A stretch of 64,000 bases of DNA from Macrostomum lignano (GCA_002269645.1 NIVC01002655.1:1-64000), one strand, 5' to 3'. Counted from the stretch's first letter, positions 1 through 64,000 are shown. Numbers and translations are program-made. The notes: generated by a model from the letters alone, not told the origin.

Positions 1-99
1 TAACTATTATATCAGCCTTAGCTTCTAAGACTCAGAAAAGCCAAAGCCGAAAACCGGCCGACACTTGCTTAAAATTCAAAAAGGGCACTTGCTGGATCA

Positions 100-157
100 T
101 GCTAAAAAGTGAGGGGGCTCCAGCCCCCCCCGTGCCCTCCCGGTTCCGACACCCCTG
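100..157. mobile_element. Right end of a probable non-autonomous DNA transposon
   Basis: GGGGGCTCCAGCCCCCCCC...CCCGGTTCCGACACCCCTG terminus of the CAGGGG-type; the partner end lies outside the window. Confidence 0.45.
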
Positions 158-347
158 AGTCAGCTTGCTGATAAGTAATTTTTCGTACATTTTACATTAG
201 TCGCGTAGTGTGATTTTCGGTAAAAAGAATATCAAAGGATCAAATCTAGTACAGTTGGACCACTAGAAAAAGTATACTCATCATCGTACACACAATGTTA
301 CTGCTACTTTGTGGTCCTTGATCTACATGTCCTTGGTCCTTGGTCCT

Positions 348-1088
348 TGTCGCCAACGGGGGGGGGGACAGGGGGACCACATGCCCCCCAGTAAAAGATC
401 TTGGGGGATACAATTTGTCCCCGCAGTACCCCACCTTGCATTTGTGACCCCGTAATATATATTTATGGAAATCAATAAATTTGCTGCAGGGCGACAAAAC
501 ATAGTGCTTGCGGCGCTAAAATGAGTGCCTGCCGCGCTAAAATGAGTGCCTGCGGCGCTAAAATGAGTGCCTGCCGCGCTAAAATGAGTGCCTGCCGCGC
601 TAAAATGAGTGCCTGCCGCGCTAAAATGAGTGCCTGCCGCGCTAAAATGAGTGCCTGCCGCGCTAAAATGAGTGCCTGCCGCGCTAAAATGAGTGCCTGC
701 CGCGCTAAAATGAGTGCCTGCCGCGCTAAAATGAGTGCCTGCCGCGCTAAAATGAGTGCCTGCCGCGCTAAAATGAGTGCCTGCCGCGCTAAAATGAGTG
801 CCTGCCGCGCTAAAATGAGTGCCTGCCGCGCTAAAATGAGTGCCTGCCGCGCTAAAATGAGTGCCTGCCGCGCTAAAATGAGTGCCTGCCGCGCTAAAAT
901 GAGTGCCTGCCGCGCTAAAATGAGTGCAGCTGCAGCGCTAAACTGAGTGCGCCTGCGGCGCTAAAAAAATCAGTGCTAACAACACCGATTCTGAAAATAT
1001 TGTATACATGTAAAGAATTTAGTAGTCTATGTACATGTATAATTATTGGCTTTGTCCCCCCACCATAAAATCCATGGCGACACCCCTG
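348..1088. mobile_element. Probable MITE with a damaged left end, containing a 21-bp array
   Basis: Right end TGGCGACACCCCTG (about 1075-1088); left TGTCGCCA plus a G-tract, preceded by GTCCTTG repeats that replace the terminal bases. No TSD is visible. Confidence 0.35.
509..965 (+). repeat. 21-bp minisatellite (GCTAAAATGAGTGCCTGCCGC)n
   Basis: About 20 near-identical head-to-tail units; explains the MSACRAK ORF. Confidence 0.97.
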
Positions 1089-2223
1089 CATGTAACAATT
1101 ATGTATAGTGCATGTGCAGTAATAATCAATTGCAATTTTTGCTGCAGATAATTAGCTCATTAGATCTTTAATTTCGCGTGTGAATAGTTCTAGCTCGATC
1201 GGTTGGTTTTGGGAGTGCATAGATAATATATAACTAGTGTAGCTATAGCCTCTATTCTGGAAGCTTCTGCCACTCTCCCCATATGGCATATACTAAAAAT
1301 AGTAACATTCTTGAAATTTAATTCTCTCGCGCATCCCAAGGCTATACTAGATGTAAAAGCACCCCTACTTTACTAAAACCAAGACTCTCTCTCTTCTCTG
1401 TCTCACTAGCTCGGATTGCTACTTGCGCTTATAATGCAAATACACACTTCTCCTCTCTGCGAGCACTCTGTCGGCCTGGTAAACGTACTAACCAATCGAA
1501 GTCTGTTCGTTCGATCTATTTACCAGAAATACAACAGTGTAACCCCAGGGACGCTTAAAAAATTAATGCGCTTATGAAATTTCGTCAAAAGAGTTCAACA
1601 GCTCATCCAGCACTTCATTAGTTTAAACTAATGATCACAAAAACACAATTGTGCAAAAACGAGTGAGCTCATCGTCAAACTGTTCAGCCGATACATTTAC
1701 ACTCACAGGTACAAAGGAAATATATATGTACTTAGCAATAAGAATAATTTAAAATTTGCACCTAAGAAAGGAGTTTTTAAAAAGTGTAGTCATGCAAGAC
1801 TGAAAAACAGAAGCCAATATTACATCTTCTTTTGTTAAAATTTTTTAAACCGAAAACTTTGTCTTTTAAAATAACAGTCACATAGTACTAAGTTTCAATT
1901 GGCCTAATTCATCACGCAGTTGAGTTGATTGTCTGACTCCCTTGTCTGAAAGTATAGTCCATTTTATTTATAAGTCATATATACACTAGTTATGTCAACT
2001 TACTAACTTGTTTTTTTAGCTAATTTTTTAATTAATAAACGTGATAGTGATCTTGTATTATTAGGCTAGTGGTTAGGCCTGGCCTGATATAGTGATATAG
2101 TATAGGCCTACATTGTTAGTTATTGATTGATACTAGCTAAAAAGAGTTAAGCCTGTAACAGTAGGCATAGTCGAGAAGAATCAATTAGTCAATAACAAAA
2201 TACAAAAGCTTGCATTCTTAAAT

Positions 2224-5200
2224 ATGATTATTTCTAAAGAGGAAGCTGCTAAAATTCTCTGTGTTTTACCAGGTAAGCCAAGGTGTCAATCTAATTATGC
2301 CATGGTACCAATTATATTTAGCCTAGTCCAAACTCTTTAAATAGTAAAAATATTCAAGAGGGCCTATTCTTAGCATTAGGCCATTATATAGGCGTATATT
2401 GCATGTTGCTTAGGTAACTAAGATTTTTGGGATAGGTTCTATCATCTATGTATAGGTTTTATTTTACTCTTAGTCTTAAGTTTTTAAATTCTAATTAGAA
2501 AGTTGATGATACTCTATCAATTTTCCCTTTTGTGTGTTAAATATATTTGAATAAAATCTAAAAAATAATAGTTAATATAATAAGAAAGATTTAATTAACT
2601 AGGCCTAACTAATCTATATGCTTATTTATTTATTTTTCTATAATGGGCCTATGCTTTTTATAAATGCATTTTGTCATTGTGTGCCTTTAAGCTACTTAAG
2701 GCTTAATAGGGGGATTTAAGAAGCTAATTCAAGCCCTACCTTTAAGCAACAATAACTATTTAAAATACCTGGTTAGGCTAGATTAAAATAATGAAATGTC
2801 TAAGAATTAATAGATCTCGACTTTTAAGTCTATGTCTTTACAAATATAGACAAATCATTTGAACCTCATATCTAATGTCTAAGCTAGTCTTCTAAGAGAT
2901 ACATTAGCTATCAAAGAAATATACTGTATTAATATATTGAATCTATTGTTTTTTGTTTTTATTTAGTGGCTATATTAATTTTAAAATCTTCAACCATTGA
3001 AAATAGATTCAGAAAGTCAAAGTTCCTTTAACTACTATGAATTTTAATGCCTTTGTGTGACTGAAAACACTACATAGTATCTATTTTTATATAATTATCT
3101 TTCTTTAGTATAATGATCAATCTCAAATATAGTCAATTGCAAAAAAAGTATAATTGTCTCTGTTAGTTGGAAATTTTAATAATTAAATTATTTTTTTATT
3201 ATTTATAGATGCCTCTGAGACAGAGATCAAGTCTGCATACCGCAGGCTAGCACTGCAGTATCATCCAGACAAATGCCTGCCAGAAGAACAAGAAGCTGCT
3301 ACTAAGGTTTGTTAGCAATAGAATTCATGAGTCTGAAATTTTTCTGGTAGAACTCTTTACATTCCTCAATGGTATACAACTTTACAATCTCTACTGACAT
3401 CAAACTACCTTCCTTATTGACATCTATCCGACTCCACCTTCCCCGCTGACATCCAACTCCACTTTCCCCACTGACATCCGACTCCACCTTCCCCACTGAC
3501 ATCCAACTCCACTTTCCCCACTGACATCCAACTCCACCTTCCCCACTGACATCCAACTCCACCTTCCCCACTGACATCCAACTTATTTTGACACAGACAT
3601 GCTGAGCTTTTACTTTTGCCACAAATTAATGCTTGATATTTGCACAATCCACTTGCTCCAACATTCCTCTCGTAGAAGTTCCAAGAAATTTCCCTAGCCT
3701 ACAAGAAACTGACCAGCACCGACGATGAAGTTGACCGTTTGAAGGATAAATTTATGAATCCGGAATTCATCTGGTTACTGATTGATGCCATGACTAGGAC
3801 AGATTGTGAGCCATATCTCATTGCTTACTTGAGTTGCAAAAAGACTTTCCTGCAACTTTGAGCTTAATTAATCGATTTCGCACATTCCAGTTTCAGTTCT
3901 GTTTTTCTTTATGAACCACTCGGAGGATGTTGATGATTTTTATTGCGATGACGAAGATGAGGACTATTCTGACGGTGAGCGAGCATTTGTATTCCATGCG
4001 AACTTTTCTCTGTGAGATTATTCAAGTCTGACCCAGTTTTATTGGATATGACTGAAGGTCCGTCTGCTTAGGATTTGGGGACAACAGCCTCAGAATCTGA
4101 AGGTCCGTCTGCTTAGGGTGTGAGGACAGCAGCCTCAGAATCTGAAGGTCCGTCTGCTTAGAGTTTGGGGACAGCAGCCTCAGAATCTGAAGGTCCGTCT
4201 GCTTAGAGTTTGGGGACAACAGCCTCAGAATCTGAAGGTCCGTCTGCTTAGAGTTTGGGGACAGCAGCCTCAGAATCTGAAGGTCCGTCTGCTTAGAGTT
4301 TGGGGACAGCAGCCTCAGAATCTGAAGGTCCGTCTGCTTAGAGTTTGGGGACAGCAGCCTCAGGATCTGAAGGTCCGTCATTAGTATACGGTCAGCTTCA
4401 ATTCAATATTATTCTCGCTCGCAAACACGCAGACAGCGACAGCAGCTTCAATGACAACCCCAATTGGTACGAGTACTATCAATATCGCAGGCAATACCGG
4501 GATCAGAACTCCCCGATTACGCGTTTCAGCACTCTGTCGCCTGAGGTGAGTGTTGTGGGTTAAAGGAATTGTACTCATTCGTCTACTGATAAGTAGAAAG
4601 TATAGAGTGTGGCACTAAAAGCTTGCATTTCTGCACAAAGAAAAAGGTTCCGTTTAGTATAGTTTAATTAATAGGTGGTCCGATAGAACAGCCGAGGACA
4701 GAAACTGGTCGCGGGTTCGATTCCACTTTTAGCTGACTGATGACGCAACCAAATTGATTCATAATTCTTCGGTCCTCGGACCCGCAGGAGGCGGAAAAGC
4801 AGGCGAAGGAGCTGATCGAAGCGGAGGAGCGGGAGAAGCGTCGAGCCCAGCGTAAACAGGAGAAGCGTCGTAAGAAGCGTCAAAGGCGTGGCAAGAAGAA
4901 GCAGGAGCAGCAGCAACAGCAGGCGGCGGCGGCGGACTTGGCTGCCAAAAAGCAGGCGGCGACGGACTTGGCTGCCAAAAAGCAGGCGGCGGCGGACTTG
5001 GCTGCCAAAAAGCAGCAGCAGGAGAAAACTGCTGCTGCCGCTGCCACTGCGCCAGTAAAATCGCATGGGAGGAAAGATTCTGGCGAAGGTGGTCAGCAGC
5101 TAGGAGCTACGGCTGCCACTGACGATTCAAAGGATCAGGATGCATGCTCCGGTTCTAGTGGGGAAGATAGTTCTACTGGCGATATTGAAGAGGTAATAAA

Positions 5201-8200
5201 GACGGTATTTACTATTTGGTTTGTTTTTATGCGTTATGATTCGCTAGACCTGTTCTCAAGGCGAAGAACAGAAGAAAAAACGCGTGTTCAAATCTGGACA
5301 GATGATTTTTTTGAAAATTTGGGGTGGGGGGGTCACTGACCCAGCTGAGCTCACTGGCTGGGAGGGGCACTGACCCCAGCTGAGCTCACTGGCTGGGGGG
5401 GTCACTGACCCAGCTGAGCTCACTGGCTGGGAGGGGCACTGACCCAGCTGAGCTCACTGGCTGGGAGGGGCACTGACCCCAGCTGAGCTCACTGGCTGGG
5501 AGGGGCACTGACCCCAGCTGAGCTCACTGGCTGGGGGGGAGCACTGACCTCAGCTGAGTGACTGGCTAGGAGGAAGCACTGACCGCAGCTGAGTGACTGG
5601 CTAGGAGGAAGCACTGACCGCAGCTGAGTGACTGGCTGGGAGGAAGCACTGACCTCAGCTGAGTGACTGGCTGGGAGGGTGGCACTGACCTCAGCTGAGT
5701 GACTGGCTGGGAGGGGGCACTGACCTCAGCTGAGTGACTGGCTGGGAGGGGGCACTGACCTCAGCTGAGTGACTGGCTGGGAGGGGGCACTGACCTCAGC
5801 TGAGTGACTGGCTTGGAGGGGGGCACTGACCTCAGCTGAGTGACTGGCTGGGAGGGGGGCACTGACCTCAGCTGAGTGACTGGCTGGGAGGGGGCACTGA
5901 CCTCAGCTGAGTGACTGGCTGGGAGGGGGGCACTGACCTCAGCTGAGTGACTGGCTGGGAGGGGGCACTGACCTCAGCTGAGTGACTGGCTGGGAGGGGG
6001 CACTGACCTCAGCTGAGTGACTGGCTGGGAGGGGGGCACTGACCTCTGCTGAGTGACTGGCTGGGAGGAAGCACCAGTGGTGGGAGTGAGGAGTGCCCAT
6101 TTTTTTCGCGCCTACGATTTTTTTGCGCCGCAAGTTTTTTTGTGTCAATCTTTTTTTGCCATACATTGACTATATAATGTTCAAAAGAGTAACTCTGATG
6201 AAAAAAAACGATTGTTGTGTTGTTGCAACAGCTTGACTATAATTTAACATCGTAGTCGTAGACAATAGTGCGCCACTCGCACTCGTGGGTCTCGTGTATT
6301 GCATTTTATTAGGTCTTACAAATGAATTATTTAAATGAAAGTTATTGAATTGCTAAAGATTAAATTCGAAATAATCGTAACTTGCAATTTTTATATTTCA
6401 AGCTAGACTAAATCTAATATATGAAATCGAAAGCTCTATACGAGAGCGTATCTAACTTTGGAAGATGTCATTTTAAGCAAGTAAAAGGCAACTAACATAG
6501 CATTAGCCTTTCTGTTGAACGCTTTCTGGCAGAGGGTTCGACAATGACTGCTCAATAGCTCGACGCTTGAGCACCGTCTCAGTGATTTTCTCGGCCTGTT
6601 TCAGCTTCTTCTTCTGCAGCTTGTCTTGTCTGTGTCGCAGGTCGTCCAGCTCACGATCTCGGTCCTCCTTCGCCTTAGTCATTTCCAGCAACAGCTTCTG
6701 AGCGTCATCCCTCTGCTTCTGCTTCTTCTTTATCTGCTCGTTAGTCTCCAGAACAGAATTTTCTAAGTCTGTGAATGTCTTGCTTACGCTTTTCTCGTTT
6801 CGAATTTCGGAGAGGACACTCTTCTCGAGCTCTTCCCTCTTCTTGCGCTCCTCTTCTTGCTTCTCTTCTTCCAGCCGTCGGCGGTACGCAGCATAGGCGC
6901 TGTTGCACAGGTTCTGCAACCTAAGCGAGACTGGTAGCGTAGCAGCTGTCCAACATTTAGCAGCAAGGCAAGAGCGCGCGACGACTAGTGCCTTAATGGT
7001 GTGCGCTCCAGGACTGGAGCGCTTCTTTGTAACGACATCATTAAGATTGCTGAAAATTCTCTCGACTTCCGCGTTGCCGTGCGGCAAGACGAATAGCACA
7101 CGTACTATGCGCATAAGAAGTGGGCGATTGCCAACTGCGGCGACCTTTCCCCAGAAGTTACTAGCCGATTCGGATTCAATGTCTAACTCAGCAATCAGCA
7201 CATCTTGTTGATGAGCACGAGCCTCAACTCGCAACGTGTCGAGCTCGCTTGCTGTCATGATCGTCGGTAGCTGCCTGGCAATGGTATCAACCCACTGAAC
7301 AAACCGATCGTTTGTCTGCTTTTTCGGATCCAGCAGTTGGCAGGCACGAAGAGTGGAGCTGCTCAGCGGCAAATATTCAAAGAGTTTCTCTGTTCCCTTT
7401 ACAAAGAACGCTTTCACCAAAGCTAGACAGGCCTGTTGGTCACTAGCAGACATCTCAATGAAGAGACGCCTGGCCTGCTCCCCCATGCCGATTTGCAGAT
7501 GGGGCAGCCAAATCGAACTGTCCTTTAAATCCAGCTTCCAGACTTTGGCGGGTAGTTTGACTGGCGAGACAAAGCGCAACAGCCAGCAGCGTGTCAGGTC
7601 ATTTAGCACTTCGTACAGCCGGAATATGTGGCAGTCTTCTTGTTGGAACAACAGCTCGAACTTCTGCAGAGGACGCAAAACTTCGACCAAAAATAGAAGA
7701 AAAAATTCGACTTTGGGGTCACGAACTTGGACCTTGAGTGTGCTAAATTTTGCGCCATGCTCCTTAGTCGCGGAGTCGAAGAAGTACTTTTTAGAGGCTC
7801 TAACAGTCGCAAAACTCGTTCAACTACCGGCAACAGCTGCAGCCAACGGGTGTCAACTGGCCGAATAAATGCCAGCTTTCGCACTTCATCGAATTCAGTT
7901 GCAATGACATGTAAGCGGTCCTTTTCGTCGAGCGAAAACTTGAAGTGGCAATAGAGGTCGCGCACTAGTGTCTCTACGCTGAGACCTAAGTCCGAAGCGT
8001 CGCAAGCGTACTTCGCGGCGTTGTGGATGTGATGAAGGCTGCAGCCGCCTACATCAATGATATTTCGAAGGTCATCCCAAAGTCGAACTACTACTCCGCT
8101 CTTGGAGCCCCGCATGGTGTTGCAGCTGTCCGACATCACTCCGACACACTTTGACTTGTCGAGGTTGCACTCCGAAATCGTCTGCAAAACAGAAGCAGAA

Positions 8201-11200
8201 ATAGCTGCGGCAGTTGTAGAAGACAGCATAGGCAAATCTATGCAGACTGATTTGGCCTTCATGGTTTTTTCGGTACTATTTTCTGAAAGATATCGCAGAA
8301 GGATGCCGAGAAACTTTCCATTCTTATTGGCTTCATCAATTTGCACTGAAAAAAAGCCTGAGTCTGGTGACTTGCTGTTGCTGCAAACATCGGCCAGAAT
8401 AACCTCTTTCAGGTAGGGAAAGAGGCCGTGAGACACGAGGTAAGAAATCTTCGATCGATGAAGCTGCATTGCAGTCGGAAACTTGGAGTCGGGACAAATC
8501 GCACGTAAGTCCTCAACGGCGTCATCCTCAGACTCAAAGCTACGATTTTTAATAATAATCCTTGTGATAAAACGAATTTCCGAGACTTTCGCAGAGTGAC
8601 TTAAGTCGTTTGGCTCGCAAGACCCGTCAATACTCTGATCAGCCTGGCCTGCGGATGCCCCTGCCATCAACATCTTGAGGGAGCTGCTGCTCCGACGGGC
8701 CTTCGAAATTTCGCGATGACTTACTGCCTGCGAGTGGCTCTTAAAGTTTGTAATGCCACTTCGAAAAACAAAATCGACATTACACCAGGCACAATCTGCT
8801 TTAAAGTCGTCTCGCTTACGTGCCCAAAGACCAATGACGTCACCATTATAGTCGAGCTTATTCAACCAATCGTTGTTCCATTGAACACGCTTCGCCATGC
8901 TTAATTTTAATAACAATTGTCAGTAGCGCTGGAAGGAGAAAATGGAAGAGATGCTGTAGTGAAAACTATTAGTCTATGAGTGTTGTCTTAACTTGGTATT
9001 CAATTTTTAGTCACAACGGATTACTGATTTCCAAGAATAGAATAAGAATAAGTTTCGGTTCTATTTCTAAAAATGCTAAATAAAACTAAGACACTTAAAT
9101 GTCTGATAAAACTACAAAATTCTTCAGCATAACACAAGTTTATTTAAACAACAATAAGTTTACAAGTGAAAGTACAGCTGTAGGAGACACTGGGGGTGTG
9201 GCAGTCACTGGCAAAGTAAAGCAAAATCAGCTAACATTTTTCGCGCATTGAGCATAAAAAAAATCGCGCCTCGCCTCAGAAATCGCGCATTCGCGCCATT
9301 AATCCCGAAATTCGTGCCATTAATCCCGAAATTCGCGCCTCACTCCCACCACTGCACTGACCGCAGCTGAGTGACTGGCTGGGAGGGGGCACTGACCTCA
9401 GCTGAGTGACTGGCTGGGAGGGGGCACTGACCTCAGCTGAGTGACTGGCTGGGAGGGGGCACTGACCTCAGCTGAGTGACTGGCTGGGAGGGGGCACTGA
9501 CCTCAGCTGAGTGACTGGCTGGGAGGGGGCACTGACCTCAGCTGAGTGACTGGCTGGGAGGGGGCACTGACCTCAGCTGAGTGACTGGCTGGGAGGGGGC
9601 ACTGACCTCAGCTGAGTGACTGGCTGGGAGGGGGCACTGACCTCAGCTGAGCTGACTTAAGTTAAGCATTCTGCACCGAATTCAAATGGTGCATCTCTTT
9701 CTGAGGCAGTTTAATAAACCGCTGGTTCCTCTAATCTGTCACAGGAGGAGTTCGACGAAGCCTCCGCCTTCGTAGCCAGACGTGTCTCGAAAAACCAGCT
9801 GCCACAGCAGCAGCAGAAGCCATCGCAGAAGCAGCAACAAGCGCCAACTCAACAGCCTTCGCCGCCTCGGCCGACTCCCCGTCAGCAGCCGCCTCAACCG
9901 CCACCGCGCCAGCAGCCGCCTCAACCGCCGCCGCGCCAGCAGCCACCTCAACCGCCGCCGCGCCAGCAGCCGCCAGCCCCAGCGCCGCAGCCGTTGATGC
10001 AGCTGAACATCCCGGAGCCTTCGCCCAGCTACTCAACCGATCCGAAGCTCGAGGCCAGGCAGCGCGCCAAAGAGGGCAACCGATTGATGTCGACGCCGTT
10101 GGAGGATTTCTCCGCCGCCGCCGTCGAGTTCGCGGCCGCTATCAGGCTGGACCCCACCGACTGTCGGTATTACGGCAGCCGGGCGGCCTGCTACTACCGG
10201 CTCGGCCAGCTGGACCTCTGCGCCTCCGATGCCAAGCAGTCCGTGCAGCTCAGCCCGCAGTACGTCAAAGGATTTTACATTCTGGGCCAGGCCCAGGCTG
10301 ACCTCGGCCTGCACGCCGAAGCGGCAAACAGCTTCTCCTGCGTGGTCGCCCTCGACGCCGACGGCTGCGGCGACGCTTTGGAACGAATGCGCGAATCGCA
10401 GCTCGCCTGTCTGGAGAAGAGTCTCGGCCTTGATCGCGGCCTGTGCAGTCGGGCTCTGGACCTGGCCAATGGGGATATTGAAGCTGCGGCCAATCGCCTG
10501 CTTGCCGGGGCCGGCCTGCCTGAGCAGCAAGAGCAGCGGAAGCCTTTGAGTCCGCCGGTTCGGGGCAGCTACGCCAAGACTGCAGCCTCCGCCGCTTCAA
10601 CAAGTCGGCCAGTCGGTGTGCTGCGGCCTCGCAACAGTCAGCAGCCTCAACCATCAGCTAATAGCAGTTGCAGCATTGATGATGAAGACCAGTCTGCTGC
10701 TCCTAAACGGGCTAATTGCCTGCTGAGATCTCCACCCAAGCCTTTGCCTGGGGTAATTTGATGGTCAACTGACCCTACTGAAATTTCCCACTAATGTCTC
10801 CAACAATGGCCTCTAAGATTGTCCTAAAATCGCCTTTAAAGTCCATAAAATCCATAAATCCATAAATTAACCTCAAATCCTCTAAAGAATCGGAGTCGAA
10901 ATCCCTAAAGAATCCCAGTCAAAATCCCTAAAGAATCGCAGTGAAAATCCCTTAAGAATCCCAGTTAAATCCCTAAAGAATCGCAGTGAAAATCCCTAAA
11001 GAATCCCAGTTAAATCCCTAAAGAATCGCAGTGAAAATCCCTTAAGAATTCCAGTTAAATCCCTAAAGAATCGCAGTGAAAATCCCTAAAGAATCCCAGT
11101 TAAATCCCTAAAGAATCGCAGTGAAAATCCCTTAAGAATTCCAGTTAAATCCCTAAAGAATCGCAGTGAAAATCCCTTAAGAATTCCAGTTAAATCCCTA

Positions 11201-11601
11201 AAGAATCGGCTTCAAAATCACTAAAGAATCGCAGTCGAAGTTCCTTAAAGAATCGCCTTCAAAATCCCTAAAGAATCGCCTTCAAAATGCCTAAAGAATC
11301 ATCTTCGAAATCGTCTTTGTTAAAGAAGTGACCAAAACTCCCGTCCGCTCCGCAGGCCACCCCGGACAACCCGAATAACTGCCGGTCGCTGTGGGTTGGC
11401 AGCGTCAAAGCCGATGTCACCGAGGCTCAGCTACGCGCAGCTTTCATCCGCTACGGTCCAGTCTTGTCGCTCAAGATGGTGCACAGGTCTTGCTACGCCT
11501 TCGTGAACATGGCCACGCCTCAGGCTGCCGCGGCCGCCCGGGCCGGCCTCAACGGTCAAGTACTCGGCTCGCATAAAATTGTGGTCAGATATCAGATCTG
11601 A
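2224..11601 (+). CDS. TTC31: DnaJ-domain / TPR / UBA-like / RRM protein, TTC31-like (about 731 aa, 8 exons)
   Basis: Exons 2224-2272, 3209-3306, 3676-3805, 3897-3974, 4364-4545 (alternative in-frame acceptor at 4384), 4788-5192, 9745-10752, 11356-11601; all GT-AG and phase-compatible. J-domain ASETEIKSAYRRLALQYHPDKC...KFQEISLAYKKL. TTC31-type segments EEAEKQAKELIEAEEREKRRAQRKQEKR and EEFDEASAFV. TPRs FAAAIRLDPTDCRYYGSRAACYYRLGQ. UBA-like LGLDRGLCSRALDLANGDIEAAANRLL. RRM NCRSLWVGSV...CYAFVNM. The symbol is from family resemblance recalled from memory, not a search. Confidence 0.85.
3415..3585 (+). repeat. 25-bp minisatellite in intron 2 of the TTC31-like gene
   Basis: CTGACATCCAACTCCACYTTCCCCA units. 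Confidence 0.93.
4052..4379 (+). repeat. 45-bp minisatellite in intron 4, running into exon 5
   Basis: CTGAAGGTCCGTCTGCTTAGAGTTTGGGGACAGCAGCCTCAGAAT x7 plus a partial unit. Confidence 0.95.
5330..6074 (+). repeat. About 35-bp minisatellite, left part
   Basis: GACTGGCTGGGAGGGGGCACTGACCTCAGCTGAGT units containing the palindrome CTCAGCTGAG. Confidence 0.95.
6075..9354 (-). mobile_element. hAT-superfamily DNA transposon, near full length, inserted in intron 6 of the TTC31-like gene
   Basis: Perfect 17-bp TIRs CAGTGGTGGGAGTGAGG (6075-6091) and CCTCACTCCCACCACTG (9338-9354), CGCGCC-rich subterminal repeats, and an internal transposase. It interrupts a 35-bp minisatellite. Confidence 0.93.
6503..8898 (-). 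CDS. hAT-type DDE transposase (about 800 aa) split by a single-base frameshift near 7788-7792
   Basis: N-terminal C2H2/BED-like finger (CAWC...HSQAVSH), IDEANK, SDSCNTMRGSKSGV, CSLH (CxxH), DTRW and C-terminal LPHGNAEVERIFS. ORFs 7603-8916 and 6503-7690 join into one frame (LEPLKKYFFDS...VEVLRPLQ) if one A is added to the A5 run. ATG at 8898. Confidence 0.9.
9355..9655 (+). repeat. About 35-bp minisatellite, right part (continues after the transposon)
   Basis: Same unit as 5330-6074. Confidence 0.95.
10880..11300 (+). repeat. 22/23-bp alternating minisatellite in intron 7
   Basis: AAATCCCTAAAGAATCGCAGTGA alternating with AAATCCCTTAAGAATYCCAGTT. Confidence 0.9.
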
Positions 11602-11834
11602 CAGTCACTTGATGAATTGTTAACTCACTGCGACGGTTAAACATAATTAGCTCGGGTGTTCTTAAGTGTCTTCTGCTCCCGCAAAGTTTTCATGTTTGAG
11701 ACACGGTTTTTCATGCTTTTTTAGTAGTTTAGAAATTTTTCTCGAATTATCGCACCGTAGCCTACACGACCGTCCCAGATTCGGTTCATGACGGTCTAGC
11801 AGAGTCATTGTACATCATAGATAAGGCACTCCTC

Positions 11835-12607
11835 ACCCAGATCCTCAGTTGCTGGACCACCCAGATCCTCAGTTGCCACCGCTGCCCTCCCAAATCCTCA
11901 GTTGCCAGGCCAGCCTCCCAGATCCTCAGTTGCCAGGCCAGCCTCCCAGATCCTCAGTTGCCACCGCTGCCCTCCCAAATCCTCAGTTGCCAGGCCAGCC
12001 TCCCAAATCCTCAGTTGCTAGGCCGGCCTCCCAGATCCTCAGCTGCTGGGCCAGCCTCCCAGATCCTCAGTTGCTGGGCCAGCCTCCCAGATCCTCAGTT
12101 GCTGGGCCAGCCTCCCAGATCCTCAGTTGCTGGGCCAGCCTCCCAGATCCTCAGTTGCTGGGCCAGCTTCCCAGATCCTCAGTTGCTGGGCCAGCTTCCC
12201 AGATCCTTAGCTGCTGGGCCAGCCTCCCAGATCCTCAGTTGCTGGGCCAGCCTCCCAGATCCTCAGTTGCTGGGCCAGCTTCCCAGATCCTCAGTTGCTG
12301 GGCCAGCTTCCCAGATCCTTAGCTGCTGGGCCAGCCTCCCAGATCCTCAGTTGCTGGGCCAGTCTCCCAGATCCTCAGTTGCTGGGCCAGCCTCCCAAAT
12401 CCTCAGTTGCCAGGCCAGCCTCCCAAATCCTCAGTTGCCAGGCCAGCCTCCCAAATCCTCAGTTGCTAGGCCGGCCTCCCAAATCCTCAGTTGCTAGGCC
12501 GGCCTCCCAGATCCTCAGTTGCTGGGCCAGCTTCCCAGATCTTCAGTTGCTGGGCCAGTCTCCCAGATCCTCAGTTGCTGGGCCAGTCTCCCAGATCCTC
12601 AGTTGCT
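11835..12607 (+). repeat. 28-bp minisatellite
   Basis: CCAGCCTCCCAGATCCTCAGTTGCTGGG units; explains three overlapping repetitive ORFs. Confidence 0.95.
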
Positions 12608-14240
12608 AAGCCACCAACACTATGTCAGATGCCTTAAGATCTAAATTAATGCAGTTATTTTATCTCAACTGTACGAACTGGTGATTTTTTAAATCTTTTT
12701 TGCCTATGTGGTATAATTAAAAGTTTAATAGTTTCGATTGTGAATCGGAAGTCTACTGACAGTAATACAGTAAGTGTTTGTATATATAATATTTTTTCTT
12801 TGCTAAACGGACTATTTTCACAAAAAAGCCACAAATTTTTAACCAGCAGCGCCTTTTGAAGGTACTTACTGAGCTTTTAAAGCTGTCACGCCTTAGGTTA
12901 ATATTTTTCTCTGCTGTCCGCTCTTTCTCAACGCGCTCTGTTTAAGCCTCTTGAAGCGGCATTTTTTGACCAAGAAAAAGTTATCATAAATCAGACAATA
13001 TTTTCAACGCTTATTTTGCGTACATTACTTGGCTTTGTTATATTCAATAAAAAGCCACAAATTCAGTGACAATGTACCTGTCTGGCACCGACGCCAGTTT
13101 TTTATGCGGATTATTTTGGCCAATTATTCGAAATGCCAAATAGGATATGTGCATCGAGTTTGTTCGCGCATTTGCCAATGCTGCTTTCATTACAACAGGT
13201 GGTATTTCGCAGGTATTATCGAATGCCTGCTATTCCTTTGTGTGTTACTCTGTTTCCAAAATATTACTTTTTTGTAAATTTGTAAGTCTGTGTGCTATGC
13301 GCTAATAAGTTCTTTAAGCCAGGTGTTTTAATTTTGTTCCTTTATTTTTCTACTTGTTAAATGGGAACGTGTAAGTTCCTTCTGTTGCCGGTTTGTTATA
13401 GAATCTGTAATTATTTCTTGTTTCAATACCGAAACTGTTCTGTTAGTATTTTCTCTCTGATTTATTAAGAAGTCTCTGCTTTGATCTCGGTGTGGAAATA
13501 TAGTTTACTGACTTACAGGTTTTATTAAAACGTACTAATGCTTTGATTTTTTCCTACTTTTTCATTTGATTGTAGCAATTTATTGCTGTAAAACAAACAA
13601 TTACATGTAGTTTAAATTATATCTAGCTTTTGTATCAAATAACAACTACATTTTAAATTACTACAGCATGCTTCGGTTTGTATTTAGAAATTAAGAAAAT
13701 GTTATAAATCGGCTTGACATAATTCGACGAGTCGCAAAATGAATGTAGGTCAGCAGGCTTGCACCCTTGCACACTTTCACAATCGTAAGGTTTAACAAGT
13801 ACACATTATGGCCAGAAAGAAACGTATATTTGGCCGTCAAATTACTAATTTAAATGTTAATTGTCACTCATTTTAGTGTTATAAGCTTTTACAAGTCAAT
13901 TCTTAAAAATTAAAGTTAACACGGAACAGTAATATTTTTTAACATTAAAACAAAATATACAAATAATATAAAACAAAAGCCTTTTCTTGCTGTTAAACAC
14001 GCCATTTGAAAAATAGACTTAGTTGTTAAAAATACATCTGATGTGTTTTACAAATTGCGCTTATTGCGATAATTTGTGGTCATTTTTAAGAATAAAACGG
14101 AGGATTTGACAGGTTCCAGCCTGCCGCCTGGTAGATCCTGATCTACATGCACACTTGCTAGCCATTTTCAAGTTGACGCTGCCTGACTAATTCGCAGTGT
14201 TAGCAGTCATTTACAAATACCCATCGCAGTTTTCTTTAAA

Positions 14241-16897
14241 ATGTTTGGAAATCCGTTTGGAGAGTTCCAGCAGGATCCCTTCTTTGACTTTGGGTAAGAA
14301 AAATTACACAATTTTTAAATGAATTTCATACATGCATTTTAATTTTCACTACCCAGCCATTTTCTTATATATATGACTGCTGTTTGCTCATATATCCATA
14401 CCATGTGATTTAAACTTGATTATATTTATCGAGGTTTTGTTTTGATACTATATATTACCACTAGTTCAATATCAATATGGGAAACATACAAATTAACAAA
14501 TATAAATCCAATTGAAAGGAAGAAATTAATTGAAGAAACTCATTGTTTTATTAATTCTTTCTAGGCTTCACCTATTGCCTCTTTTGTATTGATACTATAT
14601 ATTACTATAGTATAGTTTAGGCTAGTTAAATCATTAGGGTTTTTTAATTTTTAAGGCAGTAATCTTTGCTCTAGCCTAAATATTAAATTTTTCTTGAAAA
14701 AAAATCCTAAAAATAAAGAGCTGTTTGATTTTAATAACTGTAGATTTCTTTATTTGATACTATAATGATAGGCTATCATTGTTTTTTGAATTAATATACT
14801 TCTCTTGGATGGTTATCAACTTTAATATTTTATCATATGCTTGTATGATAAAAGTTTCAGATAGTATACTAGTAACTTTTTGTGTTTATAATTACAAGTA
14901 GAAGCATTTTAAAGTAGTATCAAATTGTAAAGTAAATTTCTTTTAGAAAAATTATATTTGCCACTTCGTTTTTTATGCTAATAAGGTATCCTAAATGGCT
15001 CTTTTAATGTATTAGCTGACTATTATATATGTATGCTTTTTTACTGAATTGTTTATAGTTTCTCTATAGCTTTATAGATAAAAGAATAACAAAAAAACTT
15101 TCTGGTATGCTTAGATTAGGTTTACTAATAAATCATATTATCCACATGCAATTACCAGTATGCCAATTGCCCTGGGGCTGGGTTTGGGGGGGCAGCCTCT
15201 AAGATGGAGAAATCTGGAAAATGTGTACATGCGTGATGAAAAACACTCTGTGTGAGTGCAGTGGATGCAGTGTACACTCTTTGCTATGTACGTTTCCGTG
15301 TGCCCTGCGAACTGAATAAGTAACTAACTAAACGCTTGAGCACACTATTCTCTTTGAAGTGCCGCCTCGCCGTTTGGCAATCCGCGTCGCCATCACCAGC
15401 ACGCCCTGCGATTCAACAGCCACGCCGCCGGCCGGGCCCGCTCAGTTCCCGGCCACGGCGGCGCCTTCGCCGAGGACTTGCAGCACCAGCAGCGCCGCCA
15501 TCAGCACCGGTCGCAGCGCCGCAACGGCGGCGACGGTGGCGGCGAATGGCCACCAGCGACGAGCTCCGCCCTGGTGCCGCGTGGCCCGTCCACCGGTCGC
15601 GGAGGCGGTCTCGCCCTGCCCGGCTATTCGTTCGGCCTGCCGCAGTTCGATCGATTGTTTGAAGGCGTTGAACGGATGATGTCGGACGCTGGAGAACGAA
15701 TGCTGGCCGCCCAAGAAGCGTCCCAGCGGCCAGACTTCAACGGCCGGGTCTACAGCCATGCCTCGGTGTACGCCTACCGCAGTGATGGGTCTGGGGAGCC
15801 GCAGGTGTACCAGGTATGGCATTGGCTGGCTTGTACGGCTTTGATGTGCCGCCTCAGCCCCGATTCTTTGATTTGCCGCTCACCCCTTCCTTCCTCGACT
15901 CTTTGATGTGCCGCCTCACCCTTCCCTCTCCGACTCATTGATGTGCCGCCTCAGCAGCCCCGACTCTTTGATGTTGATTTTCATTCCAACCAAATTACAT
16001 TATCAATCAAATTACCGCCGCAGGCCGTGTCCGAGTCGCGCGCCGGCCCTGGCGGAGTGCGTGAGACGCGCAAGGCCTTGAAGGACAGCCGCAGCCGGGA
16101 GGAGCGAATCGCCGTTGGGCACCACATCGGCGGCCGCGGGCACACGGTTGAGAGGCGGCGAAACACCGGCACGGGCCAGCAGCAGGAGGACCATCACTAT
16201 GATGGCATTGACGAGAGTGAGTGTTTTTGCCTTCATGTATTCCTTCAATTTAGATTAAAGTAGCGCATAACAGATATAGACAGGAAAGGGATGAAGCGGC
16301 ACATCAAAGAGTCAGGGAGGGAAGGGTGAGGTGGTACATCAAAGAGTCGGAGAGGGAAGGGTGAGGCGTTACATCAAAGAGTCGGAGAGGGAAGGGTGAG
16401 GAGGCTCATTAAAAAATGAGGGAGGGAAGCGTTAGTCGGAACATCAAAGAATCAGGGAGGGAAGGGTGAGGCGGGACATCAAAGAGTCTGGTCTGAGGCG
16501 GCACATCAAAGAGTCAGGGAGGGAAGGGTGAGGCGGCACATCAAAGAGTCGAGGAAGGAAGGGGTGAGCGGCATATCAAAGAATCGGGGCTGAGGCGGCA
16601 CATCAAAGAGTCAGGGAGGGAAGGGTGAGGCGGGACATCAAAGAGTCAGGGAGGGAAGGGTTGAGGCGGCTCATCAAAAAGTCAGGGAGGGAAGGGTTGA
16701 GGCAGCTCATCAAAGAGCCACTCCCCACATCCGCCTACTGAAATCCGCACCCGAATTCCCAAGGCGAGGGCCAGCAGTTTGACCGCGAATGGGACAGGCG
16801 TGCTGCTCGCATCGCCTTTAAAGGCGGCGCCGGCGGAGGCGGCCTCCGAGACGGTCGCTCTCGGCACCATCGGGCCATCACGGACGGCAGGCATTGA
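14241..16897 (+). CDS. MLF: Myeloid leukemia factor (MLF1/MLF2 family), about 277 aa, 4 exons
   Basis: Exons 14241-14293, 15360-15813, 16024-16216, 16764-16897, phases compatible. Motifs MFGNPF..DPFF, YSHASVYAYRSDGSGEPQVYQ, GPGGVRETRKALKDSRS..IAVGHHIG, and FDREW. AATAAA near 17020. Confidence 0.92.
15839..15975 (-). repeat. Minisatellite units in MLF intron 2, inverted relative to intron 3
   Basis: CTTTGATGTGCCGCCTCA... units, the reverse complement of the 16290-16715 array. Confidence 0.9.
16290..16715 (+). repeat. About 35-bp minisatellite in MLF intron 3
   Basis: GCACATCAAAGAGTCAGGGAGGGAAGGGTGAGGCG units with variants. Confidence 0.92.
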
Positions 16898-17332
16898 AAG
16901 TATCAAGACTGTGCGGCATCTGCTGAACCTGAGGTCCTCTGGATGGATAAAATACCCTCTGCCTGCTTAGTTTTAGCAGCAACACATTTAATATTAATAT
17001 TAGTGCAATATTATTTATTAATAAATGAATAGTTGTCTTGCAGATCTTCGCTTCTTCGTCCATTTCCGTTTGGTCTTTATATCGATACGTCAGCCGAAAC
17101 GCACCAGAAAGAACTTTTTTGTTATATTTTTGGCCTCAACCGCAGTGCTTGCTTCTAGAGCATTCTTTGAATACGCCGGCGTTCTACTATGCTTTGCTAT
17201 GAAAGCAAATCAATAATACTTTCTACGTCTTTTCTGGCTTATTTTTGTTAGCCTGCTTCTTGTTTTGAATTGCTGATTTTCATTTGTGACGAGCAGTTTT
17301 TCATCAGCTTTGTTTATTTAATTGGGGTTTCA

Positions 17333-17812
17333 TGATCCTTCAGTGAGTGCATCCCATGCCCCCCACTGATCCTTCAGTGAGTGCATCCCATACCCCCACT
17401 GATCCTTCAGTGAGTGCATCCCATACCCCCACTGATCCTTCAGTGAGTGCATCCCATACCCCCACTGATCCTTCAGTGAGAGCATCCCATACCCCACTGA
17501 TCCTTCAGTGAGAGCATCCCATACCCCCACTGATCCTTCAGTGATTGCATCCAATACCCCTCACTGATCCTTCAGTGCATCCAATACCCCCACTGATCCT
17601 TCAGTGAGTGCATCCCATACCCCCACTGATCCTTCAGTGAGTGCATCCCATACCCCCACTGATCCTTCAGTGAGTGCATCCCATACCCCCACTGATCCTT
17701 CAGTGAGTGCATCCCATACCCCCACTGATCCTTCAGTGAGTGCATCCCATACCCCCCACTGATCCTTCAGTGAGTGCATCCCATACCCCTCACTGATCCT
17801 TCAGTGCATCCA
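17333..17812 (+). repeat. 33-bp minisatellite
   Basis: GATCCTTCAGTGAGTGCATCCCATACCCCCACT units. Confidence 0.95.
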
Positions 17813-18407
17813 ATCCCGCAATTTCGTTCGCAACTCCGCAGCGTACAGTTCTGCCTTTACCACGAATGAAGCCACTGATGCGCGCTTCTTATGGCTGTCC
17901 CTCCTCTCTCCTAGTAGAAGAAAAGCCTGCTGCCTGCCTGCCCTGGTCGATTTCGAATTTGCGTGGGTGGCTGGGCCGGAATGGGGAGCCGCTTCCTGCC
18001 CCTTTCCCGGGATGCTTTTAGGCATAATCCTCTGTTTCCCCGGTCAGTTTTGGAAATCCTCTACCTCTCCGCCTTCAGTTCGGTAATGCCCCAAACGGTA
18101 GGGAGGTGCAGTCGCAGGCTTCAGCCAACTGCAAGCACCTGTTTCATTTTTATGATATGGTAATGTCAAATTTCTTTCCACCTCAACTTATGAGGCTGGG
18201 TTTTATTGCCGTCAGTATATAAACCACTTCTGTACATATAGGTGCACATGTAGCAGGTTAATAGTAAAATGCATATGTATGTCATATACTTTTTTGGACA
18301 AATAAGTTACCGTCTACTGGTAAGTATTTTAGTAGTGTGTGCAGCATGTTTTGGATTTTTTCAAGAAATTATGTTGATGGTTGTTGAATCGATGAACTCG
18401 ATCCTTT

Positions 18408-20275
18408 ATCTCTCTCAGTACTCTCTCTCCATCTCTCTCAGTACTCTCTCTCCATCTCTCTCAATACTCTCTCTCTCCATCTCTCTCAGTACTCTCTCTC
18501 CATCTCTCTCAGTACTCTCTCTCCATCTCTCTCAGTACTCTCTCTCTCCATCTCTCTCAGTACTCTCTCTCCATCTCTCTCAGTACTCTCTCTCCATCTC
18601 TCTCAGTACTCTCTCCCCATCTCTCTCAGTACTCTCTCTCCATCTCTCTCAGTACTCTCTCTCCATCTCTCTCGTACTCTCTCTCCATCTCTCTCAGTAC
18701 TCTCTCCATCTCTCTCAGTACTCTCTCTCTCCATCTCTCTCAGTACTCTCTCTCCATCTCTCTCAGTACTCTCTCTCCATCTCTCTCAGTACTCTCTCCC
18801 CATCTCTCTCAGTACTCTCTCTCCATCTCTCTCAGTACTCTCTCTCCATCTCTCTCGGTACTCTCTCTCCATCTCTCTCAGTACTCTCTCCATCTCTCTC
18901 AGTACTCTCTCCATCTCTCTCAGTACTCTCTCTCTCCATCTCTCTCAGTACTCTCTCTCCATCTCTCTCAGTACTCTCTCTCCATCTCTCTCAGTACTCT
19001 CTCTCCATCTCTCTCAGTACTCTCTCTCCATCTCTCTCAGTACTCTCTCTCCATCTCTCTCAGTACTCTCTCCCCATCTCTCTCAGTACTCTCTCTCCAT
19101 CTCTCTCAGTACTCTCTCTCCATCTCTCTCGGTACTCCCTCTCCATCTCTCTCAGTACTCTCTCCATCTCTCTCAGTACTCTCTCTCTCTCCCTCTCTCT
19201 CAGTACTCTCTCTCTCTCCATCTCTCTCAGTACTCTCTCTCTCCATCTCTCTCAGTACTCTCTCTCCATCTCTCTCAGTACTCTCTCTCTCCCCATCTCT
19301 TTCAGTACTCTCTCTCCATCTCTCTCAGTACTCTCTCCCCATCTCTCTCAGTACTCTCTCTCCATCTCTCTCAGTACTCTCTCCCCATCTCTCTCAGTAC
19401 TCTCTCTCCATCTCTCTCAGTACTCTCTCTCCATCTCTCTCGGTACTCCCTCTCCATCTCTCTCAGTACTCTCTCCATCTCTCTCAGTACTCTCTCTCCC
19501 TTTCTCTCTCAATACTCTCTCTCCATCTCTCTCAGTACTCTCTCTCCCTCTCTCTCAGTACTCTCTCTCTCTCCATCTCTCTCAGTACTCTCTCTCTCCA
19601 TCTCTCTCAGTACTCTCTCTCCATCTCTCTCAGTACTCTCTCTCTCCCCATCTCTTTCAGTACTCTCTCTCCATCTCTCTCAGTACTCTCTCTCCATCTC
19701 TCTCAGTACTCTCTCCCCATCTCTCTCAGTACTCTCTCCCCATCTCTCTCAGTACTCTCTCCCCATCTCTCTCAGTACTCTCTCTCCATCTCTCTCAGTA
19801 CTCTCTCTCCATCTCTCTCGGTACTCCCTCTCCATCTCTCTCAGTACTCTCTCCATCTCTCTCAGTACTCTCTCTCCCTTTCTCTCTCAATACTCTCTCT
19901 CCATCTCTCTCAGTACTCTCTCTCCATCTCTCTCAGTACTCTCTCCATCTCTCTCAGTACTCTCTCTCCATCTCTCTCAGTACTCTCTCTCTATCTCTCT
20001 CAATACTCTCTCCATCTCTCTCAGTACTCTCTCCATCTCTCAACTCTCCCCATCTCTGTCTCCTCTCTCTCTCCCCCTCTCTCTCTCTTTCCATCTCTCC
20101 CTCTCTTTCAACTCTCTCTACCTCTATCCTCTCTTCACCTCTCCACATCCCCTCTCTATCTCCCTCTATCCATTTCTTTGTCTATCCCCATATCAATCCC
20201 CAATCTTTTACCTCCTTCTCCCATTTCCTTTTTACTCTTTTCTCTCTCTCTCTGGCTCCATCTCTCTCCTCAAGC
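18408..20275 (+). repeat. CT-rich compound microsatellite/minisatellite
   Basis: CTCTCTCAGTACTCTCTCTCCAT-type units followed by a pyrimidine tract; explains the 675-aa ORF. Confidence 0.95.
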
Positions 20276-20683
20276 ATCCATGGCACAAACAAATAGTGTA
20301 GAAATGTCACATCGGAAAGACGCCCCCCCCCCAAGGGCGCAGTCGACCTTCTCTCCCTGCAGGAGAGAAAAGCGCCTGGCCAAATGCCCTGTTTCTGCCC
20401 ATTCGCGTACGCAAGCTTCTGAGCAGCACTGGGCGCAGAGGCAGAGAGGTCAGTCAGCTGTACAGCTCTCCGGTACTGGAGCTGGGGTTGGCACCCTATA
20501 GGTTGGCAGCCTGTAAAAATGAATTGCAACTCTGGCGGCATGTCGCCTATAGGAGACTGCATGGCTGCATGTATTTAGACACTGTTTTTAAATCTTAGTA
20601 TTCTGAAATAAAGATTAATTTTTCTCCTAAATCTGCCAACAAATATTATAGAAAACTTGTAATGGGATATTTATCCCCAACAG

Positions 20684-20919
20684 TGGAAAGTTACCTGCAG
20701 TCGGCAGGGCTGCACCTGGCCCTGTTTGTGGTGTGCTGCCTGGTGTGCTACTACTGGACCGAGATTTCCGCAGCACCTGGCCGCCTGCTGGAGTCGCTGC
20801 TGCAGCGGGGACTGCGCAAGACTGTGCTGGGGCCGCTGTACTTCTATCTGCACATGTTGCAGCATTTCGGCAGCGAGTGCCCGCACAACAGAGCTGAGCA
20901 GCCCGTCAATTCAAATTGA
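20684..20919 (+). CDS. Putative terminal exon of a small membrane protein, family not recognised
   Basis: GC-rich island after the acceptor ccccaacag, open frame ESYLQSAGLHLALFVVCCLVCYYWTE...* with one hydrophobic segment. A phase-compatible upstream exon is possible at 20363-20472. Confidence 0.4.
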
Positions 20920-22067
20920 CTGTTTTGGAGTCTCCCCAGTCTGCATGACTGTGTAATTGTGGCGACCGACTCACAAACATCCACAAAAATATTTTTCACA
21001 ACTATACTGCCAAATTATAAAGCAATACTTTTAATTTATTTCGTTTCACTAATCATCAATATTATTTTGCTTGTATTTGGTCAGGTTCTGTTTACATTTT
21101 CCCATTCCCAGCTTTCATTTCTCTATCTGAGGTCTACAAACACTTCACTGCCGATCCTAACCCTAAATCAGAAACCGCAACCCTCCTGAAACTTTGTGCA
21201 GAAACTCTAAATATACATTGCGCTTATTCTACCTAATATAGACTTTATCACCTGGTCACTCAACAGTAAAAATGCTGCAAACTATTTATGTTCGTAAACT
21301 ATTTTAGAAACTGTCCATTCATTTATGAAAGAAAACTTGATGAATTTTGTAAAACGAGACTGTTTTGACGGGTCTAGCTTTCTCGGATCGAGCAGCGATA
21401 TTTTGTCACACGCTGAAAACTTAAAACAGACATAGCTGGATGTACTCCACTATGTACATGCTTGGGATGAAAGCGGGATAATGTGCTTCTCCCCTAACCA
21501 ACCACACATGCAGTTGCTAAACGTGCAGTGCGGACAGGATTAGAAGAGAGAGAGGGGGGGGGAGAAGGGAGAGACAGGGAACAGCGAGGAAGAACGGAGA
21601 TTAAGGGCGTGCCAGGCCTCCCAGTTAAATGCTTGTGGAATCCATAAACTCCCAATGCAGCTACGGCCCCGGGGTACAAAGCGTGCCTCCCGCGCTGCCC
21701 CTGCCCGGCTATTCATTTTGGTTCCGCTTATCGCCCACTGCGTCCCCAATTTTAATCCATACCGCGTTGTCCCCCCCAAAAAATCAATAAAATAGAGGGG
21801 TAAATGCAAGCATTAGCCACCTGTTTTAATCCGGCTATTAACTGTACAGGTGAGTGTTTGTCTCCTTTTGTGACTTTCAGTAGTTTTAACACTTCGAAAA
21901 TTATGAATAACTTAATCATTTGTAGGCCGAATTCCAATTATAACTACAATACATTAACTAGATAGGACTGTCCAGATATTCCACCACGAACTTTGGTCGA
22001 ATTCAATTTCTTAGAAATTCTTGAAATTGGATAGAAGTGCATTTTATCACCCAGGTGAGTGGAAGCC

Positions 22068-25000
22068 ATGACGTCTTCAGCCGCTGCGACCTCCGCTAAG
22101 CCTGAAGAAATTCTCGCAGCCGTTCGTTCGGACAATCCGGACAGATTGGCCGAGCTCCTGGACGTTGCTGATGCTGGTTCGACTCGTCTCAAACTTCTGA
22201 ATGCAGCCGTTGAAGCCTCGGCCGCCGGTGCCGCTCGCCTCCTACTGGAGGACGAGCTCGAGCGGTGCCAGCAGTTGCCGGAGCCGCTGGTCTCCCTGGC
22301 GGTGCAGAGCCCCAGCCTGGCCAGCTGGGCTCTCCTGGCCGCGGCCAGGGCCGGCCGGCTGGACGCTCTTGAGCAGCTGCTCAGCGCCGAGCTGCCCGAA
22401 CAGGCTGATGCCTCGCTGTGGCGCCAGCTGTCCGGCTGTCTGGCCAAGCGCCACCCGGACACGATGCTCGACGCCATCGCCGGCGGCCGGTGCCCGCGGC
22501 TGCTCGGCCGGCTGCTGCCGGAAGCCATCGAGGCGGACGACGCCGACCTGCCGCTGCTGTCCGCCGCTGAACGGCAGGCGTTGGAGGCGGACGCGTCCGA
22601 GTTGCTTCCAGCCCGACTCCGGCCGCTGCTGCTCCGAGCCGAGCCGACGCAATCGGACAGCCGGGCTCTGGCCAGAGCGGCCGTGGCTTCAGGCAGCGCG
22701 GAACTCGTCCGCCACCTGCTGCGCCTCGGGCAGCTCCGTTCGGAGCACCTGGTCGAGCACCGGCCGGACGAACTGGTGCCGTTCGGCCACCTGGAGCTGG
22801 CCGGCGAGATGCTGCTGCTGCCACGTCCAGACCTTCTGCACTGCTGCCTGAACCTCCGGGCCGCCTGTGAGAATCAACTGAAGCGCCTCCCGCCAGCTGC
22901 CTCGCCGCTGCTGTCGCAGTCTCGTCATCAGGATGACAGCAGGCGTCGCCAAGTTGTCGCCATGTCGCCCGAAAGTCTCTGTGAGCTGCGCGACTTCGCC
23001 GAGCTGGTCTGCCTGAACGCCGTGGACCAGATCTACGCCACCTGCCCGCCGTCCTGCCAGCCGCTCGTCCACCACCACCTGCTGCGGCCGCCACCGTCAG
23101 GAGTCGGCGCCTGCCTCGCCAAGAAGTCGCCGGAGAGCTTCTTTGCCACGCGCTGCTTTGTTGAGCTGGTTGACCGGCGCTGGCGCCGAAGCGCCTACCC
23201 CAGCTCGCCGGGGCGCCGGTGCTCGAACCTGGCCTCGCCCAGGGAGAAGTTCCTGCTGCACGCCGCCGCCCTGCTGGTCTTCATGGCTCTGCACGCCTTC
23301 TACATCATCCAGCTGGACTCGCGATGGCGGTGGACCGACTCCCTCATGGTTGTCTACTTCATCAGCTACAGCCTGCAGGAGCTGCACGAGCTGCTTAGGA
23401 CTGGCAAACAGTACTTCAATATCTGGAACCTCATCGACCAGCTGCAGTTGCTGTTCCACCTGCTGGGTCTGGCCTTCAAGACCGCCTTGGTAGCCGGGGC
23501 AGCCGATGCAGGCCAGCTGCTGTACGTCTGCAGGCTCCTGCTAGGCGTATCGTTCATGTTCTGCGGCCTGAAATTTGTGCTGAAACTGCGCGCCTATCAA
23601 AAATTCGGCCCGTTCATCAACATGATGAAGGCGCTGTTCTGGGCGGATCTGCTGCCCTTCCTTGTTGCCATGTTTCTCTTTCTGGTGATCTGCAGCGGGG
23701 TCTTCTTTCACGCTCTGCTGACGCCGGGAAATCAGGTGGGATGCCATTTTCTGACCAGTGGTGCGATGCTCTACTACAGAAATTTGGGTTGTATTACCGC
23801 AGACAGCGGAGTTTTCCACCATAGACAGTGGGATTTTACTACAGACAGTGGAGGTATTACTGTGGATTGTGTGGTTTTGCCATAGACAGTGAGGTTTTAC
23901 TGCAGATAGTGTGGTTTTTGCTAGAGACAGTAGGGTTTGACTACAGACAGTGGAGTTTGACTACAGACAGTGGAGTTTGACTACAGACAGTGGGGTTTGA
24001 CTACAGACAGTGGAGTTTGACTACAGACAGTGGGGTTTGACTACAGACAGTGGGGTTTGACTACAGCCAGTGGGGTTTGACTACAGACAGTGGAGTTTGA
24101 CTACAGACAGTGGGGTTTGACTACAGACAGTGGGGTTTGACTACAGACAGTGGGGTTTGACTACAGACAGTGGAGTTTGACTACAGACAGTGGAGTTTGA
24201 CTACAGACAGTGGAGTTTGACTACAGACAGTGGGGTTTGACTACAGACAGTGGGGTTTGACTACAGACAGTGGGGTTTGACTACAGACAGTGGAGTTTGA
24301 CTACAGACAGTGGGGTTTGACTACAGACAGTGGGGTTTGACTACAGACAGTGGGGTTTGACTACAGACAGTGGGGTTTGACTACAGACAGTGGGGTTTAA
24401 CTACAGACAGTGGAGTTTGACTACAGACAGTGGGGTTTGACTACAGACAGTGAGGTTTGACTACAGACAGTGAGGTTTGACTACAGACAGTGGGGTTTAA
24501 CTACAGACAGTGGAGTTTGACTACAGACAGTGGGGTTTGACTACAGACAGTGAGGTTTGACTACAGACAGTGGGTTTGACTACAGACAGTGGGGTTTGAC
24601 TACAGACAGTAGGGTTTATATTGTTTACAGTGTTTACAGTGGTTATAGTATCTGTGGTCGAGACTATCGAAATTAATCCATCGATTTTTTAGACTAAATT
24701 TGTACAAATTTAGGGCATTTAGGGCGTCGTGCGTACGAGCTGCAAGTTTGGTCTAAAAAATCAATGAGAATTCTTTTTGAGTGTCGCTTCCTGAGCGCCC
24801 AACTTAAGGCGCCATTTTTGAGAGATTCAACGTTGTCTATGGTCCAAACTGATACACTTCTTGAAGAGGAGAAAGATAATCAGAAAGAAACTCCAAGATG
24901 ATAAGCCGCACCATGAAGAGAGCCGTAGAGATCACTGTTGCAGAAAATCCTCGAGTCATGAACGGACCCAGTCCACTGCACAGTTTACGTCAAGAAAGGT

Positions 25001-25944
25001 GCTTGTGGCAGCACAAATGGCCTGGACGTTAATCGAATGGTTATACTCGTAGTTTCTTTGGTTGACAAATTCGTCCGGAAATTGCCCAATTGGTGGGCCC
25101 CTTGAATTCTCACATACATGTAGGTTGACAAATTTGGTGAAACCCCGTTGGGATGCGTACCCAGTGGCTTCAGTCAATCACGGAATATGCGTTGTTGACG
25201 GAAGGTCTCGCTCAACAAAATCAATAGTTTCGTCTATGGTAGTCTGTGGCTTTGCCTTTCTGCCTTTCGTATGGTTTTGCCATAGACTGTAACTCACATT
25301 CTCCTCCCCCGACCTTCCAGTTGTACACCGCCTCCGGCAGCGTGCTCCGGGTCAACCAGACCCAGCTCTACTGGGACATTTATCTTCGCCCGCTGCTCTT
25401 GGCCTTCGGCGAGCTGCGCTACGACAGCCTGGCTGGCTGTCTGGACGGCGAGGACAACTCGCAGGGCTGCCCGCACCCGAATGGCCTCCGGGCGTACACC
25501 GGCGGTCTCATGCACGTCTACCTGATCGTGGTGAACCTGCTGCTCATCAACCTACTCATCGCCAAGTTCAGTCTCACCGTGTCAGTCAAGGACGCTAATG
25601 GCTTTGTGACCTGGAGGCGCTATCGCTACCAGCTGCTGCTGGAGTTCGAGGTCATCAACACGCTGCCGCCGCCGGTCAACGTGCCGAGCATCCTGCTGAA
25701 CTGGCTGCTCCGCTGCCTGGCCGCCCGGCCTGCCGCAGCTGCCGGCCGCTCCAATGCCACCGCCGTCGAGGATGACGGCGTCGAACTGCGCGCCACCGCG
25801 GCTGGCGCTGACGGGCCCCGTTACCTTCAGGACGCGGCCGCCTCCGCCTTCAAGTTGGTGCAGGCGGTGGCGCTGCGGACTCCACAGCGTCGACGCGAGA
25901 CGCTCAGACGCGAACGAGGCGCCGGAGTTTTCACCGAAGAATGA
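22068..25944 (+). CDS. TRPM-like transient receptor potential cation channel (about 763 aa, 2 coding exons)
   Basis: Exons 22068-23735 and 25321-25944 (phase 0). Six hydrophobic segments, YFNIWNLID, S4-S5 linker KFGPFINMMK, pore LAFGEL followed by two Cys, S6 VNLLLINLLIAKF, TRP-box-like WRRYRYQLLLEF and LPPP. Confidence 0.85.
23836..24615 (+). repeat. 20-bp minisatellite in the TRPM intron
   Basis: ACTACAGACAGTGGRGTTTG units. Confidence 0.96.
24890..25200 (-). mobile_element. Degenerate PIF/Harbinger (HARBI1-like) transposase fragment in the TRPM intron
   Basis: The minus strand reads FVNQRNY..HSINVQAIC..TFLDV and, after a frameshift, WTGSVHDSRIFCNS, matching Harbinger DDE motifs (NRK.YHSINVQ, WPGSVHDSRIF). 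Confidence 0.7.
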
Positions 25945-26954
25945 ATTTTGTGTGTTCCGTCTGAGCTACTCGTGTGCTGATTCTACTACTGATAGAAAAA
26001 GAGCAGTAGAGTAGTGCGAACAGGTGACACTTAAAGTAAAGAAGAAAATCAAGTAGAGAATTTCAAACCAAGTTTTCTGGCCACGGAACTGTAGATTTTC
26101 AATGGAATTCTATGGAACCATTAATTTCGAATTAATAATACTTATATTATTTATTTACATTAGAATGATATTAATTTATTAAAGTACAGCTTGACTTGAC
26201 TTGACACAATATATAAACCCCAAAGATTTTTATTGCTTTCAATTTTATCGCTTAAATGTTTTAGCACTGCTTAAGCCCGGCTCATCAGATTTCTGCGACA
26301 ATTTTATAAACAAAACCAATTATTTATTTATTTAGTTATTTACAACATAATTATTTATATGCTTATTTAACACAAATAATTAAGACAAAATGACTGCTGC
26401 TAGTCACTGTTTTTCTGCAATGTTTTTTAACCAAACTTTCATATTAAACGGACGATTTTTTATCGGATTTTGTTTAAATTATTTGTTTACCGCCTTGATT
26501 TTAATTCCCAAAGGAGCAGTCATATATACTTGAGGTCTTTAGTTCGAGTTTTTCAGAGTGACATTGTGAAAAGAGGCTCTGTAAAGATAAATAGATTTTT
26601 TAAATAATTTGTCCTTGCAGAAGCTTGTTAGGTTGTATATTTATAATTTAACATTTGATTGTTAATTACTTGTTACAGAATTTCGACAGAACCCATATCA
26701 AGCATACAAGAAGAAAATAATTTTACCTTTCCACTCTTCAAGTTAGTTTTAATTTTCGCAGTTGTTTTATTTACGAAACAAGTTATTTAAAACAAATAAT
26801 TTCCCATACTCGAACGGCTTCATATTATATAAACAAAAACTAGAGTTAGTATTTCAAAGTTAAGCAGTTTTTCAATCAGTTTAGCGTCTTTTTTCTATAA
26901 CATTCTCGGCACCGTCTACTAAAAGTATAGAGATAAGCAGACGCCAGCAGTTTT

Positions 26955-29147
26955 TTAGGTGTCTGAAGAAGCGGTCGGGGTTCGCTCCTGCACGGTGTAC
27001 TTGGCTGTGTATTCTGAGTACTCGGGGTACTTTTCCTCGTCACGCCGAGTGGCAGCCAGACTGCGTGACTCGCTGGAGATCTGCTCGTACTCGGCCAGGG
27101 TTTTGGGCCGAATGTTCTGCAGAATTCGCTGCTCATTGAGCCGGTGGCTGGATGCGAACCAGGTGTTCGACTCTGCGAGTTCAAGTAAGCGTTTATCCAG
27201 TCTGTTTCGGCTTTAATTATGCCACTTAGGCTAAGAATACATTTATCTAACCATCAGACAGGATGCTACTCTACTAGCTTGTACTTTTATCAACTCAAAC
27301 AGGAGGGGGTACCAGTCTACCAGAGTGTAATTTTGGGGTACCAGTCTGCCAGAATGTACTTTTAAGTTACCAGTCTGCCAGAATGTACTTTTGGGGTACC
27401 AGTCTGCCAGAATGTACTTTTGAGGTACCAGTCTGCCAGAATGTACTTTTGGGGTACCAGTCTGCCAAAATGTACTTTTGGGGTACCAGTCTGCCAGAAT
27501 GTACTTTTGAGGTACCAGTCTGCCAGAATGTACTTTTGGGGTACCAGTCTACCAGAATTTAATTTTGGGATTCCACTCGAACAGGAGAGAGGCGCCAGTC
27601 TGCCAGAATGTACTTTTGGGGTGCCACTCTACCAGTTTGTGCTTTTATCAACTCTAACAATTAATATCTCCAGAGCAAATCAAGCAACTAACGCGGATTC
27701 CTCTGAGCATAGTAGCCATCGCCCGGCCGGCCATACTTGAAGGTGATCTCGCCTGGCAAGTTGGTCGGCGGCCGGTGGTAGGTGTCCACCGGCAGGAAGG
27801 CCACGGGAGATTCGCCGTCAAAGTGGCCGAGGGTCTTCTCGCCTAAAATCAACAGATTCATTTTTATTTAATTCTACAGAATCAAAAGTAAAAAAACATT
27901 ATTGTAAGTGAAAAAGCGGCCGAAATCCAATTTAAATTTGCCCCATGAAAAGACAAAACTTTACTGACAATTAAATATGTTTATTTATGAGTGCATCTTC
28001 AGCAATGTTCTGGTTAAAACTCAATGTGGCCTAGGTCAAGTTTTCTCTATCTAAAAATTATAATGCATTTCTAAGAAAAACTTAATTCCGTCTGATAATT
28101 AAAACTAAATTCAATTTTGCTTATGAGATTTACAATGTTACTTATTTGCAACTAGCCGATTTCTAGCCAATGCTCTCGGTTTTGGTGCGATAAATAAGTT
28201 GAGTTTAGATTAACAAATTATAAAGTAATAATTCCGGATTGACGATCACTGCTATATAATTACCGGCGCGATTCGGTCCCCAGGAGAAATATGCTCCCGG
28301 CCTCGAGGCGCTGTGATCCGGCGGCAGCTCCCGGTCCAGCCGATCGCCGATGTAGCAGTGCGGATTCGATGGCGTCGGCTGGTCTCTGAACAGGTGCTGC
28401 GACATCGAATCGGCGTACCTGTCTATGTAGTACCGGCCGCCCTCCCGGGGATCCGGGATGCAGCCGGGCTCTCGCGGCTCCTCCTTGGACTCGTGAAAAA
28501 ATGCGTGCGGATTCTGGGAAAAGAATGATTGGAGGGGATTTAAGTGAATCCAAAAAGGAAACAGATGTCATTTTGTTTTTCTTTAATTGGTTCATTTAAT
28601 TTCTTTGGAATTTTCCAGAACAATTTTGCATTGAGTTCACAGATTTTTTAAAATATCATTTTTTAGGATTCAATTTCAAACTTTTTTGTGAAAGTGTGAT
28701 CTCTTAAAAGACAATAAATTTTTTAAAAATATCTATCTATCTATTTAAATTATTGTATCTTTGTAATTTGCATTTTTTATAAGTTGCGCAATGTTTTCGA
28801 TTTTCGAGCAAAAAACCTTATTAACAGTAAAAAACAGCAACGAGCAGCACTTCAACATAAGTCCATGAGGAGTTTTTAAAAAATAAAATCCTAATCTTTT
28901 ATTGTATTTTGTGAAATTTAGTGAATGTTGTATTTCATTTGATATTTAATAAAACAGTTTCAGTTTTAAAAGTTATTTGATCCAAAATATCTTTTTCGCT
29001 CACCTTTTTGATAGACTTTTCCTGCTCACTTGTCATGTTGGAGTATGGGACATTTGGCGTTTTTGGCAGACCAGTATAAGGATCAGTAGACTCATCGCAG
29101 CTGTATTCCAGATTTTTGGTGCGTTTAAGCTCTACGTTAGAAGCCAT
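26955..29147 (-). CDS. Uncharacterised 253-aa Pro/Tyr/Gly-rich protein, 4 exons
   Basis: Exons 29147-29004, 28513-28264, 27842-27693, 27172-26955; canonical splice sites, phases 0/1/1 join into one ORF (MASNVELK...GRPGDGYYAQRNPQSNTWF...TASSDT*). No domain recognised. Confidence 0.85.
27305..27640 (+). repeat. About 29-bp minisatellite in intron 3 of the uncharacterised gene
   Basis: GGGGTACCAGTCTGCCAGAATGTACTTTT units. Confidence 0.9.
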
Positions 29148-31159
29148 GACTAAAAATAAATCTAATCAGTAAAATTTGGGAATTTTTATGTATTTTAACT
29201 GTTGGTAAGACGTAGGAGCCTTACAATTGCAATCCAGAACCCAGGATTGAATCACAATTGAATTTTTCGATGCAAGCAAGAGGTTCTCTTGGTGCTCTAA
29301 ATAAAATGCGCTGTGTGATAAAGTCTCTAATACTAAAAATGATTAAAAACTTTTTTTGTCGAAAATTAGCTTTTATATTTTATGAATTCTGTTTTAAATT
29401 GATAATAAGTATTACTTTGTTTTAGCCAGCAGACTTTTAAAAACCGTCAGCAAACGGCATATTTTCTATAATTCGTAAGGTTAAGTGTGACGAATAAGGT
29501 GAATAAGACGGTTTTGTGTAGCGGTTAATTTAGATAGTTCACGATTAGTTAGCAGATCGGTAAGCCGCTTACACCCTTAGACTTTTACTATCGCTACTTA
29601 AAATTGCTGGATCAGTTAATTAACTAATTAATTGGTGGGCCAAGGTAGACGGCGGAAGAGTTGGTGTAAGGAGACCAGATAGCGTCACAGCTAAGGGTTA
29701 GCGAGCCTAGGTCGAGAAGCGAAGCAAGGGGGAAGGGCGAGAGCGGCTGCTGACTGTAGTGTAAGCATATATTTAAAGGTAAACAGATAACAACAACACC
29801 CTTAATCCAAAACCCAGACAAACAACCCCACGCGGCGCGCAATGTACATGTACAAATTAATCGATAAAATATATCGTGCAAGAATAACATACGTCAGTAC
29901 ATGTACATAGTTAGAACTACTTTACGAGAAATAATAACGATGTGAAAGAAATACAAATAATAGAATAAATACATACGAGGCTACAAAAACAAAGCAATTA
30001 ACAGTAAAAATAGCGCGATAATAATACGTACGAATATTGTTAAAATAAATGAAAGAATACAGTAGTAGTACCGTATGCATATGAAAATAAAGAAATACGA
30101 TACACGCTTCTACGAATCACACTGTCACATAAGCATTAAAGAAGAGAAAAAAGATATCGTTAATCTTTAATTAAGAAACGTTTCATTGGGCAAGCAAAGG
30201 TAAATGTCTGGTTCATAACGTCAGTTATCAGAGTACATGTACAAAAGCTCTTATGGACAGAACTTAGTAGGCTATAGTAGCCTATACAAGCTAGTACTTA
30301 TCAACCATGTACTGTTTATTAATAGCTTGTGCTATTATTTGTAAAGTAATATCTCGTTGTGCATTTCCTTATTTTCTTACTTAAAATGGTTAATTAGTTA
30401 ATACGAGTATAGTGCATAAAATGACAAATTGCCCAGGACCAGGTTGGGAAAGAAATGATTGAATCAAATAATAACAATAATTGCATTCGGTCAACGAACG
30501 AACAGAATCTAAAAAGCTCGGCTTGACGTAGGTTGAAGTCTGACTGAGACGGACTCCGACTCCCGTCAGCTGGGAGCGTTCACTAGATCCGACAGTTGGC
30601 AGGCACGTACGTTTTCTCAGACGGTCTCTCAGAGAGCAGACTTCTTGAGCTGCTTCGAGTCGGGCGCTGGCAGCAGCACCCATACTGATCCAGCATTCCA
30701 GCGTCAAGAGTACGAGCTGTGTGGGCTACTCAGCGGTGGAAATCAATCCCGAGCTTCTACATGCATACACTGAAGACACTGAAGCCAGCCATTAATATCT
30801 TGGCTCTATTCGCTCATTAAAAACTATAATTTGACACTGCCGCAAATCAAGGGGAGAGTATATACAGTAGACCGCTTCCGGTTGACCCTGAGCAGGAACA
30901 TGGATGTACGTGCAGGAACAAGCTCATACAAGGTGTACAGTGACTCTGATTTTCTCAATAGCAGCTCCGATTGCTGCCTGTACAGAATCCAGATTCATTG
31001 CTTTTTGATAATTTTTTAACTACCGTAACGTCTTCATTGCATAATGAGATCGGAACTGGTTTTATAATCGTTAAAAAAGTATTCGGATTTGAAATGAGAA
31101 AAACTTTGCATTTTAAACTTAATTTTGGCTCGAGTTGCTTGTCGCAGTTTAGAAATTTT

Positions 31160-31710
31160 TGGTGAGATTTGACAATATTTTTTGTGATTTCGAGAGATTA
31201 AGGTAAGATTTTGGTGAGATTTAATAAGATTTAATGAGTTTCAGTGAGATTTGATGAAATTCGGTCGGAGATATTTGGTGAAATTTAGAGAGATTTCAGT
31301 GGCGCAACCAGGAGGGGGGGGCTGGGGGGGAGCAGTCGCCCCCCCTTTAGGTGGAGACCAGAAAAAAATCAAAGGGGGGACCAAGCGAATTTTTGCCAAA
31401 ATACAGAGCCGCACCCCCTCTGCCCCCTTGGGTCTTTACCCTCCAGAATCCGCCCCCTTAACAAAAATTTCTGGTTGGACTACTGAGAGAATTACTGAGA
31501 TTATAAGATTTGATGAGATTTAATAAAATTTTAAAATATTTGGTGAGATTTGGTGAGATTTAATGAGATCGAAAGAGATTTAGTGAGATTTAGTGAGTTT
31601 TAGTGAGATTTGGTGAGATTTAGTGAGATTTGGTGAGATTTAATAAGATTTAGTGAAATTTGGTGAGATCTGGTGTGAGATTTGGTAAGATTAAATTAGA
31701 TTTGGAGATT
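31160..31710 (+). repeat. Degenerate 10-bp satellite interrupted by a MITE
   Basis: GAGATTTGGT / GAGATTTAGT units on both sides of 31297-31485. Confidence 0.85.
31297..31485. mobile_element. Non-autonomous hAT-like MITE (189 bp)
   Basis: Imperfect TIRs CAGTGGCGCAACCAG / CTGGTTGGACTACTG; flanks AGAGATTT and AGAGAATT (8-bp TSD, 7/8 match). Inserted in a GAGATTTRGT satellite. Confidence 0.75.
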
Positions 31711-32524
31711 TTTAAATAGTTACTAATCAAATAATGTTCGATACCTTTTCTTTGCGTTTTCTTATTGCAACTATTGTATCATTTTTACTGAACTAATTGG
31801 TAGCTGCTTCACATTTGCGCGCCGATTCAAACCGGCTGGAACTGAACTTATTCAGATTCGGTGTCAGACCTTCTGGGCCCGCAGAAATGCTGAAGCTCTG
31901 GCGGGTTTTGGCGGACCGCCCCCCCCCTCTGACAGGGCAATTCGCGGCAAACACAGCAGTCAAGACTGTCAAATTTATCGATCGCGTGTCTCCCTCCTTC
32001 AAAAGCTTTTTTTCAACAAAAAGAATTTCGACACCCCTCTCAGGCTGCTTCACTCCAGCTCAGCTGGCCCCTGTTTTGAAGTGATCGCAACTTACTGGAT
32101 GCAATGCTGCTCTGCAAGTGAGAAGACTGACTGCATAGTCGAGTCGAGTGTTTCGATACGCTAGACCGGTTGGGTGGCGGTTTTGCGCGAGGACCATTGT
32201 AATTTTCTCGCCCACACACCTTTCCCCACCCTCCCAGCGCAAGCCCTCCACGGATCGCAGATGGTATTCGGGACGGAGAGGTAGAGTGGTAGCGGCAGGG
32301 GGAGATGCGAGGGGCAGCAGACGGTAGGCGGCCGAGGAGCGCCCCTCCCCGCCAGCAGTGCCGAATGGCGTCTCCTGAACGGCGGCGAGAGGTGGCGGAA
32401 GCGCAGCGTGCTCAATAGACTTTATAATGACGCCAGATCGTTCAAAGCATCGGAATAAAGTGGAGAAGTAAGGAAATAAAGTTATTTGCTGATAACCGGA
32501 GACCAACTCGCTTCATCTCCAACG

Positions 32525-35500
32525 ATGCGTCCGTTCCTGCTGCTGACGGCTCTTCTGGTGGCCTGCGTTCAGGCCTCGATGGCTAAGAGTAAGTTTTCTA
32601 ATTAATAGAATTACGACTGCTTCAGGAAATTTAACTAGCCTGCTGTACCGTCCATCACGCTTTTCCACTGTGTCTTCGTTGCAGAAATGTGCCCAAATGC
32701 TGTGATCTTCAATTCGTACAACTTCCCAACTTACTACCTGACCCAGAGGGGCAACGGCGAGATGGGCATCGCCATTGGCAACGGGACCAGGTTTGTTGAG
32801 CGGGACGCTCTTGATGGAACAAAGGACGGAATTTCGCTGGAGTCGCTGTCTCAACCGGGCTACTTCCTGTGCAACGTCGACAACATCATCAAGTTGGTGA
32901 AAACCGACAAGAGCGCGCTGTTCAGCCGGGAGGCCTCGTTCCTGCTTGAGAAGGCTGGGGAAGGCTACTATCGATTCAAGAGTACGACGCACTCCAAGCA
33001 TTACCTGAGACATCAGTCAATGAAGCTGAAGCTCATGAGCTGGACAGATACCAACCTGTTCAAGGCTGATTCTTCGTTCGGAGTTGTCTGCGCAAGCGGT
33101 AAGTCGCTTGTTTCTTGTATGCCTCCCAGGGACGGAAAGTTTTCGTTGGTTTTTTTTCTGGGTAGAAAACTACAAAGACTGAATTTGTTACAGACAAACT
33201 GTTCAAGCTGGACGTTTGCGACGGCGAGTTCCATCTGATCTCGAAGAATTATCCCAAATACTCCGTCAAGGCCGGTATCGACGTGATCTCCACCATCAGC
33301 ACCACCAACGGCACCAGACTGAAGTTCGTCACGCCAGCTCTGAACGGCAATCCTCGAGCCGTGTCCATCGAGTCAGCTGAGAAGCCTGGCCACTTCCTCA
33401 ACACGGTTGCCGACCACTTTGTCATGATGACAAAGTTCGAAAACACAGCAGAGTTCAGGAACGCCTCCACCTTTAAGGTAGTCATCATGAGCAACGGATA
33501 CGTGCGACTGCAGTCCCTGAGGAACCCTCGCCACTACATCCGGCACAGCGAGTTCAAGCTGCGGCTGGAACGCTGGGCCGAGACCAAGCTGTACGACCAG
33601 GACTCGTCGTGGAAGATCGACTGTGCCCGTAAGGCTTCTAGACGTATCTGTCACTAACCAATCAACCATGCATAGCACGAGCGCAATGGGAGCTAACTCA
33701 CTTTTATCTGAGTCCAACGACAGTGTACTCGATGTAATAATGAAGCTAACTCTTCTTTTTTCTTGAGTAAAGCAAACTGACTTGATTAACTCTCGTTCAC
33801 ATCGCATCAAATTAAGCCCGATCTCATTTTGACATCAATTAGTAGCTCATTTTCATATGATCTCACATTTGAAACTTCTACTTTGCCAGTACTTCTCTCT
33901 TCGACCTCTCCCTCCGTCGCTCTCTCAGTCTTTCTCTTTGTCTCTTTGTCTCTCTCTCGTCTCTTTCTATCTCTCCGTCTCTCCGTCTCTCTCTGCATCT
34001 CTCTCCGTCCTTCTTTGTCCCTGCGTCTCTCCCTGGCTCTCAATGTGTCTCTTATTCTCTGACTTTCTTACTCACTCAGTCTACCCTACTCTATGTACAT
34101 GTAGCTCAGTTACAGTCTTGTGTCACTGTCACACAGTCACCACAGAATCTATATACTCGTATGTTGACATCTTCTCAAACCCGCCTTTTTGACTTACAAA
34201 CATGCACTACTACACTGTGCCTCAACCCACCTCATGCAGTCATTCCCTGCGAGACCAAAGCTTTCGTGTACAACCCCGCCTACGAGAACGCGCGCGGTCC
34301 TCACTGCGAGTTCGGTAAGACCGAGTGGTGTTTTGTTGCCATGAAAACTGCAAACTGCTAAACTTTGCTAAATTATTGTTGCCAAGAGGAGGCAAGTCGT
34401 CTTATACCTCTGACCACCCCGCAGCCCCGCCCAAGTGGTGGCAGATTAGCCCATTCTGCAAGGACCTCCCGGCCAACCGGCCCTCGCCCATCAACATCGA
34501 GATGGGACTCTGCAAGAACAAGTCGGCCAAGGTGAAGAAAATCGTACTGGGCAAGGGCTGGCACGATGAGAGAAAGTTCATTGTGAAGAACAACGGACAC
34601 TCCAGTGAGTTGATGCTCTGTAGGAAGGCAGGGCACTACCTTAAAAAGCACATTAGCTGCTGAGGTCAGAACACACCTGCAAAATCTGAGAAGATATTTG
34701 TACCATAGGACATCAGAGTGCTGTTAGAGTCTATAAAGCACCTATTAGAGCTAAGAAATCACATGCTACAGCTTAGAAATCACATGCTACAGCTTAGAAA
34801 TCACATGCTACAGCTTAGAAATCACATGCTACAGCTTAGAAATCACATGCTACAGCTTAGAAATCACATGCTACAGCTTAGAAATCACATGCTACAGCTT
34901 AGAAATCACATGCTACAGCTTAGAAATCACATGCTACAGCTTAGAAATCACATGCTACAGCTTAGAAATCACATGCTACAGCTTAGAAATCACATGCTAC
35001 AGCTTAGAAATCACATGCTACAGCTTAGAAATCACATGCTACAGCTTAGAAATCACATGCTACAGCTTAGAAATCACATGCTACAGCTTAGAAATCACAT
35101 GCTACAGCTTAGAAATCACATGCTACAGCTTAGAAATCACATGCTACAGCTTAGAAATCACATGCTACAGCTTATAAATCACATGCTACAGCTTAGAAAT
35201 CACATGCTACAACTCATGAAGAACATTCAACATCCTGAGAATCACCTGTCCAATCCTTCGCCTGTGCATCCTCTCCTCTCCAGTCCAAGCTGACGCGGTG
35301 AACAGCGCCGACCTGACGGTGACCGGAGGCCACCTCAACGGCACCTACAACTGCTTCCAGTTCCACTTCCACTGGGGCAGCGCCGCCAACGTTGAGAAGG
35401 GCATCGGCAGCGAGCACCGGCTTTTTGACGCCACCGGCAAGGCGCTCCCGACTCCCATGGAGGTGCACATCGTGTGCAAGAGGCAGGAGCTGAGCATGTC

Positions 35501-38388
35501 GAAGGCCATCAACACCACCGACGCCATCACTGTGCTGGGCGGCTTCATCCACCAGATGAACGTGAGTACTTGAAGTCTGCGTGTGGGAGACAGCGTTTCC
35601 GCCCCCAGTCAGCTGCGTTTCCGCCCCCAGTCAGCTGCGTTTCCGCCCCCAGTCAGCTGCGTTTTCCGCCCCCAGTCAGCTGCGTTTCCGCCCCCAGTCA
35701 GCTGCATTTCCGCCCCCAGTCAGCTGCGTTTCCGCCCCCAGTCAACTGCATTTCCGCTCCCCAGTCAACTGAATTTCCGCTCCCCAGTCAACTGCATTTC
35801 CGCCCCCAGTCAGTTGCGTTTCCGCCCCCAGTCAGCTGCGTTTCCGCCCCCAGTCAGCTGCGTTTTCCGCCCCCCAGTCAGCTGCGTTTCCGCCCCCAGT
35901 CAGCTGCATTTCCGCCCCCAGTCAGCTGCGTTTCCGCCCCCAGTCAGCCGCACCCCCCCCCCAGTCAGCTGCATTTCCGTCCCCTCAGTCAGGCTGGCCC
36001 TTCGCCCCTTCCATCACGCTGCAGTCTCGCACTGACTGACACAAACCTCAATCAATTTCAGCCTAAAGACCACGACGGCTGGGCTGGTCACGTGATCGCG
36101 CAGGTGCTATCCAACATGACAGAACTTTTCAAACCCGTGGGACACGGAGCTGTTGTGTCAGCCAAGGGTATGTTTACCAGAAAATGACTATTATACTTTT
36201 TTTATATATGTGGTAGCCAGAAAACACACTACATGTATTGACTTCCTCAGGTAGCTGTATCAACTTTATGAAAATCTGCTTTTCCTCCTACGTAAAAGCT
36301 TGTTAGGAGGGCAGGAGCAACCTGCGTTCTAACTTGTAGTTCACGTAGATACCTGACTACCTGCATCTACTTGAAAAAATCATGTTTCGATACATTAGAT
36401 TAATCAGAAACCAATACATGACCCAAATGAGCACTCCATTACCCAGTTGAGCACTCCAAGATTCAGTTGAGCACTCCAAGATTCAGTTGAGCTCTCCAAG
36501 ATTCAGTTGAGCACTCCAAGACCCAGTTGAGCACTCCAAGACCCAGTTGAGCACTTCAAGACCCAGTTGAGCACTCCAAGATTCAGTTGAGCACTCCAAT
36601 ACCCAGTTGAGCACTCCATTACCCACTTGAGCACTCCAAGATTTGGTTGAGCACTCCAAGACCCAGTTGAGCACTTCATGACCCAGTTGAGCACTCCAAG
36701 ACCCAGTTGAGCACTCCAAGACCCAGTTGAGCACTCCCAGACCCAGTTGAGCACTCCATTACTCACTTGAGCACTTCAAGACTCAGTTGAGCACTCCAAG
36801 ACCCAATTGAGCACTCCAAGAACCAGTTGAGCACTATGACCTAGTTGAGCACTCCCAGACCCAGTTGAGCACTCCATTACCCACTTGAGCACTCCAAGAT
36901 TCGGTTGAGCACTCCAAGACCCAGTTGAGCGCTTCATGACCCAGTTGAGCACTCCAAAATTCAGTTGAGCACTTCAAGACCCAGTTGAGCACTCCATTAC
37001 CCAGTTGAGCACTCCAAGACCCAGTTGAGCACTCCAAGACCCAGTTGAGCACTCCAAGACCCAGTTGAGCACTCTATGACCCAGTTGAGCACTCAAAGAT
37101 TCGGTTGAGCACTCCAATACCCAGTTGAGCACTTCATGATCCAGTTGAGCACTTCATGACCCAGTTGAGCACTCCAAGATTCGGTTGAGCACTCCAATAC
37201 CCAGTTGAGCACTTCATTACCCAGTTGAGCACTCCAAGACCCTGTTTAGCACTCCAAGACCCGGTGGAGCATCCATACGCACTCCATGAGCAGCCCGTCT
37301 CAGAGCAGCCACCTGCACTCCTCAGACGTGGAGACGGTCGAGCTGCAGCTCCGTGACCTGCTGCCGGAGAGCCTGCACCGGTTCGTGAACTACGACGGCG
37401 CCTTCACTACCCCAAGCTGCAACCCGGTGGCGCAGTGGCATCTCTTCACCGACTCCATGAAGATCCGGAAGGAGCTGGTGAGCGGTTTGGTCGTTTGTGA
37501 TGAGGTTTCTCAGCCTTGTTGAGCAGTCGCAAAACAGTTCTTCCTATTGTAGGCTATAGATGAAGCTATAGATCAAGCTAATAGATCAGCTGTAGATCAG
37601 CTGTAGATCAGGCTTGTAGATCAGGCTGTAGACCAGGCTTTATAGTGCATATCAGGCTATAGATCAGGGTATAAATCAGGCTGTAGATCAGGCTGTAGAT
37701 CAGGCTGTAGATCAGGCTGTAGATCAGGCTGTAGATCGGGCTGTAGATCAGGCTGTAGTTCAGGCTGTAGTTCAGGCTGTAGTAGATCAGGCTGTAGATC
37801 AGGCTGTAGATCAGGCTGTAGATCAAGCTGTAGATCAAGCTGTAGATCAGGCTGTAGATCAGGCTATAGATCAGGCTATAGATCAGGCTATAAATCAGGC
37901 TGTAGATCAGGCTGTAGATCAAGCTATAGATCAGCTGTAGATCAGCTGTAGACCAGGCTATATAGATCAGGATATATAGATCAGGCTTGTAGATCAGGCT
38001 GTAGATCGGGCTGTAGATCAGGCTGTAGTTCAGGCTGTAGTTCAGGCTGTAGTAGATCAGGCTGTAGATCGGGCTGTAGATCAGGCTGTAGATCAAGCTG
38101 TAGATCAGGCTGTAGATCAGGCTGTAGATCAGGATGCGTACAATTGTACAACACACCCAGTGTACAATTAGCTACAGCTAACGAACCCCTGACCCCTCGA
38201 TGCGCCTCCTTCAGCTGCTGAAGTTCACCAAGACCTTTTTCGACAAAGCCAAGAAGCGCCCAATGGTGGACAACTTCCGGCCTGTGATGAGCCGGCACGG
38301 CCGGGAGATCCGCTGCAGCTTCAGCAACAAGGAGGCCTCGCCAGAGGAGGTCAAGAAGGTGGCCAGCGAGACGCGGGTCGTGTCGTAG
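32525..38388 (+). CDS. Secreted protein: signal peptide + two AbfB (CBM42-like beta-trefoil) domains + alpha-carbonic anhydrase (about 625 aa, 9 exons)
   Basis: Exons 32525-32588, 32685-33098, 33194-33628, 34240-34314, 34425-34604, 35284-35561, 36062-36167, 37326-37477, 38215-38388; all phases compatible. Signal [20 protein letters not shown]. AbfB-type motifs [18 protein letters not shown]...[25 protein letters not shown]...DQDSSW. CA motifs [43 protein letters not shown]. Confidence 0.9.
34748..35212 (+). repeat. 21-bp minisatellite in CA intron 5
   Basis: GCTTAGAAATCACATGCTACA x about 22; explains the MLQLRNH ORF. Confidence 0.97.
35595..35990 (+). repeat. 22-bp minisatellite in CA intron 6
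   Basis: CGTTTCCGCCCCCAGTCAGCTG units. Confidence 0.93.
36420..37270 (+). repeat. 20-bp minisatellite in CA intron 7
   Basis: GACCCAGTTGAGCACTCCAA units. Confidence 0.95.
37550..38135 (+). repeat. 12-bp minisatellite in CA intron 8
   Basis: GTAGATCAGGCT units. Confidence 0.95.
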
Positions 38389-40319
38389 ACTTGACAGTTT
38401 GAAGTTACATTAGCAGAGCATGTAGGGAGTGATTACTGCAGACTGAATAGTTAGACTTGCTCCTGTGGTTTATGGTTTATTATCTTCAAAATTTCCTTAG
38501 CAATTGTTGAGAAGCGAGTTTCTTTTAAGAAAAAATTCAACTATATATTGGTCCTTTCGTGTGCTATCTAAAGTTTAAAATAACAGCGTAATTGTGATTT
38601 TAAACTGCAAAAAGTTTTGTTTAAATTAAAAACCAAGCGTATACCTTGTTGTTGAAAAATAAATTGGTAAAAGGTGCGTTTAAATAAGAAATGCTAAATG
38701 CTAAATCTTCCTGTTCACAATGAGAAATCAGACGCTCTACAAGCTCGAATCTCGCGATTTCATCGCAAAAATATTTGATGTTTTGAAGTAGCGAAAGTGA
38801 TCTCGCAAAACTTCGATTATTTAAATCTTTGACAATTTCTGAATGCGACCACGAGAGCGAGGAAAGTATAGACGATGCACCCATAAAGACGATACCCGTC
38901 CACATCGTGAGAGCTGGTGTTAATTTTTTTTGCACATTGTTTCAGTGAGCTGGAACAATTCACAAATACAAGTCGGAAACATCATGCGCTTTTTTGCTGT
39001 CGTTAAGAAACAATAACATTTGAGTAGCTAAGCTAGTAAGGCGCCGGTCACAGTGGACCATGGTGGCAAGGCGGTTCTCAGTCGATCAATCTATCAAATC
39101 AGTTAGCGAAACTGCCAATAGTGCAAAATCGGCGCTAGAGATGTACTCTGTGCACTCTAGATTCGCCAGGCGGCTCGGGTAATGAATAATGCGGTCTCCG
39201 ATGTTCGAGTTAGCCTATCATCAGCGCTACGAGAGGCTAGTTGGCGCGTTGAAGGCCAAAAGTACAATTTCTCGTATTTAGCAATGTAATAGTACATGTA
39301 GCTACCCCATAGTCTCGCCACTGCAAGAATCCCCTGCACAAGTCCCCTCTGTACCTTCATGGCCAATGCGATCAAGTCGCAGCAGTGCAGAGTCCCTTAG
39401 CATCGGCTATGACTTCGAGATTGACAGCAAAAAAGACACTAGTTGGCAGGTAAGTGCTAAGCCCCCTCTAGTCGGAAGCCCGATTTCGAAAGTTCCGGTT
39501 TGGTGAGCCAGGACGCACGTGTTGGTGGCAGCGGGTTAGTTAATCTGCGGATTAGCTGATCTCTATTTCAAAATTCTCCCTGCTTGTCTCTCGCTGTCCC
39601 TCTCTTAGCTATAGGACCTAAGACTGCTCGCCACAAGATCAAGCTACCATGGGTTGATGGCTTGACCATCTGACAGGAGTGGGGGGCAGGACTCTAATTG
39701 ATTTATTTCTGAGACCTGAGTCCCGAAGGCTTCCACGAAAGGGGCCGAAAGCCATCAAGTACATGTACGTACAATATACAACAAGTACATGATGGCATGC
39801 ATCATCCATACTTTTTTGTCGCGATTAGCGCATGGTACGCCATACGAGCGTAATTAACGTTAAAATCTTGTTAATCGACGAAATTTTACTCATGTGTACA
39901 ATTGTATCATTACACTTACATGTACAACTGTCGGGAGAGGAGAGGGAATATTCTATTCCACAAGCTATAGCCATATAAAGCCAGCCCTCAAACTTACATT
40001 TTCTAGGATACGAAGTTAGGCTTGTAGGGTTAGTGTTTCTAGCCTTTACGGTTTTCGTCTCATTATAAGTCGTCCTTCGGTTTTATTAAGATAATGCATT
40101 GAAGCCCTAAGAGGATAAGACTTAGTTTTATGTTATGTTATGTTATGTTTTACTTTTATGATATGGTTTTCTTACCAGAACTGAAAATTAAGGAAAAAAT
40201 TAAAATTGGTATTAATCCAAAACAGTATCTAATATGTGATTTTTTCTGTTTTTGCGTTTCGGGTTACGATATTTTTAGCATGTTAGATCCATTAGTCCAT
40301 TAGTCCATCGCTTTTCATA

Positions 40320-41594
40320 GGGCCTTTTCATATTACCAATTCCAGAACCAGAATCGGTTCGGAATTCCAAGAAAAAGCGCAGTATAACTATTAAACTCTG
40401 TTAATATTCCTTTTTACGTTCTATTTGATAAAAACTGCAACCAATTTGGCCACGGCTCAGCCTGACGCAGCCGCAGCAATTTTCCATAGACAGCCACCGC
40501 TAGCGGCAACCAATTTGGTAAAAACTGCGAGCTATTTTGCCAGCTTGAAGATAGCAGCTCAATAGCATAACAATAACGATAAAGAATGTTAACAATACAT
40601 GCACGAAGTCAGAACATTATGTCCTCAGCATTCAAGCACCGATTGAAGTACGTCTGGGAATGGTTGATCCAGCGCAGGCACTTGAGAGGCGTGATGCAGT
40701 TCAGTGCTTGCTGCACTTCTCTCTTCAGAATGCGTATCCTGTGCTGATGCAGTGTCGCACCTGCTGCAGCAGCCAGTCCAGTATCTGCAACCTCGCGCTG
40801 AATGGCAGGTGATTGCAATTGCGTTTTCAGCTTGGCCTTCAGCGCTGAGCCTGCGTACTCCGCCGGGTTGATGAACGGCGAGTATGGAGGCAGGAATCGG
40901 TGAGCATGACCTTCAGACATCCCAGGGACAACTAGGTGAGCGCGAGCCCCATCGGACAGTAGCACAAACTCCTCTTCCATCAGAACATCGATCTCAGAGA
41001 GGAATTCCATGAAGTGCTCGTTCGAATTGAACAATGGTGTCCACCATAGCCTCCGTCAGCGCCATCCTCTTCACTCCTCCTTTTGGCAGAGTGCCAACTC
41101 TACCAGTTCGTTCATACGTGGTCACGATGTTCCTCACTGTCGGTTTCTTCATCCCCATCATTCTGCCAAGCTCTCCCCAGTCGTCGCCACTCCTGTACGC
41201 TCTCACGATTCGCTCTCGATCCAGCTGACTTATCTTTTGGTACGGCCCACGATTCGCCATCAGAGCAGCTGCTATCTTCAAGCTGGCAAAATAGCTCGCA
41301 GTTTTTACCAAATTGGTTGCCGCTAGCGGTGGCTGTCTATGGAAAATTCTATGTCTATGGTCAGGCTGAGCCGTGGCCAAATTGGTTGCAGTTTTTATCA
41401 AATAGAACGTAAAAAGGTATATTTGACTGCCTTAACAACCTAACTTAGCACAATTTTTCACTTTCTTCTTGGCGATTGTCATTCAATAATAAAAACTTTA
41501 TAGCACGTATCTCCCTCTAGTTATGGAGACAAAAAGTTATACTTCACAAATTGGTTCTGGTTCTGGAACCAGAGCAAGCAATATGAAAAGGCCC
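40320..41594. mobile_element. Harbinger-like MITE (about 260 bp once the nested element is removed)
   Basis: TIRs GGGCCTTTTCATATT / AATATGAAAAGGCCC with further TTCCAGAACCAGAA similarity; ATA on both flanks (3-bp TSD). The superfamily call is inferred from the GGGCC end and the 3-bp TSD. Confidence 0.7.
40407..41419 (-). mobile_element. Tc1/mariner-IS630-type transposon with internally deleted transposase
   Basis: About 155-bp inverted termini (40407-40560 and 41265-41419), TA on both sides. Minus-strand HTH region MANRGPYQKISQLDRERIVRAY...LPKGGVKR (ATG 41260) is joined out of frame to a DDE C-terminus (LLSDGARAH...FLPPYSPFINPAE, ends 40609); the middle is missing. Confidence 0.85.
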
Positions 41595-44500
41595 ATAGTT
41601 GAAAAGCTCATCATTACGTATAAAAAAATTGAATTTTCGAATAAGTTTAAAATGTTGTTTCCAAGAAAACTTAAAAATTATTAACTTCTGTCTCTTCTTT
41701 TGAAAGCATCAGAAGTCAGAACAGAAATTGTAATTATTCGCTTGTAGTTATCATGTTTTTTATGGTTCGTACTCCAATAACGTTGCATCATGACATTTAA
41801 ATATTTTAGCAATTTTAGTAAATTATATATTTTATTATACAGGCAAAATCAAGTTTTTATCAGCCTATAGCTATTAGGGCCTAAATATAGTCATATAGAT
41901 GAGATAGGCCTATCCTTCATAAAATTGACCGACCATTTACTAACCAAAAGACGAATCTAGTGCTACTGTTTGGCTGTTATAATTTTACTTGCCCTAGGCC
42001 TTAATAGTTACTTGATTTGGTCTGGTGTTAATTACTTGATATATTTCATTTCAATGTAGCCCAACTATTAAGTTTAACTGTTTAAGTCTACCATATAAAG
42101 CTGTAAAGGTTTATTGCTTGCCAATGCTAGTCCTAAATTCATCTTAATCAACAATTAGCATTAATAACACAATTTCTCTAGTTTTTCTTCAAGTTTTAAG
42201 CCTACCAATTTCTGTTGCCACTTTGTTAAATTATTAGCATAATTAATGACAATAAATATTGGTTATTATTATGCAATTTATGGGATAAGTTTTATGGTCA
42301 ACAGATTGTGCAAGAATTATTAATGCTTGATTATAAAAGAGCTGCTACCAACAATTGAGATAAAATCCAATGTACCAGGGTGTAGAATAAATAATTAAAT
42401 TGGTATTATTAGGTTTCGTAGACTAGGGCCTAATGAACTGCACAGATAGGCCCCTAAGAAACAAAGGTAAGACAAAGTAGAAAAGTAGGCCAATTAGCAA
42501 GGTTATTACAACAGAAAAGTGGGAAGTTTTAATAAAACACTAAAGCAAAAGTCCAAGCAAAGAAAACCAAAGTCCAAAGAACATGCAAATTATGCATCTT
42601 TTCGCAGGGTTAAATATTCATGCATAGAAGTTGAAACACCAGTTGGGGCATACCAACCAAACCTAGGAGAGAAAAATGTTATAGCCCCACCTACCACAAT
42701 ATGAATGTTCTTATTAGTAGCATATTTATTTATCTATTTGTAGTATATATAGCAGCCTAAGCAGTTTTTTGGCACTGAACCCTTTTTTATTCCTAGATTT
42801 TATTTATTATTATAAAGGGAAATTCTTTCATCCAGGATTTCCCAGGATCAGAGGGTCACAGCATCTAGGCATTTGTACTATTTTAAGATGATTATTTCAG
42901 AATACTAAGATAATTCTTGCTTTTAGCAGTTTTCAATTCTCCCAGTGTTGGGATTTTCTTATAGGCCTAGTCTAGAAGTGATTTAAGCCTTTTTAAGGAA
43001 TGCAGTGCAAATTTGGTTAACTTTTCAAATGTTGGAAGATTTAAGCTTACAGTTTCTAGTTTAAAAACAAATATATACATAAGTTGTCTGCTCCTCTCCA
43101 ATTTGCATTCTATTTATACTATTTTTGGAAAAACATTTTTAACAAAATTTGGAAAATATTATTTTATATCACAAATTAAAATAGAATTTTTAGCAATAAT
43201 TCAAATATAGTATTTTCTATGAACTGGCAGGCTACAACCATGGCATTATAAAAGTATACTATATTGTAAATGAGTATTACATTTTAGAAAAAGAGCACTA
43301 CTTTAGATGTTGCCACTTGTTAAATTTGTTTCACTGCAAAGCTTGTTGCCTTATGCTAACAACATGTAAACATGCAATTAATTCACTTACTTTATTGACA
43401 AAACCAAATTAGAAAACTTTGGATTGCCACTTCTAATTGACAATATATAAAACATACCAAATTCAACACAATCTAGTCAACCAACTCTTGGAATATAGTC
43501 TAAAGCCTTTTCAAAAGTGGGTGGCCATAAACAGCATGAGTCCAGTTATTAATTTGACTTTTCCCCATTCTAAACTGTAATTGTAGATTGCAATAATTAG
43601 TTTAGTGGGTATGTTTATTATGCATGTGTCATTTTTATATATACACAATAAAGTGCATATTGAATATACATTTATATATAGGACTACACATATAATTGAG
43701 CATATTCTAAAGCATAGTAGACAAAATCACTATTCTAAAAGGTGTTGTACAAACTTGTGCACAGATTTTTATAACTTCTATTGAAACTTATAAATTATAT
43801 ATTTTTATTTTACTTCACTCAAGTCCATCTGCCATAAACTAATGTGGCTTGCCTCACATCCTATTCATACTAGAAAAAGTTGTTTCATCTGGCACTAGAC
43901 AAAATGGTGACAGACAAGATCACTGCACACTATTTATATAGGTTTACTTATATCATTGTTGTCAGTCTTTTTGGCATTGGCAATAGTTCATTTTGGTATC
44001 AAGAAGTTATTTACTTTAGCCACACACTTTAATCTAGCAATTGTCAAGTTTCATTTGTTAAATTATTTTGACTCCAAGAATTTAATCTATGAACTATTTT
44101 GAGTAAAAAAACTTCTTTGAAGGGACTTACCTAAGCCTAAGTAAGCACTAATTCTATGCTTTAAAACTATTTATTTTTTTACTATTTAGTTTTATTTATT
44201 TATATGTTTTATAAACTAATAAATATTTATAAATTTATTGTTATTGTTTATTGTTTATTGTTATAAATGTTTTATAAAAAATAATATGTTTTATTTATTT
44301 ACTATTTAGAATAGTAAATATTTTTCATATTGTTAATATTAGTTTTTTATTTTTTTAGTATAATGGATGTCATATTGCACATTTTTGCAAAAAAACTCTT
44401 TTTTTAATCAAACAGCATTGTTAATAAATATAATACTCATCAATGCAATTTTGTTCTTAACTATTAAATGTTCTTTACTATTCTAGTTTTTGTTAATTTT

Positions 44501-45200
44501 AATTATTGCAATAAGTCTTATGGTCCTAAAGCTAATTGTAAAGCATAGAAATCTATGTGGAACAATGAGTATCTTGCTCATTGTTCCACATATTGCATTG
44601 GAGCTATTGCTTGTCATAACCAGTTTATCTTCTTTAAACTCAACTTCTCTATGACTAGCCAGAGAAAGAAAAAAGGCATGCTTCTAGGCATCATTCTCAT
44701 TGTATTTATTGATTCAGCTGCATTCATAATTCAAGTGCAAATGTTGACTTTTTGTAAGAGCATAAAAAGTTCCTTTAATTAAAGATAAAGAATATTTTTT
44801 TAATGTTGCAAGTTAATTCAATGCATATTGCAAATCAATTTATTCAATACTTGGATTAGAACCAGTATATTCACATTTATCAGCAAATTCTTGCAAGAGT
44901 TGCCCATAAAACTGCCAACCAATTAGTGGGTTGATGGCCGCATAGCTTTTATAGCTGTATGGATGATTTGCACTACACCTACACCTGTCATAGAATAGCA
45001 TTCAGTACTGCCATACTCAATGGCCTGCTCTTGAGGAGGCAAGGATGGGCCTTCGCCTAGCTATGAAGAGTGACAGGCTAACATAAGTGGGCAATGGCTG
45101 TCTAATCAAAGACCTGTCTCTTGATATTTGTGCCGCTAGCCAAGACTTACTAGATTAGCGGACTGATGAAACCTGGTCTCTTGTCACTTATGCAGCGGCC

Positions 45201-46911
45201 ATGAACAGCGACGATTTAATATGGCAGATTATAAACAACAGCTTCTGCAGTTTTATGACCAAGACTAAAACGTCAAAGTTTTGTCGAAATGAGTACAACT
45301 TGACCGGCTTGTGCAATCGGCACTCTTGCCCGCTGGCCAACTCCCAGTATGCCACCGTCCGAGAGGAGGACGGCGTCATCTATCTCTACATGAAGGTGGC
45401 CGAGCGGGCCCACCTGCCGGCCAAGATGTGGGAGCGAGTTAAACTGCATCGAAACTACGAGCGGGCCATTGGCCAGATTAAAGAGAAGCTTATCTATTGG
45501 AACAATTGGATTCGACGGAGGGTTATTGCCAGGTGGGTGCCCTGTCTGTATTGCCCTGTCTGCGGTGCACTGTCTGCGGTGCACTGTATGTGGGTGCCCT
45601 GTCTGTGGGTGCACTGTCTGTGGGTGCACTGTCTGTGGGTGCACTGTCTGCGTACACTGTCTATGGGTGCACTGTATGTGGGTGCCCTGTCTGTGGGTGC
45701 ACTGTCTGTGGGTGCACTGTCTGTGGTTGCACTGTCTGCGTACACTGTCTATGGGTGCACTGTATGTGGGTGCCCTGTCTGTGGGTGCACTGTCTGTGGG
45801 TGCACTGTCTGTGGTTGCACTGTCTGCGTACACTGTCTATGGGTGCACTGTCTGTGGGTGCACTGTCTGTGCGTACACTGTCTATGGGTGCACTGTCTGT
45901 GGGTGCACTGTCTGGTGCCGTCTGTGGTGCCCTGTCTGGTCCACTGTCTGTGGTGCATTGTCTGTATTTCCCTGTCTGTGGGTGCACTGTCTGTGGGTGC
46001 TGCACTGTCTGTGGGTGCCCTGTCTGTGGGTGCTTCACTGTCTGTGGGTGCACTGTCTGTAGGTGCTGCACTGTCTGTTGGTGCCCTGTGTGTAGGTGCT
46101 GCACTGTCTGTAGGTGCTGCACTGTCTGTATGTGCATTGTCTGTGGGTGCCCTGTCTGTGGTGCACTGTTTGTGGGTGCCCTGTCTGTGGGTGCACTGTC
46201 TGTGGGTGAACTGTCTGTGGTAGCCCTGTCTGTATTGCCCTGTCTGTGGGTGCACTGTCTGTCGTGCCCTGCCTGTAGGTGCAGCACTGTCTGTGGGTGC
46301 ACTGTCTGTAGGTGCTGCACTGTCTGTGGGTGCACTGTCTGTGGGTGCACTGCATTGTAAACAACTTTGCAAAAAGCCCGCTACCTCGCGATCCTTGTCC
46401 CGTCCCCTTTTTTAGATTCGACCGCCTACTTGAGGTGCAGAAGCGCAGCCGCAGGCTGGTGCTCACCTCCGAGACGAAGCTCGTGCCGCTGTCGCGCAAA
46501 GTTGAACGTCGCGAACGTCGACGAGAGGATAAGGCTCTGGTTCGGGCCGGCCTGGAGACCGCCATCGAGAAGGAGATGCTGGATAGGCTGCGGGCCGCCA
46601 ACCCCGAGGAGTTCGTCAACGTAGACCGGGCCGCCTACGAGAAAGCGTTGCAGGCCGTTGAAGTTGAAGACGAGGAGGACGACGAGGAGTCTGAAGAAGA
46701 AGAAGAGGACGAGTCCGAAAGCGAAACCGAATACGTGGAAGATTTTGACGAATCTGAAGAGGAGATCGAAGACATCCAGGAGCAGCAGGAGGAGGGCGAG
46801 GAAGAGGAGCCGCCGGTGCGCCAGAAACTGACCCTCAGCAGTAGAGGAGCGGCTGCCATCGCGCCGCCGAGGAAGCGAGCAAAGGTGACAGTTGAGTACG
46901 ACTCAGACTGA
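45201..46911 (+). CDS. MAK16: MAK16 60S ribosome biogenesis protein (275 aa, 2 exons)
   Basis: Exons 45201-45532 and 46416-46911 (phase 2). [35 protein letters not shown]-like [28 protein letters not shown] and an acidic tail. Confidence 0.97.
45533..46352 (+). repeat. Degenerate about 15-bp minisatellite filling the MAK16 intron
   Basis: GTGGGTGCACTGTCT units starting at the donor GT. Confidence 0.93.
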
Positions 46912-47122
46912 TTGATGTTTCGAGCGCACACATTTAGCAGGCTGTCTGTGTCAAATAAATTTGAGCCACAATCATTGGCGGTAAATGAGTCCTCAAAAAA
47001 CATCTGTTTCTCTCGGACAAGATAATTGCATTTTGCTGCCGACAAAAGTATTCGTTGATAGTAAACTCTGTTGTTTAGCATCTTGGTTCTTTTCTGCTTG
47101 ATTGCAAATTTCTGTTTCTGTT

Positions 47123-48670
47123 TCATCCCCAATATCCCTCAGTGTGAGCTGCTGCCTCATCCCCAGTATCCCTCAGTGTGAGCTGCTGCCTCATCCCCAG
47201 TATCCCTCAGTGTGAGCTGCTGCCTCATCCCCAATATCCCTCAGTGTGAGCTGCTGCCTCATCCCCAATATCCCTCAGTGTGAGCTGCTGCCTCATCCCC
47301 AATATCCCTCAGTGTGAGCTGCTGCCTCATCCCCAATATCCCTCAGTGTGAGCTGCTGCCTCATCCCCAATATCCCTCAGTGTGAGCTGCTGCCTCATCC
47401 CCAGTATCCCTCAGTGTGAGCTGCTGCCTCATCCCCAGTATCCCTCAGTGTGAGCTGCTGCCTCATCCCCAATATCCCTCAGTGTGAGCTGCTGCCTCAT
47501 CCCCAATATCCCTCAGTGTGAGCTGCTGCCTCATCCCCAGTATCCCTCAGTGTGAGCTGCTGCCTCATCCCCAATATCCCTCAGTGTGAGCTGCTGCCTC
47601 ATCCCCAGTATCCCTCAGTGTGAGCTGCTGCCTCATCCCCAGTATCCCTCAGTGTGAGCTGCTGCCTCATCCCCAGTATCCCTCAGTGTGAGCTGCTGCC
47701 TCATCCCCAGTATCCCTCAGTGTGAGCTGCTGCCTCATCCCCAATATCCCTCAATGTGAGCTGCTGCCTCATCCCCAATATCCCTCAGTGTGAGCTGCTG
47801 CCTCATCCCCAGTATCCCTCAGTGTGAGCTGCTGCCTCATCCCCAATATCCCTCAGTGTGAGCTGCTGCCTCATCCCCAATATCCCTCAGTGTGAGCTGC
47901 TGCCTCATTCCCAATATCCCTCAGTGTGAGCTGCTGCCTCATCCCCAGTATCCCTCAGTGTGAGCTGCTGCCTCATCCCCAATATCCCTCAGTGTGAGCT
48001 GCTGCCTCATCCCCAATATCCCTCAGTGTGAGCTGCTGCCTCATCCCCAATATCCCTCAGTGTGAGCTACTGCCTCATCCCCAATATCCCTCAGTGTGAG
48101 CTGCTGCCTCACCCCAGTATCCCTCAGTGTGAGCTGCTGCCTCACCCCCAGTATCCCTCAGTGTGAGCTGCTGCCTCATCCCCAATATCCCTCAGTGTGA
48201 GCTGCTGCCTCATCCCCAATATCCCTCAGTGTGAGCTGCTGCCTCATCCCCAATATCCCTCAGTGTGAGCTGCTGCCTCATCCCCAATATCCCTCAGTGT
48301 GAGCTGCTGCCTCATCCCCAATATCCCTCAGTGTGAGCTGCTGCCTCATCCCCAATATCCCTCAGTGTGAGCTACTGCCTCATCCCCAATATCCCTCAGT
48401 GTGAGCTGCTGCCTCACCCCAGTATCCCTCAGTGTGAGCTGCTGCCTCATCCCCAATATCCCTCAGTGTGAGCTGCTGCCTCATCCCCAATATCCCTCAG
48501 TGTGAGCTGCTGCCTCATCCCCAGTATCCCTCAGTGTGAGCTGCTGCCTCATCCTCAATATCCCTCAGTGTGAGCTGCTGCCTCATCCCCAATATCCCTC
48601 AGTGTGAGCTGCTGCCTCATCCCCAATATCCCTCAGCTGTTGTCCTCTCCACAATATCCCTCAGTGTGAT
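47123..48670 (+). repeat. 34-bp minisatellite, about 45 copies
   Basis: CATCCCCARTATCCCTCAGTGTGAGCTGCTGCCT units. Confidence 0.97.
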
Positions 48671-48988
48671 CTTTTTGTGCTATGCAGGAACATTCTGAGA
48701 GTAACTTTATCTAGCATAAATTGCTAGAAAAATCATTCCTGAAGTTTTTTTATTTGTCAGTTATATTTACTCATTTTTTCGATAAACTACTTCGTGGAAG
48801 TAGTATTGTGGGAGAGTATTAGAGATTATCATTGTTTTTATTGTTATCATTAATACATAAAGATTAACAGCGAGTAACAACATCCATGCTTTTGTGCGAG
48901 CTTTGTGCAAACTATATAGGGAAATTTCGTGTCGAGAATATTACTAGGAATAGTAGTATTGTTGTTTCTGTCGGCCAGGTTGATAATT

Positions 48989-49522
48989 AAAGCCAATCAA
49001 GTGGGGAATCCCCATTCACTGCAGCAGCAGCCACTGTTGCAGAACTGCACTCGGCCATAGACAATAAAGCCAATCAAGTGGGGAATCCCCATTCACTGCA
49101 GCAGCAGCCACTGTTGCAGAACTGCACTCGGCCATAGACAATAAAGCCAATCAAGTGGGGAATCCCCATTCACTGCAGCAGCAGCCACTGTTGCAGAACT
49201 GCACTCGGCCATAGACAATAAAGCCAATCAAGTGGGGAATCCCCATTCACTGCAGCAGCAGCCACTGTTGCAGAACTGCACTCGGCCATAGACAATAAAG
49301 CCAATCAAGTGGGGAATCCCCATTCACTGCAGCAGCAGCCACTGTTGCAGAACTGCACTCGGCCATAGACAATAAAGCCAATCAAGTGGGGAATCCCCAT
49401 TCACTGCAGCAGCAGCCACTGTTGCAGAACTGCACTCGGCCATAGACAACAAAGCCAATCAAGTGGGGAATCCCCATTCACTGCAGCAGCAGCCACTCTT
49501 GCAGAACTGCACTCGGCCATAA
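48989..49522 (+). repeat. 77-bp tandem repeat, about 7 copies
   Basis: AGCC starts at 48991, 49068 and 49145 (period 77). The unit contains GGGGAATCCCC and TGCAGCAG...CTGTTGCA. Confidence 0.96.
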
Positions 49523-50062
49523 AGTCAGTCAAATGAAGAATTCCATTAAAAATCTGTTTTGAAATTCTCTTCTTGACTGACAACAGCGTCAGGATTTTGT
49601 GCTGATCGACAAAATCAGAAAGAGACAACAGCACAGCACACGGGTTGGTGGTATTTTGTGACAGGGCCAAAGCTCTGTAGCTATTATACACATAGGCATT
49701 TGTTCTTCGGGTATGGGTCATAAATCATTGCAGTGAATGTCTCTCAGTTCGAATGTGTTCAGTGAGCTCTTAAGCCAGCTCGGTGAAGGTTGCAGCTTCC
49801 TCTTGTTGCTGCTGCTGCTGCTGCTGCTGCTGTTGTTGCGGCTGCGTGAGTCCCGAATACGTTTCGAATTGAGATGAGCGACCTGACACGTCGTCACTCC
49901 TGTAAAAAGGCGAGTTGACTGAAGCATTCATTCTGAATGTTAGAGAAGCCATAAATGTAGTTTGTTGGAGAAGCTGAAATCTGTCTACTGTAATAACAAT
50001 AATTAATAACTGATTGCACCTGCCCCAATTGGGCCAGATGTGCAGCGACAGCTCAGCCGCAG

Positions 50063-50791
50063 CTATTGCGCGGCGCATCTGAAGGCAGAGTACGGCTGTT
50101 CAGTCCATGGACTGGGGGGTCGCCACACACCCTCAATTACCCCAGCTAATGCTGGCACCCATTTTACAGCTGGGTGAACTGAAGCAATGCAGAGTTTAGC
50201 GCGTTGCTCAAGGACACAAATTATTCCAGTGGGATAGAATCGAACCCCGACCTTCAAGTCGTGAGTCTGACGGCTATAACCAATGACTAATGTCTACTGT
50301 AGTTTGGTAGAGAATCTGCAATCTGCCTACTGTAGTTTGGTAGAGAATCTGCAATCCGCCTACTGTAGTTTGGTAGAGAATCTGCCATCCGCCTACTGTA
50401 GTTTGGTAGAGAATCTGCCATCCGCCTACTGTAGTTTGGTAGAGAATCTGCAATCCGCCTACTGTAGTTTGGTAGAGAATCTGCAATCCGCCTACTGTAG
50501 TTTGGTAGAGAATCTGCAATCCGCCTACTGTAGTTTGGTAGAGAATCTGCAATCCGCCTACTGTAGTTTGGTAGAGAATCTGCAATCCGCCTACTGTAGT
50601 TTGGTAGAGAATCTGCAATCTGCCTACTGTAGTTTGGTTCGCTCACCCGCTCATTCGGTATTCGGTTTTCACGTGACCACTCAGGTAGCTGGCGTACCCG
50701 GCCATGTCAGCAAAGCTGGCCACAGCGGCTGCGGTGTCAATGGAATTACCGATCATTGCCTTCCGCACCGTCTCTGAGTCATGCTGGAGCC

Positions 50792-50850
<59 letters not shown>

Positions 50851-52442
50851 CGCTGTTGCTGTTGCTGCTGCAAAAGCAGCTCCCCCGAAGTCGGCCGCCT
50901 CTTTTTTGTCGCCTTCTTCTTGGCAGCCAACTGGGCCGCGTAGTTGTCTCTGGCGCTCCAGCCGGGGTGCATCCGCATGTGAAGCTCCTTCTCTTTGCGG
51001 GCCAGCTCGTAGTATCTGGCCTGCTCGTCTCTGGACAGAGCGTGCCACTGCGGGTTGTTGGGGAGGAATTAGAGTATATGCCTGTCTTTTGGCATTTATT
51101 CAGGCAACTGCATAGTGATTGTTTAGTCACCTGTTTAGTGAGTGTTTAGACACCTGTTTAGTGAGTGTTTAGACACCTGTTTAGTGAGTGTTTATACACC
51201 TGTTTAGTGAGTGTTTAGACACCTGTTTAGTGAGTGTTTAGACACCTGTTTAGTGAGTGTTTAGACACCTGTTTAGTAAGTGTTTAGACACCTGTTTAGT
51301 GAGTGTTTAGACACCTGTTTAGTGAGTGTTTAGACACCTCTTTAGTAAGTATGAGCGTATTCAGACCCCCGTCTTGCTCAACTGCTATTAATTTTGCGCA
51401 ATGCATGTCATTCAGTCTGCTGCAATTGCTGGCACAGCCCTCACCTTCCGTCCCAGAATCTGGTTGATAGCCGCCGACTCCTTGAGAGTGCACTCAGCCA
51501 CCACCTTGGCTCGCATCTCCTTCATGAACAGCATGAATGCGTTCAGTGGCTTCTTGACGTGCGGCACCTTCTTGATGCCGCCGCTGTTGCCGCTGGCACC
51601 GCCGCTGCCGCTTGGCATCTTGCTGACGCCGGCGAGGCCTCCGGATTGACCGCCTCTGCTGCCCATTGCAGACGAAGAGGCTGCACCGCCTATGGCGGCT
51701 TCGTAGGCGTCGCAGCTGCCGCCCAGCTGATGCTGGACAGGAAGGCCGGTGTGGTATTGATGATGCTGCATAGCTCGCGGCTGCTGCTGCTGCTGCGGCG
51801 GCGGCGGCGTTGTGTACATCGCATGGTGATGAAAGCTTCCGTATCCGACTGCGCCATTGCTGCCACCGCTGACCATCCCGAATCTGCTGCCGCTGCCAAC
51901 GCTGCTGCTGGCCGAGTACGCAGCAGCAGCGGCCGCAGCTGCCGCCGCCGCCGCAGCCGAGTGGTCCACCATGCCGCCGCCGCTGCCGCCGCCGTTGCCA
52001 CCGGCGGCCCAGCAGCTGCCAAAGTCCACCGGGCTGCTGCCGTAGAATGCGGCAGCTGCTGCGGCACTCGGCGGCAGCGATGAAGGTGGCGGCGGCGGCG
52101 GTTGCGGAGCCAGCAGAGACTCCGCAGCGGCTGCCGCGGACGCTGAGCTGCAGTGCTGCAGGCTGTTGTAGACGGGCCGGCCGTAGCCTGCAAGCGCGTG
52201 GGATTTGCGGACTGCAGAGGAGCCTCTGGTGAAATTTGTCTGCTATTTATCAGCAAAAAATGCAGAGCCTGAAGGGAGTCAAGGCCTATAGACATGCATA
52301 AATAGGGGGGGGGGGTTTGACGTTCGTGGGGAGGGGGGGACAAAGGAGCAGCGCTTTCAAAGAGGGACCAGACTGAATACACAGAGGCTGCCGCATCGCT
52401 CTCACCGTGCGAGTCCTGCACTTGATGCTCGTAGCCGGACAT
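50063..52442 (-). CDS. TCF/LEF: TCF/LEF (pangolin-family) HMG-box transcription factor, about 398 aa, 4 exons
   Basis: Exons 52442-52406, 52187-51445, 51047-50647, 50078-50063. HMG box [40 protein letters not shown]|[36 protein letters not shown], basic tail KKKATKKRR, then poly-Q. The first and last coding exons are less certain than the HMG exons. Confidence 0.92.
50098..50290 (-). mobile_element. tRNA-derived CORE-type SINE in the last TCF intron
   Basis: Minus strand: A-box-like TAGTCATTGGTT, B-box GGTTCGATTC, then GTGTCCTTGAGCAA...CAGTTCACCCAGCTGTAAAATGGG resembling the CORE (MIR-type) domain. Confidence 0.7.
50293..50638 (+). repeat. 33-bp minisatellite in the last TCF intron
   Basis: CTACTGTAGTTTGGTAGAGAATCTGCAATCCGC units. 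Confidence 0.95.
51120..51350 (+). repeat. 23-bp minisatellite in the TCF HMG-box intron
   Basis: ACACCTGTTTAGTGAGTGTTTAG units. Confidence 0.93.
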
Positions 52443-53897
52443 TGCCTTGCTTTGCGCCGCTTTTTGCTTTTATTCACTCGCTTTTGCCCTTTTGCCCCTC
52501 TGTCTTTCTCTCTGTCGTCTGCTTCTTTTGTCAACTTTCCGTCTCTCCTGTGTGCTCTTCTGTCTCTAGAGCGTCTTCTTTTTCTTCTGATTCTTTCTGC
52601 TTCTAATTCCCGCTTTTGTGAAATTTGATTACCGCCGTTTGATCTGGCGGAGGGTTGGACGGCGCTGAGAGGGAGGGCGATCCTTTTATTTTATCCTGTA
52701 TGCTACGTCCTATTGACTTTGGTTACAGAAGGCCAGGGCTAGAAAATGAAACGCGCCTTTGTCCCTTCAAACGATTCAAAAAGATAAAAGTCGCGCACAG
52801 AGACGGTGCAGGGTTGCATTCGCCTCGGAATGAAAGGGGATTTCGGGGATTCGGCCGTTTTGAGGAAGGAGGGAGGGTTGAAATTATCTTTTTTAGCATC
52901 AAAGCCGGAGTCCCTGCGGGCCGCCCACCCCGCTCCGCACCGGCGGAAGAGACCTGCTGCTCAGGGGTCTCCCTTCAGTCAGTCTGTAATTCGCCATTGG
53001 CAACAGCAACCTTACGGGCGGACGTCGGGGTGGGGGCGAGTGGGGAACCCGCTTCCCATTGGCTGCTGCAGGCGCGCCGAGAATATTTCCATTTTGCAGC
53101 CTAAAATTCTTGCAAAATAATGCCGCCTTCATGGCGATATTGTATCAGGGTTTTCGTCCAGCTTGTTTGTTGAACTTTCAAATTTTCGACTAAGAGAAAG
53201 AATTGTTCAGCTTCAGCTGCTTCTGCTCTTCAACTGGAACTCGATGAAGAGTAGAGACGACAGAACTGGGTTCGGCTGGTTCGGTCAGGAGACGGCTCCA
53301 CCCCGATTCACCTTCGATGTTGCTTTTCCAATTCGTCATGCAGTCGATGCCGTGCCTGGCACAGACGCCGGGGACCCCAGCCGGCAAAGGAAGCCCCTCT
53401 GTGTGCCGCTGCTGCCAGTGAGGCACAAAGGCGGCTCGCGACCATAATTAACTATGCAGGCAGGCATCAAAGGAAAACAGCGGAGCCTTTGGCCAGCGGG
53501 CTGCGCTCGGAGGGGGGGTTCAGCAGAGACGTCTTTGATCTTCTCCTCTCCTTTGCCATGTCCGCCTTCCTTTGAGTCGCTTTCATCTTTGAGCCGTCGA
53601 GCTTCAACGTGGCGTAGCCCGCCCACCCCTTAAGCTCCTTAATCCCCCGGCCCCGTGTCGAAAACAGGGACGAGTGCCGAGATAATGTCTTTTCAGAAAT
53701 CCCATTTGCGGCAGCTCGTTCGAGACTGATGGAACAAAAAGTCTGCATGGCAAGTTCCCAGTCGGCAACATTCGAGAATGTCAAGATGTTTAACGATTCC
53801 TTCAGGTGAAGGTCCGGATTCTTCTCTGCCGTATATATTCTGTGGTGCACACTAGGGAAAGTCAGGGCCGCTGTACACCCTGTGTGATTGTGCGCTG

Positions 53898-54054
<157 letters not shown>

Positions 54055-54586
54055 AAAACTAAACTTCTACTGTAAAACATCTTCCTGCAGCCTCCCACTG
54101 ATACAGCGCAGCTGATTTCATCGAATGGTGAAGTAATTTGATGCGTTGTTTCTCTTTTTGAAGTAGTGTGCACGAGGCTCAGCTAGTAGAGCACGAGCAC
54201 ACCTTGGCCAAACTGTGATCTGCCTATCATTACCGATATTGTCATTCAGTCGAACGTGCGATCGCATTAGTAACTTTCTAAATGAGATGAAGCATGGTAA
54301 CTCCCACTGGGTGCTAGCATTATATTAATTAGCTAACTATCCCGTGTTCGGCGGTCCAGTTTCCGCGAAAGTCGCTTGACCGGCAACTCTACACTGCTCC
54401 ATGATCTTGGCTCGCATGAATGGCTCCAGCTATAGCAGGCGCTTGTAGGCATAGGCTGGCTTTGATGTCCAGCTATTACTCTCCACGCATCGCCACAAAG
54501 GGTAGAAGGATGGTTAGGAAATTGTATTTCTACCATAAATTAAAGGTTGTCCGGGATGTGGGACACGGCCGCTCTGCTGGGGCTAT

Positions 54587-55055
54587 CGCTGGCGCCTCTG
54601 GTGCTGGCGCCTCTGGTGCTGGCGCCTCTGGTGCTGGCGCCTCTGGTGCTGGCGCCTCTGGTGCTGGCGCCTCTGGTGCTGGCGCCTCTGGTGCTGGCGC
54701 CTCTGGTGCTGGCGCCTCTGGTGCTGGCGCCTCTGGTGCTGGCGCCTCTGGTGCTGGCGCCTCTGGTGCTGGCGCCTCTGGTGCTGGCGCCTCTGGTGCT
54801 GGCGCCTCTGGTGCTGGCGCCTCTGGTGCTGGCGCCTCTGGTGCTGGCGCCTCTGGTGCTGGCGCCTCTGGTGCTGGCGCCTCTGGTGCTGGCGCCTCTG
54901 GTGCTGGCGCCTCTGGTGCTGGCGCCTCTGGTGCTGGCGCCTCTGGTGCTGGCGCCTCTGGTGCTGGCGCCTCTGGTGCTGGCGCCTCTGGTGCTGGCGC
55001 CTCTGGTGCTGGCGCCTCTGGTGCTGGCGCCTCTGGTGCTGGCGCCTCTGGTGCT
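54587..55055 (+). repeat. 15-bp minisatellite (CTGGTGCTGGCGCCT)n
   Basis: About 31 perfect units, open in several frames. Confidence 0.98.
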
Positions 55056-55572
55056 CAATAAAATAAGCTACACCTCTTTCCCAAGCTCATTGCTAAGTCA
55101 CTAAATGTAATTTTTCGTTCTCATCTGTTCGTAACTCATTTCGAATCCTCCACTCAGAGACGAAAGCTTGGCCATTTATTCACGCAGGAAATTACAGGTA
55201 ACTCGCCGGTAACTCCTGGGGCCATGCAATTGCATGATTGCTCGTTCGAAAAATGTAGGACTGTAAACAGCCGGCTTAGTTTTTTATTTGCCGGTCCAAC
55301 AGAAAAAAAGTTGCGCCCAATTTCAGCACGATTAATGCCATCTGGTGCTGAGGCAGGTGCTGTGAGTGGAAACAATTATCCCTAATAATTCGGGACTAAA
55401 TTGGCTGCAGAATTTAAAATCCCGCAGCTGACAGCTGAGAGATTGCCGCAGTCGTTGGCCAACTCACTCTTGCATCAGGCAGTTTCATATGCAGACCTGC
55501 GTGAATTGGCTGCACTTGGAAACGTGATCCAAGGCCCACTGCAGAATAACAAGACGAAAAACGCCATGACCT

Positions 55573-55872
55573 CGTGTAATTTTTTAGGAGGCCAGTTCCG
55601 GAAAATACACTTCGGAGATAGGAAATAATCATTTTTTCATCTCATATTAAACGATATTTATGGACAATGAACAAATAAACAAAACAATATGAAAATGAAA
55701 CTTTCACTACACTCGTATATAAAATACCATGCTGTGTGTTCTAAGTAAATGAAACGGCAATCGTCACTTTCCCAGATCAAAGTAATCACTAAGAATCATG
55801 TGATGCAAAAATGATTATTTCTTATCTCCGCAGTGTATTTTTCCAGGAAATTGGCCTCCTAAAAATTACACG
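55573..55872. mobile_element. 300-bp MITE-like element with about 65-bp imperfect inverted termini
   Basis: CGTGTAATTTTTTAGGAGGCCAG...AAATAATCAT at the left and ATGATTATTTT...GGCCTCCTAAAAATTACACG at the right; no clear TSD. Confidence 0.6.
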
Positions 55873-56240
55873 GTTCTTGAGTTTTGCGTCCTGCTATACT
55901 ATATATATATAGTCGTCCTAAGCAAAATTAACTGCAGGATCTACCTTTATTCAAAGCCCCAATTATTATAGTCTATTGTATCTGCATGTGATTATAATAC
56001 AAATGAAGAAATTTGCGTGTATATACGTGTATAACGAAATTCTGCGGATGTCAGCCACTGGTGGTCTGTGCGCCAGCAGTTATATGATGCTCTCGACAAA
56101 TCGGATTTTCCCAGCGCAATTTTTTAACGAATTTGTCGATGGTTCGATATAGTTCTCAATAAAGCATAAAATGCACTGCTGATGATACAACAGCGCCGGC
56201 CTCCAGATCATTTCTAAGAATATCAAGTGAAGCGCTCAGC

Positions 56241-56569
<329 letters not shown>

Positions 56570-57080
56570 AACTTAGGCATAGATTACGGGTGTGGGTTAT
56601 AACAAACATTCCTAAATGATATGGTGCTTAACGTTTTTTGATAAAAATGTTAATATGTGTTTTTGACGTATATACAAAGCTATCTATAATTTTATAGACC
56701 GTCGGTATAATGATTTTTTGACAGGACAGGAGTTACAAATTTCACTGTTGCCAAGCTTAACATGCTATGCTAGAAATGCGCGCTAATAATGTCGAGTGAC
56801 TCAGTATAGTGACCCAGGTCATCTTTTGTGTCAATATTCTGTTTTCTTTCTATAAACCCCTCAGTTAGTTACCCTCTAATTGCTTGCCCTGATTATTATT
56901 CAAGTGATAGTGATAGGCGTAGGACTATTTTTACATTGTACTTACAGTTACACTTTAATATTTTAATCATCCATTTTACATCTCCTTTGAGTCTTGGAAT
57001 TAAGAGACCAATTGTTAAAGGCCTAAATCTTGTCTCTTCATTATTGAAAGGTTAAAATCGGCAAATTAAAACCCAATAGG

Positions 57081-57272
57081 ATGTTTTCAAGAAGAAGACA
57101 TTCAGCGCGGCTAAAGCTTCTGATCGGAGTGTCATTCATTGTTGCCTTCTTTTTTGTTTACTATGTCAGTACAATGTCACAACAAAGTACCAATCAGCAC
57201 GAACCAGAAAATGTCGCTCATAGTCATATTGATGATAAGGAAGATAAGCAAGTTGCTGAGCAAATAAAACGA
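57081..57272 (+). CDS. Probable first exon of a type II membrane protein (Golgi enzyme-like N-terminus); rest not resolved
   Basis: MFSRRRHSARLK basic tail, hydrophobic anchor LLIGVSFIVAFFFVYYV, polar stem, ending at the strong donor CGA|gtaagt. A phase-0 exon is possible at 58011-58067. Confidence 0.55.
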
Positions 57273-58449
57273 GTAAGTTTATTTACCAATCTATATTGTT
57301 TTGTACAGAGAAGAACTAGTTCTTTCCATTGGCTATTTAATTTTAATGAATCATGCTTGAGTGAGTGCTAGTCAGGAGTCTTCATGAAGTATAGGTCAAC
57401 TAGTTATTAATGTCAAATTTACACTTATAAGTTATTGTGATGTCAAAGGTAAATTGTATTTAATAAATTTAAATTAGGATATTGTCATAGGATCCTTATG
57501 AATTCTAGACTCTAGAAGGTTATATATACATAAAAAAATTCTGGCATCTAAATGACCCCTTTCAAGTTGGTGTACTAATTTTAGTATACAAATTTATGCC
57601 ATTTTTTGGCTTATAGCCTACAAATGACTGCGCAGTCATTTCGTTCAAATGCCATATTTTTGTCTACTGGCAGACAAAACAACTTTTTGAAAAAAAAAAT
57701 TATAGTATAGCTATATAGCTAGTAAAGCTAATTTTTCATAATTAAATATGGCAGTGCTTATCCCTATGGTACCGTAGGAATAATTTCTGTCTTATTCCAA
57801 TGGTACCATGGGAATAATTTTCTGCTTATCCGCATGGCACACTGACGAGATAGCTGTCATATCTTCTATTTGATGTGTTGCATTATTTAAGTTGGTTTAC
57901 TAATTGAAATAGGCTATCATTGGTTTAACTTACCTTGATCTATGGTTCTACCCAATGTACAATCAATGCAAATTATATATATCACAAGCTATGGAATGAA
58001 GTATTTATAGAAGGGAGACATCACAGGTTGCCAGAGTCAAACTTTCCATGCAGTTTTTATCCATAAGGTATGCCTTGAACTCATAGGAGTCCTTAAAAAA
58101 AGTTGGTTGCGCTTGGGCAATCGGTTTAAAAAAGAAGTCTATGTATTTCTCTGTCCCAATTGCTTCAGAAATGCATCTACTAATAATAGGTCTGCCTGCT
58201 AAGACCCAAAAAGGAATCAGCCAGGTGGCCGGGTCCTTGTAAATTTTTGGGAGCAGGTAAAAAATGCCAAGAATGGAAGTTCTCTCTGGGACAAAGAAAA
58301 GAAAACTTTTTTAAATATGAACTTTTTGTTACATAAATCAAGGAAGATCCCCCTAATGAATTTCGCAGTCTCAGGTTGCAGTGACTGGTCCAGCTATTGA
58401 TAGGCATTAGTGTCAAGCAATTGATTATAGGCTGCAAATTTGTAATCCT

Positions 58450-58534
<85 letters not shown>

Positions 58535-59132
58535 AGAAAGAGAGAGAGAGAGAGAGAGAGTTGAGAAAGAAGAAAGGAGAAAGGAGAGATGGAATAAAGA
58601 AGAGGGAAGAGAAGAGAGGAGTAAGGAAAGAGAGGAGTTAGAAGAGGGGAAAGAGAAGAGTACACAGGGCAGGAAAGAAGAGAGTAGAGATGACAGTAAA
58701 GAGAGGGGGTGAGAGAGCAAAGATGAAAGTGAACAGATGATATATGCGAGGAGAGTGGATAAAAAGAGAGAAGACAAGAGAGGGGAGAAGGAGAAAGGAG
58801 AGAAGAGAAGAGAAGAAATGAGAAATGAGAAAGGAAAGAGGTAAGAGAGGAGTCAAAAGAGGGGAAATAGAAAAGTACAAAGGAGAGAGGTAAGAGAGCA
58901 TGCGAGTATAAGAGAGTAAAGATAACAGATGAAGGAGGGGAGATAAGAGAGAAGAGAGGAGAGATAAGAAATAAGAGATGAGAGATGAGAGGTGAGACAA
59001 AGGGAGGGAGAGAAGTAAGTGAGGAGAGAGGAAGGGAGGGAGAGAATCGAGAAGACAGGGGAAAGGATGAGAGAAAGGAAAGAGGGGAGAGATAAGAGAG
59101 GAGAAGAGATGAGACAGGAGAGAGCAGAGAGA

Positions 59133-59197
<65 letters not shown>

Positions 59198-59760
59198 AGA
59201 GAGAGCAGAGAAATGATGAGAAGAAATAAGAGAGAAAAGGTAAAAGAAGAGAAAGAAGAGATAAGATGGCAAAGATGAAAGAGAAGAAAGGAGAGGAAAG
59301 AGGGGAGAGATAAAAGAGGAGAATAGAGATAAGACAGGAGAGAGCAGAGAGATGAGGGAAAGAGAGAGAGAGCAGAGAAATGAGAAGAAATAAGATAAAA
59401 AAGATAAAAGAAGAGAAAGAAGAGATAAGAGGGCAAAGATGAGAGAGAAGAGAGGTGAGGAAAGAGATGACAGGAGAGAGTGGAGAGAAGAGAGGAGAAA
59501 GGAGAGAGGAGAGATGAGGGAAATGTTGAGAGGGTAGTATAATGAGTTAGAAAAGAGGAGAAGGAAGAGAGAGGAGAGAGCGGAGAGAAATGAGAAGAGA
59601 TAAAAGAGGAGAAAGGACAGATAAGAGAGAAGAGAGGAGAGGAGAGAGAAAAGAATAAGAGGGGAGAGGGAAGAGACAAAAGAAGAGGGACAGAGGATAG
59701 AAGAAAGAAGAGATGAGAGGAGAGACAAGAGACAAGAGACAAGAGAGAAATGAGAAAACA
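58450..59760 (+). repeat. (GA)n and purine-rich low-complexity tract
   Basis: Two (GA)n runs within an A/G-only-like tract; explains the Leu/Ser-rich minus-strand ORFs. Confidence 0.95.
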
Positions 59761-62498
59761 GAAAAGATAGAAGTTTCAAAGGATGCAAGGGACATAGGGA
59801 GAGGCAAAGGTAGAGGCCAGAATTTTCCTGACATTCTGTGTAGCACCCCAGCCAACAATGTCAATGTTTGTCTCAAATCCTAATTTTACATGAATGTACT
59901 CTATTTTATGTTTAACTCTATCCCAACTTATAAAAGTTTTTGTTTGAGTTTAATCTCAATATATGCAAAAATAGTTCCGGGGATTAGAATTCCCCAGGTT
60001 TAAAATCTGCAGGCTATAACAGCTTGTATACTAGAAAATTCTTAGGTCTATATTGATATGAAAAAATGGTTGGCTTAAAGTATCTAGCATATGAAACAAT
60101 CTATTGTTGCAATGCAGGAAATGTCCTTTATTGTTGCAATGTCTTTTTGATAATGTCCATTGTCTAGTTCCCCAATGAGCGGAGCGAATGCACGAGGCAC
60201 AAAGTGCCGAGCATGAGGAACAAACAGCCAGCCAATGCGTGAAGCGCATTGGGTGGTCTGGCTTGTGACGAATATAATAATATGAGACGTGTGCATCAAA
60301 AAATTGACAAAAAAATCTCACAAAAACTGCTGTAACTTCAAAACTACAAGAGCGAATTTCACAAGTGAGGTGTCATTTTAAAGAGAAGAATCTGATCTAT
60401 TTAACGAGTATAGTTTTGTATGAATTCACTGCGGAAAAAAGGAACAGGCTTTAGTTGAAATGTTTGTCTTAAGATTATGTCTTTACAAAAGTGCATTTCC
60501 TCATGCACATTAAAGCTCGAGCTAAAAATGTTTGAGGGTTATAGGTGCGCCTTACTAAGATACATAACATTATTGGGTTGTTTTTTTCAATTGTAACAAA
60601 AAGTTGGCACTTTAGTTGCAAAAAATGCAAAAATTGGGAATGTACTTTTACAGTTTTTTGCATTTTTTCTATACTGCTTATAGTTAAGCATACATACTAT
60701 GCACCAATCGATGCGCAATTCAAAGATACACAAGTGTGGAAATTTTCAATTCTTAAACATTTGAAATTAGGAAGTTTTCGACGAAAGACTAAAAATCATG
60801 ATCTCAAACTGCTTTGAGGAAAAGTGCTCATTATAATTTTTGGAATATGGAAGAAACAATTCAATGCCGTCATTTAATTCCAAACTAACTGTACTATAAG
60901 GTACTGCAATGATTTTTTTATTGAAAAAGCGAAACCTGTTTAAATATTTGAAAAAAATGGAAAAAAGTGACCTTTTTCATAGAAATACACTCTTTTGACT
61001 GCTTAATCCGATTTCCAACAACAAAATAGTTACTTTCCTGCTGGTGCAAACCGTTATAAGGGTGAATTTTCAAAATTGCATACTGTGCCAAAAATAAATT
61101 GAAGCTTAATATTTATAAACATTAGAAACGGGACCACTAATGGGTATTTTACTTTGGTTACTTACTATGGACTAAACTGGCACTGGCAGAGACAGATTTG
61201 AAAGAAACTAATCGCTCCATTGTATTTGGCTCCAGCGTTACAAATTACAATAGCTATTTCGGGGTCTAACCGGCTAAGTTATCAAAAAAGCTAGATACCA
61301 ATCACCAGTTTCACCATCAGCTATACCTACCACGATTTTAGTCACATGCAATGCAACAGTAATACCCTCCTTTAAAAGTTTTCAATATCTAAAATGATGT
61401 GTTAAATTTCTTAAACAATTTCTTAAAATTCATAAACAGTGAAATTTTAGCTGGTTACGTGCTGGTGTTTTGAAAGAAGCTACTTTTGTGCGAAAATACA
61501 GTCATTAATACCGTACCTATTATTGCATTTATTGTATATGACCTATGAAAGTTGAAGCGTAAATTGTACTTTTCTAATTTTATTTTGTCATTCATTTGCG
61601 CACTCGGGCTGGCCTGCCTGCCTTGTGGGGTGTGGTGGCCTTGGCCACTTTCTCTCCCTCTGTTAGGATCCAAACATACTTGAAAGCTTGCCTCAAGTGT
61701 ACATTTAATATTATCAATCGATTATTTAAAACAAGCCTCTAGTGGTTGGTGTTGAGAGTGAGTGGCCTTGAGTGTACGCGAAAGCGAGAGGAAGCCCATG
61801 GGCAGACTATATGAACCTTTTTTATGGAAAGTTGGGCCTTGTGCATTGCATAGTGTACGCTACACAAGACAGAAGGTAAAAGAAAAAGAGAACGACAGGC
61901 TAGCCAATAGCAATAGCATGTGCTTCTCTCCAGTCCACTATGGTAGGGGGGAGGGGGGTGTCAGATGGCCCAACTCTAACCCCCATACCCAAAACAGCGT
62001 ACATGTAGAATAAGAAGGGATTGGGTCCAGATAAGTCTTTCCAATGTACATGTATATACAAGGACAAACACTGACAAGAAAAATGGCTTTAAACCATTGT
62101 TATTGTTACACTGTGTGTGTCTATTTTTATTAACTTGACTTTGTCTTTGACTTGTCTTTACTCTTTAGCAAATTAGCATGGTCAAGGATAATTACTGTTA
62201 CTTCATACCAAATGTACAATTAATTGCATAAGATTAAGAAGGAATAATACAATCAAAGTCGAACCCATGATCACTTGACCCACCCGGCACCCACCCATCA
62301 CTTCTGATTCTGGCTGGCCTAGCTACATGTATCTGCTATATATCCTGCCAGTTTCTCCAGTTTTATGGGTCTTGGGGACTCTTGGTGATTCGAGCAATTC
62401 CATTACATTTTATCGATACTTTGCACAACTGCAGTGCATCTATTAATGCTTAGCTACTTGTATTTATGTTGTAGAACTTATGCCCGTAGTTTCCCTTC

Positions 62499-63202
62499 TA
62501 GGGATGTCGACCCCGGGGCTGGGAGTGCTCCCGGGGAGCTTTTTGGGGAATACTCCCCGGGGAATTGGACCGGGGACCATGGGGAGAAAAAAATATTTAA
62601 AAATGCATTTGTAACTTAATTTTTGCCATTAAAATAAGAAAATGAATCACAGAAAGCTGATTGAAACTTTGTCTATATGCTCTTTTACCGCATAACTGCT
62701 TATTTCAATGTATTACATGTATTTCAAACAACACACGTTTGATTGTTTTTTCACTATTAGTCATTCAATCAAGCAAATTGCATGTAGAAAGAAACCCGTC
62801 AGGAAAAAGAAGCCTTACTACTGTGTTGGTCTGCGTTGACGGCTTGACGCATAGCCGCATAGGGGGGGTGTCATACATATACTCCCTATTAGACAAGGAC
62901 AAAATGGTGATTTACATATATCTGCAAGAAATAAAAATTCCAATTATAAAAACAGTCTCATTCATTAATTATCCTCTTACAAGCGTAGCTGTTGAGCATG
63001 CATTCCGACAAATGCACCTTTCCGACACGATTTTGTGATGCCACATTGTCAAATACAGTTTTAAAAAACATTGTTTAAAGTTTTTACCCTTGAACGCCTT
63101 GAATATGCCACTTACAATCCAAGTTATCCGCCATTTTTACTTATTTTTTTCTTTTCACCAGGGTTCCCGATAAGATAATTTCCTGGGAAATCGACATCCC
63201 CA
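62499..63202. mobile_element. Non-autonomous hAT element (704 bp)
   Basis: TIRs TAGGGATGTCGA / TCGACATCCCCA, perfect 8-bp TSD TTCCCTTC (62491-62498 and 63203-63210), CCCGGGGA subterminal repeats. Confidence 0.9.
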
Positions 63203-64000
63203 TTCCCTTCCCATAAATCATTTGACGTTAGAGGCATTTTACAACTCTCGCCTTACTTTATCTATTAGGTTAACTTTTATGTATGACACGACACAAAATA
63301 TTAGGAGCATCAGCGTTAATAATGCCTTGGAAGTCCTTAAATATTCGATACAACACTAGGCATTATAAAATTCCAACCCCAAAGCTCACTGGGGCGAAAA
63401 GACTTTGTCTTCATTAACTAGTATATATTAATATAACAAATAAATTTGTTTTTTTATAGTATAAACTTATAGTTTTATATAAATTTATAGTGTAAGGGGT
63501 CATTTTTTCTGGCATACTGTGTAATAGATTTGAGAGTATGGGAACTAGCCTGCAAGCCAAAGTTTGCTAACCCCTGGCCTAGGCCATAGTTAATATTATG
63601 TCCACTGTATGCTAGAACATTTTTTGGACAAAATGTGTATTGTGCACTAGAAAAAAGTTTTATCATAATGCCAAAATTTAGTCAATTTTGTTAAGAACTA
63701 TGTAGGACCTAAGCCAAAATTTGTTTAAATATTATTTTTGTAATATAGCTAAATTTTTCTAACAATATTAAAAAATTATATGAAAAAAAAATGTAAAGAA
63801 TAAAATATTTCAAAATTAAAAAATGTTATGTTTTATTTAGATTATTTTTAAAATATTTAAAGTGTAGTTTCAAATATAGTTAGATAGATTTCTAAAAAAA
63901 TAATATTTTATCTTTTTATATAAATTGATATGCTATATTTTAAACATTGCATAGCCTGCATTATGCCATGTTGCTACATTGCACCTATGTTATCTATTAG

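Follow-up and report, generated by a model that had tools for sequence, protein, structure and literature searches.

The flatworm Macrostomum lignano has a gene that encodes, in a single polypeptide, a signal peptide, two tandem AbfB/CBM42 trefoils, a short Cys-flanked segment and an α-carbonic anhydrase (CA), in that order from N- to C-terminus. The gene has nine exons, all with AG/GT borders, and lies on the + strand at 32525-38388 of the window, by which we mean the whole 64,000-nucleotide stretch of DNA analyzed (GCA_002269645.1 NIVC01002655.1:1-64000). Conceptual splicing gives an uninterrupted 625-aa protein, and re-translation returned the length and the junctions (33628/34240/34425) of the first-pass annotation. 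An in-frame stop lies 5' of the ATG at 32525; positions 32438-32524 correspond to 5'UTR sequence that UniProt model P0001 reads through at its N-terminus. The stop codon TAG (38386-38388) is followed by poly(A) signals ATTAAA at 38625 and AATAAA at 38658. HMMER searches of 1.84 billion representative proteins returned no AbfB+CA protein outside Macrostomum, and we found no paper describing the architecture. The gene model itself is already public: UniProt contains a 98%-identical model (A0A1I8HD97), the entry for the gene model has both AbfB and Carb_anhydrase Pfam domains automatically assigned, and transcript RNA815_2810.1 is present in a published proteomics table, labeled as carbonic anhydrase only.

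Two lines of evidence join the AbfB and CA parts. A cDNA contig from a relative (L001; 2370 nt, intron-less) carries an uninterrupted 632-aa open reading frame with 70% amino acid identity and is collinear with exons 2-9. In M. lignano itself, three unique tryptic peptides of the published footprint proteome match the protein exactly (PMC6410801 Dataset S2, sheet footprints_Trypsin_intact_1). One of them, IDCALIPCETK (33616..34259), crosses the exon 3/4 boundary, which is the AbfB-to-CA junction and where codon 305 is split between the two exons; the others lie in exon 3 (13 residues, 33208-33246) and exon 4 (12 residues, 34260-34295). The collinear cDNA and the junction-spanning peptide in practice refute the possibility, raised at first pass, that transcripts end before exon 4 and the two parts are separate genes.

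Table 1. Exons and retained sugar pockets of the AbfB+CA gene, in window coordinates
Feature	Position	Strand	Content
Exon 1	32525-32588	+	Start codon and signal peptide; ends in phase 1; sole hydrophobic segment in the protein
Exon 2	32685-33098	+	414 nt, phase 1-1; AbfB/CBM42 β-trefoil 1, aa 23-158
Exon 2 γ pocket	H131 33011-33013; D150 33068-33070	+	Kept; α and β pockets gone
Exon 3	33194-33628	+	435 nt, phase 1-1; AbfB/CBM42 β-trefoil 2, aa 160-304
Exon 3 γ pocket	H277 33544-33546; F280; D296 33601-33603	+	Kept
Exon 4	34240-34314	+	75 nt, phase 1-1; Cys-flanked N-terminal segment of the CA part
Exon 5	34425-34604	+	Phase 1-1; CA fold begins; C341 (=Cys23), H388 (=His64; 34598-34600)
Exon 6	35284-35561	+	Zinc site and network: Q415, H417, H419, E433, E449, H451
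Exon 7	36062-36167	+	Central CA segment; cDNA HSP 36060-36131
Exon 8	37326-37477	+	T545/T546 (=Thr199/Thr200), C549 (=Cys203), W555 (=Trp209)
Exon 9	38215-38388	+	C-terminal CA strands, hydrophilic 21-aa tail, stop; no GPI or TM signal

Pfam AbfB (PF05270) matches the protein in two stretches (E=6.5e-34), and each trefoil exon alone scores far above the gathering cut-off of 22.8 bits (exon 2, E=6e-18, 65.7 bits; exon 3, E=6e-17, 62.4 bits). The structure predicted for trefoil 1 (AlphaFold2 pLDDT 97.2) has CBM42 structures 3KMV, 3AKI and 9NXH as its top Foldseek matches (TM 0.88-0.90, rmsd 1.3-1.8 Å), and trefoil 2 matches the PDB CBM42 sequences 3KMV (E=1.4e-11) and 9FNK. The β-trefoil fold is thus taken from the predicted structure for trefoil 1 and from sequence homology only for trefoil 2; the AbfB and β-trefoil matches, whose absence would have refuted the first-pass reading, are strong. 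In line with the single His...Asp sugar site per trefoil proposed at first pass, the γ subdomains alone keep the R-H motif and Asp in the pocket columns (H131/D150 and H277/D296), as do all four Macrostomum trefoil sequences, the relative included. The β pocket, invariant in 94/94 sampled family members, is lost in both trefoils, as is the α pocket, so that four of the six pockets are gone, and sequons NGT, NGT and NAS occupy former pocket positions. At the +3 position, the γ pocket of trefoil 2 has Phe, the commonest residue in the family (73/94), and that of trefoil 1 has Met in place of an aromatic. With this Met, the sugar specificity of the trefoils may be altered or gone. In characterized CBM42 modules, arabinofuranose side chains are bound at His/Asp pockets, and in 9NXH the γ-pocket R-H and Asp contact arabinose (PMC12493170).

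On balance, the protein is probably a secreted, active CA whose two CBM42 trefoils serve as a bivalent, lectin-like tether to extracellular glycans; we infer its enzyme activity, sugar binding, ligand and site of action. Each trefoil would bind sugar through the retained γ pocket only, so the tandem could act as a bivalent, low-affinity lectin. It would hold the enzyme on glycan-rich extracellular material, most likely the worm's own secretion onto its surface or substrate, where the enzyme would speed the interconversion of CO2, HCO3- and H+. Control of local pH or carbonate by such tethering, proposed at first pass, may be the outcome.

A possible but unlikely alternative is that the trefoils have lost sugar binding and that, in a secreted CA, they mediate protein interaction or oligomerization or act as spacers. 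The loss of both β and both α pockets, the glycosylation sequons at former pocket sites and the Met at +3 of γ pocket 1 would all fit such a role. Against it, all four Macrostomum trefoils retain the γ R-H and Asp while the β pocket has been free to decay. In C. thermocellum CBM42, as cited from Ribeiro et al. within PMC12493170, Asp-to-Ala changes in the β or γ pocket weakened binding, whereas those in the α pocket did not. Furthermore, γ subdomain 2 is the best conserved of the trefoil subdomains (81% identity). All domains are under purifying selection, with dN/dS about 0.2 (0.19 and 0.23 for the trefoils, 0.16 for the CA, and 0.07 for exon 4, the most constrained part of the protein), values that are rough because dS is about 1, near saturation. 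By this codon comparison, the trefoils are maintained by selection.

As the first-pass annotation had it, a signal peptide is present and an anchor absent: the N-terminal signal peptide is the only hydrophobic stretch, with no hydrophobic window outside residues 1-20, and a search of the C-terminus for a GPI signal or transmembrane helix found none, the tail being hydrophilic. From the signal peptide without an anchor, the seven N-X-S/T sequons, the Cys23/Cys203 equivalents and the peptides in substrate-deposited material, we infer a secreted, soluble, N-glycosylated, disulfide-stabilized α-CA of the extracellular (Cys23-Cys203) type. The same footprint sample also contains ribosomal proteins, calmodulin, a vitellogenin-like protein and many intracellular proteins, so the footprint peptides are no proof of secretion or of an adhesive role. 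They are the sole localization hint for the AbfB+CA protein, a search for expression data having returned none. Human CA VI is secreted, CA IV/XV are GPI-linked and CA IX/XII/XIV are transmembrane; unlike the GPI- or TM-anchored CAs, the M. lignano protein has no anchor.

Also unlikely is a second alternative, in which the trefoils bind not the worm's own matrix but foreign glycans. Candidate ligands are arabinofuranose- or galactofuranose-type sugars in the polysaccharides of diatoms, algae or bacteria; such binding would place the CA on food or microbes in a digestive or defensive role. Two considerations count for it: animal glycans are not known to contain such furanosides, and cultures of M. 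lignano are grown on diatoms. In addition, the retained His/Asp pockets are those that bind arabinofuranose side chains in characterized CBM42s (PMC12493170). However, the nearest relatives of the trefoils are uncharacterized metazoan multi-AbfB proteins, and the peptides come from substrate footprints, not gut. These closest AbfB sequences, at 26-37% identity, belong to hydrozoans (Hydractinia XP_057315557.1, Hydra XP_065671834.1 and Clytia) and a tunicate (Clavelina CAK8691440.1). They share with the M. lignano protein the tandem trefoils after a signal peptide and an already degenerate α pocket, but keep both β and γ pockets, lack an enzyme domain and are uncharacterized. The first-pass view of otogelin-type proteins as the main animal carriers of AbfB is therefore incomplete; otogelin does have AbfB, but these stand-alone proteins are nearer.

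A narrower version of the tether, which we consider improbable, makes the enzyme a component of secreted surface or adhesive material. The trefoils would dock on the glycans of a giant, mucin-like secretion, and local CA activity would supply bicarbonate and set interface pH within milliseconds, aiding glycoprotein unfolding or expansion, or the rapid attach-release cycle. If true, it would give temporary bioadhesion a chemical control step and be the first carbonic anhydrase targeted by a lectin. One possible docking partner is Mlig-ap2, an O-glycosylated adhesive protein present in the same footprints.

Pfam Carb_anhydrase (PF00194) covers aa 332-604 (E=4e-46; 158 bits, with the cut-off at 27; positions 4-254 of the 254-position profile). 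Alignment recovered every residue listed at first pass: the zinc ligands His94, His96 and His119 (H417, H419, H451), the proton shuttle His64 (H388), Glu106 (E433), Thr199 (T545) and the Cys23/Cys203 pair (C341/C549). Gln92, Glu117, Thr200 and Trp209 are also kept (Q415, E449, T546, W555). The best PDB sequence matches of the CA part are the engineered-disulfide CA II variants 4PXX and 4HBA, and the Cys pair aligns with the engineered Cys of 4PXX; identity to CA II itself is only about 30%. The catalytic machinery is thus complete, and the enzyme apparently active. Two pocket substitutions, L198 to Phe and V207 to Ala, might instead point to a non-catalytic binding module like the CA-related proteins or the CA domains of receptor phosphatases. 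This is very improbable, as the three zinc His, His64, Glu106, Thr199 and the remaining network residues are kept here, in the relative and, where covered, in the paralogue, and inactive CA-related proteins lack zinc ligands. That neighboring lectin and CA genes were wrongly joined by conceptual splicing, or that the DNA is a contaminant, can practically be dismissed: the initial gene model was made by eye, but after testing nothing is left in favor of an artifact, given the junction-spanning peptide, the collinear cDNA of the relative, a CA part that lacks its own start codon and signal peptide, an intron 3 with no convincing alternative first exon, and introns, minisatellites and neighboring genes typical of an animal genome.

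The extracellular α-CAs named above share with the M. lignano protein the PF00194 fold, full zinc and shuttle site, Cys23-Cys203 pair, signal peptide and sequons, but none of these has CBM42 trefoils or the Cys-flanked N-terminal extension. The CBM42s of GH43/GH54 arabinofuranosidases (C. thermocellum CBM42A 3KMV, AtAbf43C 9NXH, SaAraf43A 3AKF-3AKI, A. kawachii AbfB 1WD3) share the Pfam AbfB match, the predicted fold and the γ His and Asp at equal spacing. They are joined to a glycoside hydrolase, whereas the M. lignano trefoils are joined to a CA, stand two in tandem, have lost the β pocket and are of animal origin, with introns. Other modular α-CAs, such as the Physella tandem-CA protein XP_059163193.1 and a Capitella CA+DSBA protein, combine CA with extra modules but have other partners. 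Nacrein-type shell CAs carry a repeat insert inside the CA domain, and none is seen in the M. lignano sequence. Polypeptide GalNAc-transferases, with a catalytic domain and a C-terminal ricin-type (CBM13/ricin) β-trefoil lectin, serve only as a working analogy: their appended trefoil steers the enzyme to glycans, and their catalytic domain is unrelated. An AbfB domain also occurs in the metazoan extracellular proteins otogelin and otogelin-like (PMC4948705). Otogelin is gel-forming and built on VWD-C8-TIL units, domains that the M. lignano protein lacks (Pfam, AbfB and Carb_anhydrase only).

A GPI anchor, a transmembrane helix or fusion to another protein is what brings CAs to surfaces. If carbohydrate-binding modules carried a CA, its CO2, bicarbonate and pH chemistry would be confined to a glycan matrix in a different way, with modest practical weight for an architecture so far in one genus. 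Function is directly testable in M. lignano, where RNAi and transgenesis are available and the adhesive system has been studied.

The exon anatomy suggests how the fusion may have arisen. Exons 2-5 are all phase 1-1, with one exon per trefoil, and the two trefoils cluster together in 198/200 NJ bootstraps. A secreted flatworm CA would have gained a single phase 1-1 trefoil exon, placed after its signal-peptide exon and before its first CA exon, and this trefoil exon would then have been duplicated in tandem. Paralogue A0A1I8GEY2 (P0011), with signal peptide, Cys segment and CA but, unlike the AbfB+CA protein, no trefoils, looks like the ancestral form that received the trefoil exons. The gene would thus be a clear example of how domains accrete, here through insertion of a phase-1 exon and its tandem duplication, with the unmodified paralogue persisting. 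The CA domains of this paralogue and of fragment A0A1I8G9Z6 (P0058) are 57-59% identical to that of the fusion, and both have the Cys-flanked segment encoded by exon 4. Some 35 residues around His64 are missing from P0011, probably because of a gap in the model.

Candidate exons assembled from window positions 32000-39000 gave a gene of nine exons, each bordered by AG and GT, which join into an uninterrupted 1878-nt frame encoding 625 aa, with an in-frame stop upstream of the ATG. This assembly reproduces exactly the protein length and exon junctions of the first-pass annotation, and three independent lines of evidence (a relative's cDNA, M. lignano peptides, and gene anatomy) bear out its claim that one ORF links the AbfB and carbonic anhydrase (CA) parts. 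First, a 632-aa relative (P0002; 70% identity) is encoded by a single uninterrupted ORF on a 2370-nt Logan contig from run SRR30276812. By blastn, this contig aligns to the window in eight collinear blocks (66-86% identity) that end where exons 2-9 end and are contiguous in the query, and the protein alignment is collinear across every junction; the contig is thus a spliced mRNA, from a related organism, that encodes the same domain arrangement. Second, three unique peptides assigned to M. lignano transcript RNA815_2810.1 in the sheet footprints_Trypsin_intact_1 (Wunderer et al. 2019, PMC6410801, Dataset S2) are exact tryptic matches to the 625-aa model: IDCALIPCETK (aa 301-311), a 12-residue peptide (aa 312-323), and a 13-residue peptide (aa 165-177). 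IDCALIPCETK includes the residue of codon 305, whose nucleotides lie partly in exon 3 (trefoil 2) and partly in exon 4 (CA part); one polypeptide therefore holds both halves. Third, the CA part has neither its own start codon nor its own signal peptide, read-through into intron 3 meets a stop after nine codons, and when intron 3 was scanned for a first exon that could supply a signal peptide to a CA-only isoform, only low-complexity ORFs with poor donors emerged. The relative's cDNA, the junction-spanning peptide, and the gene anatomy exclude a mis-joined gene model.

Both UniProt and one proteomics table already contain the combination without remark. The nearest database protein, M. lignano A0A1I8HD97 (P0001), shares 98% identity and bears just the name "carbonic anhydrase," with both Pfam domains precomputed. 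Its first 29 residues are translated 5' UTR (window 32438-32524) with a 1-nt indel, indicating a second, near-identical copy as the source of its transcript. Relative to window 34583-34604, it lacks VKNNGHS, including the proton-shuttle His64, and continues with Leu instead of Ile. None of the splice sites present in the window accounts for this absence, and the residues are kept in the P0002 cDNA; either an erroneous model or a genuine isoform may lie behind the shorter form. In the proteomics table, RNA815_2810.1 (2596 nt, typed 5UTR_CDS_3UTR) carries the CA Pfam as its sole domain annotation, and its best UniRef50 match, a fish entry called TRPM4, is probably a mis-merged gene model. This annotation may be why the AbfB part was overlooked. 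Neither expression data nor this identifier was found in the supplements of the other M. lignano papers searched.

By sequence and fold, the protein belongs to the alpha-CA and AbfB/CBM42 families. The only Pfam domains matched in the 625-aa protein are AbfB, in two stretches (E=6.5e-34), and Carb_anhydrase (aa 332-604; E=4e-46). Each trefoil occupies one exon, and exons 2 and 3 alone score 65.7 and 62.4 bits for AbfB (Pfam cut-off, 22.8 bits). The AbfB half matches solved CBM42 modules in sequence (3KMV, E=1.4e-11; also 9FNK, 3AKF, and 9NXI), and when the exon 2 product was modeled with AlphaFold2 (96-sequence alignment; pLDDT 97.2), its best structural matches were exclusively CBM42 (3KMV, 3AKI, 9NXH, 9FNK, and 1WD3; TM 0.84-0.90). 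The reliable model is that of the single trefoil; full-length P0002 (9-sequence alignment) reached pLDDT 47, with trefoils near 30, leaving domain packing unreadable. Gene model, domain matches, cDNA, and peptides together support both the fusion and the structural interpretation first put forward. Apart from the N-terminal signal peptide, the protein has no hydrophobic segment; it ends in a hydrophilic tail, and the mature chain has 13 cysteines and seven N-X-S/T sequons. The protein is neither of otogelin type nor, having no anchor, one of the membrane-anchored CAs.

With arabinose bound (AtAbf43C, 9NXH), an occupied pocket comprises the His of an R-H pair, a Tyr three residues on, and an Asp 18-19 residues downstream (beta, H70/Y73/D89; gamma, H118/Y121/D136; PMC12493170). 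In C. thermocellum CBM42, as far as the work of Ribeiro et al. is relayed in PMC12493170, Asp-to-Ala changes weakened binding in the beta and gamma pockets and not in alpha. Across 94 single-domain AbfB family members, the beta His and Asp are invariant (94/94 each); both are lost in both M. lignano trefoils (LCNV...REASF; LNTV...RNASTF). The alpha pockets are lost too, their position being occupied by NGT sequons. The gamma His (94/94) and Asp (92/94) are kept, so the proposal that each trefoil retains one His...Asp site was right, the site being the gamma pocket (H131/D150 and H277/D296). At gamma +3 (Phe in 73/94, Tyr in 15/94), trefoil 2 has the family-typical Phe280 and trefoil 1 an unusual Met134. 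P0002 keeps one of four beta pocket residues, the trefoil 1 Asp (KRDATF), with R-H in neither trefoil. Hydrozoan and tunicate AbfB relatives, in contrast, keep both beta and gamma pockets.

With these losses, the trefoils might have ceased to bind sugar, a reading that we regard as unlikely given the retained gamma sites and the constraint on the protein. Between the window CDS and the P0002 cDNA, Nei-Gojobori dN/dS (values that are rough since dS is about 1) was 0.19 for trefoil 1 (60% aa identity), 0.23 for trefoil 2 (68%), 0.07 for the Cys-flanked segment (78%), and 0.16 for the CA (79%). The best-conserved trefoil subdomain is gamma subdomain 2 (81% identity), and no part of the protein looks like it is decaying. 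The gene encodes a single chain that is expressed and under purifying selection, in which two CBM42 trefoils lie between a signal peptide and a complete alpha-CA. We infer that it is secreted with an active CA and that its two trefoils, with one pocket each, work as a bivalent lectin that keeps the enzyme on glycan material outside the cell. Its presence in the footprint proteome would fit deposition on the substrate, as a hint only, because the sheet also lists ribosomal proteins, peroxiredoxin, calmodulin, and a vitellogenin-like protein, and the CA protein ranks low (score 9.0); it was not found among the rows listed of the PNA pull-down and tail datasets. That the trefoils target a foreign ligand, namely, diatom or bacterial furanoside glycans, seems doubtful.

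For the catalytic site, we aligned the protein with human CA II, in a numbering consistent with the PDB alignment. Conserved were His64 (H388), Gln92 (Q415), the histidines at 94, 96, and 119 (H417, H419, and H451), Glu106 (E433), Glu117 (E449), Thr199 and Thr200 (T545 and T546), Trp209 (W555), and likewise Val121 and Val143; Leu198 is replaced by Phe and Val207 by Ala. Cys23 and Cys203 of extracellular isozymes are kept (C341 and C549), and the top PDB sequence matches, 4PXX and 4HBA, are CA II variants into which a Cys23-Cys203 disulfide was engineered. Judged from these residues, the domain looks catalytically active, and a noncatalytic CA is highly improbable.

The architecture has so far been seen in Macrostomum only. 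A phmmer search with P0002 of 1.84 billion representative proteins (one per 50% cluster, with eukaryotic transcriptomes unevenly covered) gave 2753 matches at E<=1e-3. When AbfB and CA segments were re-scanned locally and separately in the best 150 of these, both domains occurred only in P0002 and P0003, a frame-shifted M. lignano model; the remaining multi-stretch matches were tandem-CA (e.g., Physella) or multi-AbfB proteins. A two-domain protein would exceed the 76.5-bit floor of the best 150 and should therefore have appeared. On this census, the expectation that the combination is not common in databases holds. P0001, known from an earlier search, has both domains too. An AbfB single-domain profile search returned short single-domain proteins only, the query's family being absent, and the census rests on the phmmer run. 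Literature searches on Macrostomum plus carbonic anhydrase and on AbfB plus carbonic anhydrase found no description of the combination. Also encountered were other unusual CA architectures: in the annelid Capitella teleta, an 860-aa protein (CAPTEDRAFT_227828) that combines a DSBA-like thioredoxin domain (PF01323) with two CA domains and has a hydrophobic tail at its C-terminus, and in molluscs, proteins with three CA domains in tandem (e.g., Physella acuta XP_059163193.1).

Closest to the AbfB part are secreted, stand-alone multi-AbfB proteins from Hydractinia, Hydra, Clytia, and the tunicate Clavelina; bacterial and metagenomic proteins come next, and no other flatworm protein was among the AbfB relatives found. 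The M. lignano paralog A0A1I8GEY2 has a 57% identical CA, a signal peptide, and the same Cys-flanked N-terminal segment but no trefoils. In a neighbor-joining tree, each trefoil pairs with its P0002 counterpart, and all form one clade in 198/200 bootstraps, support that long-branch effects could inflate. Aligning full-length proteins together with AbfB-only and CA-only ones placed second trefoils in the CA region, and this alignment was left out. The simplest history would be insertion of one trefoil exon 3' of the signal-peptide exon of a secreted CA gene, followed by tandem duplication of that exon, both presumably before the M. lignano sequence and P0002 diverged.

Coordinates of the AbfB-CA gene and of other features in the window
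Feature	Position	Strand	Remarks
Exon 1	32525-32588	+	ends in phase 1
Exon 2	32685-33098	+	symmetric phase 1-1
Exon 3	33194-33628	+	symmetric phase 1-1
Exon 4	34240-34314	+	symmetric phase 1-1
Exon 5	34425-34604	+	symmetric phase 1-1
Exon 6	35284-35561	+	
Exon 7	36062-36167	+	
Exon 8	37326-37477	+	
Exon 9	38215-38388	+	stop TAG 38386-38388
Poly(A) signals	38625, 38658		
Intron 3 tract	33894-34005		CT-rich, low complexity
Intron 5 minisatellite	34749-35211		21-mer x22
Intron 6 minisatellite	35593-35992		22-mer x18
Intron 7 minisatellite	36420-37275		20-mer x43
Intron 8 minisatellite	37551-38133		12-mer x48
Minisatellite	503-966		
Minisatellite	5325-6074		35-bp unit
Minisatellite	9354-9657		35-bp unit
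Minisatellite	11836-12607		
Minisatellite	17333-17806		
Minisatellite	23823-24617		
Minisatellite	47123-48669		
Minisatellite	48988-49521		
Minisatellite	54588-55055		
CT/GA-rich array	18408-20041		GC skew -0.67 at 18-20 kb
CT/GA-rich array	~58180-59790		GC skew +0.63 at 58-60 kb
hAT-like ORFs	6503-8916	-	395 and 437 aa, overlapping
TPR-repeat protein ORF	9994-10761	+	
608-aa and 232-aa ORFs	22059-25944	+	hydrophobic channel-like segments; no Pfam at E<=1e-3
MAK16 homolog	45201-46911	+	Ribosomal_L28e N-terminal (E=5e-36), Mak16 C-terminal region (E=4e-18)
MAK16 intron minisatellite	45533-46352		15-bp unit
HMG-box gene fragment	51412-52029	-	TCF/SOX-like box, E=7e-10

The window carries more than 20 distinct minisatellite arrays with periods of 12-77 bp; introns 5-8 of the gene are each nearly filled by a different one, and another fills the intron between both domains of the MAK16 homolog. 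Two arrays with a common 35-bp unit (GCACTGACCTCAGCTGAGTGACTGG...) flank the hAT-like ORFs, the first of which has a hAT-family C-terminal dimerization domain (E=5e-5); the pair is probably a frameshifted hAT-type transposon remnant. Two long CT/GA-rich low-complexity arrays of opposite strand skew give rise to long spurious Ser/Leu-rich ORFs.
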